From Aplysia californica (lineage: Eukaryota): a stretch of DNA of 64,000 nucleotides. The translations under genes and the position numbers were made by a program. Below are positions 1 to 64,000 of the stretch, one piece after another. A model generated the notes under the pieces. The model was not told the DNA's origin. It did not search any database and saw nothing but the letters and a program-made list of their open reading frames with translations. Positions within the stretch are counted from its first letter, which is position 1. Each line of letters opens with the position of its first letter. The stretch covers positions 286,929 to 350,928 of the forward strand of contig NW_004797935.1 of the NCBI RefSeq assembly GCF_000002075.1, in the 5' to 3' direction.

Positions 1-26
1 TCTCTCTCTCTCTCTCTCTCTCTCTC
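1..26. repeat. (TC)n microsatellite
   Basis: Perfect TC run at the window start. Confidence 0.95.
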
Positions 27-521
27 CTTTCCAAAAATGTTGTGGACATGATCATTGTGGTAGTCCTTCAATCTGGCTATTCTCAAGAGCTTTTATCTGA
101 AATAATCTTTTGTCGCTGAGTAAATCTCAAGATGCAAGATCTCATATTGTGAGACAGAAGTTATGGCAAGAACTCCGCAAAACGTTAGGCTCTGACATCT
201 GCTGTCTGCTGTGATGGACACACACTGAAACCCGACGTCTGTGGTGTAGCGGTTAGGCGCTTTGCTGTCACCCCTAACCCCTAACCCCTGAAACGTTTAA
301 TTTTGCGAAAGATCAATGAATAATACATGTATCCGTTCACATCCATTGTCACAGCGAAAGATAATACCAAGAACTAAAAGGATTGTATCCAGATTGTCAA
401 CAATGAAACAGCAACAACAAAGTACATATTATTATTAATGCTTTCTGTGATATTCGTAGTATTAGTTTTGTATTGCTACAGTAGCTGCGGCTGCTGCGAA
501 CTGACAGTACAAGAACTATTT

Positions 522-533
522 CTGCTGCTGCTG

Positions 534-587
<54 letters not shown>

Positions 588-652
588 TTACTACTACTAC
601 TACTACCACTACCACTACTACCATTGCTACTACTACTTTTACTACTACTACT
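522..652. repeat. (CTG)n/(CTA)n compound microsatellite
   Basis: CTG x4, then a long CTA run with CCA/TTA variants; explains the poly-Leu and poly-Val ORFs. Confidence 0.95.
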
Positions 653-1289
653 GTCGAATAGGGCCTAAATACAACAATTTATAATACTAGACATGTATTG
701 CAACACAATATGGCAAGCCTAGTGAACCCTGGCATGAGTTGGGGTTACGATTTTCAAAGTAAAATGGTGCATATATCTATTTCTAAGCAGTATAATTAAT
801 TACTGTCGCACTCAAGAATCACTTCTCTTAAATCAGTGTTCCATACTAAAGCACCAGTCTTAATAAGGTACTGGTAACTTTGATTTACTCTACTTTAAAA
901 AAAAAAATCTGCCTTTTAATCTCACCTCAACTTACTCGATCATTACTTTGTAGATGTATTACTTTTCGATTCTGTTGATACGTCAAACGGCGACGTGTAT
1001 CCTGACAAAATTAGATCTTTTCAAAGAAAGGGGGAAACAATGGGGCTCAGAAATATCGACATTGAGAATTACCAACAGTATAACTGGGTATTCTAGTACT
1101 TATAAGGTACTGTGTATATATAATTTTTAGATTAGATTAGGAATTGCTAAGTACACGTATTAATAAACAACATCGACCTGATACCCCATTTGGTATACGG
1201 AACTTTTTCACAATCTCAAAAGCTGGAAGTAACCGATAACGAATTTATCAATTATTTGTTACTTTCATGCATGGGAGAAACGTAAACAC

Positions 1290-4200
1290 ATGGCTCACAT
1301 GGCGGACGAAGATATCGGCATGGTAAGTTTGCGAATGTCAATTTCATGGTTATACGGAGGCCATGGATTTAAGATGGCTCTATGCTTCATGTGGATATAG
1401 ATCTTGTCTTAATAAAGTCTATATACAATCGTAGATCTAGATTTAGAATCTAGATCTAGATGTAGATTCTAGATCTAGACTCTAGATCTAGACTTTCCGC
1501 ATATACCCATGTCCTGTCTCCCACTCCCAGTCCCTACGTAATGAAATGCAGTTGCAGTGAGCTCAGAGAGGCAGTGACTGAGTCTGAGTCTGAGAGGGCG
1601 CTTTTTCGGTAGTTCCCACCCCGCAATTGTTATTCACGGGTTTTGACCCCAAGAGTAGGGGGGTTTCAGGGGGGCTTGCCCCCCTGACCTAAAAAAAAAT
1701 AGGAAGGGGGGTTTCAGGGGGGCATGCCCCCCTGAATTTTACCACAATTTAATGTTTTGCTGTTGTTAGGTTTGATATCTTAGCTCACCGCGAATCAAAC
1801 ATATACATATAGATCTAGATTTCTAGATCTAGATGTAGGTCAGGCTCAAATAAGGGGGGTGGGAACTACCGAAAAAGCACCTCTGAGAGTCTCCTTCTAA
1901 CCTTCTTTCACTTAGAATCTAATCTAGGACTAAATCTAGATATATATCTAGATCTAGAAATAGATCTCTAGATATCTAGACCTAGAATCTAGATCTAGAC
2001 AGGGGCACTCCTGTACAATTGCGGTCCCGTTTAAGGATACTCGTTTGGCTGTGGATATTACTGTGGCTGTGACAGCCCTCCCGTACGTAGCCGACTCATA
2101 GCTAATCTAGATCTAGATCTAGATCTCTATGTGTATGGCCCTCCCTCTCGTCTGAATATTCAGGTACTTCAATTGTGGTTGGGGCAACGTTCCCGGACTA
2201 GATTTATATACACTTCATTTGAAAATGCCTTATTGAAGGTACTGCGAGAAAACAAGACTGCTTGACTTTGGCAGTAACCTGTTTTGGGGAGGACTTCCGT
2301 AACGAGCCACCACTATGAGACAGAGCCACAGAATTCTACACTTATAGAAGCGGAACTCCCTCTTCGCGATCACCGATTCGCTGTGAGGAATTGAAACTAA
2401 AACATGGCGGCCGGTTGAGGGCACCTTTGGCTGCGCCGCACAGCGAGGCTTCGCGTTGCTATGCACGCTGATGCTAGTGGTAGGGCTTGGAAGACAACTT
2501 ACATCAGTATTTTAAAACTTTCTTCGAAGAGGAAATATAGTGAAATAGTCTAGTACCTTTTTATTATGTCATAATTGGCAATGTTACAATGTTTTTGTAT
2601 TTGTATTGTTGGTTTGTTGTTTTTTTTAATGATGGGAAGGGATCTAGATCTAGATAGATCTAGATCTCTGATCTACTAAAGATCTTCACAATCACAATAC
2701 ACTTGATAATAACACTAATTATGAACATTAATTCTGTTGGCAAAATATCTAGATATAGTCTTGATTAGTACTAGATCTACGATAAGGGGACGCTGACAGT
2801 AACATGCTCACTACAATAATATTGTCATTAAACTTAAGATCCAAAGCAAGCAAAAAAGAACAATATAAGCCTTTTCTCCAATGTATTAGAAAGAGATAAA
2901 TAAATTGAGCTTATATTGAGGAAATGTATTATTTCTCACTTTAAGAATTCATCTCTGTGTTTGCATCAGTAGTGTGTACAACAACATGCTTTGTTTAAAG
3001 CATGTGCGAGTCTAACAAATACAAGAGATTGGAGAATGTGTCGGTTGCACATAAAATACATAGGCCTATTGTACATGCTGCCAAAAACACAAAAATGCAG
3101 AAAAGGCCTCAAAATATTGGTTTACACATAAAAGCCAATAATGCAAAACAAAGTAAACAAGAGTGGAACTGGCATAATAATATGTTTCCTGAATATATGT
3201 TCAAAGTCATTTTCTGTGCGTTGGGAGTGTGATTTCTAATGCATGAATGATAGGCTCATTTAGATGTGATAATGAAGAAACTTGTGTCTACAGTCACAAC
3301 AGAAAGAGTTCCATGGCGAGTGATCACTGGTCAAGGATTTCAGAGCTGTGTGCATTTTGAGAAAAATGTATCCCCATACCCTGGATCACATGTCGAGGGG
3401 GTAGGCTTGTCCCCCTGTAATCCCTGCACACAGTAAACAAAGACATATTTTTGAACACGAATAAGAAAAAATAAGTGGTCTCTTGTTACGGATCAAATTG
3501 AAGTCCTGTTTCAATTCGATTAATTGATAAAAGTGCGTATCGCAATGCGTTGGCCACCCCTGCCCTATAAGACTATGCTATTTAATAAATACATTTGTCA
3601 GACCTGGAATCTTTAATCCTCGCACACAGTAAACAAACACACATTTTTGAACACGTAAGAAAAAGTAAGTGTTGTCTTGTTACGGATCAAATCGAAGTCC
3701 TGATACAATTCAATTAATTGATAAAAGCGTGTATCGCAAGGCATCGGCTAACCCAGCACTATTACGCTATTTTATAAATACATTCGTCAGATCTGGAATC
3801 TTTAATCTTTAATTTTTAATCCCCGCACACAGTAAACAAACACACATTTTTGAACACGTAAGAAAAAATAAGTGTTGTCTTGTTACGGATCAAATCGAAG
3901 TCCTGATACAATTCAATTAATTGATAAAAGCGTGTATCGCAAGGCATCGGCTAACCCAGCACTATTACGCTATTTTATAAATACATTCGTCAGATCTGGA
4001 ATCTTTAATCTTTAATTTTTAATCCCCGCACACAGTAAACAAACACACATTTTTGAACACGTAAGAAAAAATAAGTGTTGTCTTGTTACGGATCAAATCG
4101 AAGTCCTGATACAATTCAATTAATTGATAAAAGCGTGTATCGCAAGGCATCGGCTAACCCAGCACTATTACGCTATTTTATAAATACATTCGTCAGATCT

Positions 4201-7200
4201 GGAATCTTTAATCTTTAATTTTTAATCCCCGCACACAGTAAACAAACACACATTTTTGAACACGTAAGAAAAAATAAGTGTTGTCTTGTTACGGATCAAA
4301 TCGAAGTCCTGTTACAATTCAATTAATTGATAAAAGCGTGTATCGCAAAGCATCGGCTAACCCAGCACTATTACGCTATTTTATAAATACATTCGTCAGA
4401 TCTGGAATCTTTAATCTTTAATTTTTAATCCCCGCACACAGTAAACAAACACACATTTTTGAACACGTAAGAAAAAATAAGTGTTGTCTTGTTACGGATC
4501 AAATCGAAGTCCTGATACAATTCAATTAATTGATAAAAGCGTGTATCGCAAGGCATCGGCTAACCCAGCACTATTACGCTATTTTATAAATACATTCGTC
4601 AGATCTGGAATCTTTAATCTTTAATTTTTAATCCCCGCACACAGTAAACAAACACACATTCATGAACACGTATAAAAAAATAAGTGGTCTCTTAATGTTA
4701 CGGATCAAATTGAAGTCTAGTTACAATTCAATAATTTATAATAGCGCGCATTGCAATGCATTGGCTAACTCAACATTATACGCTATTTAATAATACATTC
4801 GGCAGATTTGAAATCTTAAATTATAATCATAATTAAATGAGCCCGCGCGTGGGAAGTGAAAGTGAAAGGAATTGAAAATGCTTTCAAAAACAATTCTGAA
4901 AGCAACATAATTAAAGTTGGACTACATGTGCTTATACAGGCCCAAAAAGGTGTATGGATGCGGAAATAAATGTTTCGGATGAAAATAATACGCTATACTA
5001 CTGTAGCATGCGGGTCAAAAATTTGATGCGCAACTTATTATCAAATATCGCTAGGCTACTGAACTATCGAACACCTAGATCTAGATTCTCCTACGTTTAC
5101 ACAATGACTTAGATCTATATATCAATTCGTCTTAACCGATGAGTATTTTTTTCAAACATTTGCACACATCTATAGGTTCTATATTATTGTAGAAATTTCT
5201 TTAAAGAAAATTCTTTAATAAATACAAGCCCAATATAAAAAAAAACAATCCCAGTCAATGGTTTCTACTGATTTTTAACAAGTTTATAGCTGGAGCTAAA
5301 TCTCTTTTAAAAGCAAGTCCGTCCTTTTTTCTACTTCTGCTGGCGACATAAAGTTAATTATTGAACGCATGTTTTGAGAACATTAATTAGATCTAGTGAA
5401 AAAATATGTTCAGTGTAAAACAAATTTCTTGTAACAAGTTTTGCTACTAAAAAATTACGTAGGCCATATGCGTATGCAAAATGTGTGTGGGAAGCTAGAA
5501 GTGCTGTGAACAATCCCATCCGTGTTACGATTTTTTTCACAGTTCTGTAGATCTTATATTTATAAACTCTCTATGTCTGCTGTTTCTGTTGTTGCACCCA
5601 AAAACACAACAATTTAAAACCTTAATTCCAATCTCTAGTTGCACAGTGAATTCTGTAACTCAAAATTACAAACTGGACAGTAAATGTTCCACTTTTCACT
5701 CGTTTGTAAAAGCCGCTATTGCTTTAAAAGCTATAGGGTTACTTCCGAAAACGATAAATCGTGCCCTCAAGACGCCATTGTTTTCGGTCTTCAATTCCTC
5801 ACAGGTCACGTGGTACAGTTCCCGTTCTATAAGTGTAGAATTCTGTGGACAGAGCAGAATTGAGGGCTTGGGGTAGGGTTAGGGTTAGGTCTAGGCCTCT
5901 TCTTTATATTATTGTTTGATGGGGTGGTCGCTCGTTACGGAAGTCCTTCCCTATTTTGCTTTATTTTAGTCACCCTCAAAGCAAAACAAAAACGAAGTGT
6001 ATACAGACCCGGTAGGGGAACTCTTTTGTTATGTCGAAAAGTTTCAGAGCCCAGACCCGGTAGTATGTGTGAGTGAGAGAGAGCAAGAGAGCGAGCATAG
6101 GGAAATGCTAGCAAAATGCATATATGACATGCCCCAGTTTACAGGAGGGAACGAGAGACAGATAGAGTGGGAAATAGGTGGGGAGAAAGAAAGACAGAGA
6201 CAAACAAAGGAAAAGAGAATGCGAGCGATACACAGAGAGAGAGAGAGAGAGAGAGCGTGACTGCTCGATTGAAATTATGACATTGCTCTTTTCTTCAAAT
6301 TGTGATTCCTCCAACTCCGAAAATGGAGGAAAAACAATGGTTCATCGAAAAGACATCACAATTTTCATTTAAATCTAGATCTAGATCTAGGCTAACCTCG
6401 AAACTAGATCAATGATTTATGTCTGTCTGTCTAGATCGAGACCTAGGCCATAGATCTAGAAGAACCTAGGTCTACCCTGAGCCAAGAGGGCGCTGAAACT
6501 TTCCGAAATCACAAAAGAGTTTGCCTACCGGGTCTGTATACTTTGTGACTTTGTTCCCGGTTACTGGGTCTGTATACACTCCCAAACAAAAAATCCCCAC
6601 ACACACACACACACACACGCGCGCGCGCGCATGCACGAGGGCCACTTCATTCGCTAATAGCCAAAAAATCTTGAGAAGGAAGGCCGATTGGAGAAACAGA
6701 GTTGAAGTTTATTTTCCTGACAGTTCGGAGAAATAGAGCCGATGTATGCAAATCCGTCTTTCTATTAAATATTAAATATATGTGGTAATTATATTGTAAT
6801 AACCATAATAACTATTTTGTCTTTGTCATTTTTTTTGCCCCCTTTCTCGCTTTCTTGCTACATTTCCATTCATTTTTGTCTTGTTATTTTTTATCTCCAG
6901 GAGTCGTTTGACATGAGTGATGATGAGGACAAGGTGGATGATGCAGCCCACGGGAAGCTCATTTCCTCCATTCAGTCCTTGGATGGAAAAAAGAAGTATG
7001 CTTTTGCAGTTACTTGGATTTTCTTCTCTTTTTGAAAAAAATCAGACCTTTGACAAACTGAATTTTAGATAGATCTATTAATTGTTTTAAAAATTCTTAT
7101 TATGCTGTTCATTTTCTCCTTCTTGATAAAAAGAAACTATTAATCGACAAAGGATCACTTGCTTCCTCTGTAACTTGGGATGGGTAGAAAATCAAGCCCC

Positions 7201-10200
7201 TTTGATTTTTTAAGGTGAAAATAGGGTGCTGTTTCAGTTGGACTGTTCAGGCCTCTGAATCATGATTAAAAGAATACTTGATTTTACAGTAGTTTTCAGT
7301 CTCAAGTAGTGATTGTTATGTTACAGCGAATTCTATTTCATCCTCTACTTTGGTGTTTCACTGAGGTGAAAGACTATACCCTTCAAGAAATAAATTTGCC
7401 ATCTTTGAAAAAGTATTTTTATTTCAAAGGCTGAGACTTCTTTAAATACTGCGCCTTTAAATCACTCTTTCACATCAATAAGGATAAGAGCATTGTTTTG
7501 TATTGAGTTAGCTAATGATGCTGTAAGTACTAACATCATGGTCACCTTTTTTGTGTGTGATTTTAGACACAAAAAGACCATCCGAGGAATTCCAGTGGCC
7601 CCTACCAATCTGGATCTGGTTGTTCATGCTAACAGAGGTATGTAGACTAGTGTGTTTTTTTGTTCGAAACCCCACACCCCCACCCCATACCCACTACACC
7701 ATTTGTCGGAGTGTAATTTTCATGGGAAATGTTAATAGAAGCTGACATTTTCCTTAAGGCTAGACCCACACAGGCGTCAGGGCCCGAACCGATTATTTTT
7801 TGCCGACTGTGCCATCTATACCGCTACCGGTACCCAACGATCGATCAGACAACATCAGTTTAGTAGTAGAAAATGGCGTGTAGCAGGAGGAGAAAGTTGT
7901 TGGTCTTGTTGTTAAGGGAGGGGGGGGGGGGGCTCTCGTGGTCTACGGGTTACGTTGTTTGCCTCTCATTCAGCAGGCTCCAGGCTCGAAACTTGACAGC
8001 GACGGAAAATTTGCTCCTTTTACCTCCTTTCCTCCTCTCATGTTCTCCTCGTGGCGAGCGCCGTAAAACGCTCTCAAAGCAAAAACCAACAGACTGGCGG
8101 GAAAGGGGAAAGAATTAATAGAGGCAAGGTCTACGAAAATTATCCCACTTTGGCCGGACGGACGGCATGGAATGAGTTCCATTCCTAAACAGTCTGGTCT
8201 AGGACATCTGGTTTTGGTGTGGGTGGGTTGCCGTTTTTTATAACCTGTCGTTACTGTTCTGCCGGCGTTTATTCTTCTGTATTGGAAAATGGTCCGGTCT
8301 GACCGTTGGGCCCGATGCCGGTGTGGGTCTACCCTAAAGATATTCTCTTGCATTGCACAAGAGTATGAGGCTTATGTCTCGTATCATTTTGACTGGCAGC
8401 CTGACTTTTTATTATATTCTAAAGGACAAATTCCTTCTCTGAAACTATCCTGGAAGGTGATTTTCGAGACTGAATTTTCTGATTTGAGTGATTCTCTAGA
8501 TTCGAAGCCAACATAAAATTAAAAGTGTTTTTCTTAATTATTGTTAAGTACTTCAATTAGGAACTGGAAACTACTTTTAGAAGTGAAAAGGGGAGTGTAT
8601 AATGTGAAGACTACAGGGGAAACGACTGTAGTGACAAACTGAAAATCGTGAGGGTGCCAATTTTTAAAACTTGTGGACTCATAACTTTATATTTGTTTGA
8701 CTGGTGGTTTGTTATTAAATGTTTTTGAATGGGAAATCTAACAACAATAATCAACCAACAGTTGAACATATACAATTATGAGTCAACAAGCGTTCAAAAT
8801 TGGTACCCTCCTGATTTTCAGTTTGTGACTGCAGTCGCTTTTCCCCTGTAGTTTTCAACCATTTCAACCAACAAGAGGAGCTGATCTGGCGAAAATGCTT
8901 GTGTGTAGATTGGACGCAGTCAGTAGAGATGGTAAAGAGTGTGGTGGATTTAGGAAACCTCATATTTTGCTTACCCATCTGATGTCATTGTCTTTTATCT
9001 TGTGGGGGGGAGGGGGGTGTTGTCGGGGTTTTTTTTTAATCGATTAAAAATATTATTTAAACCACCAAATGATTCCGTTAAAGCTGAATCGTTTTTTCTT
9101 TATGTCAGATGCATCGAAGATCAAGGCAGAGGATCTGAAGTTGAGGCCAAATCTTGGCAAAACAGAGCTGAAAAAGCCCATGAGCTCTGGAGAGCTAGAG
9201 GCGGTAATGTACTTTTGCAGTCGTTTTATTTTTCTAAATTTTTGGGGGGGTTGTTGTTTTTTTTAAACGTGTTTTTGAGCTATTCCTTTATTTTGACGAC
9301 AGTGTGGGTGGCACTTGCGGCAGGTTACTTTTCTTTCTTAATTACTTTTCTTTCCTAACTTTCTAAAAATTTTTTTTTTGTCTGTGTCTCTTTACCCTGT
9401 ATGCTGTTTATTAATGTATTCTATTTTGATTATTATATTATTATTATTATTGTGAACTAATTCAACAGTGTTTTGAATATAATGTTGTGGGTAGTTTACG
9501 GGTGCTCTGGTGTGGTTTGCTTCTTCTTTCCTATCAAGTGTCTATCGTCCTTATCTCTCCTCGTTTTTATGTTTGTTACTCTCTAGTAACACGTCTAATC
9601 TTCGGCACTTCTATGACCGTATTGTATTGCAAATGCCATAAAACACTTATAATTAAAACTAAAGATGAATGTAATTTTGATTGTGTCTTTCCTAACAGGC
9701 CAAGCGTCAGATTGCAAGAGACTCCATGGTGAAGGAAACTACAAAGTGGGACCCTGTGGTCCGAGAAATGAGGCTTGTGAGTGTTTATGTCAGGCTACGT
9801 GTACTTTATCTGGATATCTTCTTCTACCNNNNNNNNNNNNNNNNNNNNNNNNNNNNNNNNNNNNNNNNNNNNNNNNNNNNNNNNNNNNNNNNNNNNNNNN
9901 NNNNNNNNNNNNNNNNNNNNNNNNNNNNNNNNNNNNNNNNNNNNNNNNNNNNNNNNNNNNNNNNNNNNNNNNNCTAGTATAGCTCCTCTTGGAAATTCTG
10001 AGGAGAAAAAAACAACTTTCAAGACCTGATTTGCAAAAATAATAATGAGAACAAAGCCTCTGTGCATCAATGCGAGTCATCTCCTTGACCATTTGTCACA
10101 TTGCAGCTCCAGATGTACTTTGAATAGCTTGAATTTTCTATTGAATGAAGAAAAGTGTGTATGGAGGGTTTGGAGGGCAGTTATTTGGCCTGTGCCCACC

Positions 10201-13200
10201 ATGCCACTGACCCCCCGCATGGATGAAGTCTGTTTGTGGGTGGTTGGCGGATGCTCTGATGTTGTTTGCTCCTTCTTTCCTATCAAACATTTATTATCCT
10301 TGTCTCTCCTCTTTTTTTTTGTGATTGTAACATCTCTAATCTTCGGCACTTATATGACCTTATATTATGTTGCATATGCCTTAAAACTCTTAATAAAAAC
10401 CAAGAGTCTGGATGGGGTTTTTTTGGTGTTGTGAAAAGTTGACATCTGTTGTGTTATGACCGTGACGATATTTGGAGTGGGAGTAAGTTTATCCAGAATC
10501 TCCATCGTCTGTCTGTTGGTATGTGGTGTCCCACTAAGCTTGGGTTGGCCCTCACAGGTAGATTAGATGCATCTCACCTCCCAATTGATCTATATTGTGT
10601 TGATAAAGCCATAAAACATTAACAGTTAATATTATTAATCTATCAGTACCAAAGAACCTTTCCTGTGGGTGGTTGGCAGGTGCTTTGGTGTGGTTTGCTC
10701 CTTCTTTCCTATGAAACAACTATCGTCCTTATCTCTCCTTTTTGGAATTGTTACCCTCTTTTAGCAGCTCTAATTTTCTGCAAGTTTATGACCTAGGTGT
10801 GTTGCAAGTGCTGTAAAACTCTAACTAAAAGTAAATGAAATTATTAACTCCTTTTAAACCATTTTTCATTTCAGGCTCCCCAGACAAGTTACACCAAACG
10901 AGAACATGGCATTGCTCTGTACGAGACCCTTCGGCCCAAGCAGTTTGTTGTGAGTTTAACATTTTATTTCATTACAGAAGGTGCTCTGAGTTACATTGAG
11001 TTACCTTTTTATGATAATTGTATCTCTGCGACGATGATTTCTGCTGTTTCAGACACTGATTTTTAAAAAAATAAGATTTTCAGGGGTCTTGCTAATTTTA
11101 CCTCTGACACCAGGTGACCTCCTCCTCCTTCAATCTCAAATATCTCGACTTCTATTCCAGATAGATAGATATTTTTTTCATCAAAAGCAAGACAAATGAA
11201 CCATCTTTTAGATTTTATATTAAGAACTTCATATGCTCAAAAGTAGATAAGCGACTGATTCCACCATGTCGTGGCACATGGCCTTCTGCAAGTCGATTTA
11301 GGTTAAAGTTTTCAGTTACAATTACATGTAGAAACCCAAGCTCTTACCCAGAGCTGTTAAAGTACTTTTAAAAAGGTACTTAAGTACAAATTTAAGTACA
11401 ATCTAAAATATGTACTTAAGTACAGTAAAAGTACTTTCCTGTAAAATGTACTTGAGTTCAAGTACTTTTTTAAAAAGTGCTTACGAGTACATTTTGAGTA
11501 CTTTCTGCTAATATGCTAAAACACTTCAGTGCTAATGCAAAACATCATATTGAATAACATATCTATTATATTTGACAAATTAAGCCATTTATTACTAATA
11601 ATGTAAACAGTATACAAAGTATTTGAATATGTGCTTTAAAAATACTCAAAAGTACTTTTATAAAAAAAGTATCAAGAGTACAGTAAAAGTACTGGTTCTC
11701 AAAATGTACCGGAGTACAGTAAAAGTACTGAAAATTGTAACGTAAGTACAAGTACCGGTGTACTCCGTTACAACAAGCTCTGCTCTTACCCCTTCCTGAA
11801 AATGTTTCTCATTGCTGGTTTGCTTGGTATAATTCCTAATCTGAATTCAAGTTGATACTAAGTGGGTGGTTGGAGGGTGCCGCTGGAAGATCTTGTGTCT
11901 TTTCTTTTCCTTTGTTGTTTCTGTCTTTATGTTTTGCTTTTTCCTGCTTTCTCTAAACAACCATCATTCTGTTGATGTGCTTTTCTTTGCTCAGACAAAA
12001 GAAACAATGTATTTGTCTGTAAACATCTGTCAGTAGAAGCAAGTAATTATCAGTATGTGTTGGTGGGTGGTTTGCCGGCGCTCTGGTTTGTTTTGCGCTT
12101 TCTTTCATGTATATATATTAAACATCTGTCGTCATTGTCTCGCTTCTGTCTTTTCTTTGTATGTTATGGTACTCTCTAGCAACACCTTTAAATCTTTGGC
12201 ACTTACCTGAACTGTGTTGTAAGTGCCTTAACCCTATCCATACGCCCTGTGGTCATTTTGTACCCTCGGGGTTGTATTCTTCACATTTAAGAATACTTCT
12301 AGTGTGAAGATCTCTTTGATACTTTCAGTATTTCTCAAAAAATCATTTTGACAGACTGCTCTTTGGAAAATGGTGGCTTAGAGTTCCCCACATCGTATGG
12401 ATACGATGGTAAAACACGAAGTAAAGATAGGGTTAAAACTTTAAAAAATAAAACTAAGCTAAATCAGTATTTGTTGTGACTCATGTTCTAAATGTAATTT
12501 GTATTGTCCTCCCTGTAGCCGAGAACACCTCTGGAACAAGAGCTGTATGCGGCCCTGGGCAAGAGTGAGGATATTCTGAAACCTGACAAGGAGATGACTG
12601 TAGCAGAGGAAAAAGCTCTCAAGGCCATGTCTATCAAGGAGGTAATTTTGTCACTTACCAGCTTTAGTGAGCGGGTGTTAGGAGGGTGTATGTAGTCTTT
12701 CCTGCTACTTTACTATGCTTCGGCTGTTTCTCTTTTGTCTGTGTTGCTTATTTGTCGTGAGCCAGAGTTTCGATTACCCCCCTGGGCAGTGTCACTGACT
12801 GAAGTGTCTTTAGGCCATTCCCAAAGGGGGAACATTTTCATTCAAGCATAGTAGAATTGTAAATGGGCTGACTCTTGTCACGCTCATAACTATGTCTGAT
12901 CTACAACAGAGAACTGCTGCGTTTTCTTTTCTGATCCTTACTATTGTCATTTTTCCTCTACTTCTTTTGTATGTTTGTCACTCTCTTGTGACCTGCTATT
13001 TTGGGGTGCCTTGATAGTTGAAGCAGACCTTGTGCTGTTGAAGCTAGAGAGGTGAGCAGTCTAAGTCTGATTCCCTGTAAAGACTTGTCTGTTGACACCC
13101 ACCCCTTGGCGCTCATATGACCATATGCAGTTGCGAGCGCTGTAAAACCCTCTACTATTTAAAAAAAAAGAGTTTCCATCATTGTACCATAAAATGCTTT

Positions 13201-16200
13201 TCTTTTACTAAAAAACGCATTGTATAGTTTTACTTAAATCCGGTAGACTGCTGTCTATTCCTCTCAAACCTTTTTAATCTACATTTGAGCACGTTGTTGA
13301 AGGCCACCAGTGCTGGGTCCTACTTCTTTTCTTTCTGTTACTTCTGTCTTTCTTGCTTTTTCCAAGTTCTAAATGACTGTTATTGTGCTTCCTTTTGCTC
13401 AACCTTACTCAATCTAAAACTTGTACTAAAATATTGCCTATTTTTGTCCTCTACAATGGATGGTCATCTTACACAGGTAAGACTGCTCTTACAGCCACCT
13501 GTATATATTTTTAAGCCTTATTTTTGTCTATCTCCAAAATTTGTGAATCGTAGTTTTTTGTTAATTTTTTTCAAACGTATTTTTTATCATGGAAACTATT
13601 TATATAGCGTTTGTTAGCGAGAGAAATATTTGTCATTATTTTCTGTTCTTTTTTTCATTCCTTCTAGGCTCGAGCCAGGCGTGCGGAGCTGATGCAACAT
13701 CATGAACTTTTGTCTCGCATGGAGCTCAAAGCCAAACGTTTGAAACGTATCAAAAGTAAAAGGTACGTACAATGAAACCTACTCTAATGGCTACCTGTTT
13801 AAGACAAGCATCTGTACTAATGTCTACTTCCCATATCCTCCCTTGCATTATTTTTTTTTGGCGGGCACCTGGTCTAAGACAACCAGTTTTCTGCTCGAAA
13901 ATGAGTAGCTGTCTCAGAATATTTTGGTGTGGTATTACAACCAGTGGTGGCAGAGGTTTGAGAGTGGATGGTTATCGGGTCGTCTGTTGTGGTTTGGTTC
14001 TTCTTTCCTATCAGAAGATTGTCCTTATCTTTCCTCCCTTTTTTAAAAACTCTTTATTATTAACACCTCAAATCTTTGGCACTCATATGACCTAATTGTG
14101 TTGCAGTGCCGAAGCTAAAAGTAAAACTATGAGGTTTGAGTAACTGCGCTGTTCTTTTTTATTCTATTGAGTCAAGTGAGCTACATTTTCTGAGAATCTC
14201 TCAAATATTTTCACTCTATTCTAGTCAGCTCTCTAGTTAATGTAATTTTTGTTTGTTTTGTTCTCAATTTGTGAGAATTGGGAAAGGGGGGGGTTCTCTT
14301 TCAGACTTTGATGGCAAATAAGGTTGGCCTTTTCAGGGGGGTTTTCGACAGTGGTTAGTATTGGGCAGACCTGTCTATAACGGCCACTCATTATTAAGGA
14401 GAAAAATGTCCGTATAACATAGGCAGGACTGATCAAAATGAAGAAAGCAAACCATTCCCGTATTGAGGTCCAAACCGGGGCTGATCTCGGGCTTTGCACT
14501 GCCGTAAGGCAAATTCAAAAGAGGTTTTATTTTCTTTTGAAAAAATAGGGTGGGTAGTGTAAGAATTTTTTTTGTTGGTTTTTTTTTTTTTTTTACGTTG
14601 GTTAGCCTTTTTTTGTTGCTGATTTTGTGCAAGGGCAAAATAAACAGAATATTTTGTAAGACGATGAAGACCGAGTATGTATGGTAAAACAAACACACGG
14701 GTAGCCACCACTCGGAAAACGAGCGACGCTTCTGTTGCAAGTTCACGTTAACGCCTATTGTTACTTTGTTACAGATTATTTTAATTTTGCCGAATTTTGA
14801 TTGGCACCATTTTGACAAAGGATGCTTTTTCAAATCGTTCCCTAGGTATCGTAAAATACTACGCAAGGAGAAAGAGGCAGTTGACAAAAAAGAGCTGGAA
14901 CAGCTGCGGCACACAGACCCAGAAGCGTTTATGGAGAGAATGGAACAGCTGGAGAGGGCTCGCATGGAGGTGAGACAAGCTCTTTTTGTCTTGTTAGTCA
15001 AGTGGAAACGAAACCTGTGTTCATTGTTGGTAGAAAATTTACCGTGTAATGACTCTTTTTATCTGTCATGTAAAGACTCTTCAGTGACTTTTTTCTGGAT
15101 TCCACATGGGTGACTGCCATGCCCAGGGATTTTGGATAAAATAGCAATGACTATCCTATGTTGTAGGGAAAGTTAATTACAAAGTCAAGTCTCTTTGTCA
15201 GTTTGTGTAGCCTCACATCTGCATGAAATTGTCCAGATTCTGCTCAACTTTGGGGTAATCCTTGCATAGTATAAAAAGTCTCGATACAAGATGTAATAAA
15301 CAATATGATCCATCAATTTTTTGTCCCAGTGCATGCATTTCCTCATTAGTCTGAAACATTCAGAGTTTTTTTCCTGTACCCAATTGGCACCACTCATAAT
15401 AATTCTGTTGTCTACAGCACATTCGCTCCCTGAGTCTATGGCTGTCACTTTTTATTTTTTATTTTCACAGGAGCGTCTCACTCTCAAGCACAGAGGAGGA
15501 GGCAAATTCTCAAGGCTACATAAAGCTTACAGCAAATTTGATGATAAGGTATGGCATATTTTGTTTGTATGAATCGTCATGAGCAGAACACTAATGTCCA
15601 AGTCTTTTTCTTTCTATTTTGGAGAAAATATTACTGTGAACTTCGAACATGTTGCAGAAGTTCATGTTGTACAGCTTGCAAATTTCCACTTATATCTTAT
15701 ATTCTTCTTATTTAAAGCACTTAGATATTGTTATTGTTGGAAGGGAATGTAAGGAATTGATCCTTCAATCTAAGAGATTATAGTAATCCCTCAATGTAGG
15801 GATTTTAATAACCCATTTATCTAGGGGAAATAATCCCTTAAATTCACTTTCAACAACACTATCCGAATGCTGTAGATAGAAGCTGAATCTTTTAATGTAC
15901 AAAAAATGGAATGCATAATGTTTTCTTTTCACTTTGATGTTTGGTAACAGAACTGTGTATATGCCTGTACGAGGCCCCACATTAACTGTATGTAAAATCT
16001 TTAAATCTTTAGTGCTTTGCTTCCTTCTTTCTTTTTTTTTTGTGTCCCCCCTTGTTGTTAACCTTTGTACAATTTTTCTGTCCTCCAGACACGGACCGCT
16101 GTACAAGACATGCTGCAGAAGAGCAAGGAATTGACAAAGAAGACGCATGGGGACTCAAGCAGTGATGATGAGGAAGAGGAGGAGGAGAAGAAGAAAAAGG

Positions 16201-19200
16201 ATGAAGAATCTGCGAAAGCCAACGACAGTGATGAAGACACGGGGGTGTCGAACCAGAGAGCCATGAGTGTTGGGAAGTCTGTAAGTAAACTGGCTGGTGG
16301 CTGGCTGGATGGTCCGACAAAGTTTGTCTACACTCAGAAGGAGGCAGCCTCCCAGAACGCAGCGAGCGGTGCAGATGAGGTCAAAGGTCATAGAGAAGTG
16401 GTTGAAGGTCAGGGCGCTCCTCCCAGTTCGTCAGAAGATGGTAAACTTGGCAATTCTTCCCAGAAAGTGCTTCCTGATGTCAACGGTCTTGACTCGGAAG
16501 ACGAGACTGGTCTTGCGGAGAAGCCAACGACAGAGAAGAAAGTTGTCAGCAAAAAGAAAAGATCAGCAGCAGAAATGGCTGGCTCGGCAGATAGTGAAGA
16601 TCCTCTTGCGTCCATCTCGACTACCACTGAGGAGGTTGTTGTGGAAAAGAGTTTGTCAGAGGAGCCAAAGAGCAAGAAGAGGAAAAAAAACAAAAAGAAA
16701 AAAGGAAAAGAGGGGGCTGGTGAGGAAGTGAGCGAGGGTGCCGCAGATAAACCTGTGCGGGAGACGACGCTGCAGGCGATGGGTGACGACGAGAGGGAGA
16801 AAGAAATGGAGGAGGAGGAGGAAGACGATGGCGAGGGCAGCATGAAGGTCTCGATGGAAGAGCTGTTTCAAGACGAGGACTTCTTGGAAGAGTTTGCAAA
16901 GGACAAGGCGGAGCTGGAGGCGAAGAGCAGGCCCAAGGTGGAGGACACGACGCTGCCAGGTTGGGGGGCGTGGGCCGGGCCCGACTACAAAGAAATGCCG
17001 AAGAAGAAAGCTGGGAACAAGAAAAGGTAAGTTGGGTTTGGTTGGGTTTTTATTATTTATTTTTTTTAGACCTGCCGAGTGCTCCCATAAAATCGGAGCC
17101 CTCCGATTTTTAATTAATTTTTTTTTAAATCTGGAAGAGCCTGGATTGGATTTGCATGAAATCTTTTTTTTTTCCCTGAATTCCGTTTCCATTGGTTGTG
17201 TGCAACTTATGAAAATGGTGTGGAAATATACATCTGTTTTCACATATTTACAATATACTTTTATTGGGCTTAGTCGGTTCATAATGTAATCTAAATCTAC
17301 TGGGGTTTTGGAGACTCTGATTTAAAAAAAAAAAATTTTTTAATACACATAACTCCAGATTTTATAGGGAGGATTCTGAGGGAAACTGAAATTTTTGTTC
17401 ATGGGGGAGTTGGCAGATCTTTTCTTTTTTTTTGCCCACTATCTTGTATGTAATATCAAACAAAGCAGAACAAAGCTGGGAGCAAGAAAAAGTAAGGGGG
17501 GGGGGGGGGGGGTGTTTTGACACACTATCATCTTAGGAGAGAAAAGGTTGGAAAACAGAAAAGTAAGCTGGCTTGTGGGTTTACTTTTTTGACACCAACC
17601 TGTGTGTCAAATCGAATGCAGAAGAGAAAAATCTGAGGGGGGGGGGGGGGGTTGCCAGCGTTCTGTTTCAAATCATGTTCTATTCTAGATTAGGGTGGTT
17701 GGAAGTGGTTTAACAAACTATTTGTGTCCTGGGATAGTATTTACTCACGACAATGTAGTTTCAGCTCTTTTTTTTAAGCTGTTTTTACTTACAGAGTCCT
17801 CTTGGGTTGTAGGGTTTTCACTGCGTTATGTGACATTTTAATGGAGGTCCAACAGACTGACCGGCAGTGACCTTTTAGTACGCATTTGTTTTACATGTTT
17901 TTTTTGGTCAAAAAATGCCCTTTGTAGTGGTAATTTTTTTTAGAGGCTCCTTTTCTTTTCTTTCGCGTACTGCATTTAACATTTGTGTTTGTAGATAGTG
18001 CAACGTTGTAGAACAAATCCAAGGAATAAATTTTGCTACATGGTCAAAATGCAGTCAAACCTGTCATCATGCCCCTATCCTAGCGGGTTTTTTTGGGGGG
18101 GGTTGCTTTTTTTTAACATTATAATGACAATGTAAGATGGCCACTCTTTAAGACAACCACTTTTCTACTTGACAATGAGTGGCTGTCTTGGACAGTTTCA
18201 AATGTAGAAAAAGGAGCCTTTTTTAAATTTATTTATTTTTCATAAATAGTGCTTGAGCAGTGTCTGTCATCTTGAAGCCAACTATAATGCCATGATTTCT
18301 GTTTTTCAGACCTCCAAAGAAAGTGGACAAACAGCCTTTTGTGTGGCTGAACCCGAGCAGAGACGAAGGGATCAGAAAGCTGCAGGTGAGCACACAACTT
18401 TTCCTAGCACTCTTCATGTGCTGCATGTGTTTTAGTTTAGTTTTAGTCAGAGTTGTACAGCACTTGTAACTCAAATAGATCATGAAAGTACCAAAGATTG
18501 GAGATATTACGAGAGAGTCACATACAAAGAAAAGATGGGAGGACGTGTTTGCGTCCATCTTTTGACACAGTTTGGTCAGTTTCTGTGTGCTAGAAGCAAA
18601 GATCGTACATAACAAGATAATTCACTTGGCCAAAAAAGCGTCTACGGAAGTCCACGCCTTGGCTCAGATGTCGCTGCAGTCTTTGTTTTGGAGCTCTCTT
18701 GTTTTTCCAGAAGAAGAATAGGAATAGCATCCCTTTGCCCATCAGCTGTTCCGGTTCACTCACTGCGGAGTTTTGGGTGTATTTTATTTTAGTGACCTCT
18801 CACTTCTCATTCTAAAGCCAAAAAAATTAAACGAAGAAAACAGTCACTCCTTCCCCCTGAAGAGGATTTTGTCATTTAAAAAGGCGTTATTCCGAAATTT
18901 TAATTATAATTTATACAAAAACTTTTTTAGTTTCACCTTGATTGTTTTCCACACAAGAAGGGTAAGGGTTCGCAGAGCGGGCGCTTTTTCCAAGAGGGCA
19001 CCCCTCGGATTTTGAGAACACTATTTTAATTGTTCAAAGAGAGGAGTGAACCATCTTGTTATACAGAATCTTTGTTGGAAGTGAGCGATTTGTTGGTGCT
19101 CTTGTGTTGTCTGCTTTGCTTTTGTCAATGTTCCTTTTGTCCTAAACTTTTCCCTACCTGCGCCTGTGGTGTAGCGGTTAGACGATTTGCTGTCGCTCGC

Positions 19201-20128
19201 AGGAGACTCGAGTTTGATTCCAGAGTGAGGAGAAATCTTTATCAAGTATCTAGGTCTTCCTGCTGGGATGTTGTATCCCTCGTAGCCCAGGTTGGCCCTG
19301 GCAGGCAGGGTGGGGAGCCTATCTCTTAAATACTTTAATGATCTGAATTGTGTCGATTTGGGTGCCAAAAAATTTCTTACGTTCTCTTTGTTTCTTTTTT
19401 GGAGGAGTAGTATTTTCATTTTCAGCTTTCTCGGTTGGAAAAATCACCATGAAAATAGATGAATTTTTAAAAAAAATTAAAAGTAATACAGGAGACGATT
19501 GAGAAATTAAAGTGGGTAATTAATTAAAAATAATCTGTCACCAGGAATTTTCATCATCGCTCCAGCCTTTTGTGATTGCAAATTTGATTTTCTTCGGTTT
19601 AGCTGGGTTTTCTGTTCTGAGAAGTTACTCAAATGAGGGATTTTTTTCTTTTGGCTTACCCCTTTCCCCCCCCCCCCCCCCCCTTCCCCCCCCCCCACCG
19701 ATGAATCGTCTTCGGTTTAAGCAGACTCACCTGTATTTGTGTGTGTGTGTGTGTGAGTTATTGTTTGAAGGTTTTTTTCCTTGTTTTTTCTCTTTCTAAA
19801 TATTGATTTGTTGTTGTTCCTGTTTTTCCAGCCCAAAAAGGTTCCATTCCCATACCAGTCGGTAACGCAGTACGAGGCCTCCCTCCGCCAGCCGGTGTCG
19901 CGAGGCCTAGTCCGAGAGACGGCCACAAAGCTACTGACCAAACCGGCCGTGGTCACCAAACTGGGCCACATCATCAAGGCCATCGACAAGGAGGATTACT
20001 TTGAAAAGAAGTCCACTATAGAGGCGGACGACGAGGACAAGAATTTCGGCGTGGCTGCTGCCAAGGAAGGCGGGGCAAAGAGGGGCAGTGCGGGGAAACA
20101 GAACAACAAACGACGCAGCTTGAGATAA
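1290..20128 (+). CDS. UTP14: U3 small nucleolar RNA-associated protein 14 homolog (SSU processome), 13 coding exons, ~725 aa
   Basis: Exons (GT-AG, phases consistent): 1290-1322 (ATG at 1290 or 1299), 6901-6995, 7567-7637, 9109-9203, 9699-9776, 10875-10949, 12519-12641, 13668-13762, 14846-14969, 15471-15548, 16089-17026, 18310-18385, 19832-20128. Utp14 hallmarks: HGKLISSIQSLDGK, KWDPVV, RTPLEQE, KRIKSKRYRK, ERLTLKH, LPGWGAWAG, VPFPY..QYEASLRQPV, KPAVVTKLGHIIK. Exon 1 is the least certain. Confidence 0.92.
1596..1882. mobile_element. MITE, ~28-bp TIR, 6-bp TSD
   Basis: GGGCGCTTTTTCGGTAGTTCCCACCCC ... GGGGTGGGAACTACCGAAAAAGCACCT; CTGAGA duplicated at 1590-1595 and 1883-1888; two internal TCAGGGGGGC..GCCCCCCTGA hairpins. 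Confidence 0.8.
2286..5951. mobile_element. ~3.7-kb non-autonomous TIR element carrying a tandem array
   Basis: Left GGGGAGGACTTCCGTAACGAGCCACCAC; right GTGGTCGCTCGTTACGGAAGTCCTTCCC; flanks TGTTTT/TATTTT (imperfect 6-bp TSD); no transposase ORF. Confidence 0.7.
3418..4820. repeat. 203-bp tandem repeat, about 7 copies
   Basis: CCCCGCACACAGTAAACAAAC recurs at 3821, 4024, 4227, 4430, 4633 (period 203), with variant unit starts near 3421 and 3618; the first and last units are the most diverged. Confidence 0.97.
5994..6583. mobile_element. MITE with ~55-bp inverted repeats and internal (GA)n
   Basis: AGTGTATACAGACCCGGTAGGGGAACTCTTTTG..GTTTCAGAGCCC (5996-6052) is inverted at 6488-6543, with a further terminal copy GGGTCTGTATACACT ending at 6580. 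Confidence 0.75.
7758..8334. mobile_element. PIF/Harbinger-type MITE
   Basis: GGCTAGACCCACACAGGCGTC ... GATGCCGGTGTGGGTCTACCC; TAA TSD on both sides (7755-7757, 8335-8337). Confidence 0.8.
9487..9662 (+). mobile_element. ~170-bp dispersed retroelement 3' fragment (LINE-type tail), representative of at least 13 copies
   Basis: Consensus GTGGGTGGTTGG..CTCTGGTGTGGTTTGC..GGCACT-N-ATGACC..TTGCAAGTGCCGTAAAAC(CTAAAA)n. Other copies: + ~10235, ~10665, ~12063, ~13963, ~22402, ~22992, ~62611; - ~18430, ~34115, ~36060, ~38345, ~38515. Confidence 0.85.
9975..10205. repeat. dispersed repeat; inverted homolog at ~39490-39690
   Basis: ATGAGAACAAAGCC, CTTTGAATAGCTTGAATTT and TGGCCT.TGCCCACC all appear in reverse complement in the same order at ~39490-39690. 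Confidence 0.7.
11349..11782. mobile_element. hAT-type MITE
   Basis: CAGAGCT ... AGCTCTG termini; perfect 8-bp TSD CTCTTACC (11341-11348, 11783-11790); dense AAGTAC/GTACTT subterminal motifs. Confidence 0.9.
12232..12432. mobile_element. piggyBac-type MITE
   Basis: TTAA|CCCTATC ... GATAGGG|TTAA; second copy at 20594-20827. Confidence 0.88.
19157..19350 (+). mobile_element. tRNA-derived SINE, family C
   Basis: A-box TGGTGTAGCGG, B-box-like GAGTTTGATTCC; homolog on the minus strand at ~44412-44597; head fragment at ~236-270. Confidence 0.75.
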
Positions 20129-20355
20129 CCACCGATTTTGGGGAGGGGGTTCGGGTCTACATGTGGGTGGGGGAGAGAGGAAGTGAAAGCTGCCTTTTTT
20201 TTCTTTTTTTTTTTTTTTTTCTTTTTTTTTCGTAATGTATGTGTGACAGGAAAGAGATGGGAGAATTGTGTGGATGGAAGAGAAAGTGAAAGGAGTGAAA
20301 ATGCATGAGAAGAAGACGGACGGAAAGAGAGATGATGAATTAAGCGCCTTTTCTT

Positions 20356-20500
20356 AATAAAGTGAGCTTTCTTTGACGTGAAAGGAGATGATGTGAAAGG
20401 GAGAGAAACAGGGAGTGATGATGAAAGAGGTCTGTGTTATGTCTGCCACTGTTAAAGATTATATTATGATGGTAGGTCATACAAACTTATGGTAAATAAA
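20356..20500 (+). promoter_or_regulatory. candidate UTP14 polyadenylation signals
   Basis: AATAAA at ~20356 and ~20495 downstream of the stop; the second is followed by a T-rich tract. Confidence 0.5.
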
Positions 20501-20593
20501 AGTTTGCAATTGCCTAATTTTTTTGTTTTTTTTATTTTTTATTTCCAGTACAAGTATATGAAGCTACGCTGTTACCACATTGTCAGCTATTAA

Positions 20594-20827
20594 CCCTATC
20601 CATACGCCCTGGGGTCATTTTGTACCGCCCGGGTTGTATTCTTCACATTTTAGAATACTTCTAGTGCGAAGATCTCTTTGAAACTTTCAGTATTTCTGAA
20701 AAAATCATTTTGACAGACTGCTATGCAAAGCATACGGATCGGATTACGAGCAAATTTCCTCTTTGGAAAGTGGTCGCACAGAGTTCCCCACGTCGTATGG
20801 ATACGTAAACACGACGTATGGATGGGG
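20594..20827. mobile_element. piggyBac-type MITE (second copy)
   Basis: TTAA|CCCTATCCATACG ... CGTATGGATGGGG|TTAA; body matches 12232-12432 apart from an internal indel. Confidence 0.88.
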
Positions 20828-21767
20828 TTAAATGTTTCTTTCTGAAACAAAGTAGAATGAGAACACAGTCTTGTTCAAATTATTTTTTACTGACTGAAAT
20901 GAAACTCCCAAAACATCAAACAACAGGCAATGTCATAATACAAATTGAACTAATAACTCATCAGGTAGTTTCATTGTGAACCATGCAAATAATATTAATA
21001 AATTACGTCCTTGGTATTATATTCCATTTAAAAAACACCAATGGCCTAGGGCAAAATTCATCTAAATGTCAAGACAAGACAAACTTGTGACAGGAGAATT
21101 TTAAAAAAAAATCTTTTTCCAAACATAGCACAGGAACAAAGATGCTTTGATCCCATGACTGTTTGATACACAAGTATAATTAGATTAGCAACTGGGATAA
21201 AAACAGAAACAATGCAAAATTGGGTTTCCGTTCCTTGCTGTTTCATGTATAAAATCATCAAAGTGAATTCAAGAGTTAAGAGCGTGTAATCTGTTGCTTG
21301 CACTGCATGCTTCCTTGGAAGCCTAGCATGTTTCTGAGTGTTCTTGCTAGGGTAATAATAGTTGTAAAGCACAAAGAGCATGCTTTAGAGCGTTGATATA
21401 CACTATATAAATGCAACTGTTACGGTATCGTTATAAAATTATTATTTCATTTTGGCCTACACGAATGTTCAGCAAATTAATAAATCTCGTGGCTGAGATA
21501 TAACTGTTACAGTGCAAAATGGAATTTTTGTGCCGTTTCAGACGCTGGATTGGAAAAGTAAGTAAAGTAAAGTACTGTTTCAAACACAAAAGCATCAGAG
21601 AGAAATCAGAGTTCGATGTTTTTGTGCCCAAGGCCATCCATAAAAAATTTCAAAATATCATTGATCAATAATCGTCCAAATATCCTCTAGCTCAGATTAA
21701 TCGCCACAATGTCATGACTTTTTTTTCCGGAGAGAAGTGACCATGTTGCTTCAAGGTAAACCACTTG

Positions 21768-24700
21768 TCATGATTTACGCTGTGTCAGCTCCACTTCTTT
21801 GCCGTCATAATTTCTGTTTGATGGAAAGAAAAAGCAAACAAGATTCTTGTCAAACAGGTTTCTAAAATAAAATTAATACTTTTTTGTCATGTGAAACATG
21901 TCGCAGACTAATTCTTTTTTCTTTAACTGCTGTGGGATCATTGTCTCTGTATTGATTAAATATTTCTCCAGTTTAAAACACACAAGTGGAGCTCTTAGTA
22001 GGCACTTTTGTAAAAACATTTTTTAAAATGTTTTAAATCAAATTGATTACATTAAAAGCCTTTGTGACTTTATGAATTTCCCATTTCTGAAATAACAAAA
22101 TTGGAGACATCAAAATCAACAAAGTGTTGCTGAATCAAATTCAGTTTCTCTTTCTTGGTGTATACCTCTGTGATACTCTGTCTCGTATGCCTTCTTCTAT
22201 CTGTCCAGTGAAAGGAAGACCTTGCTCCTCAAAGACTCGACATATAGACTAGACTTTAGACCCTATAACTCAACTTGTGTCTTGTGTACGACGCAAGGAA
22301 ACAGCAAAAACACACAGTCACATACATAGTACATTGTAGATAGCTGCCAACTTTTCAAAACTAAAAAACAGACAACCCACATGGCACATCAAGATGGTGG
22401 AGTGGGTGGTTGGTGGGTGCTCTGGTGTGGTTTGCTTCTTCTTTCCTATACATCTATCGTCCTTACCTCCCCTGCTTTTTTTAATGTTTGTTACTCACTT
22501 GTAACACCTCCAATCTTCTGGCGCTCATATGACCTTATGCAGTTGCAAGCGCCGTAAAACCTCTACTAAAACTAAAACTAAAACTAAAACTGAACAAGAC
22601 AGTGGGCATTGGCCAAGTAACCACCTTCTCAACCCCTTCATACAATTTCCTGCATTTAGTAAATTCAATATTACTAACAAATTTACAGAGGGAGATCAAA
22701 GCAAAAAAAAGCTGCTTGTACACACAACAACCTACCGATAATCCCATTCACTGATGCCCCATCCTCGGATTCCATTGACAGTGTAGTTACAGAATCTTTC
22801 AAATATTCTTGCGTCCCAGTCCTCACCCATGTAGAAAATGGGACACTGGATCACTTCACAGGTTAAGTCGTACTTTTGACCACCTGCAGAGAAAATGAAT
22901 ATCTTGTATCAGGACAGGGATGATATAGTTTGTCAATTGGCAACACAAACACATCTGTAGATTTATATAATCCCTTCTAAAATGGAGATAAGTGGGTGCT
23001 CTGGTGTGGTTTACTCCTTCTTTCCCATCAAACACCCATCGTCCTGATCTCTCCTACTTTTTTTTCTGTGTTTGTTACTCTCTCGTAACACCTCTAATCT
23101 TCAGCACTTATATGACCTTATTGTGTTGCAAATGCCGTAAAACTCCATTAAACTAAAACTTGAAGATAACTTCAGATAAAGACAGGTATCGCTACAGTAC
23201 TGTATACTTTCGAGAGGTTGCTGAAATAATAAAATAAAAAACGTCACAGATTTTCTTTTCTTTCAGTCTACCGCTGTTTCTGGATTAAGTTTAAGTAGAT
23301 TCCATGGTATCTTTATCAAAGCTATGGCAAGCATTCTTCTTCTAGTTCTACCGGAAAAGAAAAACAAACAAAGTTCAGCTCTACGTGGATTTGTCTGCAC
23401 GCCGGATAAAAAGTAAAGTGGCTGGGGGGGCAGTGAGCACGTACCAGCAGTGAATTTCAAAGATAACTTTTCAGGAGGCTGCCCGTCTTCTCCCCAGTTG
23501 TAGAACTCAAAATCTGTCTCAGACACGGCATCCATGGAGCCGTCAGGATGGAAGAAGTAGCCAACAACCAGCCTGGAGATACAAAAAAAAAACGCGGGAG
23601 AAATCACATTGTAAAGTGGGCTAAGGGAAAATTGCCTACTTATTCAGTGACTCACTGTTGTTATTTGCAAGACATTTACTCTAATTCTGAAGGACTTAGA
23701 GATGTTTTTGTTGATGTTATCTTTCTCATTCACAGTATAAACTTACTTACACTAGTTACACTACACTTTTTAGCATTGTGGATCAGGCAGGGTAAAAGAT
23801 AAACTTAAAATTAAAGGAGACATTTTTAATGTTGTTTGAAAATTCTTTTTTGAAAAATCAGTTTTGGAGCAATAGGCCCTACATAAATTTATATATAGCA
23901 GTTTTAAAGAATATAAGAGCAAATCCCTCGCTAACTCCCTAATCGTCTCAAGCGTAAATTGATTTCTCTTTCACACCTGCAAAACGAAAGAGCCATACAT
24001 TATACAGTAGTCTCCGCCTAAACGCACGGTGTTCGGGAGGGCCCCTAAGCGTGTGTTTATACGGACATGCGTTTATATGAACCTGTGCAAAGACAGACTC
24101 AATGTAACGATATCCACCATAAAATGTCGGGAACAGATAGCCCAAGAGGAAACTGTTTGTGATAGTCATAGAGACGACGGGCCAGCCACGTGGCTTTCCA
24201 AGTGAACATGCCCAACCGTAAATTCATGGACGACATCAGAATCATAGATCTCTACATTTCTCTTGTGATTCAATGAACAAGTAGCATGTTATAAGTTTTT
24301 CAAGCACAGCTGAGGTTACTTGACTAATCTTTAATCCTATAGAGACCTACCTAGTGTTTTACAGCATTCACGTGTGTTGTGCGTCATAGGCCTAGGTCTA
24401 ACTAAACATTACAAGCAGTCACCCAAACACCAGTCAGAAACCTTCTCACAAAAATGCATTTCCAGTGACCAATCAAAAAACTTTTCAGTCCCCCAACAAT
24501 TCACCGACCAGTCCTAGACCTAGATCTATGTGTCTGTGGAAAGTTGGTGTGAAAACGCTGCCCATCACTCTCTTTGTTTGGCGTGAGGGGCAGTCTCACC
24601 AAATAGGCCCTATCCGGTTTTCTAGGCTTGTCTTAAGCAAGCTATGCAGGCTGCAGCGAAAATTTCCCCTTGTCAAGCTTTACCTGCCAGCGTGTTTCGA

Positions 24701-27700
24701 GGATTGAAGCGTGTGTTTAGAGAGAGTAATCGTGCGTTTGTACGTCTAAATTATATAGTAAAAAGAAACTTCATATGACAAAAGCGTGCATTTGAGTGGA
24801 GCGTGCTTTTGAGTGGCGTGCGTTTAGGCAGGGAATACAGTACAAAAATGATTAAAGGTATATCAAGAAACATAGATTTCTGTCTTATTTGTCAGGTAAG
24901 TGAAAGGAGGAAAATAGGAAATTGGCAACAACACTCTTATCAAACAGAAATTGCAAGCAACTCGGATTGTAGTAATTGTGTACTGGTAAACAGAAGTCTT
25001 GGTAAAAGAGAAATAGGGCCTACATACTGTAAAAGAGTTTTCAAAGACTCCTTTGTGAAAGAAATAAAAATTCAAGGGTTTGTTGCGGAGTACCGTACAA
25101 TTTTTTAAGGCCAGCAAAATTTAGTCAGTTCGAATAACTATTTCATTGAAATTGGCCCGACTGGCTAAAGAAACAAACACATATGATCTGAGGAAATCAA
25201 ATTATGAAGAAGAAAATTGGCCTCAACTCATAGATATCTTCCTGACTTTACCTGGACAAAGACATAGGCATGCAGATCGCTCCTACACACAAGGCACTGC
25301 CATCTTCTAAGTGCGCATAGTTCAAGGCATAACGGTGGAAATATTTCCAGTCTCGGATATTTCCTGCAATATAAAATACAAATGGTTTCTGCTATAAGTT
25401 AGCTTGCTTAAGTACAAAATATCAACAAAATGCATCAAGATAAGCTTGATTTAACAATGCCTCGTTTTAAAGCCACACACAAGTTAGGACAAACTCAGCC
25501 TGAATTATATCTATTTACCCCCGCGGTTTTATTTTTAAAAATTCTGAAGTTATGCAAACTGAGCCCAAAAATGTGAAATTATGCGAATCTGTTGATTTTA
25601 ACAAAGAATGATAAAGGAAAATAATCAGAAATGAAGCAAAAAATGATCAAATTTTGCTAAATTATGCGGGGTGTATAAAACCACAGGGGCAGATCCATAA
25701 GAAATACAACAACAACTGAAACTACAAAGAAAAAACCAATGTGCTATTGCTATATCATATCTATTGCAGAAAAAAAAAAACATTTCTCGTTTCTTTTTCA
25801 TTTTCATCTGCAAAAGATCCCCCCACACTGTTTATTTTTCTTCTTCTCCTTCTCCTCTAACCTCAAGATGTTTCCCAAATCCCCCAAAAATACATGGTAC
25901 AACACTACTATACACCAAAAACACACGCTATGAATGACTTCATCTCTAAGGATAAGAACACTCTACAAATGAGTCCATCTCTACTAAAGATACAGCAGTG
26001 GCAATAAGGGCAGCTCAACGAGGCCATTCTGAAAAACAACAACAATCAGTGGCAAAGCGTCCACACAGTGGAAACCATAAATAACAGGCTCGGTAATAAC
26101 AGGGATTTTTAAAATCCCCGTTTTTTCCTATTCTTTGTCTCTTTTAAAAGTTATCGGCAACAACAGGGCCTCATTGGAGCCCAATCGGTTATAACAGGGA
26201 CAAAGGCTCGTTAACAATGTGTAAAGAGTAAGAGGGGGGAGAGAGAGAGAGAGTAACGCAGTGATGGAGCAAGCACACGTAGCGGGTGAAGCGAGAGAGG
26301 GCTGCGGCGTGCTGCATACTTCAATCTAGCCCTAAGCCTAGCTACACACACTTGTGATAGCCATGCACAGGCCTGCCACATTGCCAAAACCCCTGTTTGT
26401 GGGTACTTGTGGGAAGGGAAAGTGCCCATGGATAAATAAAGCTGGACAAGTGAACAAATGCCTACTTTCCTTACATTTCTGATTTAACAGGGATCTGATA
26501 TAACAGGACTTTTTCTCTGGTCCCACCATCCCTGTTATATCAGGTTTCCACTGTAATCAAATAATCACGGATTCCCTTCCTAATTTTGAAACATTGTTGC
26601 AGTCAAATTCACCCATGAACGTAAACCTCATAAATTAAATGTAAAAAGACGTTCATTATCTCCAATGAACAGTATACCTAACATTCAAAACGGTTTCATT
26701 GCCACAGAATAGCCTGTTCAGCCCTTTCAAGCCACTTTATAAGCAGTCACAAGCTTTGATTAAGTAAGCTTAAAGTGAGGCTGGAAGAGTCTACAAAAAG
26801 AGTTGAAGGGAACCTCCTGTGCACAGCACTCAAAACTGTTTCATTGCCACATATACCCTGTTCACCCCTTTCAGGCCACAGTCAGAAGCAGTCACATTCA
26901 CAAGCACTGATTATGTAAGCTAACTGTTACACTGGTCAAGTCTACCTCACAAATGTGAAGGGTACTAACTCCTAATATAATCTCTTGACAGCTGCGAGTG
27001 CTGTTTTTTTTCCCTCGACTTTTTACCGTCCTATAATCAGAACGTGACCTCAATTATGACACCGGCTCCTGGCTGCGTAAAGCTAGACCAAAACAGCCAA
27101 GTGTGAAATAAAAAATTGATAATTGTCACATTCTACCAAAGAGTTTAGACTCACTGGTATTACATGTAGATTAGTACTGGCACTAGTGACACCTCTGCTT
27201 CTTTGCTTTGTGTTAGGGTATTCACATCTAAAGTTAAATTTAATGTTAGTTCCAATAAATGTTTAATGAGATACTTTCCCGATTATTTTGGTGGTTGAAC
27301 ATACAATATGAATTCAGAATTTGTTTTGAATCACAACTCAGTGTTGCTGCCTCAAGTAAGATTCTTGTGTGATATCTCCAGGTTCTATCTGGTCCCGTCT
27401 CACTTTGATTACCCTGTCAAACAAGTCAGACTTTGCCCCAGACAACAAAGCTAATTTAGCTTCTAACGATGCACCTACTTTGCCCCAGAAATGTCTCACC
27501 CACCGTAGGAATGGTCTCTGACTCCCTGCACTCTGATTCTCTGGTCGGGGTGGCCATCAATATGCAAAATGCCAGAAACCTCTCCAAACTGTTCGTAGTG
27601 AGTCTGATGTGCCCTGGGACAGTTCAATAAGTAATTGTTGCTCTTCACACCATAAGCATAATAATAACAATAATAATAATAACAATAATAGTAATAATGT

Positions 27701-30700
27701 TGATCATTTGTATAGTGCCTTCTCCCATGTGCACACAGCTCTAGATGGTTTGCATAAATCAAAGTACAAAGAGCAATAACAACTGGGACGTTATGATTAT
27801 TGAATCAATGAATGTTACTCTCCAACAGTGGAACTGGTAGAAAAAGTTCGACTCTTTCTTTTTATTTTGTTCTAAAACATTTGCTGAGGTCAGTCTGTGG
27901 GCTCTCAATAAAAATCAGTTGGTCAGCGTGCACTATAAATGATACATGAAGTCAAGTGAGCTAACTCTTTTAGCTTTCTCTCATTTACCGAAACCGGAAT
28001 AGTTTTGTCTTGGCCTACCAAAAAATGTTCCAGAGACCAGTTAAGTTAACCTGAGTTAAATGGTTAAAGCATGACACCATCATATGTATCCTCAGAGCCA
28101 AATGAGAAAACTGAAGAATTATGAGTTTGATAAACACAAGAATATTGTTTTTAAAAAGTACCTTACTCCTCATAAACATAGATCTAGGCATAGAGTAAAG
28201 CCTGTATTCAAGCTACAAGAGACAGTGGCTGAATAGGATAGACTTGCAGCAAGTTCTTCAAAAATAGAACAACACATTTATGAAGCTGGAGCCCACTTTC
28301 AAAACTGAGCTCACAGACGACAAAAAAGCATAACAACCGCCCACGCCTGTCAAAAAAACAGACAGAAAGATCCGTGTCCAACACATTCATCACATCCAAG
28401 CACGGTCTAGATACACATCACAGTAATTTATTAGTAAAAAGACGATATTCAACTCCATGTTGTAGAACTGCATAAGATTCTCTAGCACTTGTCCTTTCTA
28501 CAAAAGTCAACACAGAATAGCTTCTGCTTGAGGTGACCTTAGTACATGTAAGAAACAGTGGGGCACCCATCCCTTCCTCGGTACATGTAAGAAACTGAGG
28601 GGTACCCATCCCTTCCTCGATAACACTGTACTCATACTATCACGGCAACATTGCTTCCCATGCAAGGCGGGATCAAAGTCTTTTTGCACATAGAAAAAGA
28701 CAAAGAGCTGCTGTTTCTGTAATTAATTAAACAACAAAAAAACCCAACAACAACAAAAAAAAACCAAGACATAAACAAGAGGTGCATTACTCAACTGTAT
28801 AATTTTTGTCACCTTTTCAGTGTGTCGAAGTATTCTCTTGACCATGTCTCTCTGGCAATACCATCAGCCATTACATGTGGGTGCAAATCTGTATCAAAGT
28901 CAAAACATTTGGTGTAGGCTTTCCATATCAAGTTGAAATCCACCTTCACTGATTTCCCTGTCTCCGCAATTCTGAAAATTTAAGAACATAATAATAATAA
29001 TAATTGCATATATAATATAGTGCATATCCATGCTCAAGAGCATGCTCTATGCGCTTTACAACTATTATTGCCCCAGCAGACCCTCTGAGAACACTCAGAA
29101 ACATTCTCGGCTTTCGCGGAAGGATACAGTGCAAGCTGCGGATTTCACACGCTCAAACATTATCAAACTGACGAGATCGTTCACTGTCTATAGTCAGGAA
29201 CCCATTTCCACCTGGGTGAAGAGAGGAAAATTTGAGCAAAGTGCCTTTCCCAAGGACACAGCGTCGGGCCCCTGACGGGATTCGAACCCACGACCTTACG
29301 GTTGCGAGTCCGAGAGCCTAATCACTAGGCCACAGACGCCACATAAGAGTGTCAGTTAAATTGACACCCTATTCTTGGAGAAATTAATTCTACGAGCGAG
29401 TATAAAACCATAAAAAGCATCGTGAAAACAATACAGTAAAGAAGGTTTCTTTTTATAAGTTCTTGGAAACATGCCAAACCACAATTTGAAGGTATTTAAG
29501 TCCCAACAATGTAACTTAAAAAATAGGTCAACCAGTGGGCCACTGATAAAAATCAGGACTCAACATGCACTATAGATAGTATAAAAGCACTGTGGGCTAA
29601 TTATTTTGTTTTTTCTCGTCAATTAAATCAGGAAACTTTTTTTTTTGCTACTTGATTAATTTTTTCAAATCATGGTTATAGCATAACACCATTGAAGTAG
29701 GCCTGATCTGAAAGAAGTTGGTAATCTCTATTCCCGTATTTTACCTCATTGTTCCATCAAATGTGATAGACCAACTTTCCATCGGGCTGATAGGAGTCAA
29801 TGTAAGGCCTCCACCAGAGAAGCCTGATCTACTTGCTGTGTCTTGAAGCCAAGTGTCCGGTAACGTTGGCATCTCCAGCAGTCCTATAGATGGGATCTAT
29901 ATATGAGAGAAGATAAAAGTTTAAGCTTTAAATAAAGTCTCATTTCGTAGATTAATAAACATTTCAAGTTTTACGAGGTTGGGTCTCTCGAGAAAATCCA
30001 CACAGGAATTTATTCAAATTTCTTGCATTGAGTAATTGAGGTTTTTTAAAATACAAACTTTACAAATTATGATCTTCTCATTTCGTAGATATTGCACAAT
30101 GGTATCGATGTGTACACAATTGAAAGAATATGACTTTCGTAATAACATATCATGATCTGTGATGTGTTTTGTGCCCCTCTTTTTTTCCCACAGCTTTTAT
30201 ACGACAGCTGCATGCAGAATTAGCTTCCTCTTCACTAAGGATGCACTGCTCTACAATACAGCAGGCTACTGAGGAAACCAGTCAGATATATTCGACCCAC
30301 TGACCCAAATTTTTATTCTATCAAATATGTTAACCCTAACAGTTTTGTGTTCTTTATGTGACAGCATATTGTTCTTCTGTGATGATTTTGAGAGGTGCTG
30401 GCTGTATCTCTCACCCTCCATTCTGAAGTCTCAACAATGTTAGATTTTCCACCAACAGAATTGGTTGGCTCAATACCAACAACTCTGACACCGCCTTGAT
30501 TTGCCAAAATACACAGAGTTAGTATACAAGTACAGTAACCTGAAAAAGAATAAAGATATTAATTTTTTCCTCCAGCTTTTCCCCCTCTATTATTCTGAGA
30601 GTGCGCCAAACTAATCAAATGACAGCAAAAAGCATTTACAGGACTTACACGAAGATATAAAACTGTTTGCACAAAATTGTCCTGTCTTCTGGCAGTGGCT

Positions 30701-32027
30701 GTCACCATGAACACTCCTTCAGAGTTACCTCCATTGATGTAGACTGCATCCACTGCCTGGAAGAATACAAAAACAGAAGATAATTATCACAAGCTGAGTA
30801 AGAGTGAAATCAAACTGACATGAAGCTCCCCCTTTTTAAAGATTCATAAAAGTAACAGATTACATTTAAGGAATGCTTATATTGAAATATGCTGTAACAT
30901 TCAGTAAAATTGGGCATATTAAATTCATGCCACAACAGATTTCAACATAGGCGTATATTATCATACCTCAGCAACTGTTTTAGCATTTCCCAGACTAGCA
31001 ACAATAATGCTGAAAATAAAAATATATTGAACTTGAGACCTGCTTTTGCATGGCTTATATTTCAATGGAAAAAAAGTTTGAAGAATAGTTCTGCAGTGGA
31101 AATCTGGTTCTTTGGGGGAATTTTTTTGCTTCAGTAAGAAAGNNNNNNNNNNNNNNNNNNNNNNNNNNNNNNNNNNNNNNNNNNNNNNNNNNNNNNNNNN
31201 NNNNNNNNNNNNNNNNNNNNNNNNNNNNNNNNNNNNNNNNNNNNNNNNNNNNNNNNNNNNNNNNNNNNNNNNNNNNNNNNNNNNNNNNNNNNNNNNNNNN
31301 NNNNNNNNNNNNNNNNNNNNNNNNNNNNNNNNNNNNNNNNNNNNNNNNNNNNNNNNNNNNNNNNNNNNNNNNNNNNNNNNNNNNNNNNNNNNNNNNNNNN
31401 NNNNNNNNNNNNNNNNNNNNNNNNNNNNNNCAGGGGTTGGGAGAGAGATACAGAAGCAAGGTGGGGGGGGGGGGGTAAGAATAGGAAACTTATGTGGCTG
31501 TAATGTAATTGGAAAGGGGTCAGGAGCAATTTAAGGTTGCCTGGATGAAAAAATTCACTCCACTTGGGTCAGAGCAGTGTACATACACATGGCTGAAAGT
31601 CTTTTTCTGTGTTTCAGAACGCAACTCCTCACACTCACAGTTCAAGATGTGTACATGCTTTGCAAGTTTCTCTACCAACCTCAATACTCCATGTTGTACA
31701 AACAGTTCCATACTACTACTATACCTTTGGCATGTCTTGGGGAAGTTCCTGCAGTTTGTCCATTTCCTCTGGGGAGTTTCGAGATTTCACTCCGTACCCA
31801 GCATCTGAAGAAGATGCCTGCTGTCTGCGCAGACGGAGTTGATTTTGACATATCTTACGGGTCCACAGTACAAGTCTAAAAATCCAGTACTTGATCGGGT
31901 AATGGAAACTGGGCTGTGTATATATTCGTGGAACCTTCACTGTCGTTAACTTGTGGGGCAACCACTGAGCCAGAAGCCAGAATAAAATACTTGTGGAAAC
32001 TGCGCTGAAAACAAGGAAGAGCGTCAT
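21768..32027 (-). CDS. uncharacterised ~421-aa protein with N-terminal hydrophobic anchor; resembles the N-terminal region of invertebrate 'PEP synthase-like' proteins
   Basis: Exons: 32027-31725, 30756-30649, 29896-29745, 28971-28813, 27613-27504, 25363-25252, 23572-23445, 22883-22736, 21813-21768; all GT-AG, 1266 nt open. Motifs DAVYING, FDFDTD, ARETWSREYF, HYEQFG, GVRDHSYGNIRDW..HRY, VNGIRGWGISEW.YR. Gene structure is strong; family assignment is from recall; last exon is least certain. Confidence 0.82.
24005..24840. mobile_element. Tc1/mariner-type non-autonomous element
   Basis: TA|CAGTAGTCTCCGCCTAAACGCACG ... CGTGCGTTTAGGCAGGGAATACAG|TA. Confidence 0.75.
25515..25692. mobile_element. 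~180-bp MITE family (4 copies)
   Basis: Consensus CTGTCCCC..TTTTATGCA ... TGCATAAAAC..GGGGACAG with shared AAATTATGC motifs; further copies at ~36270-36450, ~44227-44405, ~45927-46103. Confidence 0.85.
26066..26553. mobile_element. pogo/Tigger-like MITE
   Basis: CAGTGGAAACC.. ATAACAGG ... CCTGTTAT.. GGTTTCCACTG|TA; left flank is CA (probably a mutated TA). Confidence 0.75.
26683..26965. repeat. diverged ~146-bp tandem duplication
   Basis: TCAAAAC.GTTTCATTGCCACA..CCTGTTCA.CCCTTTCA.GCCAC..AAGCAGTCACA occurs twice. Confidence 0.8.
28542..28619. repeat. 39-bp tandem duplication
   Basis: GTACATGTAAGAAAC.G.GGGG.ACCCATCCCTTCCTCG x2. Confidence 0.85.
28988..29342 (-). mobile_element. tRNA-derived SINE with CORE-like centre, family A
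   Basis: Minus strand: A-box TGGCCTAGTG, B-box GGTTCGAATCC, GTGTCCTTGGGAAAGGCACTT..CACCCAGGTGGAAATGGG, (TTA)n tail. Homologs at 42838-43187 (-), 56781-57126 (+) and a 3' fragment ~21280-21415. Confidence 0.88.
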
Positions 32028-33201
32028 GTTGCTAGCCGAACTCTGACCCTAGGAAGATATGGACAAAGGACACGAACTCTGGTATAAAATTATACAATTT
32101 ATCAGTTATGCCCCTTCGGGTCGCAGCCACACCCCCGTTGCCTGCCTCTCGCTGTCTTGTATACCTTGACGACTACCAGTCAGCACCAACAGACAAACGT
32201 TAGATTTGTACATGTATATATAGAATCTATGCATTTGTATTCGCATATACTCCTTGATAGAAATCAGAATACAAGTACTTTATATTGGGTTCTTGTACTG
32301 CCTTGCTTCTATGAGCATCTGTTAGGAATTAAACGTCGGCACGATTTGCAGAGTCGTGTACGTAGCCTACTGTAGACTGTAGATCTATGGCATGGCATTT
32401 CATCTACGGTTAGATCCAGAGATCTAGGCCTAATTGTCCTTCGACGAACAAAAATGGTAAATTAAAATACAAGTATTAAATACATTGCGCAAAAAAACCC
32501 AACCACAACTGCAGTTACGTATGATATCTCCAGAAGGCACTCCAAAGGGTATACCGATATATTTTCAGAGGCGTATCCACGATACATTTGAAAGGGGTCA
32601 AGTGAAAAACAGGCAAAGCCGTACCGTCACATTAACCCAATAACAACCAACGTAGCCTGTTTTTCACTTTTTATTACGGACTTGGCTTGTTCTTTTAATT
32701 CGATTTGCTTTCATGAAAATACAAGTAGTCAACGACTTAGGTGTTCTGGGTGTTTGTTTGTTTATTTGTTTGTTTTTTGTTGTTGTTGTTGTTTGTGTTT
32801 TTTGGCGGGGGCGGGGGTTTGTTTGTTTTTGTTACTTGTTTTTTGTTTTGTTTTTTTACTTGACTGACATGCAGTACTTTAATTGACTTTTTCACTCATG
32901 AGTACCTTATGACTTTTTTACTGGAATTCCTTCATCTTTGTGACAAAGAAATCCCACATTCAATAGGACATCTAAAACTGTTATTCGGGACACAATTGAA
33001 TGACTTATTTTCGTTTGTAGTCTGGAAATTTAAACCAAATCTACATAACTGAATTCACCGTTGTAATTATTTTTCTGTAGGCTTACACGTGGTATGAATG
33101 AAAGGCGATTAAATTTTGTATATTCTAATCTAAGTAGTCTATGATACGAATAAATAAGTAATGGCCAGTATTCCCTTGACAATAGAATAAACATTTAGTG
33201 A

Positions 33202-33707
33202 GGGGGCTCTCATGGCCTAGAGATTAAGGTGTTCGCCTCTCATTCAAAGATCCCGGGTTTGAATCCGGGTAGCAACGGAAAAATATTCTAGCTTCTCTAA
33301 AATTGTCTCCTTTCACCTCCTTTTCTGCTCGAGATCTCTAGCAATGTTCTGTCGTCTGCTTTCGTCTTCACTTTCTGCCTCCACTCCTCATAACCTCCAA
33401 TTATTGCCCTTTCCTCTGCACTCTACTGCTTCTCCTTGGCTTTGTCTTACTGCTGTCTTTCAGCCACACCCCCTGATCTTCTGGTAGGAAAGATCTACAC
33501 ATAGCCTTCTCGGACAAGGGTGAAAAATCACGGGGGTCCAATGAGCAAGTTGCGCACTTTAAAGAACCCTTGGTCGTCCAAAATCGATAAGAGTAGGCTT
33601 CGGCCGCCACCCGGGAAAAATTCAAAATTTCGTACCAACTGAAAATGTTTAGTATGTCCCGCACGCTCATATATGACCTTATGCAGTTGCGAGCGCAGTA
33701 AAAACAC
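33202..33707 (+). mobile_element. tRNA-derived SINE, family B (Meta/MESC-like centre, LINE-type hairpin tail)
   Basis: A-box TGGCCTAGAG, B-box GGTTTGAATCC, GCACTTTAAAGAACCC, tail CGCTC..ATGACCTTATGCAGTTGCGAGCG.GTAAAA; internally deleted copy at 40657-40980 (-). Confidence 0.85.
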
Positions 33708-35423
33708 TGACCAGAGAAAGCTTTGGTGTCTGCGGTAACAGTAACTGCTCTTTTCTAAATTCTCTCTTTCGTCAACTACCTTGCTCTTTATTTGGAAGAC
33801 TATAAGTCTTAGGGTATGTTGTAATTATGGGTTATTTTGCTTATATAACTTCTTTTGCCTTCAAATGGAACCCAATCCATTAGCTTTTGGAAAAGTCGTC
33901 TGAACAGATGCTTCTAACAAGACAAATTAATTTATCTTGCTATTCAGAAGTGCCGCTTCCGCTGTTGTTTGCAAGAGGAAGGAGCGCTCTGTTTTTGTTT
34001 CTTCCACACTTCGGCTGTGCTACTGTTCTAGATGTGTCTCCTTCGTGTTGAGCCAAGTAAGCCTATTCATGTTGTTCTACATCATGCTAGTGTAGTTCCT
34101 CTGGGGTTTTTTCTTTTAGTAAATGTTTTACGGCACTTGCAACACAATAAGGTCATATTATTAGTGCCGAAGATTAGAGGTGTTACAAAAGAGTAACAAA
34201 CACAAAAAAGGAGGGGAGATAAGATTGATAGATGTTTGACAGAAAAGAAAGAGCAAACCACACCAGGGCACCAGCCAACCACCCACGTTCCGCCTCTGCA
34301 CCAAAGATTCTGTAGTGAGAATCTTTGTCCGCACTGCGTTCCTGTGCCATGCCCATAGTACAGGAAGAGTACGCGCGAACTTTGGGAGTGGAGTCAAAAG
34401 GTAGGATCCATACAAAACCTTGACGTTATCTGGTTATGTTATAACAGGCCCTAGATGTAGTGGTGATTAAAGTTGTACTTGCTGAGCTGCCGAATTACTT
34501 TTTTTCCCCCTTAAGTGTCTGTACCGTAAACACAACCGTTTTCATCCATACCCCCACCCCACCCCNNNNNNNNNNNNNNNNNNNNNNNNNNNNNNNNNNN
34601 NNNNNNNNNNNNNNNNNNNNNNNNNNNNNNNNNNNNNNNNNNNNNNNNNNNNNNNNNNNNNNNNNNNNNNNNNNNNNNNNNNNNNNNNNNNNNNNNNNNN
34701 NNNNNNNNNNNNNNNNNNNNNNNNNNNNNNNNNNNNNNNNNNNNNNNNNNNNNNNNNNNNNNNNNNNNNNNNNNNNNNNNNNNNNNNNNNNNNNNNNNNN
34801 NNNNNNNNNNNNNNNNNNNNNNNNNNNNNNNNNNNNNNNNNNNNNNNNNNNNNNNNNNNNNNNNNNNNNNNNNNNNNNNNNNNNNNNNNNNNNNNNNNNN
34901 NNNNNNNNNNNNNNNNNNNNNNNNNNNNNNNNNNNNNNNNNNNNNNNNNNNNNNNNNNNNNNNNNNNNNNNNNNNNNNNNNNNNNNNNNNNNNNNNNNNN
35001 NNNNNNNNNNNNNNNNNNNNNNNNNNNNNNNNNNNNNNNNNNNNNNNNNNNNNNNNNNNNNNNNNNNNNNNNNNNNNNNNNNNNNNNNNNNNNNNNNNNN
35101 NNNNNNNNNNNNNNNNNNNNNNNNNNNNNNNNNNNNNNNNNNNNNNNNNNNNNNNNNNNNNNNNNNNNNNNNNNNNNNNNNNNNNNNNNNNNNNNNNNNN
35201 NNNNNNNNNNNNNNNNNNNNNNNNNNNNNNNNNNNNNNNNNNNNNNNNNNNNNNNNNNNNNNNNNNNNNNNNNNNNNNNNNNNNNNNNNNNNNNNNNNNN
35301 NNNNNNNNNNNNNNNNNNNNNNNNNNNNNNNNNNNNNNNNNNNNNNNNNNNNNNNNNNNNNNNNNNNNNNNNNNNNNNNNNNNNNNNNNNNNNNNNNNNN
35401 NNNNNNNNNNNNNNNNNNNNNNN

Positions 35424-35525
35424 ACACACACACACACACACACACACAGACATATGCACACACACACACTCACAGACAACTCCACAGACACAGACAAGCA
35501 TGTGCACACACATGCGATGCACACA
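35424..35525. repeat. (CA)n microsatellite at gap edge
   Basis: CA run, degenerating rightwards. Confidence 0.9.
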
Positions 35526-38211
35526 TTCTTTATAATATAGGCAATAACAATTATATTATACAGTGTTTACTGCATTTGTCAGTCAACAGGCTCAAAATCC
35601 AACAGGTTTGTTATTTTCAAACATTGTTGATGTTGGATACATATTCTTTTCCTTTTGTTTTGTCTTGTCGATTGCTGACCATCAATAATTTATTCATAGA
35701 GGCACCAGCCATCCTTATCCAGGTGCTGTTTTAGCCATTTGTCGATTACTCACTCTAGACACATGGGTTACAGTACAAAGCTGAAGCATTGATTGGGAGT
35801 AGGTTACAAGCGGCTGCCTGAAGGGAAAGGGACGTTTTACTTGTGTTGAAACAAGCAAGCAAGTATCTAACATAAGCTTCACTATGGACAAGAAAACAAT
35901 CGTTGGTTGAAAAGGAAAGGAAGGTTAGTTAACATGAAAGGGACAAAGACAAATGAGAAGAAAAAATATACAAGTAATAACACAATAACAGAGGACTGCT
36001 ACAGATACTTACAAATCTAGAGGGACAAAACCATGAAAGGTAATGACACTGAAAAATTTTTTTTTACGCCACTTGCAACACAATAGGGTTGTATAAGTGC
36101 CGAAGATTAGAGGTGTTACAAGAAAGTAACAAACACAAAAAAAGAAGGCGGGGAGATAATGACGATAGATGTTCGATAGGAAAGAAGGGAAAAAACGACA
36201 CAAGAGCATCAGCTAACCACCCAGAAATTAAAAAAAATTAACATAGCCTACATAATTTACAAAGAGTAATCTGTCCCCATCGTTTTATGCAAGAAAAATT
36301 CTGAAATTATACAAACTGAGCCGAAAAATGTGAAATTATGCAATTCTGTTAATTTTTTACCAAGGAATGATAAAGGAAAATAATCAGAAATTATGCACAA
36401 AATTATTAAATTTTGCTAAATTATACCAGGTGCATAAAACCACGGGGACAGGGTAATATACAGGTTTATACACACTGTTACAAAAACTGCCAGAAAATCA
36501 CATACTGTAAGTCATAAGGGTGCTTAAGCATCTTATGGTAAGTATGAATAAATATAAAAATACAAGCAACACAACTCTATCAATCAAAATTTCACATTTC
36601 TTTAATAATTTTTGTAAAAGATCAACAACCAACATGGAGCAAAGAAGAAACATTTCTCTATTATTACTATTAGTATCACAGTAGGTTTTTACAGTAAGCC
36701 ACACGCTCAGGCTGGTAAAAAAAATGGACAGCAAGATCATATTCAACTTTAATAACACGGACAGCTCCGCATGCATTGAATCAGGGATGAGACTGGTATA
36801 TTCCTATATATTCAAATTCAAAAGCTACATTATGAGGTGTATTTATGAAGTAAAGACTTTTGAAAAAAAAAGTGGTCAAAATCCCAAAACCTGTTGAGTC
36901 AGCTTGGGTAGAAAAATCTCCGAACACAGAATCTAAAATTATCCCCATGACATTGATCCTACTAACGTTTCTTCTTCAACGATTTTGTTAAAACCCGATG
37001 TTGATAGCCCAAATCATTACTAATATGGAATATAAATATTTGTTATCTAAGGATAAAAATGTTGTAGGCTTGGATTTTGTAAGAGAAAAGCTTAGGACAA
37101 ACCGAAGACTAAAGAAAAGAACACTTGCGGGTGAAAATACACACTGTCACACTATGCACACACTTGGGTCAGTGCTGACTATATTTTTAAGTTCGTTTAA
37201 GATGTAATGGCAATAGGTTTTTAATTTATAGCCAGTTAATTTACTTGTCCTTTCTGCTATACATACCTTAAGGAATCAATTCAAACTCATCAAAGAGATT
37301 TTTCATATACTGTCTTCTTCTTCTCCTTCAAGTGACAGACTTGAAATACTCATCAGAGATCGTGGTTTGCTCCTCATTTCCCCACTCAAATCCTCTTTAA
37401 AAAAGCTATTGTCATCTTTTCTGACCACCATTCTGTTCAAGTTCTCTACGTAAGTTATTCTTGGTCTATCACTTCCTCTTTTGACCTCTTTTTTTTTCTC
37501 AATGGGAGCAGGATATCAAAGGCCTTTTTTTAATAAGCCTACATCAATTCAACAGCATAAAAATAATAAAACTGCCCCATAACTGATCGTGCCCTATTTC
37601 ATTGCATATATTAGCAGAAAGTACTCATAAGCCACAAAAACATTCAAGTCATTCGTACTATCTCACTGTGCCATGATTCTCCAGCAGTCTGAGCACACCC
37701 CAGTTTACAGGGACACACATTTCTAGTTTTTCCAGCTGTACATTATTTACACACTTACACTTACACAAGATGGTAACTGTACAATACAATAAAGCCTATA
37801 TTGAAGATATTCCTAATAATCAATGAGTAGTACTTCACTTATTAAATTTCTCCCCTGTCATAAAGCCATGTGTCTCATTCCCATGAACACATCTTGGCTG
37901 ATGAAAAGTAAATTCAAAATAAAACTGTACAAAAGCCTACTCTAAATATTGGAAAGACTAATGTTAAATTTCAGTCATGCTTTGAAGAATATATTTTCTA
38001 AAGTCTAACAATCAGTATAATTCCTTATAAAAAACAATCAGTATAACTCCTTATAGGAAAAAAAAAGGAAAGGAGGTAGGTTAACCGATTTATGACTCAG
38101 ATCTCTAAGAAAATATTTAAACATCAGCAAAATCATTCATATCATAATATTGTATGTAAAGACAACCAATTTTTTCTCTAAATGAAACATAAGATAAGAG
38201 AGAGAGAGATG

Positions 38212-41200
38212 TTATCCCCTCACATACTTTGGCTTTGGCGTGGTGGGGCTGTAGGGCTGGAAGAGGTGCAACATCACAGCCTAGGAAAACAGAAAAAGTT
38301 TATTTTTTTCAAGTTTAGTAAAAGGGTTTTTCTTTTTTTTTTAAGTAAAAGTTTTACGGCACTTGCAACACAATAAAGTCGTATGAGTGCCGAAGAATAG
38401 AGATGTTACAAGAGAGTAACATACACAAAAAAGGAGGAGAGATAAGGACGATAGATGTCTGATAGGAAAGAAGGAGCAAACCACACCAGAGCAACCGCCA
38501 ATCACCCACTTAGTTAGAGTTTTATGGCACTTGGAACAAAAATAGGTTATATAAATGCGGAAGATTAGAGGTGCTGCTACAGATTAACATACAAAGGAAA
38601 GAAGGAGGAGAGATTATAATGATAGATGTTTGGTAGGAAACAAGGAGCAAACCACACCAGAGCACCTGCCAACCACCCATACAGAAAATCTATTTTTTTT
38701 TAAAGGGAGAACACAAAGTTTAGTGAAAAACTTACACATTGGTCCGGACTAAAGAAAAACAAAAAAAAAACACAATATATATATATATTTTAGCAGCAGT
38801 TCTGGGTAGTAATAGATAGTTCTAAAATAAGCAAACAAACAAGAACTTACCTTCTCTCTAAAAAGTGGAATCATGTTGTCATGGTTAAAAAAACACACAC
38901 AAAAACTGAAGGCAGCTACAAGTACAAGCACCCAGAAAATTACATACATACTTACACACATGCAATGACTAGTGGAGGGGAAAGGGGGGGGGGATGTGGG
39001 AGGGGGCAGGGANNNNNNNNNNNNNNNNNNNNNNNNNNNNNNNNNNNNNNNNNNNNNNNNNNNNNNNNNNNNNNNNNNNNNNNNNNNNNNNNNNNNNNNN
39101 NNNNNNNNNNNNNNNNNNNNNNNNNNNNNNNNNNNNNNNNNNNNNNNNNNNNNNNNNNNNNNNNNNNNNNNNNNNNNNNNNNNNNNNNNNNNNNNNNNNN
39201 NNNNNNNNNNNNNNNNNNNNNNNNNNNNNNNNNNNNNNNNNNNNNNNNNNNNNNNNNNNNNNATTGTGATCCACAGCCTGTTCTCGGCGGCCCTCCAAAC
39301 CAATGACTCCTGGCCGTAGTAAATGTCGTCCGTGACTTCGTGGGGCCGGCGTGGCAGACTGTGCAGGAACACCCACTCTCCACCCGCTTCCTTCATCATC
39401 TGATGAAAATGGAAAACATAAAATTTTATAGCTGCCAACTATTCAAAAACAAAAAGAAAAAAACCATACTCTACCCCCAAAGCGGGTTAAAATGGTGGGC
39501 ATAGGCCAACTAACCCGCATCCAAACTCAAAAAATTTTTCTGCATTTAATAAATTCAAGCTATTCAAAGTAGACCTGCTACAAAAGATCTCTCCAAGTGA
39601 CTTACGGGCTTTGTTCTCATCATTATTGGCAAATCCATCTTGAAAGTTTGTAATTTTTCTACAGTATTAGACCATTAAGAGTAATACTAGAAAAACAGAG
39701 AATACATATTTTTTTACACCAAAAAAAACAGATTTTCGTATTAGACTCTTACAAAGTCTATAAATATATTAACTTCACAACTGGAGAATGGAAGCACAGT
39801 TTTTCATGTTTTGTTGTAAATCAGATTCCCAGCAATCTACTATTGAAATTTGAATGTTCAAAACTTTAAAACATTTTAAACTCTCCATGGCATTTCCATT
39901 AATTTTACTGACTTCCCCAATTAATTATCAGTTACTAAATACAATGCAGCATAAAAAACAAACAGTTGATAGGGAATAACCCCCCCCCCACACACACACA
40001 CACACAAAAACAACAACAACAACAACAATTTTAAAAACAAGATGTTCCGTCCAACCTTTCTATTCACTCCAAATCCAGCAAAATCTTTAATTCTTTTCTT
40101 GATGTTTTCATCGTCTGCTCCTGGTTTTGTCCACGAGTCTGCGATGATGGCATCAGCCCGGTACACAGCTTGCAACGGATCATTACCGATGAGGAAAGAC
40201 GCCCCAGTCTACAACAAAAGACCAGACAACATTTGTTTTACTTCTTTCAGCAGGAAAAAAAAGTTAAATCTCTTGCCAAGCAAAGCTTGAGAATTAAAAC
40301 AAAAGAGCATAAATAAAAAATAATCAATGGATTGTTCTTGCCACTTACTCGCTTATACAATCTCAAAGAGCAGTGTGAATTAGCTGAACAAGCAACAGGG
40401 GACATAACAATGGATCAGCAGAACATGGTAACAGGGGACATAACAATGGATCAGCAGAACAGGGTAACAGGGGACATAACAGTGTGGATCAGCAGAACAG
40501 GGTAACAGGGGACATAACAGCGTGAATCAGCAGAAAAGGGTAACAGGGGACATAACAGTGTGGATCAGCAGAACAGGGTAACAGGGGACATAACAGAATA
40601 TCTAAATACCAGTTGTTGTTTGGTGTGGGTTTTTTTTTGGGGGGGGGGGGGGTGGTAAGTGTTTTACGGCGCTCGCAACTGCATAAGGTCATATGAGTGA
40701 GCGGGACACACCTAACATTTTCAGATGGTAGGAAATTAAAAATTTTGCCCGGGTGACGGCCAAAGAGTCAGGAGCCCAGAGGAGGGAGCAAAGGAGGTGG
40801 GGGGGAGGGGGGGGGCAGAAAGTGGAGACAACAGCAGACGACAGAATATTGCTAGATTGCTGGAAAGGAGGTGAAAGGAGACAATTTTAGAGAAAAAATT
40901 GTTCCGTCGCTACCTGTATTCGAGTCCGGGACCTTTGAATAAGAGGCGAACACCTTAACCTCTAGGTCACAAGAGCCCCCATACCAGTTTTAACATCAGG
41001 AGAACAGAGTTCTGTTTAACTGACATCTATAAGCAGGCACACAGATTATGAGACAGTCTGAATTCATGATATCTGCTTGTACTAATTTGTGCTGTATAAA
41101 TGTATTGCACAAACTGTGCACTCCTTTTCCAAAATGTTTATTTGATTTGACTAGAATGAAAAAAGGTAGTGAAAATAATTACCAGTCTTCATTCAGAATA

Positions 41201-44200
41201 TTGAATTGAGTAAACAATATTTCAAAACATATTTTCTGACGCCTTAAGGGCAATCATGGTAAGCTTTTTGTGAATTTAAGTGTAAAATAAGATGTACTTA
41301 AACATACTTCTGGGATTTTTAAAACTCTTTATTCACCACTGGATATGACATGAACCTAACATCTGCAGATAAATTTCATTCAACATCATTTCTAGCCCGT
41401 GGCTGTAGAACTAACACTGCACGTACCTGCCCTGAGATCTTCATAGCGTCCAGCATAACATCTGTGTCTGGCTCATAGCCCTGAAGAGGAAGCAACCGTC
41501 AAACCCAACAGTATTTGAAACAGTTAAAAATATTCTTCTGAAGCAAAATGGGTAAAAATAAATCTTTGTTCAAACAAGGCTAAATGTATTTCATCAAAGA
41601 TTAGAATGGTCCACAAGTAGAAGTATGTAATTACGATGAAATTTTCAAAGACAGCAACAAAGCCATAGAAAACAACCACATCTCAATAACAGGGTAACAT
41701 TCTTTTGACATCACGGAAAGAAAACTAAAAATTTGAAGAAAGAAAAAAAAGGTGTCAAAAGACAATTTCAACACATTATATAAACCCTAGGCATGCTAGT
41801 TAGTTATATTATAACTGGCTAGCATGCTTAGGGTTTATCAAACAAAGAGACAGAGAGAGTTCATGCCCACTTACACACTGTTTGGGCATGCTTGGGTGAG
41901 CAAGTTGTGCATTATTGAATGTGTATCATAGTACATGAAAGTAAGTAGTGTATTTCTGTGTTGATGCTGAATCTTTGTATGTTGATATTCCTTGAATATA
42001 TCCATTCAAAATTTCCTCTCTGGGTCCATAAAGTTTATTTTACCTCATCGTATCTTATTTTATCTTATCTTAACTTACCTTACCTTATCGTATCTTACCT
42101 GATCTAACCTTATAAGCTGTTTGATTCCCCTAAACAGTGTCAGACTCACCACTGGTGTGGCTGTATTGAGGTCAATGCCTAACCTAGCACAGCCGTACAA
42201 CAGAGAGTTGAGGACGCTGTTTCCGTCTCCGATCCAGGCAATCTTGAGGCCTCGCAAATAGCCAAAGTATTCCTGTACGAAAATAAGCACACAATACCCA
42301 TACGATAAGGAAACTGAATTGTGCAACAGTTAAGTATATGGACAACTGTGTAAATCACTGAATACACAACAGCATCAAGTAGAACAGTCAGGATACATAT
42401 GCTCATTTATTGATAACAAAAGAGGTGGAAAGAGGAAAAAGGACAGGNNNNNNNNNNNNNNNNNNNNNNNNNNNNNNNNNNNNNNNNNNNNNNNNNNNNN
42501 NNNNNNNNNNNNNNNNNNNNNNNNNNNNNNNNNNNNNNNNNNNNNNNNNNNNNNNNNNNNNNNNNNNNNNNNNNNNNNNNNNNNNNNNNNNNNNNNNNNN
42601 NNNNNNNNNNNNNNNNNNNNNNNNNGAGCTTGGGGTGTGGGTGTGTGTGTGTGTCTGTGTATGCAAAGGGGGGGGGGGGATGATGAACTATTATATCCTA
42701 CTTCTGAATTTACTAAATGTAGGTGTATGCACAATATTCAGGTAATCAGCACTGCCTTGGCCTTTTACGGGACGTTCACACCCTAGCCCTACAAGATACC
42801 AGGTGAGCTATCAGCGCCAAGTACCATAATAAAATCAGTAATAATAGATCGCATTTGTATAGCGCAAATCCCCGCTCAACAGCAAGCTCTAAGCGCTTCA
42901 CAATCTATACTATTACCCCAGCAGACCTGAGAGCATTCTGAAACAAACTCAACTTCCTGGGAAGCATACAGTACAAGCAGCCATTTATAGGCGCTTAAAC
43001 ACTAACATACTGACAAGATCTTTCGCCGTCTATGGCTTGGTACCCATTCCCACCTGGGAGAAGTGAAGACAGTTCGTGTAAAGGGCCTTCCCCAAGGACA
43101 CAACGTCGGGCCCGCAGCTTGAACCCCTGAACCCGCAACCTCACAATTACAAGTCCGGTAGCCTAACCACTAGGCCACCGACGCCACAGTAATAAGAATC
43201 TATTAAGCTGCAGCTTTTCTAAAATTTGTGACCGAGTTATAAGATTGTTTGAGATTAGTGGGGTTCTATCGGGGCTTTGTGAATGTTTCAAGCTTAGGTT
43301 TGTCGCAGTTTCTATCTGCAAACCACACATGGTGATCCAAGTCTCATTCTGAAATGAATATTCCGCTCTGAGAAAAATACACATTAACACACACACAAAA
43401 TTCTATCTGTTTTTGCTTTTAAAACTCACCATCTTAGATGTAAAACATCTCAAATGTACCTAAAATGTAGACAGAACCCTTTAATCTCATACATCAATAT
43501 TGTACTGTCAAGCAGGTGCATTGGGAAAGCTACTTTGTCTGCTAGTTTCTTTTTCTTTCTACAAATCCTCCTTTCTGAAAACAGTTTTTTCTTTGTACCT
43601 CTCATTGCTACTCTGCAGAGCGTGAAGTAAACAAGAATTTTTTTCAGCTTTCCTTTGCTATAAACTGGCTCATACCAAAGTGAAGTTGAAAATGCAATAT
43701 AGAATAGGCCCTACAAGGAAAAAAAAGTTGGACAAAAACTTTAACTTTAAGAAAAAATACGAGAAAAAAATACTACTCATCCCTCAATACTTTTAAATAA
43801 ACAAGGACAGGAAAATCTAAGTATTTAAGAGTAAAATGCAAGTATATAAGAAGCTGCAAATCTGAATACTCTCCATTTAATTATAAAGGGAGATATCGTA
43901 TCAGCATCAGCAGATGCACATAGTTCATATATAAGTAAAAACAGAGGAATAGCAACAAACACAACATGTTAGAGATTCTCTCATTTTTACCTGCAGCGTG
44001 ACAAAATAGGCCAAGACCTGCAGAGGCTGAAGCAGGTCAGACATTCCAGTGACCACAGGCACCGTTGACTCATTGGCAACTTCTTCCAGAACTTCCTGTT
44101 TTCCCGCACCGACGATGATGAGATCAGCAGCCCCGGCCAGCAACCTGGACAATCATACACACACATGTTTGTTCATTATTTACAACAAAAAAAATTTGTT

Positions 44201-47200
44201 AATGTGGGTGTTTTTACGCCCCTATTTGTCCCCGCGTTTTTTTGCAAAAAAAAATCTGAAACTATACAAACTGAGCAGAAAAAATGTGAAATTATGCGAT
44301 TCTGTTAATTTTAACAAAGAAAGATAAAGGAAAATCATCAGAAATTATGCAAAAAGTGATCAGATTTTGCTAAACTATGCGGAGTGCATAAAACCCCGGG
44401 AACAGCCCTATCAATACAATGTAGATCATATAGGAGGCAGACTCTGACCCTGCCTGTCAGAGCCAACCTAGGCTGAGAGGGAAACAACACCCTGGCAGAA
44501 ATACTGAGACACTTGACGAAATTCTCCCCACTCAGGAACCAAACGTGGGTCTCCTGTATGCTTGAACGAAGTGCCTAACCCCTACACCACAGTTGCCGGT
44601 TGATATAGACTTGTTTAAGAGAAAGTAAGAGGAGGGGAAAATTAGGCAGGGCAAGGGCACGGGAAAATCCCCCCCCCCCCCCCTTTATTTATGAGATGTG
44701 CTATGACACAATTGAATTTTCATTCAATGTTAAAATAAAGGGTCAAAACAATTATTTTTGTGAACAGGAAATATGTAAAAGGTAAATATTGATATAATAA
44801 TATATAAAGACATTCTAATTCCTTAAACTATTAAAAGGCTTGTAACCTCGACGATGAGTCAGAAAAATCAGACATAATGTAAAACACATTAACTGATTAT
44901 AATCTAAATATGCTTAGACATACATTGATCAATACTGAAAACAAAATATGAACTCTTTTTTTTCACAAACATAAACAAAGTATATCAGCCATAGAGACAA
45001 TACCTCCTTATTCAGTGCAGTGTATTCTGATTCAGAGCTTCTTTCTGCTTCTTCCTTTTCAGTCACAAAATTCAGAGCAATAGCCAGCAAAAATTTCAAG
45101 TAGAAAAAGATAAATAAACAGGGTGGAACATCACCATTCTACACTAACTTACCTTGCAGAATCTTTCCAGTTTTCCTTCCCATCAAGGTGAAGGTCACTG
45201 GCGTTGAAGTAAGCCGCCTGGCCACCAAGTCTCGCCAGACCTGAGCCACAAAAATTATCTCATTCACAATACTGAGCTTGTTTCCTTACTATACAGAAAA
45301 CTGAACTCAACTTTATTATTTCTTTTCCTTAATCTGAAAAGGCTCCAAAAGAAGCTCTCAGTTCAAAACAAAATTTTTAAAATTTGTGGATGAGAAGCAG
45401 TGACATGAGGAATCAATGCTTGACTACTGACTCTATGAAGTTGGAAATGTATGAAACAATTTCATTTTCATACAGGATTTTTTTTAAAATCAAAAGGGTA
45501 TATCAGCACCAAGATTGCTCCCAACATTGCATCATTTGACACAGCTTCTGCTCTTTCTAAATATTGGTAGCCAACAGGTAGACCCCACACAACTATTTCT
45601 TTTATTTAAAAAAAAAAAAAAACGAAGAGGAAAAAACTGACCAATCTGATATTCTTCAAAACAATTCAAATACTTTTAAAAAACCCAAGGGTATATTTAC
45701 CAATGTATACTCGAGCCTCGTTTCGGACACGGATTTTTTTCACACACACACACACACGCAAAAAATCCAGACAATAGAACAGCAATATTCACCTAGCTCA
45801 GCATTAAGCCGAGAAGCTGTATCATCCTTTTCAAAAACTAGCGCTGCAGTTTTGCCAGTTAGTGGCTGAAGCACCTAAGAACAAAAAAATACAGATAGTT
45901 TGAGCAGTATGAAAATCATCATTAAGCTGTCCCCGTCATTTTATGCAAGAAAAATTCTGAGATTATGCAAACTGAGCCCAAAAATGTAAAAATATCGATT
46001 CTGTTAATTTTAACAAAGATTGATAAAGGAAAATAATCAGAAATTATGCAAAAAATGATCAAATTTTGCTAAATTATGCAGGGTGCTTAAAACACAGGGA
46101 CAGATTAAGATTTCTTTTCACCACGGCCATAAAAGATTTCTTTTCACCATGACCATAAAATGCACTAAGTTTACGTACGACAGCCCACCTTCCCCACCCC
46201 CCCAGAAATAAGTGAATAAGTGTGGTAGTGAGCTCAAATAGAGAAAGGTAGACGCTGATATGAAATAAAAGATGTTGTTGTTATCGGTCAAGAAGAAATA
46301 AAAGAAATAAAAGATAAATGAAGGGCACCATATTGTTGCTAAAGTGTTCACATAAGAAAAGGATTCAAGAGCATACAAGAAGATATCACGGAATCAAGTG
46401 TATCTACAAAGCAAAAAAATATGTTTATACCTCTCCATTATCTTTTATTCTGGTTTTCAGATCCTTTGCTGTCCACAAAAACTGATGAATCTCATCTTTT
46501 CCGAAATGCTTCAGGCTGAGAAAGTCACGGCCCACCAGGAATCTGAACAGACAGACCAATTTGATAAATTTACGAGTCAACCTCACAAAGTTAGCTTTAA
46601 AAAATTGCACCAACGTGAATTTTAGACAATCAGGTTTTTTTCTTTTAATTCTAGCTTAAATACAATATACAGTGGGAACTTTTTACTATTCTCCATGTTG
46701 AGAAAATAATCAGATACAAAATATTAAAACTTCTTTTAAACTTTTAAAACTTCTCAGCTGGGGGTGCTATGCTCTTTAAGAAAAACAAAATGTTTTTTTT
46801 CCCACAGATTATTCAGTCCTCTTAATTAGACCTGTGCCCATTCGATTTCATTATTTGACATTCATGATTTTTTAACTATTCACAGCTATTCGAAGCGTGG
46901 CAGAGCCAATCGAATGCTGTGTGATTTTTTTCCGCAATGAATTTCTTCTAATTTTTCTCAACCCGTAGTAAAATTAAAGCATAATCAAATATCTAAATAC
47001 ACTGCTGTAAATTCGACGTTATGTTCTGATTGATGATTACGGGACAGAGCGATAAGAGGAGCCAGTAGGAGTTATAAAATGTGCCTCTAAAAAGCACTCA
47101 TGATGCACTCAATAGACTGTCACTTCAAAGTGCAGCCGGAGATTTTGTATACATTGCATAGCCTACTGAGCTCCTTTTGCACAATTCGATATTCGAAGTA

Positions 47201-50200
47201 CAAGACGATATGGGTACCCACCACCGCTTTGAAGCGCAGTGGCCATATGGGTACCCACCACCGCTTCGAAGCAAAGCGAATGTTTTTTTTGTACGTTGGC
47301 ATACTGAGCTCTCATTGGACAATGTGACATTCAAAGCATGGGTACCCACTCCACCACCGCTTCGAAGCGCAGTGAATGTTTTTTTTGTATGCAGGCATAC
47401 TTAGCTCCCCTTGCAGGATTCAAAGATTCAAAGCATAAGGCTATATGGGTACCCACCACCGCTTCAAAGCCAGAGGCCATATGGGTACCCACCGCCGCTT
47501 CAAAGCGCAGCGAATGTTGTGTTTATTTTTTTTTTATTGTAGGTTGACAGACTTACTTAGCTCCCCTTGACATTCGAAGCACAAGGTTATGAATGTTGTG
47601 ACGTGATGTCATTGCACCGCGGGGTGTCGTGCGGGATTAGAGCCAGTCGTGTTTTGATAGAACACAAAACAAAAACAAAAAAAGAACACCAAAAAATCAG
47701 CCAACCACCATAGCCTACTTGTGGGGAGATCCACAACATTTCTACAGTTTTTGGGTGGGCCTTGGCGCTGTGGGGGGATGGCACGCGGGGACTAACGAAA
47801 TGAGAGATAAGAGTATTATAAGCCGAGCGCGCAAGGCTAAAAATACACGTCACACACCTTGCTGTTACACTCACATGGCCTTTTGTCTCAATCTTTATTC
47901 CATTGTCTGTGCTCTCTCTTACTTTATGGCTGCACAGTAGATTGTTGGGAGTACATTCTGTTCCCTTGCTTTTGTCCATTTTAGGCCAGTTCTTTGATCG
48001 TTGCACTGATGTGTAATTTTAGAGATTGCATTGTCCTTCAGATTGCAAATTTGCATTCTGTTTCTGATTTATTTGTTCAAAATTGTATGTGTAATTTGTA
48101 TAGTTATTATTAGGCCTATTATACTGCCAACAGAATTCTCTTGAACCTTTTTACCCATTTACTGCTAGAAGTCTTAGCTTATATATAAATCTGCGCAGTT
48201 AAATTTAGTGTGATTTGATCAAACTGTACCATGTCAAGCAAACGCACAGAAAGTATTGTTTGGCAGTTTTTCTAGAAGAATAAAGAAATAAAGCTACCAA
48301 TAAAAGAACCTCCCAAAGACAATACAACTTAGCAAACAGCAGTGTTGTGCGACGCAGCGACAGTGTGCATGTGTGTTAGATCAATTGATCTCCGCTCGCT
48401 TGGTAAAAAGTTTTTTCTCTTGTCCAAGTTCCTTTTTTTTTCCTTCCAAGCAGACACTAGGCACGAGTGGTCGCCTGTTTTTATTATTCCCCCTCTCCCT
48501 TCCCCCTCTGCTACAGTCGCTTTTTTTTTATTTATTTTTAAAAAGCAACAAAAAAATTGTTTCATCATCGCACACGTTACGCAAGCCATGGGTGCTATAC
48601 GAAAAGAGGCAGACACACACAGAGCTGAGAATCACTGGATGAATAGTGCTGTGATTGTGAATAGTGAATATTCAATAAAGAATGCTGCTGATAGACTCAC
48701 GGCATTAGGCCTCACCTTAGGCCTACATGTACAAGTATAAAAAAAGCTATTCGCAAACGATATTCGAATAGCACAAATAGTGACATCGGGCTTCGAAGCT
48801 TCGATGATTTTTTAAAAACTCAAAATCGCACAGCATTACTCTTAAGAGTGCCTCTTAAATAGCCTTTATGTCTTAAATTGTGCAGACCGATAGCATAACA
48901 ATCTCCGAGACAGATTAAGAGGCCTGTTAATGAGGGGACATGATTTTTTCAGGTTGGGGGGTAGGGGGGTTGGAGAGGGGGAAGCAAATGTATAACAAAT
49001 AGCAACAGCAAAAGAATGTTTTTCAACATAAAATGCTCAAACTGGTTACAGCATAAAATTTTACAAAAAATGAATTGTGAAAATATCAGAATAATCTGAC
49101 TGAAAGGCAAACAATAAAAAAAAGGAGGAAACTTCAATATGCCTCAACTTAGTACCTCTTTGGCTTTGTTTTTTCTTCACCAGAGTCAGGAGTCAATTCG
49201 ATCTTGCTAGTCTTAGGTCTCAGAATGGAAGTCAGTGATTCCTTTTTCAGCATAGCCTTCTTCGCAAAATCCGGTGAGAATTTCCCACGCATGATGCTAA
49301 AACTGGATGTGTATAGGCATGAATACACTTAACTTATATTTAGTTTAAATAAAAATTACTATTGCAAGAAATTTAGTTTATAAAAACGGAATAAAGCACT
49401 ATTAAACTTCAATAGTGTTGTCTTTTAGTCGCAATGCATGTTGAGTCTGTACGATCTCATTGAGTCTGTACGATCTCATTTTATCAAGTACATGTATAAA
49501 AAAACAATATTGTCTCTGAAAAGAGGCAGAAGAAGAATCTACCAAAGACCTGTATCTTCTATCTTCTGTAAAAATACTGAAAAGACTGACCGCCAGAGAA
49601 AGACTCGTAGTACGAAACAGTTTTCTATCCTCAGATTCAATCAAAACAAACTGGAAATTTTCAAATCTTCAGATATATATATGCCTTTAGAACTTCTTTG
49701 GAAAGGGAATAACAATTAATTTCTGAGATACGAGTTTGTGTATTTTTAGAATAATTAGCCTTTTCGGCAGAACTGGAAAATTTTATAGGCCTATTTTTTT
49801 TTACTGCGACCATCAACCAGGTGGCACTTAGTCTTGGCAAGTCTAGTTCCAAGACCAGTGCACGCCTGCCTTGGAGAAGAAAGTGCAACTTCTTTATTCA
49901 TAAGGTTCACAAGAGGCAAGGAAAATATATTTCTGCCACAGTTTCAATTAAGTATCCCTAGAGGCTCTGACAGCGATAGAAAATAGAAGTGGATTATAAA
50001 TAGATTCCAATACTGGCATTTCAAAGCTTTTAAATTTATAAGACACGAACAAAACAATAATGAAACTAGATCTAGCTTTGACTGCTTTTGGGACTTTTTG
50101 TTTTTTTAATACGGAGAGCCCATTGCGGAAGGGATTAGATAACTAGTCTGGTCGGATCGATCGTCCGACTCGTCACATGACGAGGAAGCGAGTCGGGTGC

Positions 50201-53200
50201 GGCTTGTGCCATGCTAGCCGCTTTGCACCCTCAGTCTGGCTAGCAAAACGCCCCGACCAGACCCGATCTTCCAATGGGCATTGGAAAGGGTTTAAGAAAA
50301 GTAAACATCTAGTTTCACTAACTTTGTCAAAGCATAGGTCTGGCGAAAAACTAGTGAATTAGTTCTTGCGGTCTTGCATCAACAAAACGATCTAACCGGA
50401 CTCAGTATAAATATCATAACTCAAACAAAAACTAGAATATTGCATTCAACTAAAAAGCTGCACATTCAGAAATTTATGGAGTCTGCTCTTGGCCTGTATA
50501 TGATAAGATAGCTATGCTGATTCGCTTTCACATGTTTAGTGTGTGAAATTTGTTCCTGTCAAAATGTATTTTTCTCACCACCATCGCCATTTCTAACACT
50601 TGTAATGCATACGTATGTTCAAAATTAATCTTTGTTTCATGTTGGAATGTGTTCCTCAATTTCCTTCAATTTGATATATCATATGTTACGTTTTGAGTGA
50701 TGGTATGCTAATATGAAGTTATATTGTACATCACCTGTGTAGCCGAAACGAGTCACAAGTTAATTACATCTAGACCCCAAAACAACTACGTCCAGAAAGA
50801 GTTAACAAGAGTTTTATAATAGGTCGGCTTTATTTCTCCGAACAATTGGGAAAATAAACTTGAACTTCTATTTCTCAGAACGGTTTCCGTTCTCAAGATT
50901 TTTTGGTTATTNNNNNNNNNNNNNNNNNNNNNNNNNNNNNNNNNNNNNNNNNNNNNNNNNNNNNNNNNNNNNNNNNNNNNNNNNNNNNNNNNNNNNNNNN
51001 NNNNNNNNNNNNNNNNNNNNNNNNNNNNNNNNNNNNNNNNNNNNNNNNNNNNNNNNNGTGTGTAAAGTAGTAAAGTGTGTGTGTGTAAAGTGTGAACGGG
51101 GAGGGGGGGGGGTGCATGGAGGGAGGGGGGGGGGGGGCATAGAGGGATTTTTTTGGGGGGGTGGTTTAGTTTTTGCTTTAGGGGTAGCCAAAAGCAAAAT
51201 AGGTTACTGCCAAATTCGAGCAGTCTTGTTTTCTCGTAGATGGCATTTTCAAATATAACATAGTCCAGGAAGGTTGCCCCAACTACAATTGAAGTATCTG
51301 AATGTTCAAACAACTAAAAATTTCTAGACCTAGATCTAGCTCTAGAAATTGTATTTGATGCAAAAAAAATGCTTCTCTTCCCAGTCCTCGCAGATTGGCA
51401 GAATGAAAGATGACGCCAAACTTTCACAAATAACCAACAAAACTCGAGAACGGAAACCATTCGGAGAAATAGAGTTCAAGTTTATTATCCCGAGCGTTCG
51501 GAGAAATAGTCACTTCGTTAACAATATATATAGATCTAGATCTCTAGATCTAGGCCCTATATATAGCTAAACAAAAGCTGTTACATCCCTTATGGAAGGC
51601 AGCCTTGCCCTTTAGGACACAACTGTATTATTCTCACCCGGGGTGAAAATAAAAATATAATTTTATTCTCACCCGGGGTGAGAATAATATTATATTGTTA
51701 TTCTCACCCCGGAGAATAAAATGAGAATCATTCTCACCCGGTCTGAGAATGCAATGGATTTTTATTCTTAGGCCTACCTGGATGTTGAAAACGGATGATG
51801 CAAAATAATTTGTGAATTGTAAGAGGTTCGTGACCTGCCCCAGAGCGCTGGCCGATTTTTCTGGGCTCCCGCGGGGATTGTTATTGTATAATTTTTTAAA
51901 ACCCCTCCCGCGCTCGAGAGCTGGCTCGCCCATTGGCGATTTTAGTCGCCTCACGCGCTCAGTGGAGTGAGAGAGGGAGGCGAGTTTTGTCGCCTGGAGC
52001 GCTCAGTGACAGGGGTCCTATGATGCCCGAAACGAAAAAACCGGGTGAGAATAGTAGGCTGTCCTTATTCTCACCCGGGGGGAGAATAGCATCAACGGGG
52101 TGAGAATAATATCCAGCCTCACCCTGGGTGAGAATAATCACTCCCTTAGGACACAACATAAAACGGTTCTTTTGTTTGGATTAAAAGTTCAGACGTATGA
52201 ATATGAGCAAGTTATAAAAAGACAAATTCTTGGTCTTGATCTACGGAAGTCCTTCCGTTTTGTTTATATGAAGTGACTATTCGGACTCGAGTCCGAATAT
52301 GAAAAAATGTTATTCGGACTCTGATTCTTGTCCAGCATGACATCACTTCCGACTTCCTGCGACTCGTGACTCCGGCTTCCTGTCCTGCCTCACTCGTGAC
52401 TCGCCTCAGGCTGGGTAGAGACCGGGATCACTTCGGGCAAAAGGGCGTTTTGTGCAGGAGCCGAGTTTTAATCTTATGATCTGAATTTGAGGCCGGCCTG
52501 AAAAGTTATATTATAGCGCTTCTAATAATAAATGTTTATTTGTCAAGAGGTCATCAGAAGCAATTAAAGATGGCTCGTTAGCGTGTGTCGGGGTCGGATG
52601 GGCGGCCTGCACACGTGTGGCTGTGTGCGTGTCGGGGAGGGGGGTTGGGGGGCACTATCGGTCCGGGCGTTGAACGTCGCATACGCGTCAGTCTTTTTCC
52701 CCCCGGCAACTGATCATTATTACAATAATAAGGCTTGACGTAGATCTACGTAATGAATTGTGCCCTGGTCTATGGAATCAAAAGTTGCCGTATGCTCAGC
52801 TCTACACAGCAACACAACTTTTTCTTGGTAAACAATTGATATGACACAGGCTTGTGTATTTGAACGAATCGCTTTTTTTTTTTACACAGCTCATAATATG
52901 CAGCTGCCAGGTGGTCTGCTAATCTTCAATTTTACCTTTTTCTACAACAAAGAAAGTGGGAAATATGGGGGGTGGGGGGGGGGCGTATCAATGAGGCGGC
53001 GGGCATCGGATCGGCAGAAAAGGTGTGGGGAAACTAAAAAATGGCGGAAAATTGGAAGCACTGAACGTTAGATCTATAGAACGAAGACACTCCCTTTTTT
53101 CGGGACCTGCGTCTGAATAACATTTTTTCATATTCGGACTCGAGTCCAAATAAGAATTTTTTTTATTCGGACTCGAGTCCGAATATGTAAAAATGTTATT

Positions 53201-53521
53201 TGGACTCGAGTCCGAATAACGACGGCCTTGTTTATAATGACAAAAATCCACCAAGTTTGAGAGCTTTCACATACTCAGAAAGCACATTTCACGATGTACA
53301 CATTTGAAATACGAATGGCAAATGTTTTGGTCAAGGTATACTCACGCATCAATATTACTGGAACTTGTGGAACTTGACGCCGAATCACTTTGACTTTCTC
53401 GAGCAGGCGGGGGGTCATTTTGGCTTGACTTAGAACTGGCTCTCGCGCTAGTTCTTAGCAGCAGTTTATGTGAACAGGAGGCTGAAGGCGCCTTCAAAAG
53501 AACTCGATGTAAAAAATTCAT
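38212..53521 (-). CDS. OTC: ornithine carbamoyltransferase-like protein, probably mitochondrial, catalytic motifs degenerate (candidate pseudoenzyme), 11 exons, ~429 aa
   Basis: Exons: 53521-53346, 49296-49156, 46542-46431, 45874-45793, 45240-45153, 44144-43991, 42272-42150, 41480-41427, 40208-40056, 39399-~39262 (donor in gap), 38280-38212. Fold motifs GRDFLSL, FEK, LGG, WIGDGN, GYEPD, FLH.LPR..EV, AENR.W, C-terminal YSP..PKPK. Internal exon sizes 82/88/154/123/54 nt equal those recalled for human OTC. The symbol denotes family, not demonstrated activity. Confidence 0.9.
40394..40595. repeat. 36-38-bp minisatellite, ~5.5 copies
   Basis: AACAGGGGACATAACA..TGGATCAGCAGAACAGGGT repeated. Confidence 0.95.
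40657..40980 (-). mobile_element. tRNA-derived SINE, family B (second copy)
   Basis: Head and tail match 33202-33707 in reverse complement. Confidence 0.85.
42838..43187 (-). mobile_element. tRNA-derived SINE, family A
   Basis: Colinear with 28988-29342; A-box TGGCCTAGTGG, GTGTCCTTGGGAAG, AATGGGTACC. Confidence 0.85.
44412..44597 (-). mobile_element. tRNA-derived SINE, family C
   Basis: Reverse complement aligns with 19157-19350. Confidence 0.7.
46827..48838. mobile_element. ~2-kb non-autonomous hAT-like element
   Basis: TAGACCTGTGC ... GCACAGCATTA termini; 8-bp TSD CTCTTAAT/CTCTTAAG; TTCGAA motifs; five internal TGGGTACCCAC..CCGCTT repeats at 47208-47512. Confidence 0.75.
51608..52157. 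mobile_element. element built of ATTCTCACCC/GGGTGAGAAT palindromes
   Basis: About 8 full or half palindromes in two arms around a GC-rich core; TTAGGACACAAC direct repeat at 51612 and 52146. Confidence 0.65.
52278..53222. mobile_element. fold-back element with TATTCGGACTCGAGTCCGAATA palindromes
   Basis: Left arm ~52278-52321 is the reverse complement of ~53110-53152; two more palindrome units to ~53220; CpG-rich core. Confidence 0.75.
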
Positions 53522-54191
53522 TTCAATTAATCTCCAGAATCTACCAGCTGGTGCAACAAAAACTAAGTCCAAGAATAAACCAGATCCAAACAAACGCCGG
53601 CCTAACGGTCGTTGGGCATCTTCCGAAGCGAAAGTTCAGATTCCTACTTCTACCGGATGTTTTGATTCTGAATCTCAAAATAGTCTGCGGAAATTCCCGA
53701 TTTTCTCGTCGATCGATATAGCCTAATACAGTAATTCAGCTTAATCGATAGACCCGTTGCACCATGTTTTGAAACTGTGAAGAACAAAATTAGGACCTTG
53801 AAGGTCTGTCTAATAATACCAGAGTATTTATAAACTCGCTAATAATACTTTATGACGTTGTTTGAACCCGTGGTGCAATCTTCGCGCTGGTTGAGTATAA
53901 AACGAACTGTTTTGCTTAGTAACGTTCAGAGAAAAATGTGATCGGAGTGGAAAACGCTCCGTGAGCGTGACTTGTTGAAAATAATATTATTGATATGTGA
54001 AGCTTGGTGCCTGTGAGTACCACATTTTCAAGTCCAAAGCAAAGAAAAGGACCCCAAGCCGAGACCAAGAGGACCCCTGCGTCTTCAATTTGTCAAGTCA
54101 AAAGCCTTTATAAAGAAAGCACTTTGCGCCCTCGCCTCAACAGCGCGTGTGTGTGCCATATCTGACCGCCTCAGTTCGTGACTTTTTCTGA
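53522..54191. promoter_or_regulatory. putative bidirectional promoter and 5' UTRs; TATA box at 54109-54114 on +
   Basis: 670 bp between divergent ATGs; CpG-retaining and free of recognisable repeats; TATAAAG ~80 bp upstream of the eEF2-like ATG. Confidence 0.6.
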
Positions 54192-57100
54192 ATGGTATGG
54201 GATATTATTATGACTATGGATGTACCAATGAATTAAACAAACATTTTAAAGAACCTAGATGAATACATTAATTAATTCTGGGGAAACATTGATCCCATAG
54301 CTGACCTACTTGTTCTCGTACCAACAGGTTGAGTTTTCCATGATAAATTTTTGTAGAAACTGAATTTTTATTTTATCTGTGCAAAAAATGCCAGTCAACT
54401 CTCCAGTCTCTAGTCTGGCTTTGCCACAGAAAAATTCATCAGAAGTCGGAGTTTTCCATATACGTGTGCTTTCATTTTAGAACCATTGAAATAAACTTCA
54501 AATGTCTATTCACTTTTAAATATATATCACATGCACACTGCTGCACCAGTGATGTCTTTAAAACTAAAACTGATTTTACAGAGGTTACTTGTGCTTGTGC
54601 AATCCTTAAATTCTGTAATTTGTTTCTGCAATGTGCACATATAATGATGTACAGAAAAGTAAGAAGGCATAGCTAGGGGAAAGGGGAAATTTTAATCGAA
54701 GTGGCTAGCCGTACTTAAGTACTGCTAGACTAGCCGTACTTAGATCTAGGTTTGGCCCAATCGACTCAAGCCTGTTAAGTACACAGGTCTCATTAGATCT
54801 AGATCTAGTAATTATTCAGGTTCAAATACATGCAAGTCAGTAAGGCACCTTTTGGTTTTGTCTGAAATACAAATACTTTAGGCATTGCAAACTAAAAATT
54901 CCATTTACAATTCAGCCATCAATATTAAGTACGGCTAGCCTGACAGTCTAGCCGTCCTTAAGTACGGCTAGCCTGGCTGTCTACCCGTACTTAAGTACGG
55001 CTAGACTGGCAGTCTAGCCGTACTTAAGTACGGCTAGACTGCTAGTCTAGCCGTACTTATCTTAGGCCCTATTAACATTAGAAAACAGGAGGTTTAAAAT
55101 ACATGCACTGTCATTAAGGCACCTGGTTTTGTCTCAAATTCAAATACTTTAGGTACTTCACACTAAAAATGTATATTTACAATTCAGTAGGCCTATTTTT
55201 TGTAAATGGTCAGTCTAGCCATCATATTAAGAATAAGTACGGCTAGACTGTGAGTCTAGCCGTACTTAAGTACGGCTAGACTGCCAGTCTAGCCGTCATT
55301 AAGTACGGCTAGCCTCTTCCAATTTTAATTAAAGTGTTGTCCGTTCCGTAGCATATATACTAATGCAGGGGGAGAAAGACAGTGATGATGAAAAGTGACT
55401 TATGTAATGCAAGATAATATATCCTACCAAAAAAAAATCGATGCAATGATAGAGCCATTCTTCATATTTTCTTTCTTTTTTTTAGGGGGGGGGAGGGGAT
55501 GTTAGAGGAAGGTTGCAGCTAACATAAAAAGAGTAAAGAATGACTTGAGCTGTCATTGCATAGAATTTTTAATTAAGGCATTATCTCTGCGTTATGTGTG
55601 TCACTTTTCATTGAATGACCCATTTTTCCTATTCTGCAGAGGAATAGAATCTTAATTAAAAAGTTATGAACATATAGATGTACAAATTCTTTTATCAAGA
55701 AAATTCATGTGATAATCCTCTGAATTTACAGACATTTGCTGTCACATACAGATTTTTAAGTTGTCATATAATATATGTAATGTTCTACGATTAAAATTTT
55801 CCTGTTCTTGTCTTTATTGTCCACTCAGGTTCAATTAAGTGTCGAACAACTTCAACATGCACTGCGAAAGCGCAAGAATATCCGCAACATTGCTGTTATT
55901 GCCCATGTTGACCATGGAAAGACTACTCTTACTGATTCCTTGCTTGCGAGGGCTGGTGTGATCGCATCCTCACAGGCAGGTGATAAGAGGGCCACTGATA
56001 CTCTCAAATATGAACAAGAAAAAGGCATCACCATCAAGTCGACGTGAGTTGCCGTTTTCTCTTTTACAAAAGTGATGATGATAATTGTCTTTGAGATGGC
56101 AATTTTAAAAGTGTATTTCAATATTGGGTGCGGTTTTTACTATCTTTAGATGATTTCTGTCCTCGAGAATGCAATGTGTTTTTTTTATATGATTGGTTTT
56201 TCTTCTTTGAGAAATTCATAATCGTTTATTTTTTACTTCTTTATTATTTGCCTTTAGCTTAAATGTTATTTGACTGAAGCTGCTCATACCATTCGAGCTA
56301 TTGTCTGATTGTTGTTTCAATTTGGCTATCAGTACTTGCCATCTTTACTTGGTTATTGTACTAAAAAGGCATGTTTGTTTTAAATTTGTGGTTGTAAATT
56401 CTCCTTCTGACAGCGCTATTTTCAAATATATCAAAATATACATTTGTCTTTCTTTCAGCGCTATTTCCTTGTATCTCAGATTACCCATTTTTCTTTCTGA
56501 CAGCGCTATATCCTTGTATCTCAAATCACCCATTTTTCTTTCTGACGGGGCTATATCCTTGTATCTCAAATCACCCATTTTTCTTTCTGACAGGGCTATA
56601 TCCTTGTACTACAACTTGGAAGACAAGGATGTTGAGCAACTGGGGTCTGAAGGAACGGGTTTCCTGATCAACCTGGTGGACAGCCCTGGCCATGTAGACT
56701 TCTCCCCTGAGGTGACAGCCGCCCTGAGGGTGGTCGATGGAGCCATGGTGGTGGTGGACTGTGTCAGTGGTAAGTTACGTGTTGGTGGTCCAGTGGTTAG
56801 ACTTCACTCTCGACTGGAAGGTCGTGGGTTTGAATTCCATCAGGAGCGCAACGTTTTGCGTTTTGGAAAAGCATTTTACATGAATTTTCCAAATTCACCC
56901 TTTTGGGATTGGGTACCTGGCTATAGGCAATAAAAGATTTGGTCAGTTTGTTAGTACTTTAGCGCATGTAATTTGCAGCTTGGTCTATATGCTTTCTGTG
57001 AGGCCAAAAATGTTTCTTAGTTTTGTTCTTGTCTACTCAGGTAACTGTAGTTGTAAGGCACCTAAAGCATGCTGTAGAGCATAGATAGGAGCTATAAAAA

Positions 57101-60100
57101 TGCGAAATTATCATTAATTATTATTAACTCAGTTGATTTCGCTTTTTGAACATTTTTTTCCTGATTGAAACTCTTCAGCCTTTAGAGTTATACCACTGGG
57201 TAAAAGTAAAGTTACCACCAACTCTTAATAGAGATTTTATTGTGTTCTAAAAGGCTATGTGTGGTCTGCCATTCTATAAGGCTGTGAATGCTGGACTGTA
57301 TTGAAAAATATAAGGCAAGGGAAGCAGTGGCGTTTTGTGATGATCTTACACAGAGTGACTATGTCATCACTTCAACTACATTGTATTTCCCCTTTTATTT
57401 TTGCGTGTGTGTGTAGGCGTGAGCGTCCAGACAGAGACGGTGCTGCGACAAGCGCTGTCGGAGAGGATCAAGCCTGTGCTCATGATGAACAAGCTGGACA
57501 GGGCTGTGTTCGAGAAGGCTCTCACCGCGGAGGAAATCTACTGCACTCTCCGAGACGTTGTGGGCAGCGTCAATGCCCTCATCGGCATATACTGCGAGGA
57601 CGACTCACCCATGGGAGATTTGATGGTAAGTATACAAAGATTTATTATTTTTATATTTTGTTGTTGTTGTTTGTTTTAAATTAGAACAAAAGTTACGGAT
57701 CATTTTTGTAGTCTTTTGTTTGTGAAGAAACAAGATGTAACATTTTTTTTTTTTTGGTTGGATTATTAAGACTTTCAGCCAGAAACATGTGCTTCTGACG
57801 AATTCTATTTTGATCAGGTAGTTTTGTTGTATAGTTTGTTTTATTGTGCTCATAGCACCTGGTCTTATCGTGAGAAGGAAAGTTGTTATATCTTTGAATT
57901 CTGGGCAATGGAATAGACGGTGGAACGCTGTGTCATAAAGGTGGAAATATTGTTGGGAACATGTGGCTTAGGAGAAAATAATTTATTAATTAAACAGGCC
58001 AATTTTTCCTTGTCTGCTTTTCTTTATACGGCCTGTTATTGTTTTCATTCGGGAAATTTACAAACTGAATAAATCTGAGTAAATTTTTTCGCATTTTAAA
58101 AATCCTGTACAACTCTTCCGAATGTTAAAAACCTCTCCGGCATTGTTCCAGATGGATCCAGCCAAGGGCAATGTGAGCTTCGGCTCTGGCCTTCATGGCT
58201 GGGGTTTCAACCTCAAGCAGTTTGCTCGTCTGTACTCGAGCAAGTTCGGCATCAAGGAAGAACGTCTGATGAGAAGGCTCTGGGGGGAGCATTACTTCAG
58301 CCCGGCCTCACGTCAATGGAGCAAGCAGCCCGGAGAGGGACGTGTCAGGGGCTTCAACCACTTTGTCCTTGACCCTCTCCTCAAAGTGAGCAACGTTCTT
58401 TCAATGGGCTACCTATGAACAAATATTAATTATATCTTGGTTACTATCGTTGTTATTTTTCTTTGTACTTGGCTTTATGTTAAGTGCCAAGAGCTGTGTG
58501 CACACGAGAATAGGCACAGTAAAAATGATCCACATTATTATTATTAAAATTGATATTAAGATTGTATCAGATCCGAAACACAAGATTAGATGAAGAGTGT
58601 TGCTTATCTTTTTCGATTTCTCTCAGAACCCAGTTCAGGGTTGCTACTTTTCTGGAAATTTTGGAGATTCTAGATGTGGATTTTCTCCTCCAGATCCCAA
58701 TGCCTGCGTTCTGTGGAAAAAACATAAAATTTATATACCGGTATGTATNNNNNNNNNNNNNNNNNNNNNNNNNNNNNNNNNNNNNNNNNNNNNNNNNNNN
58801 NNNNNNNNNNNNNNNNNNNNNNNNNNNNNNNNNNNNNNNNNNNNNNNNNNNNNNNNNNNNNNNNNNNNNNNNNNNNNNNNNNNNNNNNNNNNNNNNNNNN
58901 NNNNNNNNNNNNNNNNNNNNNNNNNNNNNNNNNNNNNNNNNNNNNNNNNNNNNNNNNNNNNNNNNNNNNNNNNNNNNNNNNNNNNNNNNNNNNNNNNNNN
59001 NNNNNNNNNNNNNNNNNNNNNNNNNNNNNNNNNNNNNNNNNNNNNNNNNNNNNNNNNNNNNNNNNNNNNNNNNNNNNNNNNNNNNNNNNNNNNNNNNNNN
59101 NNNNNNNNNNNNNNNNNNNNNNNNNNNNNNNNNNNNNNNNNNNNNNNNNNNNNNNNNNNNNNNNNNNNNNNNNNNNNNNNNNNNNNNNNNNNNNNNNNNN
59201 NNNNNNNNNNNNNNNNNNNNNNNNNNNNNNNNNNNNNNNNNNNNNNNNNNNNNNNNNNNNNNNNNNNNNNNNNNNNNNNNNNNNNNNNNNNNNNNNNNNN
59301 NNNNNNNNNNNNNNNNNNNNNNNNNNNNNNNNNNNNNNNNNNNNNNNNNNNNNNNNNNNNNNNNNNNNNNNNNNNNNNNNNNNNNNNNNNNNNNNNNNNN
59401 NNNNNNNNNNNNNNNNNNNNNNNNNNNNNNNNNNNNNNNNNNNNNNNNNNNNNNNNNNNNNNNNNNNNNNNNNNNNNNNNNNNNNNNNNNNNNNNNNNNN
59501 NNNNNNNNNNNNNNNNNNNNNNNNNNNNNNNNNNNNNNNNNNNNNNNNNNNNNNNNNNNNNNNNNNNNNNNNNNNNNNNNNNNNNNNNNNNNNNNNNNNN
59601 NNNNNNNNNNNNNNNNNNNNNNNNNNNNNNNNNNNNNNNNNCCCCCCCCTTTGATTCTAGTGTATCCCAGAGTTCCAAGCCTGTTATGAAAGAAAAAGTG
59701 AGTCTATCCTTTTTTTTTAAGTCAAACTCACTCGAGACAAAACCGTTGCTTTGAAATTCAGGCTAAAATGAAAGGACAGCTTGAAACTCTTGTTGATTTG
59801 AAACAGTTGATAGAAAAACAGTGAGCAAAACACACCATGGATTTTCGATGATCGTTGAAATTTGGACTCAACCCCTGATTCAAGGATCATCAAAATTGAA
59901 ATTGAAAGACTTATCCTCCTGCAACCCCCACCCCCTTCCCTATATAAACAACATGTGGATGGACCAGTAAAAGGAAATGTTTTATGTCACCAGCAATGAA
60001 GGAGTGTGACCCCAATGGACCTCTCATGATGTACGTAGCAAAGATGATCCCGGCCGCGGAGAAGGGTCGGTTCTACGCCGTTGGCCGTGTGTTCTCTGGC

Positions 60101-60194
60101 ACCGTTTCTCCGGGACAAAAAGTGAGGATTATGGGCCCTGATTATGTTCCAAATGCAGTGAAAAAGCGAGACCTGTATGTCAAGAATGTACCCA

Positions 60195-60225
<31 letters not shown>

Positions 60226-63200
60226 GTAACAAATAGCATTTATGCTGCACATTTCCATTTTCTATTTTAAAAATGCTCTATGTGCATTACATTCATGAAA
60301 CAGGTACTTCAGTGAACTGTTTTGTCTAAAGTAAGACTAAAAGTAGTTGTTTTTTTGTGTGTTTTTTGTTTTTTTCATTAATAATGATTTATTATTTGGT
60401 ATTTTTCCTCATATCTTGACAATTAATTTTGAGTCAGATATGCTCATTTTGTGTATATTTTGTTAGAGGTGCTGATTCATGGTGGTTGTGGAAGGGAAAA
60501 GAGCCATGAAAGATTCATATTTTGTCGTGGCAATGATTTCAGGATTACAATTTTTTTGTTGTGAGTGTGTCCAGTATAGAGAAGTATTCTGTTTGTTGCT
60601 CAGCTCTTGCACCCTACCCCTATCACAAACACACACTGAAGGCTATTTAAAAGAAAGGAAAGAGGTGTATGAAATCTTGATAATATTAAAAAGCATTTTT
60701 CAAAACTGTGAGCTAAATTCTGTCCATTCTTCTATGAATATGAATCGATAACAACATTATGAATATGAACCTGTGGAGCCAGGTACATTGCAGATTATTC
60801 TAAAAAGTATCTGTGCAATGTGAGGGGAAGAATAGATGTTTGATAATACAATTTTTCTAATGTTTTCATTTCCATATAAAAGTTTGAGGTCATATTGTGT
60901 ACCTACTAGTTGTCATTGGCATGCTGATTTTCCCCCACAGAACGGTTCTCATGATGGGTGGCCAGGTACAGTCTGTTGATAACGCCCCATGTGGCAACAT
61001 CATTGGGCTGGTTGGTGTGGACAGGTACCTGCAGAAGACGGGAACCATCACGACTTTTGAGGAAGCACACAACCTGAAGGTGAGCTCAACTTTGCAATTG
61101 TCTCGGTCATAACACACTTGCTGTAGTTATTTTGTTATTGTTGTTGTTGCTGTTTTGTTTTGAGAAAACTTTAAAAAGAACCGTGTGCTGTGTAAGTCAG
61201 CCTTTTGACTTGAGCAATAGTGATCATATCTCAATAATTGGATTTTTAGTATACTAAACGAAACTCAGCCATGTTGAGGTTATGAAACAAGTATATAACA
61301 AGCATTTCTACTGGACTAGTGACTAGAAGCCTGAAAAAGCCTGAGGCAGTTATGACACTGAGGAAATTTAGCAAATGAATCAGAATCTATACCCTTAAAC
61401 TTAATAAATTGTACCCTCTCAGCACTATAGTGCAGAACGTGATGGAAGTTTTTTTTTTTGTAATCAAGGGCTTTACATAAATGGGAGTAATAGCTATTGC
61501 AAACCTGATTTTTTTTTTTTTTTCTAAATGTATGTGTTTTACACCCCTTCAACTCAATGTAGATCATATAGGATTAGGAGGCACGCTTCGACCCTGCTTG
61601 CCACTAAACCATTGTTGTAAAGTGTAATGAGCATGCTGTAGAGCGAGGAAATACGCTATATAAATGCAATTATTATTAGTATCATTAAACCGCAGAGGCC
61701 ACATTTACAGTTTTTGCTTCTGCCACCAGGTGATGCGGTTCTCGGTGAGTCCCGTGATGCGTGTGGCAGTGGACGTCGTCCATCCCCAGGACTTGCCCAA
61801 GCTGGTAGAGGGTCTGAGGCGACTCAACAAGGCCGAACCCCTCGTACAGGTCGGTACTCACACCAGACACGTGTCTGACTCACTGTAAAGGTGTGGATGG
61901 TCGATATCAAACCGGATAGACCATAGATACCATAAAAAATAATACAGGACACAGAACAACCAACACACCATGTTCATTAGCCGCCACACGCCCAGTGCAG
62001 TTTCCTTTATTGAAGAGCTCTCCTCAAGCATGAACAGTAGAATAGTTTCCCTTGTAGGGCACACAACATGGTTGCACCAAAATATTATGGTCCAAAATAT
62101 AATACTGTTACACTCACTGACTGTCAGGGGCTGTAATCCCAATGTAACCCCGACTGCCTGCATGTCGACAATGGTGTTTTTAACAATTTTATTGTCTGAT
62201 AACTATTCAAAGTAGACACTTATAATTTTCACTATCTATTATTTTTATATTGTGTTTTAAACACAAATGAAAACAGGTTTTCAGTAGATGTCGTACCTTT
62301 GTTTGCATGATTATTTGAAACACAAAAATTTTGGTCTTTGTTGTTTAGGATTTATTTTTCTTTTTTCTGTTCCGTCCAAAATATATATTATGTTGTATCA
62401 GTTCATAAACTTCCTTCCTTTCTTTGGGTCACATTTTGATTCGTTATGATTATTTCACTTTTTTGTGGGTGGTCGGAGGGCACCACTTGTCGTATTAATT
62501 CTTTTCTTTCCCTTTGTTGTTTCTGGGTATCTGTCTTGCTTTTTCCCTGCACTCTATGACAGTAATTGTGTCGATGTGCCTTTCTTTACTCAAAGTGTAT
62601 TTCACCTAGAGGGTGGTTGGCGAGTGCTCTTGTGTGGTTTGCTTCTTCTTTCCCATCGAACATCTATTATCTTTATCTCCCCACCTTATTTTTTGTGTTT
62701 GTTACTCTCTTGTAACCCCTCTAACCTTTGGCAGTTCTATGACCGTATTGTGTTGCAAGTGCTGTAAAACTAAAACTTCATTAAAATTTCACCTTTTTGA
62801 TGAAAATATATGTTTTTCCTCTCTGTACGTGTGTGTTTGTGTTTAGTGCACCAGCGAGGAGGGTCAGCACATTGTGGCGGGGGCCGGAGAGCTGCACCTG
62901 GACATTTGCCTGAAGGACCTGGAGGAGGAGTACGCCGGTGTGCCCATCAAGGTATGGACGCTGGGACTACTTTGCAGTAACCCTTCTCGCGATTTTTTAC
63001 TTTTTGTAAAGTCTTGCTGGATGAATTTGCAAAGCCAACTGTGTGATGTTTTGCTTGAGTTTTGCTAATGCTATACATATTTTTGGTAATACAGTATAAC
63101 ACGGGGATACCAGACAAAAATATTCCAAATCTTGATTCAGTCATTCAGAAGTAACATTAGCGAAAAAATGGCCTCCAAAGTTTGTTGACCTCCATAGCTT

Positions 63201-63587
63201 AAGAGTCCTTGAAAACTGTAAATTTACATTTTTTGTGACTTTATCTACAATTTTTTATAAAATCCACCCTAAAATATGTTTTTAATAGGTGATAAAAGAT
63301 GCTGATCTGAAAAAAGAAAATTGGGAAGAAAGTACCCAACGTCCAGGAAAATGCCTGTTTCTTTGATTTGGTCATTTTGACGAACGCCTAGCCTGATTTC
63401 ACCTGGCTGCCTCACATATCACCGGTGTTCTATTTGTCGACAGAGGTCGGAGCCCGTGGTGAAGTTTTGTGAGACGGTGATTCAGGAGTCTGACCGCGTC
63501 TGTCTGGCCAAGTCAAGCAACAAGCTGAACAGAGTGTTCATGACAGCCGAGCCGCTGCCAGACGGACTCAGCGAAGAGATTGAAAAT
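54192..63587 (+). CDS. EEF2: eukaryotic elongation factor 2-like protein (divergent paralogue), partial: continues beyond the window, and one or more exons are presumed in gap 58749-59641
   Basis: Exons: 54192-54194 (ATG only, then gtatgg), 55829-56043, 56594-56769, 57417-57625, 58152-58385, [gap], 59994-60195, 60941-61079, 61730-61849, 62847-62951, 63444-63587. Motifs [107 protein letters not shown]. Confidence 0.93.
54697..55320. mobile_element. MULE/fold-back-like MITE, 9-bp TSD
   Basis: CGAAGTGGCTAGCCGTACTTAA ... TTAAGTACGGCTAGCCTCTTCC (20/22); AATTTTAAT at 54688-54696 and 55321-55329; internal arrays of TAGCCGTACTTAAGTACGGCTA. Confidence 0.85.
56400..56608 (+). repeat. 45-bp tandem repeat spanning the intron 2/exon 3 acceptor of the eEF2-like gene
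   Basis: TTTCTGACAG|.GCTAT junction units ending at 56413, 56458, 56503, 56548 (AG>GG) and 56593. Confidence 0.92.
56781..57126 (+). mobile_element. tRNA-derived SINE, family A (diverged)
   Basis: TGGTCCAGTGG A-box, GGTTTGAATTC B-box, TGGGTACCTGGCTATAGGC, ATT-rich tail. Confidence 0.75.
60197..60224. repeat. (TAA)n microsatellite abutting a splice donor
   Basis: AG|gtaataataa... run. Confidence 0.9.
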
Positions 63588-64000
63588 GTGAGTACTTCTT
63601 AGTTTAGTTTAGTGGGTCAGTACTTTTTATTTTAGTTCAGTAACTTGACCGCCCAGTGATGGCGCACTGGCTCACTGGCGATGCTTATCGCGACCCCAGT
63701 GCTTTCTTGTCGTATCTTCATTTTTTTTACACACTGAAAACAGCTCATAACAATGAATGAGCTTAAGAAGATGTCACATTTTCATAAGAAAGAGTGAGTG
63801 TGTGTGTGTGTGAGGGATGTGGGTTGCTACAGATTACCAATCTCCCACCCCATTTGAAAATCCAGTTAGCAGCAACCTCCGCCTAACAGCAACAAAGGCT
63901 TACTTCTCCAGAGGGTTGCTGTAACTTTAAGGCAGACAGGACACCACTGTAGGTTTACTTATTGGGGCTATGACAATGTATATGCTACACCTAACGACAT

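Follow-up and report, generated by a model that had tools for sequence, protein, structure and literature searches.

A single, transcribed ornithine transcarbamylase gene with a dismantled active site in Aplysia californica

The window analysed here (a stretch of 64,000 nucleotides of the Aplysia californica genome, contig NW_004797935.1, positions 286,929 to 350,928) was found to carry the sole ornithine transcarbamylase (OTC) gene of this animal, which was placed in the animal OTC family by tree, synteny and exon structure. The gene has the features of a pseudoenzyme: it is expressed and under purifying selection, its catalytic residues are gone and its fold is predicted to be retained; judged by what is known of the conserved motifs, its product would lack OTC activity. 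On balance, and with confidence a little above even, we favour the explanation that this catalytically dead protein is kept for a non-catalytic mitochondrial job; most likely it would form a folded trimer and attach to the inner membrane or to a partner protein. A first-pass annotation had proposed a mitochondrial pseudoenzyme; of that reading, a protein of OTC fold that is intact, expressed and conserved but stripped of its active site is supported, and is most likely a mitochondrial pseudoenzyme, while a paralogue acting in mixed trimers is not supported.

Gene structure and predicted product

Exons 2-10 lie on the minus strand between 46542 and 38212, with AG acceptors at all nine exons, GT donors wherever these are readable and an unbroken frame. 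The sizes of exons 3-10 (82/88/154/123/54/153/137 plus gap/69) were compared with those of the intact Elysia, Lymnaea and Bulinus orthologues (82/88/154/123/54/150/138/69), in which the phases are equal, and the open frame, canonical splice sites and OTC-like exon sizes described on first pass were borne out. That description covered 38212-46542, and all of the motifs quoted for the interval were found there on the minus strand, but two exons lie outside it: coding exon 1 (53345..53521, minus strand), which has the start codon, is 100% identical to residues 1-59 of database record P0050 and ends in a phase-2 GT donor, and an alternative exon of RefSeq isoform X1 (49156..49302, minus strand; RefSeq-based), of 147 nt and in-frame, encoding a basic stretch of 49 amino acids. 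Exon 1 encodes a presequence of mitochondrial type (basic, acid-free and Ser-rich, with 6 R/K and 0 D/E in the first 32 amino acids).

One assembly gap (42448-42625) falls entirely within intron 5 and affects no exon, and another (39013-39262) covers the end of exon 9, both its final base and its donor site, making this junction unreadable in GCF_000002075.1. Going by the exon sizes of the orthologues, one base of exon 9 is missing in the gap and the frame fits. The gap was left unfilled and the affected residue masked as X. Searches with the spliced model used its exons one at a time; full-length comparisons used P0050, which was either masked at the gap residue or truncated ahead of it.

An AlphaFold model of the Aplysia protein gave a TM of 0.96 against human OTC (as a monomer); its input alignment was made up of canonical OTCs and would have yielded this fold regardless. 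The protein appears to retain the OTC fold together with the mitochondrial-type presequence, and would be expected to be imported into mitochondria and to form a trimer.

Loss of active-site residues

Exon 2 (46431..46542; minus strand, as are all exons below) encodes the start of the mature protein, where the scaffold is well conserved. In the carbamoyl-phosphate loop, encoded by exon 3 (45793..45874), the SxRT motif is broken (R89D, S90D, R92A and T93S), and the Fx(E/K)xSxRT phosphate-binding motif fails at the last three of these positions. H117 is retained in exon 4 (45153..45240) within a strongly diverged 80s loop (G119D), while exon 5 (43991..44144) carries R141G, S/N161T, L163M, H168Q and D175Y, so that both R141 and the HPxQ motif are lost, with Q171 retained. 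Exon 6 (42150..42272) carries N199S and H202N, and exon 7 (41427..41480) matches the orthologues in size. Exon 8 (40056..40208), one codon longer than in the orthologues, retains D263 in a broken SMG loop (S267K and M268P), and the protein thus fails at both N199 and the DxxxSMG ornithine loop. HxLP is present in exon 9 (39263..39399) as HSLP (C303S), along with R330, and exon 10 (38212..38280) encodes the conserved C-terminal helix and extension and the stop codon. In all, 2/3 transcarbamylase motifs are broken.

Comparison with 51 canonical animal OTCs matched the substitutions reported on first pass (at positions 90, 92, 93, 141, 168, 175, 199, 267, 268 and 303), as well as the retention of H117, Q171, D263 and R330. 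The comparison with HPIQ and ING held in part: H168Q is real, but L170 is ancestral and VTG reflects the single change S/N161T (gastropod OTCs have HPLQ and ISG/ING). Conserved ligand-contact residues (list taken from PMC6098936) were replaced in 10/15 cases, against 15/80 other conserved residues (Fisher P = 4e-4). Divergence dips were seen only in the phosphate loop, the 80s loop, the R141 strand and the SMG loop, and once the active-site loops were removed the Aplysia branch was ordinary (0.21 vs 0.18 for Physella).

Relatives with similar losses

A Tara plankton transcript, probably from a pteropod, carries diagnostic active-site losses also seen in Aplysia, and a third, anonymous exon has diagnostic losses as well. 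The Aplysia and plankton forms are 56% identical, with randomised synonymous sites, and have 14 derived residues in common, compared with 1-2 in common with the dead copy of Arion, in which OTC is duplicated and one copy is part-degenerate. A long-branch artefact was considered for the Aplysia and plankton pair and rejected on these shared residues and on a support of 91/92 with the active-site loops removed, with some doubt remaining. Metagenome-contig scans yielded no further dead relatives, a profile search built on the dead forms recovered no full-length members beyond the two already known, and a search of the ESM Atlas returned bacterial OTC clusters only. Both the occurrence of the dead form in other lineages and the apparent loss of CPS1/III had been missed on first pass.

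Replacements in the plankton form were not concentrated on ligand contacts (6/15 vs 35/81 other conserved residues, P = 0.69), constraint there thus being relaxed in general. It has deletions in both mobile loops, the H117-carrying loop being deleted, and also lacks D196, N198, H302 and part of the SMG loop. K88, Q171, D263 and R330 are retained in both full-length dead forms and S90D is common to them; S90D, R141G, D175Y and S/N161T occur in two or three lineages and in 0/51 canonical OTCs.

The residues retained in both full-length forms and the common S90D could be taken to favour a small-molecule sensor, with ornithine, citrulline, arginine or some other amine as ligand, that controls a partner (arginase, for instance); its acidic phosphate loop would mimic bound phosphate and hold a binding-ready conformation. 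ASS, ASL and one arginase-family gene remain in the Aplysia genome, and the OTC-arginase 'epiarginase' control of yeast is a precedent for a sensor or regulator role. We consider this possible but rather unlikely: the retained residues may be structural, Aplysia has substitutions at L163, N199, S267 and M268, and the plankton form has the further losses given above. The sensor idea, raised on first pass, loses force as erosion extends to the ornithine site, and the deletions in both mobile loops fit a scaffold better than a sensor. Less probable still is neofunctionalisation to an enzyme of another chemistry, independent of carbamoyl phosphate; the changes found across two or three lineages suggest selection on new residues, but the pockets of the two dead forms differ throughout and share no new set of catalytic residues, and all characterised transcarbamylases retain SxRT, HPxQ and HxLP (PMC4581275).

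Copy number and urea-cycle context

The Aplysia OTC grouped with euthyneuran OTCs with a support of 99, and of 100/100 when the active-site loops were removed. A DUF7064-type gene downstream of it (minus strand; matched exons spanning approximately 23431..32105) was used as a synteny marker, and also adjoins the intact OTCs of Lymnaea and Bulinus. Searches for a second OTC, in which the best candidates from the gapped genome assembly were scored, matched nothing but this locus and CAD (in its ATCase domain), and the only Aplysia cluster returned by a protein-cluster search was the same OTC gene. The gene is therefore a single positional orthologue and not the paralogue first supposed, with a small doubt left by the gaps.

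With a single OTC gene, the proposed inhibitory or regulatory subunit of mixed trimers has no catalytic partner in the assembly. A canonical OTC would have to have been missed, which we regard as very unlikely; the assembly is gapped and only best candidates were scored, H117 is retained in Aplysia and Arion does have duplicates, but nothing beyond this locus and CAD was matched though the more divergent dead copy was readily found, the gene sits at the ancestral locus, CPS1 is missing, and the plankton relative has even lost the loop bearing H117.

All CPS matches in the gapped Aplysia assembly fell within the CAD locus, none being to a mitochondrial CPS1/III, and the PMC7860981 supplement gives a CPS1 in Biomphalaria, Pomacea and Octopus but none in Aplysia. 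The mitochondrial carbamoyl-phosphate supply (CPS1/III) looks to have been lost in Aplysia, and NAGS has probably been lost in its lineage, the NAGS search having lacked a useful control. The gapped assembly leaves the absence of CPS1, NAGS and a second OTC short of proof. Aplysia would be predicted to be unable to make arginine from ornithine and to rely on dietary arginine or on citrulline recycling (ASS and ASL being present).

The RefSeq annotation is misleading: it presents the protein as a normal OTC, and a conservation set in the literature (PMC7860981 supplement) included it as one. As a sole copy so annotated, with an intact predicted fold and with D263, R330 and Q171, the protein might still have weak OTC activity, for instance if CAD supplied the carbamoyl phosphate or if the reaction ran in reverse. 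There is little chance of this, as R92, R141, H168 and N199 are all replaced, and R141Q alone or N199 variants alone cause human OTC deficiency (PMC6098936); Aplysia residues 57-359 scored 262.5 bits against TIGR00658 (the last few profile positions being absent), below the cut-off of 280.85 which an intact snail orthologue passes (371.3).

Transcription and selection

Exons 2-5, the part covered by the RNA comparison, were identical to two spliced RNA contigs with zero mismatches, and the substitutions in these exons are thus present in transcripts; both contigs, together with one DNA run, rule out sequencing or assembly error as their source. In one polyA run the exons had no reads, and shares of 0.11-0.15 in many RNA runs were disregarded as expression because intronic repeats yield an equal signal.

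Omega was 0.047 on the Aplysia tip and omega = 1 was rejected (P = 5e-4), such values being bounds only as dS is saturated. Between Aplysia and the plankton form dN was 0.35 with saturated dS, and a dN/dS so far below 1 argues that selection persisted after active-site loss. The dN from Aplysia to its relatives was about 0.25, vs 0.10 among those relatives, and another individual's DNA differed in exons 2-5 by 2 synonymous and 0 non-synonymous changes (weak, P = 0.08). Neither of two refuting signs set beforehand, a dN/dS near 1 without transcripts (a decaying copy) and substitutions missing from the transcripts, appeared. A pseudogene in the making with no current function, to which the raised protein divergence and the RNA run without reads might point, is the least probable reading of all, being largely refuted by the open frame, the conserved splice pattern and omega, with the identity to the plankton form despite randomised synonymous sites and the (weak) pattern in the second individual also against it.

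Proposed role and comparison with known systems

For a dead OTC retained in a non-catalytic mitochondrial role, we infer an order of events in which the lineage would first lose its mitochondrial carbamoyl-phosphate supply (CPS1/III, probably NAGS) and constraint on the catalytic loops would then lapse; acidic residues would take the place of phosphate-binding ones, where they may stabilise the empty pocket, and the scaffold would be held by purifying selection owing to a second role, the nature of which we likewise infer. In mammals, OTC associates with partner enzymes and with the inner membrane (PMC8517447, PMC7860981). Against a scaffold, the known OTC partners (CPS1 and NAGS) are genes apparently lost here.

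When animals give up citrulline synthesis, OTC is usually said to be lost. Aplysia is a standard neurobiology model with nitric-oxide signalling. A kept, dead OTC in an animal apparently without the mitochondrial half of the urea cycle suggests a second, non-enzymatic job for a textbook enzyme. Kept, expressed and conserved without its active site, and about 63% identical to the working snail enzymes, the gene would be a natural separation-of-function experiment in which the suspected moonlighting role of OTC becomes directly testable. As a tentative extension, which we think less likely than the proposal for Aplysia itself, animal OTC may have an ancient second, non-catalytic mitochondrial function, essential enough for the gene to be preserved after urea-cycle loss, which would have been exposed independently in insects and in sea hares with their relatives in the plankton (spanning >130 million years should the plankton sequence be a pteropod's) and would run unnoticed in vertebrate OTC.

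The closest known proteins are the euthyneuran OTCs (Elysia, Lymnaea, Bulinus and Bradybaena; EC 2.1.3.3; PF02729 and PF00185; TIGR00658), with which the Aplysia gene shares the above identity, exon sizes and phases, neighbour gene, presequence, C-terminal extension and predicted fold, but from which it differs in its broken SxRT, HPxQ, R141, N199 and DxxxSMG and in CPS1/III not being found in its genome. No report of a dead Aplysia or molluscan OTC was found in the literature (searched largely outside subscription journals). ATCase, PTCase, AOTCase, SOTCase and YgeW have the same fold and show that the second-substrate loop can change, but they keep all three carbamoyl-phosphate motifs (PMC4581275), of which the Aplysia protein has only HxLP. 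Dead metabolic enzymes kept as structural parts also occur in fungi, as the inactive pseudo-dihydroorotase of their CAD-like proteins, and in Pseudomonas, as PyrC' (PMC4581275), although they have another fold, and the dead domain there supports an active ATCase, whereas no active partner is known here. A parallel comes from a 2025 paper on arthropod OTC-like genes of unknown function that lack active-site residues, in insects without CPS1 (PMC12419136). By their published description these proteins also have the OTC fold without catalytic residues in hosts without CPS1, but are patchy and far more diverged (at best about 27% identical to bovine OTC). The parallel suggests that a dead OTC is not a one-off, and the nesting of the Aplysia sequence inside the gastropod OTC clade argues for an independent and much more recent event than that in insects.

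Gene model and copy number of the Aplysia OTC

Nine exons of the OTC gene were located at 46542-38212 on the minus strand, in a single continuous frame, bounded by AG acceptors and, wherever the sequence can be read, GT donors, in agreement with the open frame and canonical splice sites reported in the first-pass annotation, whose quoted OTC motifs were also all found on this strand. Coding exon 1 (53521-53345, minus strand) lies outside the interval first reported; the presequence it specifies is basic and has no acidic residues. The two Pfam OTCace domains were matched by five of the eight scanned exons, and the best solved-structure relatives of exon 5 were mammalian OTCs. Assembly gaps fall within intron 5 (42448-42625) and at 39013-39262, the latter removing the final base of exon 9 along with its donor site; this gap was left unfilled and the gene model was searched exon by exon. 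The frame of exon 9 appears to fit, since the orthologous exon is 138 nt, phase 0, in Elysia, Lymnaea and Bulinus vs 137 readable bases in Aplysia, where the junction itself is unreadable in the assembly. Whole-protein steps used the database record P0050 (XP_005108221.1, A. californica), which is annotated as an ordinary mitochondrial OTC and whose exons map to the window, cut or masked at the exon 9 gap residue. RefSeq isoform X1 carries an alternative in-frame exon (49156-49302, minus strand) adding 49 basic residues after the presequence; as isoform X3 does not include the exon for the presequence, there may be a non-mitochondrial form.

The queries run against the whole Aplysia genome were TIGR00658, two Pfam models and a pair of intact snail OTCs; apart from the window locus they hit only CAD, in its ATCase domain. 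An intact copy should have been detected, as the diverged copy itself was found. In trees the protein fell within the euthyneuran OTC clade, and in Aplysia, as in Lymnaea and Bulinus with their intact OTCs, the gene is followed by the same DUF7064 gene in the same orientation. The gene is therefore the positional orthologue of OTC and not, as first described, a paralogue.

The DUF7064-type gene (23431-32105, minus strand) is conserved and multi-exon, and matches a Bulinus gene and its Lymnaea counterpart. A divergent eEF2-like gene (55781-63600, plus strand) stands head to head with OTC exon 1, with a short tandem repeat (56400-56610) just ahead of one of its exons; in Elysia crispata an AMP-binding gene occupies this position instead. 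Exons at 12500-20200 (plus strand) encode a large acidic protein presumably resembling the ribosome-biogenesis factor UTP14. Among the best 120 OTC matches Solemya was the only named bivalve, with no oyster, mussel or scallop, in which OTC may have been lost, have diverged or have been missed by the word-based search.

Active-site losses and predicted fold

Residues were compared with 51 canonical animal OTCs (numbering of the 354-residue mammalian OTC). The dismantled active site proposed from the sequence was confirmed, with ten ligand-contact replacements (S90D, R92A, T93S, R141G, L163M, H168Q, N199S, S267K, M268P and C303S); T91, Q171, D263, L304 and R330 are retained. Based on a published list of ligand contacts (PMC6098936), 10 of 15 conserved contacts were changed compared to 15 of the 80 remaining conserved sites (P = 4e-4), where most of the changes lie beside the active site. 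Of the three motifs by which all transcarbamylases are defined (PMC4581275), two are disrupted; a switch to another acceptor would therefore not account for the losses, as had also been argued initially. Identity to the panpulmonate consensus, measured block by block, was 0.27-0.40 in the 80s loop, R141 segment and SMG loop, 0.53-0.60 around the phosphate loop and 0.6-0.87 in nearly all remaining blocks. The AlphaFold model (pLDDT 96) gave a TM of 0.96 to human OTC, from an input alignment consisting mostly of canonical OTCs.

Dead relatives, selection and expression

P0010, a transcript recovered at full length from samples of marine plankton (ERR1719239; JGI 3300018897) which we take to be Tara Oceans material, is dead like the Aplysia OTC (active-site residues replaced, inactivity judged from motifs), and P0002, an anonymous genomic exon, is dead in the same manner. 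P0010 was sister to Aplysia with a support of 100 (91/92 with active-site loops removed), and the two have 14 residues in common, each present in at most one canonical OTC. V130L, L139I, R141G, S/N161T and D175Y are common to all three and occur in no canonical OTC. As a planktonic sister of Aplysia, P0010 derives most simply from a pteropod; pteropods are the sister group of sea hares, and fossils set a minimum age of 133 million years for the pair (PMC7568333).

Aplysia and P0010 have 56% protein identity and a dN of 0.35, with four-fold sites randomised (28/88 identical), and omega=1 was strongly rejected along this path, which is later than the shared active-site losses. The Aplysia tip had an omega of 0.047 in a branch model, indistinguishable from background (omega=1 rejected, P = 5e-4); values come from our own codon-model script and, given synonymous saturation, are bounds.

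Exons 2-5 were found spliced, with no mismatches, in two RNA-derived contigs from different studies, both with flanks long enough to hold exon 1 and exons 6-10; the substitutions in these exons, whose absence from transcripts would have told against the initial claim, are thus present in RNA. No reads fell on the OTC exons in one polyA run of unlabelled tissue, indicating low or restricted expression. In exons 2-5 the DNA of a second individual differed from the window by two synonymous changes and nothing else. The spliced transcript occurred in a run that bears another organism's name; it matches with zero mismatches, so this is probably Aplysia material and not a second species.

Arion, Bradybaena and Candidula (land slugs and snails) have two OTC copies each. 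The second copy of Arion vulgaris (P0069, UniRef A0A0B7AMI9; R141E, D196S, N198S, M268V, C303S and P305S) is part-degenerate independently, alongside an intact copy, and is a true candidate for a dead-paralogue model.

Carbamoyl-phosphate supply

Matches to three carbamoyl-phosphate synthetase (CPS) models all lay in one locus, which is CAD, because dihydroorotase and ATCase exons continue from it. Mitochondrial CPS1/III was not found in the Aplysia assembly with these models, and a published homologue set lists it for Biomphalaria, Pomacea and Octopus, with none for Aplysia (PMC7860981). NAGS was not found in a genome search that had no good control; ASS, ASL and an arginase-family gene are present. 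The gene content suggests a pattern of mitochondrial citrulline synthesis lost and cytosolic citrulline-to-arginine steps kept.

Proposed role

A non-catalytic role of some kind, scaffold, binding or sensor, is probable, and within it we lean towards a scaffold or binding role, in line with reports that mammalian OTC is bound to the inner membrane and occurs in clusters with other enzymes (PMC8517447, PMC7860981). Such a role would be carried by the folded body together with the presequence and C-terminal extension; these parts are favoured because P0010 does without both mobile loops and because erosion of the ornithine site took a different course in each form. The same two observations argue against a conserved sensor, which is unlikely, and against a new catalytic site, which is more doubtful still. 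The suggestion of a regulatory subunit in mixed OTC trimers does not hold, as the Aplysia copy is the sole one found in the genome and the loop supplying H117 to the neighbouring active site is deleted in P0010. A hidden paralogue of canonical OTC is very improbable after the genome searches, and it is just as improbable that the protein is a weak OTC. A gene in decay, for which a dN/dS near 1 without transcripts had been proposed as the mark, is the least credible given the low omega and spliced transcripts.

Comparison with known dead OTCs

The dismantled active site of the Aplysia OTC is real, and no earlier description of it was found in the literature searched. A dead OTC in an animal without CPS1 is already known, since arthropod genes annotated as OTC have been reported with active-site residues absent, the predicted fold kept and no CPS1 (PMC12419136). 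The Aplysia protein resembles them in these respects. It is probably independent of them, far more similar to functional enzymes, syntenic and datable.

What the first reader, a model, noticed from the sequence alone, without database searches (positions are those of the whole stretch)
53346..54200. Degenerate OTC and variant eEF2 are head-to-head across a 670-bp spacer
Seen: minus-strand exon 53521-53346 ends GC|gtgagt and joins exon 49296 in phase; on plus, an ATG-only first exon (54192-54194, gtatgg donor) follows a TATAAA at 54109. The spacer has no recognisable repeat although both first introns are full of them. Inference: two independently diverged copies of housekeeping genes share one promoter and may be a co-regulated module, for example germline- or stress-specific. 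The linkage could also be chance.
Basis: partly seen in the sequence, partly recalled or inferred. Interest (0 to 1): 0.7.

Follow-up and report, generated by a model that had tools for sequence, protein, structure and literature searches.

The report
Disabled urea-cycle enzyme facing second eEF2
In the sea hare Aplysia, the only ornithine transcarbamylase gene found is spliced and expressed but has lost most of its active-site residues and is predicted to be inactive; it likely starts within about 150 bases of an old second copy of translation factor eEF2, a neighbourhood that land snails with a normal enzyme likely share, and if the enzyme is dead the animal would need arginine from its food.

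Summary
The head-to-head pair is real, but the reading needs changing. RNA reads put the eEF2-like start at 53927-53928, 32 nt after TATAAAA at 53896 (not the TATAAA at 54109). OTC transcripts reach at least 53776. So the likely promoter core is 152 bp or less, and most of the 670-bp 'spacer' is 5' UTR. The OTC is not a spare copy: it is the only OTC found in the genome and nests among gastropod orthologues. It has lost 9 of 13 substrate contacts yet keeps its frame, predicted fold and expression, so it is a predicted pseudoenzyme. No second carbamoyl-phosphate synthetase (CPS III) was found. The eEF2-like gene is an intact paralogue (58% to the canonical copy) whose clade includes bivalves and a limpet. 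In two land snails it carries neighbouring gene numbers with an OTC of normal active site; in two other gastropods the genes lie on different contigs. The two genes did not diverge together, and co-regulation is unshown. The notable result is the likely loss of citrulline synthesis with a retained dead enzyme.

The parts
53346..53776 (-). OTC exon 1: 5' UTR from at least 53776, ATG at 53521, coding part 53521-53346; predicted mitochondrial transit peptide (first 35 aa: 6 K/R, no D/E)
   Evidence: (contigs of X11 and X13 both end at 53776; contigs cannot prove a start)
49156..49302 (-).
46431..46542 (-). OTC exon, first of the enzyme body (FLVGRDFL...)
45793..45874 (-). OTC exon carrying the phosphate loop, KRSTRTR changed to KDDTASR
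45153..45240 (-). OTC exon
43991..44144 (-). OTC exon with R141G and H168Q (HPxQ motif lost)
42150..42272 (-). OTC exon with N199S
41427..41480 (-). OTC exon
40056..40208 (-). OTC exon with DxxxSMG changed to DxxxKPG
39262..39399 (-). OTC exon with HCLP changed to HSLP; R330 kept
38212..38280 (-). OTC last coding exon with stop
53777..53927 (.). Likely core of the divergent promoter, at most 152 bp between the 5' ends; spacer CpG o/e 1.11 against 0.59 for the window
53896..53902 (+). TATAAAA, 32 nt before the eEF2-like start; predicted TATA box
53826..53832 (-). TATAAAT on the OTC strand, 56 nt before the contig ends at 53776; candidate TATA box (spacing is long unless the true start is near 53800)
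53928..54194 (+). eEF2-like exon 1: 264-nt 5' UTR plus the ATG; TATAAA 54109 lies inside it
55829..56043 (+). eEF2-like exon 2 (G1 motif, Thr56-equivalent kept in an altered context)
56594..63587 (+). eEF2-like further exons in the window: 56594-56769, 57417-57625, 58152-58385, one exon with no match in the assembly (falls in N), 59994-60195, 60941-61079, 61730-61849, 62847-62951, 63444-63587; four more exons lie beyond the window end
58133..58143 (-). Predicted alternative OTC first coding exon (M-P-E-R, RefSeq isoform X3), antisense inside the eEF2-like gene; weak donor, not tested with reads

Best explanation
This is a likely old head-to-head gene pair on a compact promoter, in which the single OTC gene has since become a predicted pseudoenzyme in the Aplysia lineage while its neighbour is an intact, much older eEF2 paralogue. 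Shown: both genes are spliced in RNA-like contigs, their 5' ends lie within about 150 bp, only one OTC locus is found, and 9 of 13 substrate contacts are changed. Inferred: the adjacency existed in the common ancestor with land snails, when OTC was active, and persists because the two core promoters are packed back to back and a break would damage one gene. Inferred: the lineage lost CPS III, so OTC lost its carbamoyl-phosphate supply and its active site decayed (the order of the two losses is not known). Two acidic residues in the phosphate loop and loss of R141 and H168 would bar carbamoyl phosphate. The frame, fold and transit peptide are kept, so the protein likely retains a non-catalytic role in the mitochondrial matrix. 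Aplysia would then recycle citrulline to arginine but not make it from ornithine.
For: One OTC locus by four searches of G000: window exon, PF00185, PF02729, canonical Elysia OTC with 7 of 7 matches on C665; the other family hits are the ATCase part of CAD on C216. Tree: inside the heterobranch OTC clade, 100/100. Contacts named in PMC8517447 (passages): S90D, R92A, T93S, R141G, H168Q, N199S, S267K, M268P, C303S changed; T91, Q171, D263, L304 kept. At columns invariant in 26 canonical animal OTCs, 7 of 11 contacts changed against 16 of 77 other sites, Fisher p = 0.006; each canonical sequence changes 0-4 such columns. SxRT, HPxQ and the R141 arginine mark all known transcarbamylases (PMC4581275 passages). 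Model pLDDT 85, rmsd 1.4 A to human OTC over 319 columns. One CPS locus only, on the CAD contig, with PF00988, PF02787 and PF02142; argininosuccinate synthase present. Adjacency: Candidula CAG5123635.1 and CAG5123636.1 on one 159,049-bp contig; Bradybaena BsWGS_12987/12988 and BsWGS_12990 on one contig. 5' ends.
Against: No enzyme assay. Absence of CPS III and of a canonical OTC rests on a draft assembly with gaps (one eEF2-like exon has no match) and on a loose first-look search; CPS III was not checked in related gastropods. The OTC start comes from contig ends, which the tool says cannot show a start. Land-snail adjacency comes from gene numbers and contig lengths; orientation and spacing were not seen, and one tag (12989) lies between in Bradybaena. 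In Plakobranchus and Patella the two genes lie on different contigs. 16 of 77 non-contact invariant sites also changed, which fits general relaxation as well as a new role. The AlphaFold model was built from an alignment of active homologues and would look OTC-like in any case.
Confidence: 0.62

Rival explanations
1. The pair is a functional, co-regulated module: a shared promoter drives a specialised eEF2 and a non-catalytic OTC in the same cells, for example germline or stress.
For: 5' ends within about 150 bp; adjacency likely kept in two land snails; both genes present in the same two contig runs, and both nearly absent in run X23; human divergent pairs are often co-expressed (PMC12672016 passages).
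Against: Different ages and probably different compartments; the partner is a normal enzyme in land snails; different contigs in 2 of 4 species; 53 tagged reads at the eEF2-like start against none at the OTC start in X21 and X22; each direction has its own TATA-like box.
Confidence: 0.13
2. The adjacency is neutral: two independent TATA promoters happen to lie back to back and stayed together through slow rearrangement, and the OTC is simply decaying slowly, kept transcribed by the neighbour's open promoter.
For: Over 10% of human genes are divergent within 1 kb (PMC12672016); linkage apparently broken in Plakobranchus; long branches (stem 0.58, tips 0.43 and 1.58); 23 of 88 invariant columns changed; low OTC read counts.
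Against: No stop or frameshift over 10-11 exons despite that divergence; an unnamed relative shares 14 derived residues including S90D, R141G and D175Y and also keeps a full frame; changes are enriched at contacts (p = 0.006); 4 of 6 polymorphisms in exon 1 are silent (a small sample in the transit peptide).
Confidence: 0.15
3. A canonical OTC and CPS III exist but are missing from this assembly, and the window gene is a dead or diverged duplicate.
For: Draft assembly with gaps; a degenerate second OTC beside an intact one does occur in the slug Arion (P0027 and P0010).
Against: No other Aplysia-labelled OTC among the 120 listed of 310 hits; all three named isoforms lie on this contig; the gene sits at the position orthologous to an intact land-snail OTC; two unlinked multi-exon genes would both have to be missing.
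Confidence: 0.05
4. The protein is still an enzyme with a new reaction or substrate.
For: Fold kept; K88, T91, Q171, D263, L304 and R330 kept; transcarbamylases change their second substrate through loop changes (PMC4581275).
Against: It is the shared carbamoyl-phosphate site that is lost, not only the specificity loop; the unnamed relative has different residues at most changed sites, as expected from decay and not from a new conserved site.
Confidence: 0.05

Closest known systems
Animal mitochondrial ornithine transcarbamylase (human OTC, PDB 1OTH; gastropod orthologues)
   Same: Both Pfam domains over cut-off, predicted fold (rmsd 1.4 A), 44% identity to human and 50-65% to named molluscan orthologues, basic N-terminal extension.
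   Different: SxRT, R141, HPxQ, N199, SMG and C303 changed; 20 of 21 named molluscan proteins aligned keep the carbamoyl-phosphate motifs. RefSeq still names it OTC.
Bidirectional (head-to-head) gene pairs
   Same: Divergent 5' ends within 1 kb, CpG-rich spacer, likely conserved neighbourhood.
   Different: Each direction has a TATA-like box, whereas such promoters are usually TATA-poor (recalled, not from a call); output is strongly one-sided in the raw runs laid; co-expression unshown.
Eukaryotic elongation factor 2 (canonical copy on G000:C693)
   Same: All eEF2/EF-G domains, G1, G3 and G4 motifs, the diphthamide-position histidine, a threonine at the Thr56 position, ATG-only first coding exon (also in human EEF2; recalled).
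   Different: 58% identity; ETRFTD becomes DKRATD, ERC becomes EKG, and the loop before the histidine is altered, so eEF2-kinase control and diphthamide modification may differ (untested).
Pseudoenzymes in nitrogen metabolism, such as the inactive dihydroorotase subunits or domains attached to ATCase (PMC4581275 passages)
   Same: Fold kept, catalysis lost (predicted here).
   Different: Here the dead protein is the transcarbamylase itself, single-copy, with no active paralogue found to regulate.
Loss of arginine synthesis in insects, sea squirts and birds (PMC12419136 abstract start in listing; PMC2566978 and PMC13454818 passages)
   Same: Entry steps of the pathway missing, citrulline recycling kept.
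   Different: The OTC gene is kept, expressed and in frame with a ruined active site.

Membership tests
Active transcarbamylase / OTC | SxRT phosphate-binding motif | tested here: not met
   DTAS
Active transcarbamylase / OTC | HPxQ motif and conserved Arg141 | tested here: not met
   QPLQ and Gly
Active transcarbamylase / OTC | DxxxSMG ornithine loop | tested here: not met
   DxxxKPG
Active transcarbamylase / OTC | HxLP motif | tested here: met
   HSLP; the usual Cys303 is Ser
OTC gene family (orthology) | Two-domain fold and place in the OTC tree | tested here: met
Active transcarbamylase / OTC | Citrulline formation, homotrimer, mitochondrial location | not testable with these tools
   No assay; the trimer was not modelled; transit peptide judged from composition only
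Pseudogene | Stops, frameshifts or no transcript | tested here: not met
   Open frame with GT-AG junctions (one donor is under N in the window); spliced contigs in 2 runs
eEF2 | G1/G3/G4 motifs, five-domain architecture, diphthamide-position histidine | tested here: met
eEF2 | Ribosomal translocase activity, diphthamide modification, Thr56 phosphorylation | not testable with these tools
   Residues present, flanks altered
Bidirectional promoter | Divergent starts within 1 kb | tested here: met
   At most 152 bp by reads and contig ends, 670 bp between ATGs
Bidirectional promoter | Shared elements and correlated expression | tested here: inconclusive
   Five runs without tissue labels; one-sided read counts in X21 and X22
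Bidirectional promoter | Conserved head-to-head arrangement | tested here: inconclusive
   Neighbouring gene numbers in 2 of 4 species; orientation not visible

The most novel reading that the evidence does not exclude
A clade of sea slugs gave up arginine synthesis and turned its only OTC into a non-catalytic mitochondrial regulator or ornithine/arginine sensor, co-transcribed from one tiny promoter with a specialised mollusc eEF2, so that dietary arginine supply and translation elongation are tuned together.
Probability: 0.07. Interest if true: 0.85.

Novelty: new variant of a known kind. Interest (0 to 1): 0.5.

Why it matters
Aplysia is a major neuroscience model in which haemolymph L-arginine inhibits feeding through nitric oxide (PMC3052382, passages). 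If it cannot make citrulline from ornithine, circulating arginine would report dietary intake directly, a testable basis for that signal. A single-copy OTC kept as an expressed dead enzyme would point to a non-catalytic role of OTC, and databases annotate it as a normal enzyme. A second eEF2 shared by gastropods and bivalves bears on work that treats Aplysia eEF2 as one gene. My searches found no paper on either point (open-access library only, mostly listings). The head-to-head layout itself is ordinary.

Tried and rejected
TATAAA 54109 as the promoter: rejected, it lies in the 5' UTR. OTC as a duplicate of a canonical gene: no second locus. C216 hits as OTC: they are ATCase/CAD. Second CPS: PF02142 hit on C687 reads like the purine enzyme ATIC (label recalled), hits on C145 and C481 are noise. 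NAGS (PF04768): no match, but the control rang over cut-off in 0 of 14 genomes, so uninformative. Canonical eEF2 next to an OTC: it is on C693, where no OTC match lies. One search listed no holder on record as RNA; this is no evidence either way. More degenerate OTCs or genomic contigs in metagenome contigs: 374 pattern matches, none confirmed. The representatives search added only P0024, already known. Earlier findings: none. IQ-TREE for eEF2 failed on an option clash, so FastTree was used. No complex was modelled: a trimer would pass by likeness to solved OTCs. Poly-A loose ends at 53981 (17 reads) sit at an A-rich stretch and were taken as library priming. Supplements were not read; those of the Achatina preprint (closed) may list urea-cycle genes.
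Full report
Setting. The window is G000:C665:286929-350928. Source names of proteins on a contig of the same length identify the animal as Aplysia californica. Exons were read by eye and checked by coordinates: an OTC-like gene on the minus strand (53521-38212, up to 11 coding exons, open frame) and an eEF2-like gene on the plus strand from 54192, ending about 4 kb beyond the window.

Observation. The exon ends, the ATG-only coding exon and the 670 bp between the ATGs are as described. RNA changes three details (two raw RNA runs, two contig runs whose RNA nature is a guess). First, 53 reads begin at 53927-53928 with loose ...GGGG ends (21 in X21; 24 + 8 in X22). I read these as template-switch marks of a 5' end; this is inference, not CAGE. 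The site is 32 nt after TATAAAA at 53896, and contigs of 3055 and 3336 nt splice the ATG to exon 55829. TATAAA 54109 is therefore inside a 264-nt 5' UTR. Some contigs and a read reach further upstream (53861, 53797, 53742), so minor upstream starts may exist. Second, OTC contigs in both runs end at 53776, so its 5' UTR is at least 255 nt and the 5' ends are at most 152 bp apart; the tool warns that contigs cannot show a start. Third, OTC exon 1 joins exon 46542 in both runs; the 49.3-kb exon is optional (RefSeq X1, acceptor 49302). The spacer is single-copy and CpG-rich (o/e 1.11 against 0.59). Its lack of repeats is shared by 7 of 84 tiles and is expected, since about 519 bp of it are exon.

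The OTC is the only one found. Four searches of the own genome give this locus alone; a canonical Elysia OTC matches 7 of 7 times on C665. The remaining family hits are the ATCase of CAD on C216. I aligned 34 sequences: three isoforms, 28 top animal-like hits of the 120 listed (310 found) and three distant controls. In a tree of 32 rows the protein nests in the heterobranch OTC clade (100/100) beside an unnamed sequence, P0024 (100/99; both branches long, so attraction is possible, but they share 14 derived residues). Of 13 contacts named in PMC8517447 (passages), 9 are changed: S90D, R92A, T93S, R141G, H168Q, N199S, S267K, M268P, C303S (human numbering set from the alignment and checked on the canonical rows). 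Of 21 named molluscan proteins, 20 keep the carbamoyl-phosphate motifs (two of them are partial at the C-terminus); the exception is a second Arion copy. At invariant columns, 7 of 11 contacts changed against 16 of 77 others (p = 0.006); for P0024 the same test is not significant (6 of 11 against 23 of 70, p = 0.15). PMC4581275 (passages) gives SxRT, HPxQ and the R141 arginine as common to all transcarbamylases. The model is confident over the enzyme body and matches human OTC at 1.4 A, though it was built from active homologues. I conclude: predicted pseudoenzyme, not a pseudogene, not a spare copy.

The pathway. Three CPS domain families find one CPS locus, on the CAD contig. Argininosuccinate synthase and an arginase-family gene are present; the NAGS search was uninformative. 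Invertebrate ureagenesis uses CPS III (PMC2566978, passages), and land snails raise urea-cycle genes in aestivation (bioRxiv 2020.02.02.930693, passages). The likely picture is loss of the mitochondrial entry steps. Caveats: draft assembly, loose search, CPS III not checked in relatives.

The eEF2 paralogue. RefSeq P0392 (836 aa) is 58% identical to the canonical copy on C693 and keeps G1, G3, G4, the diphthamide-position histidine and a threonine at position 56, with altered flanks. In a FastTree tree of 26 rows (24 picked from 120 listed hits, plus the two Aplysia genes) it falls in a clade with support 1.0 holding 8 sequences close to or from heterobranchs, 4 bivalves and a limpet. The duplication would thus predate the bivalve-gastropod split; no other canonical molluscan eEF2 was in the tree, and long-branch attraction is not excluded.

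Linkage. Candidula carries the two genes under consecutive accessions on one 159-kb contig. Bradybaena has BsWGS_12987/12988 (eEF2-like) and BsWGS_12990 (OTC) on one contig. Both neighbours have normal motifs. Plakobranchus and Patella have them on different contigs. So 2 of 4 testable species agree, both land snails, with orientation unseen. The adjacency likely predates the OTC decay and is likely not obligatory.

Co-regulation. Not shown. In X21 and X22 the eEF2-like start is well tagged while the OTC start has no minus-strand read and exon 1 about one read each; X23 has almost none of either. Five unlabelled runs allow no correlation. Divergent pairs within 1 kb make up over 10% of human genes (PMC12672016, passages), so the layout alone is common.

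Mechanism and verdict. An old neighbourhood held by tightly packed back-to-back core promoters; in the Aplysia lineage carbamoyl-phosphate supply and the OTC active site were lost, and the protein persists for a likely non-catalytic role (0.62). Rivals: co-regulated module 0.13, neutral adjacency with slow decay 0.15, missing canonical genes 0.05, new enzyme 0.05. Six literature searches (listings only, apart from the papers cited as passages) found no description of the dead OTC or the paralogue; subscription papers are not covered. Arginine regulates Aplysia feeding through NO (PMC3052382 and PMC13454818, passages), which makes the auxotrophy prediction worth a test. Interest 0.5; new variant of known kinds.

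Noticed in passing
window 58143-58131 (-): RefSeq OTC isoform X3 begins M-P-E-R, which fits one minus-strand ATG plus weak donor inside the eEF2-like gene (1 match, 0 expected): a predicted antisense alternative first exon giving a protein without transit peptide, or an annotation artefact.
   Followed up: partly
P0024 (unnamed transcript-sized contigs): An even more degenerate OTC sharing 14 derived residues with the Aplysia protein; suggests the decay is older than the genus.
   Followed up: partly
P0027 (Arion second OTC copy): Separate degeneration (R141E, C303S, M268V) of a duplicate beside an intact copy.
   Followed up: no
P0127, P0128, P0130, P0132-P0134, P0139: Land-snail eEF2 paralogues have HC in place of HR at the diphthamide loop; three bivalves and the limpet have ATHT in place of the TDT motif; Bradybaena has two near-identical tandem copies.
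   Followed up: no
window about 6900-21000 (+): A Utp14 gene, convergent with the OTC gene (two exons match PF04615).
   Followed up: partly
window 56420-56600: Tandem copies of the acceptor and first codons of eEF2-like exon 56594, offering in-frame alternative acceptors.
   Followed up: no
window 53098-53220, 51626-52140, 54700-55320: Families of 33-35-bp palindromic repeats in both first introns, some transcribed from other loci.
   Followed up: no
window 53936, 53995 (+) and 53765, 53619 (-): Upstream ATGs in both 5' UTRs: two start-stop minimal uORFs before eEF2-like, and uORFs of 9 and 5 codons before OTC.
   Followed up: no

What the first reader, a model, noticed from the sequence alone, without database searches (positions are those of the whole stretch)
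54192..63587. Divergent eEF2 paralogue altered at known regulatory and decoding-site positions
Seen versus the normally near-invariant eEF2 (human, recalled): N-terminus MVNFTVDQIR>[10 protein letters not shown]; P-loop GKST>GKTT; [20 protein letters not shown]>[20 protein letters not shown] (T56 kept but its context and the switch-I Arg changed, T53>K); DFSSEV>[13 protein letters not shown]>LVEGLRR (K525, the EEF2KMT/FAM86A methylation site); VSYRETV>VKFCETV; domain IV loop KSPNKHNR>KSSNKLNR. Established: S595-P596 is a CDK site, S595 and H599 support eEF2K phosphorylation of T56, and this loop lies near the decoding centre. Inference: a specialised second eEF2 that may escape eEF2K shut-off, or act outside normal translocation (for example ribosome hibernation). 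The diphthamide His lies beyond the window.
Basis: partly seen in the sequence, partly recalled or inferred. Interest (0 to 1): 0.78.

Follow-up and report, generated by a model that had tools for sequence, protein, structure and literature searches.

The report
Divergent second elongation factor 2 gene
Besides its normal gene for eEF2, the protein that moves ribosomes along mRNA, this animal keeps a second, intact, fast-evolving copy that other animal genomes also carry and that is changed at the tip touching the decoding site and at known regulatory sites; its function is untested.

Summary
A multi-exon eEF2-like gene runs on the + strand from 54192 past the window end. Fifteen exons are visible, all with GT-AG borders, all in frame, with no stop codon. 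The stop lies 4183 b beyond the window.

The diphthamide histidine (HRGGGQ) is kept. The N gap hides about 86 residues. The last 9 codons of exon 6 are readable just after the gap, in the right frame and phase.

The genome also has a canonical, human-like eEF2 on another contig. The two share intron positions but only 59% of residues.

Genes of the same type exist in at least four other unnamed assemblies. They form a 100/100 clade. Synonymous sites are saturated while replacement differences are about 0.2, so the gene is old and under purifying selection.

Changes fixed across the clade include:
- GKST>GKTT in the P-loop.
- Changes at T54, F56 and C67 in switch I.
- Loss of the S-P CDK site.
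- A remodelled diphthamide loop.

P580S+H583L, K509R (human K525) and DFSSEV>DFSPEV are limited to a subclade. T56 is kept here.

Most likely this is a differently regulated translocase variant. I could not test expression, eEF2K insensitivity or a hibernation role. No paper describing it was found.

The parts
54192..54194 (+). Exon 1 coding part: the start codon only (ATG|GTATGG). The own canonical gene has the same layout.
   Evidence: inferred, no RNA evidence
55829..56043 (+). Exon 2: N-terminus, P-loop (GKTT) and switch I ([23 protein letters not shown]). It ends in phase 2 at the same place as the canonical gene.
56594..56769 (+). Exon 3: G3 motif DSPGH and DFSPEV.
57417..57625 (+). Exon 4: G4 motif NKLD.
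58152..58385 (+). Exon 5: [16 protein letters not shown] and the G' region. It ends in phase 0.
58749..59641 (.). Assembly gap. It hides the rest of intron 5 and most of exon 6 (about 86 residues, canonical 282-367). I did not fill it.
59644..59671 (+). Visible 3' end of exon 6 (PPFDSSVSQ plus 1 nt), followed by a GT donor at the position homologous to the canonical gene and to orthologues (weak donor GTTCCA).
   Evidence: the choice of donor is inferred
59994..60195 (+). Exon 7: start of domain II, with a phase-1 acceptor.
60941..61079 (+). Exon 8: domain II. The intron after it is absent from the own canonical gene.
61730..61849 (+). Exon 9: [16 protein letters not shown] (human K525 position is R). 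Weak donor GTCGGT.
62847..62951 (+). Exon 10: domain III. The intron after it is absent from the canonical gene.
63444..63587 (+). Exon 11: first tip loop of domain IV, with VKFCETV and KSSNKLNR.
63588..64000 (+). Intron 11. The gene continues beyond the window. In L004 (window coordinate minus 64000): exon 12 at 567-767, exon 13 at 1176-1358 (IHPDPAHRGGGQ), exon 14 at 2488-2620, exon 15 at 3990-4183 with stop TGA.

Best explanation
This is a genuine, intact second eEF2 gene. It arose by an old DNA-level duplication of eEF2, and it is kept by selection here and in other animal genomes.

It encodes a five-domain translational GTPase of normal eEF2 length. I think it most likely still binds the ribosomal factor site, hydrolyses GTP and promotes translocation. 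This is inferred from what it keeps:
- G1-G4 motifs.
- S579 and K582.
- H694 and D696.
- The diphthamide His in HRGGGQ.

It is built differently at two places.
1. The domain IV tip. The stacking pair P580/H583 that shapes the first tip loop is replaced by S/L. The residues flanking the diphthamide His are replaced in every member of the clade.
2. The regulatory surface. The S-P CDK priming site is lost. The sequence around T56 is changed, including the +3 Arg. The K509 (human K525) methylation site is R.

My best reading is a differently regulated elongation factor with changed coupling to the decoding centre, used in some tissue, stage or condition alongside the canonical factor. That it is a selected eEF2 paralogue is shown (about 0.9). 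The mechanism is inferred (about 0.35).
For: Gene integrity:
- 15 visible exons, all GT-AG, in frame, with no stop over 2259 nt of coding sequence.
- Exon GC is 57% and GC3 64-72%, against 35% GC in introns.

Second copy:
- A canonical eEF2 lies on C693.
- The two are 59% identical.
- Intron positions and phases are shared, with two extra introns in the divergent copy, so it is not a retrocopy.

Conservation elsewhere:
- Exon-2 and exon-13 fragments of the same type reach 67-86% identity.
- Whole loci L016/L017 and L018, and the N-terminal half in L019, are of this type.
- Against L016, pN is 0.195 and pS 0.795. Against L018, pN is 0.243 and pS 0.741.
- The clade has 100/100 support and sits next to the canonical animal clade.
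- Of 436 columns invariant in canonical genes, 251 are kept in all clade members and 64 are changed in all.

Motif table.

Published meaning of the positions:
- P580 and H583 stack to shape the loop; K582, H694 and diphthamide H699 make contacts (PMC4861600).
- In yeast, all S579 substitutions were lethal; most P580 substitutions are viable but alter -1 frameshifting and GTPase activity; R66 contacts the sarcin-ricin loop (PMC9830224).
- S595 phosphorylation by CDK1/2 promotes T56 phosphorylation (PMC11660736).
- K525 is methylated by FAM86A (PMC10285254).

The genome holds an eEF2K-like gene.
Against: - There is no RNA evidence for this gene.
- About 86 residues lie in the gap.
- Three donors are weak (GTTCCA, GTCGGT, GTACTT).
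- T56 and T58 are kept, so eEF2K may still act on it.
- Several of the changes (RATDT, GITI) also occur in ordinary fungal eEF2.
- P580 changes are tolerated in yeast, so part of the divergence may be neutral.
- The age of the duplication relative to other animals is unresolved (AU p 0.107).
- The organisms behind the related loci are unnamed.
Confidence: 0.6

Rival explanations
1. It is a plain isoform. The gene is a working translocase whose only special feature is where or when it is expressed, as with eEF1A1 and eEF1A2. The residue changes are tolerated drift and carry no regulatory or mechanistic meaning.
For: - All catalytic and contact residues are kept.
- P580 substitutions are mostly viable in yeast.
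- RATDT and GITI occur in a normal fungal eEF2.
- Many of the stressed changes are limited to a subclade.
Against: - 64 columns invariant in canonical genes are changed in every clade member. They cluster in switch I and around the diphthamide His.
- The clade's branch is about 2.5 times longer than the canonical one, yet pN is far below pS.
- This pattern suits a shifted constraint better than plain drift.
Confidence: 0.25
2. It is a non-translocating ribosome binder. The protein occupies the factor site of idle 80S ribosomes (hibernation or storage), or does another job, rather than driving elongation.
For: - eEF2 is found on idle ribosomes together with SERBP1-type proteins (discussed in PMC4861600; PDB entries 7oya and 7oyc appear).
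- The domain IV tip that unlocks the decoding centre is the most coherently changed part.
Against: - The GTPase motifs, catalytic His, S579, K582, H694, D696 and the diphthamide His are all kept under selection. A passive plug would not need them.
- There are no expression data linking the gene to eggs or dormancy.
Confidence: 0.1
3. It is a decaying duplicate, a pseudogene, in this species. It looks intact only because the lesion lies in the gap or is recent.
For: - About 86 residues are unread.
- Three donors are weak.
- There is no RNA evidence.
Against: - 753 codons are open.
- The terminal branch of this gene is short (0.14, against 0.30 for L016).
- Exon GC3 is far above the intron background.
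- All acceptors and donors keep AG and GT.
Confidence: 0.04
4. It is the genome's EFL1/Ria1 or Snu114/EFTUD2 orthologue, mistaken for eEF2.
For: GKTT and GWGF are states that I recall in EFL1 (from memory only). A faint Pfam EFL1 hit appears on exon 12 (24 bits, below the cut-off).
Against: - The best PDB matches of the exons are eEF2 (E about 1e-21), against EFL1 at 3.5e-13 and Snu114 weaker.
- It has normal eEF2 length, with no long insert and no N-terminal extension.
- HRGGGQ is present.
- It groups with animal eEF2 in the tree.
Confidence: 0.01

Closest known systems
Canonical eukaryotic elongation factor 2 (eEF2/EEF2; the own-genome copy on contig C693)
   Same: - Five domains and about 840 residues.
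- G motifs, S579, K582, H694, D696 and the diphthamide His.
- The same intron positions and phases, including the exon that holds only ATG.
   Different: - Only 59% identical.
- 64 canonical-invariant columns are changed across the clade: S33T, T54K, F56A, C67G, R564, and V691, T692, L693, A695, A697, I698.
- P580 is also changed in all three clade loci that cover it (S, S, N). It falls outside the 64 because one canonical-type row (L021b) has A there.
- The S-P CDK site is lost.
- In this gene and L016, H583L, K509R (human K525) and DFSSEV>DFSPEV also occur.
- Two extra introns.
- A branch about 2.5 times longer.
EFL1/Ria1 (60S maturation GTPase) and Snu114/EFTUD2 (spliceosome GTPase), the two old eukaryotic eEF2 paralogues (PMC4342817)
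   Same: They too are eEF2-derived five-domain GTPases that took on a different job. GKTT in the P-loop is shared with EFL1 (from my memory).
   Different: - EFL1 is about 1100 residues with a long insert and lacks the diphthamide motif.
- Snu114 has an acidic N-terminal extension.
- This gene has neither feature, and it sits inside animal eEF2 in the tree.
EF-2 paralogues of Archaea and parabasalids (PMC6143161)
   Same: They are lineage-restricted second copies of EF-2 with changed domain IV tips.
   Different: According to that paper's abstract, those cases are tied to loss of diphthamide synthesis. Here the diphthamide His is kept in all members seen.
eEF1A1/eEF1A2 isoform pair of vertebrates (an analogy only; mentioned in PMC4342817)
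   Same: Two genes for one elongation factor that differ in expression and modification.
   Different: From memory, those isoforms are over 90% identical. This pair is 59% identical and differs at ribosome-contact loops.

Membership tests
eEF2 (eukaryotic EF-2) | Domain order GTP_EFTU, D2, EFG_III, EFG_IV, EFG_C in a protein of about 840 residues | tested here: met
   Pfam by exon. 279 + 473 visible residues plus about 86 hidden.
eEF2 (eukaryotic EF-2) | GTPase motifs G1 (AHVDHGK[ST]T), G2 Thr in ITI, G3 DSPGH, G4 NKxD | tested here: met
   [18 protein letters not shown] and NKLD are present.
eEF2 (eukaryotic EF-2) | Diphthamide-acceptor His in the loop H-x-D-x-x-H-R-G-G-G-Q | tested here: met
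   IHPDPAHRGGGQ in exon 13 (L004:1176-1358). The flanking residues are changed. The modification itself cannot be tested here.
eEF2 (eukaryotic EF-2) | First tip loop of domain IV, S579-P580-N-K582-H583 (human S595-P596...H599) | tested here: not met
   The loop reads S-S-N-K-L. S579 and K582 are kept, while the stacking pair P580/H583 is replaced (meaning from PMC4861600).
eEF2 (eukaryotic EF-2) | eEF2K target T56 (and T58) in the context [14 protein letters not shown] | tested here: inconclusive
   T56 and T58 are present. The context reads [14 protein letters not shown]. Phosphorylation cannot be tested here.
eEF2 (eukaryotic EF-2) | Closer to eEF2 than to EFL1 or Snu114 | tested here: met
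   PDB: eEF2 at E 6e-22 against EFL1 at 3.5e-13 for exon 2. In the tree it is sister to animal canonical eEF2.
eEF2 (eukaryotic EF-2) | Ribosome-dependent GTPase and translocase activity | not testable with these tools
   This needs biochemistry or yeast complementation.
EFL1/Ria1 | Length of about 1100 residues with a long insert, and no diphthamide His motif | tested here: not met
   Normal eEF2 length with HRGGGQ present.
Snu114/EFTUD2 | N-terminal acidic extension of about 100 residues before the G domain | tested here: not met
   The protein starts [10 protein letters not shown], 17 residues before the G domain, as in eEF2.

The most novel reading that the evidence does not exclude
The gene belongs to an undescribed, old subfamily of eEF2 in invertebrate animals. 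This would be a second cytoplasmic translocase with a remodelled decoding-site tip that is insulated from the CDK-to-eEF2K shut-off. It would let particular cells (for example germ cells, eggs or neurons) keep elongating, or shift reading-frame fidelity, when canonical eEF2 is switched off.
Probability: 0.2. Interest if true: 0.75.

Novelty: new variant of a known kind. Interest (0 to 1): 0.55.

Why it matters
eEF2 is usually treated as a single, almost invariant factor in animals, and its phosphorylation by eEF2K is a main brake on elongation. A second, selected copy that keeps the catalytic core would mean elongation control is not uniform in these animals. This copy changes the loop that unlocks the decoding centre, loses the CDK priming motif and alters the T56 context.

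Assays that read "eEF2 phosphorylation" could miss part of the factor pool.

The assembly size and contig count (927,310,431 b in 4332 pieces) match what I recall for Aplysia californica AplCal3.0. This is memory only; no tool named the organism. If it is right, the point bears directly on a model system in which eEF2 and eEF2K are used to study synaptic plasticity.

The natural replacement of the P580/H583 pair also offers a ready-made variant for studying reading-frame maintenance.

Tried and rejected
Nothing from those places was sent to any search afterwards. They lie in intron 8, between exons 8 and 9.

2. Full-length named orthologues.
- The word search only accepts hits of 0.55-1.75 times the query length, so exon queries return exon-sized fragments without names.
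- An alignment of one full-length representative plus the exons by reference was badly misaligned by MAFFT and was not used.
- The 50%-identity representative search with exon 5 gave no full-length protein of this type.
- The joined (spliced) protein was never sent to a search or folding tool. For that reason I left out a full-length database search and a structure prediction.

3. The listing of cluster members gave no organism names.

4. The ESM Atlas search with exon 2 returned only generic GTP_EFTU clusters.

5. Literature searches found no paper on a divergent animal eEF2 paralogue. The trGTPase survey PMC4342817 lists only eEF2, Ria1 and Snu114 for eukaryotes.

6. Dating the duplication. 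The free tree puts the clade outside the canonical clade, but the AU test does not reject a later origin (p 0.107).

7. I looked up canonical genes hoping to find one from the same sample as a related locus. None of the three look-ups shared a sample.

8. dS is saturated, so no numerical dN/dS is given.
Full report
WHAT IS THERE

The window is G000:C665:286929-350928 of a 927 Mb assembly in 4332 contigs. On the + strand an eEF2-like gene starts with a one-codon coding exon, ATG|GTATGG at 54192. It continues through these exons:
- Exon 2: 55829-56043.
- Exon 3: 56594-56769.
- Exon 4: 57417-57625.
- Exon 5: 58152-58385.
- Exon 7: 59994-60195.
- Exon 8: 60941-61079.
- Exon 9: 61730-61849.
- Exon 10: 62847-62951.
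- Exon 11: 63444-63587.

I fetched the next 8 kb (L004) and found four more exons at L004:567-767, 1176-1358, 2488-2620 and 3990-4183. The last ends in TGA.

Every border is AG...GT, the phases fit, and there is no stop in 2259 nt of visible coding sequence. Exon by exon, Pfam gives GTP_EFTU, D2, EFG_III, EFG_IV and EFG_C. The best solved-structure matches are eEF2 chains.

THE GAP

Exon 5 ends in phase 0 at 58385. The 363 b up to the gap hold nothing eEF2-like. Right after the gap, 59644-59671 reads PPFDSSVSQ plus one base, followed by GT.

In the own canonical gene and in two orthologous loci, the exon before exon 7 ends with GPFDDECCV, GPLDDEASL and GPLDDPAAT plus one base. So this is the tail of exon 6, in the right order, strand, frame and phase for the phase-1 acceptor of exon 7.

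The donor at the homologous place is weak (GTTCCA). Which GT is actually used cannot be told without RNA.

The gap therefore hides part of intron 5 and most of exon 6, about 86 residues (canonical 282-367). In the closest orthologue, exon 6 is a single exon of 86 codons. That would fit inside the estimated gap.

THE CANONICAL GENE

Searches of the whole assembly with Pfam EFG_IV, exon 2 and exon 15 find exactly two loci. The second lies on C693 (about 333167-354198, minus strand). It encodes an 842-residue protein of standard type, with GKST, [60 protein letters not shown] and DAIHRGGGQ.

The two genes share their intron positions and phases, including the exon that holds only ATG. The divergent gene has two further introns, so it is a DNA-level duplicate and not a retrocopy. 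Over 747 aligned residues the two are 59% identical. The divergence is spread over all domains.

IT IS A FAMILY, NOT A ONE-OFF

An exon-5 search of 1.8 billion cluster representatives gave single-exon fragments at 62-72% identity that share GNV[AS][12 protein letters not shown]. The own canonical copy is only 54% identical in this exon.

An exon-2 search gave about 25 fragments at 68-86% identity. All have [25 protein letters not shown] and the same exon end. One of them (P0178) comes from a marine metatranscriptome and is spliced onto exon 3. A gene of this type is therefore transcribed somewhere in nature.

An exon-13 search gave IH[PS]DPAH[RC]GG[GS]Q types at 67-79% identity.

Fetching contigs gave these loci:
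- Whole orthologous genes: L016 and L017 (the same sample, 71% identical to this gene) and L018.
- Partial genes: L019, L015 and L012.

The assemblies are unnamed long-read ENA assemblies and Logan assemblies. The organisms are unknown.

SELECTION

Against L016, pN is 0.195 and pS 0.795. Against L018, pN is 0.243 and pS 0.741. Synonymous sites are saturated and replacement sites are not, so the lineages are old and the protein has been under purifying selection.

The exons have 57% GC and 64-72% GC3 within introns of 35% GC. The terminal branch of this gene is short (0.14). Nothing suggests decay in this species.

PHYLOGENY

I built a careful IQ-TREE tree (LG+C20) from these rows:
- This gene.
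- The own canonical gene.
- The three related loci.
- Four canonical-type genes from other unnamed invertebrate-like assemblies: L020, the tandem pair at L021, and L022. These are 70-77% identical to the own canonical gene, and all carry an invariant [23 protein letters not shown].
- Ten more distant representatives.

The second-copy clade has 100/100 support. The canonical clade has 82/96. Both, together with one stray representative, form a 95/98 group.

The free tree places the duplication before the split of those canonical genes. However, an AU test does not reject the tree in which the clade is sister to the own canonical gene alone (p 0.107). Long-branch effects are possible. The age is therefore open, beyond being older than the saturated divergences inside the clade.

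The joined exon models were used only inside local scripts. They were not sent to any search or folding tool.

WHICH CHANGES MATTER

Of 436 columns invariant in the canonical set, 251 are kept in every clade member and 64 are changed in every one.

The clade-wide changes include:
- S33T in the P-loop.
- T54K, F56A/G and C67G in switch I.
- M162L in G4 (NKMD to NKLD).
- R564.
- A block around the diphthamide His: V691A, T692, L693I, A695P/S, A697P/R and I698A/S. H694, D696, H699 and R700 stay.

P580 is changed in all three loci that cover it (S, S, N), so the S-P motif is gone throughout.

These changes occur only in this gene and L016 (DFSPEV also in L015):
- H583L.
- K509R (human K525).
- DFSSEV to DFSPEV.
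- S562K.

R66K occurs in this gene, L016 and L019.

T56 and T58 (T57 and T59 counting Met as 1) are kept in all four loci. The +3 Arg is L in three of them. Six exon-2 fragments of the same type have M or L in place of T56. Their clade membership rests on about 70 residues only.

WHAT THE LITERATURE SAYS ABOUT THESE POSITIONS

[quoted passage not shown] P580 and H583 stack to make the sharp turn that presents K582. H694 and the diphthamide on H699 contact the codon-anticodon mimic and displace the decoding bases (PMC4861600).
- In yeast, all S579 substitutions were lethal. Most P580 substitutions are viable but raise -1 frameshifting and aminoglycoside sensitivity. P580H lowers GTPase activity. 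R66 lies at the sarcin-ricin loop contact (PMC9830224).
- S595 phosphorylation by CDK1/2 promotes T56 phosphorylation by eEF2K (review PMC11660736).
- K525 is trimethylated by FAM86A (PMC10285254).

The genome has an eEF2K-like gene on contig C55.

The protein therefore keeps the residues that are essential or make contacts. It replaces residues that shape the loops or receive regulatory marks.

INTERPRETATION

Shown: there is a second, intact (apart from the unread gap), selectively maintained eEF2 paralogue with a defined set of clade-wide differences.

Inferred: it is still a ribosome-dependent GTPase and translocase. Its tip couples differently to the decoding centre. It is not primed by CDK, and eEF2K may handle it differently.

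Not tested: expression, tissue, activity and modification.

KNOWN OR NEW

The survey of translational GTPases lists only eEF2, Ria1/EFL1 and Snu114 as eukaryotic EF2-family members in the cytoplasm. It mentions divergent extra eEF2 copies only in some protists (PMC4342817). EF-2 paralogues tied to diphthamide loss are described for Archaea and parabasalids (PMC6143161). I found no paper on a conserved divergent eEF2 paralogue in animals.

Genome annotation pipelines have probably labelled it "elongation factor 2-like". I could not check that. I rate it as a new variant of a known kind.

LIMITS

I worked beside those places and sent none of their letters to any search.
- I took no contig to be human.
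- No organism names were available. My guess that the assembly is Aplysia californica AplCal3.0 rests on remembered assembly statistics only.

Noticed in passing
window 56405-56608: A tandem array of a 45-nt unit, 4.5 copies at 87% match, lies just upstream of and running into exon 3. Each unit repeats the 3' splice site (CTGACAG) and the first codons of exon 3 (AISLY...). All copies are in frame without stops, so use of an upstream acceptor would add 15-residue units right after switch I.
   Followed up: partly
window 59672-59702: Just after the exon-6 tail, the frame stays open through SSKPVMKEK and then meets a strong donor (GTGAGT). The letters CCTGTTATGAAAGAA resemble the start of exon 7 (CCAGCAATGAAGGAG). 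This could be a relic duplication of the junction or an alternative donor. With the exon-7 acceptor it would be out of phase.
   Followed up: no
window 62450-62770; L004:5376-6100; C693 intron between canonical exons 6a and 6b: The same repeat family, with open frames such as ...[16 protein letters not shown]..., sits in introns of both eEF2 genes and downstream of the divergent one. It is probably a common interspersed element of this genome.
   Followed up: no
window 53346-54200 and 38212-46542: Earlier notes of the scan report an OTC-like gene head to head with this gene across a short spacer. I did not study the shared promoter region.
   Followed up: no
L021 (ENA ERZ21788738, contig ctg57968l) 6550-10707 and 11744-14950: An unnamed assembly carries two canonical-type eEF2 genes in tandem. 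The second has long intron-free stretches, an apparent stop in the G3 region (FLIMI*ATSS) and KSANKHNR instead of KSPNKHNR. It may be a decaying or misread copy.
   Followed up: partly
G000 contigs C125, C965, C729, C972: Besides the eEF2K-like gene on C55, the genome holds several further alpha-kinase domain matches in long open frames of 312-516 residues without introns in the matched part.
   Followed up: no
They lie in intron 8 (between exons 8 and 9) and were not examined further.
   Followed up: no
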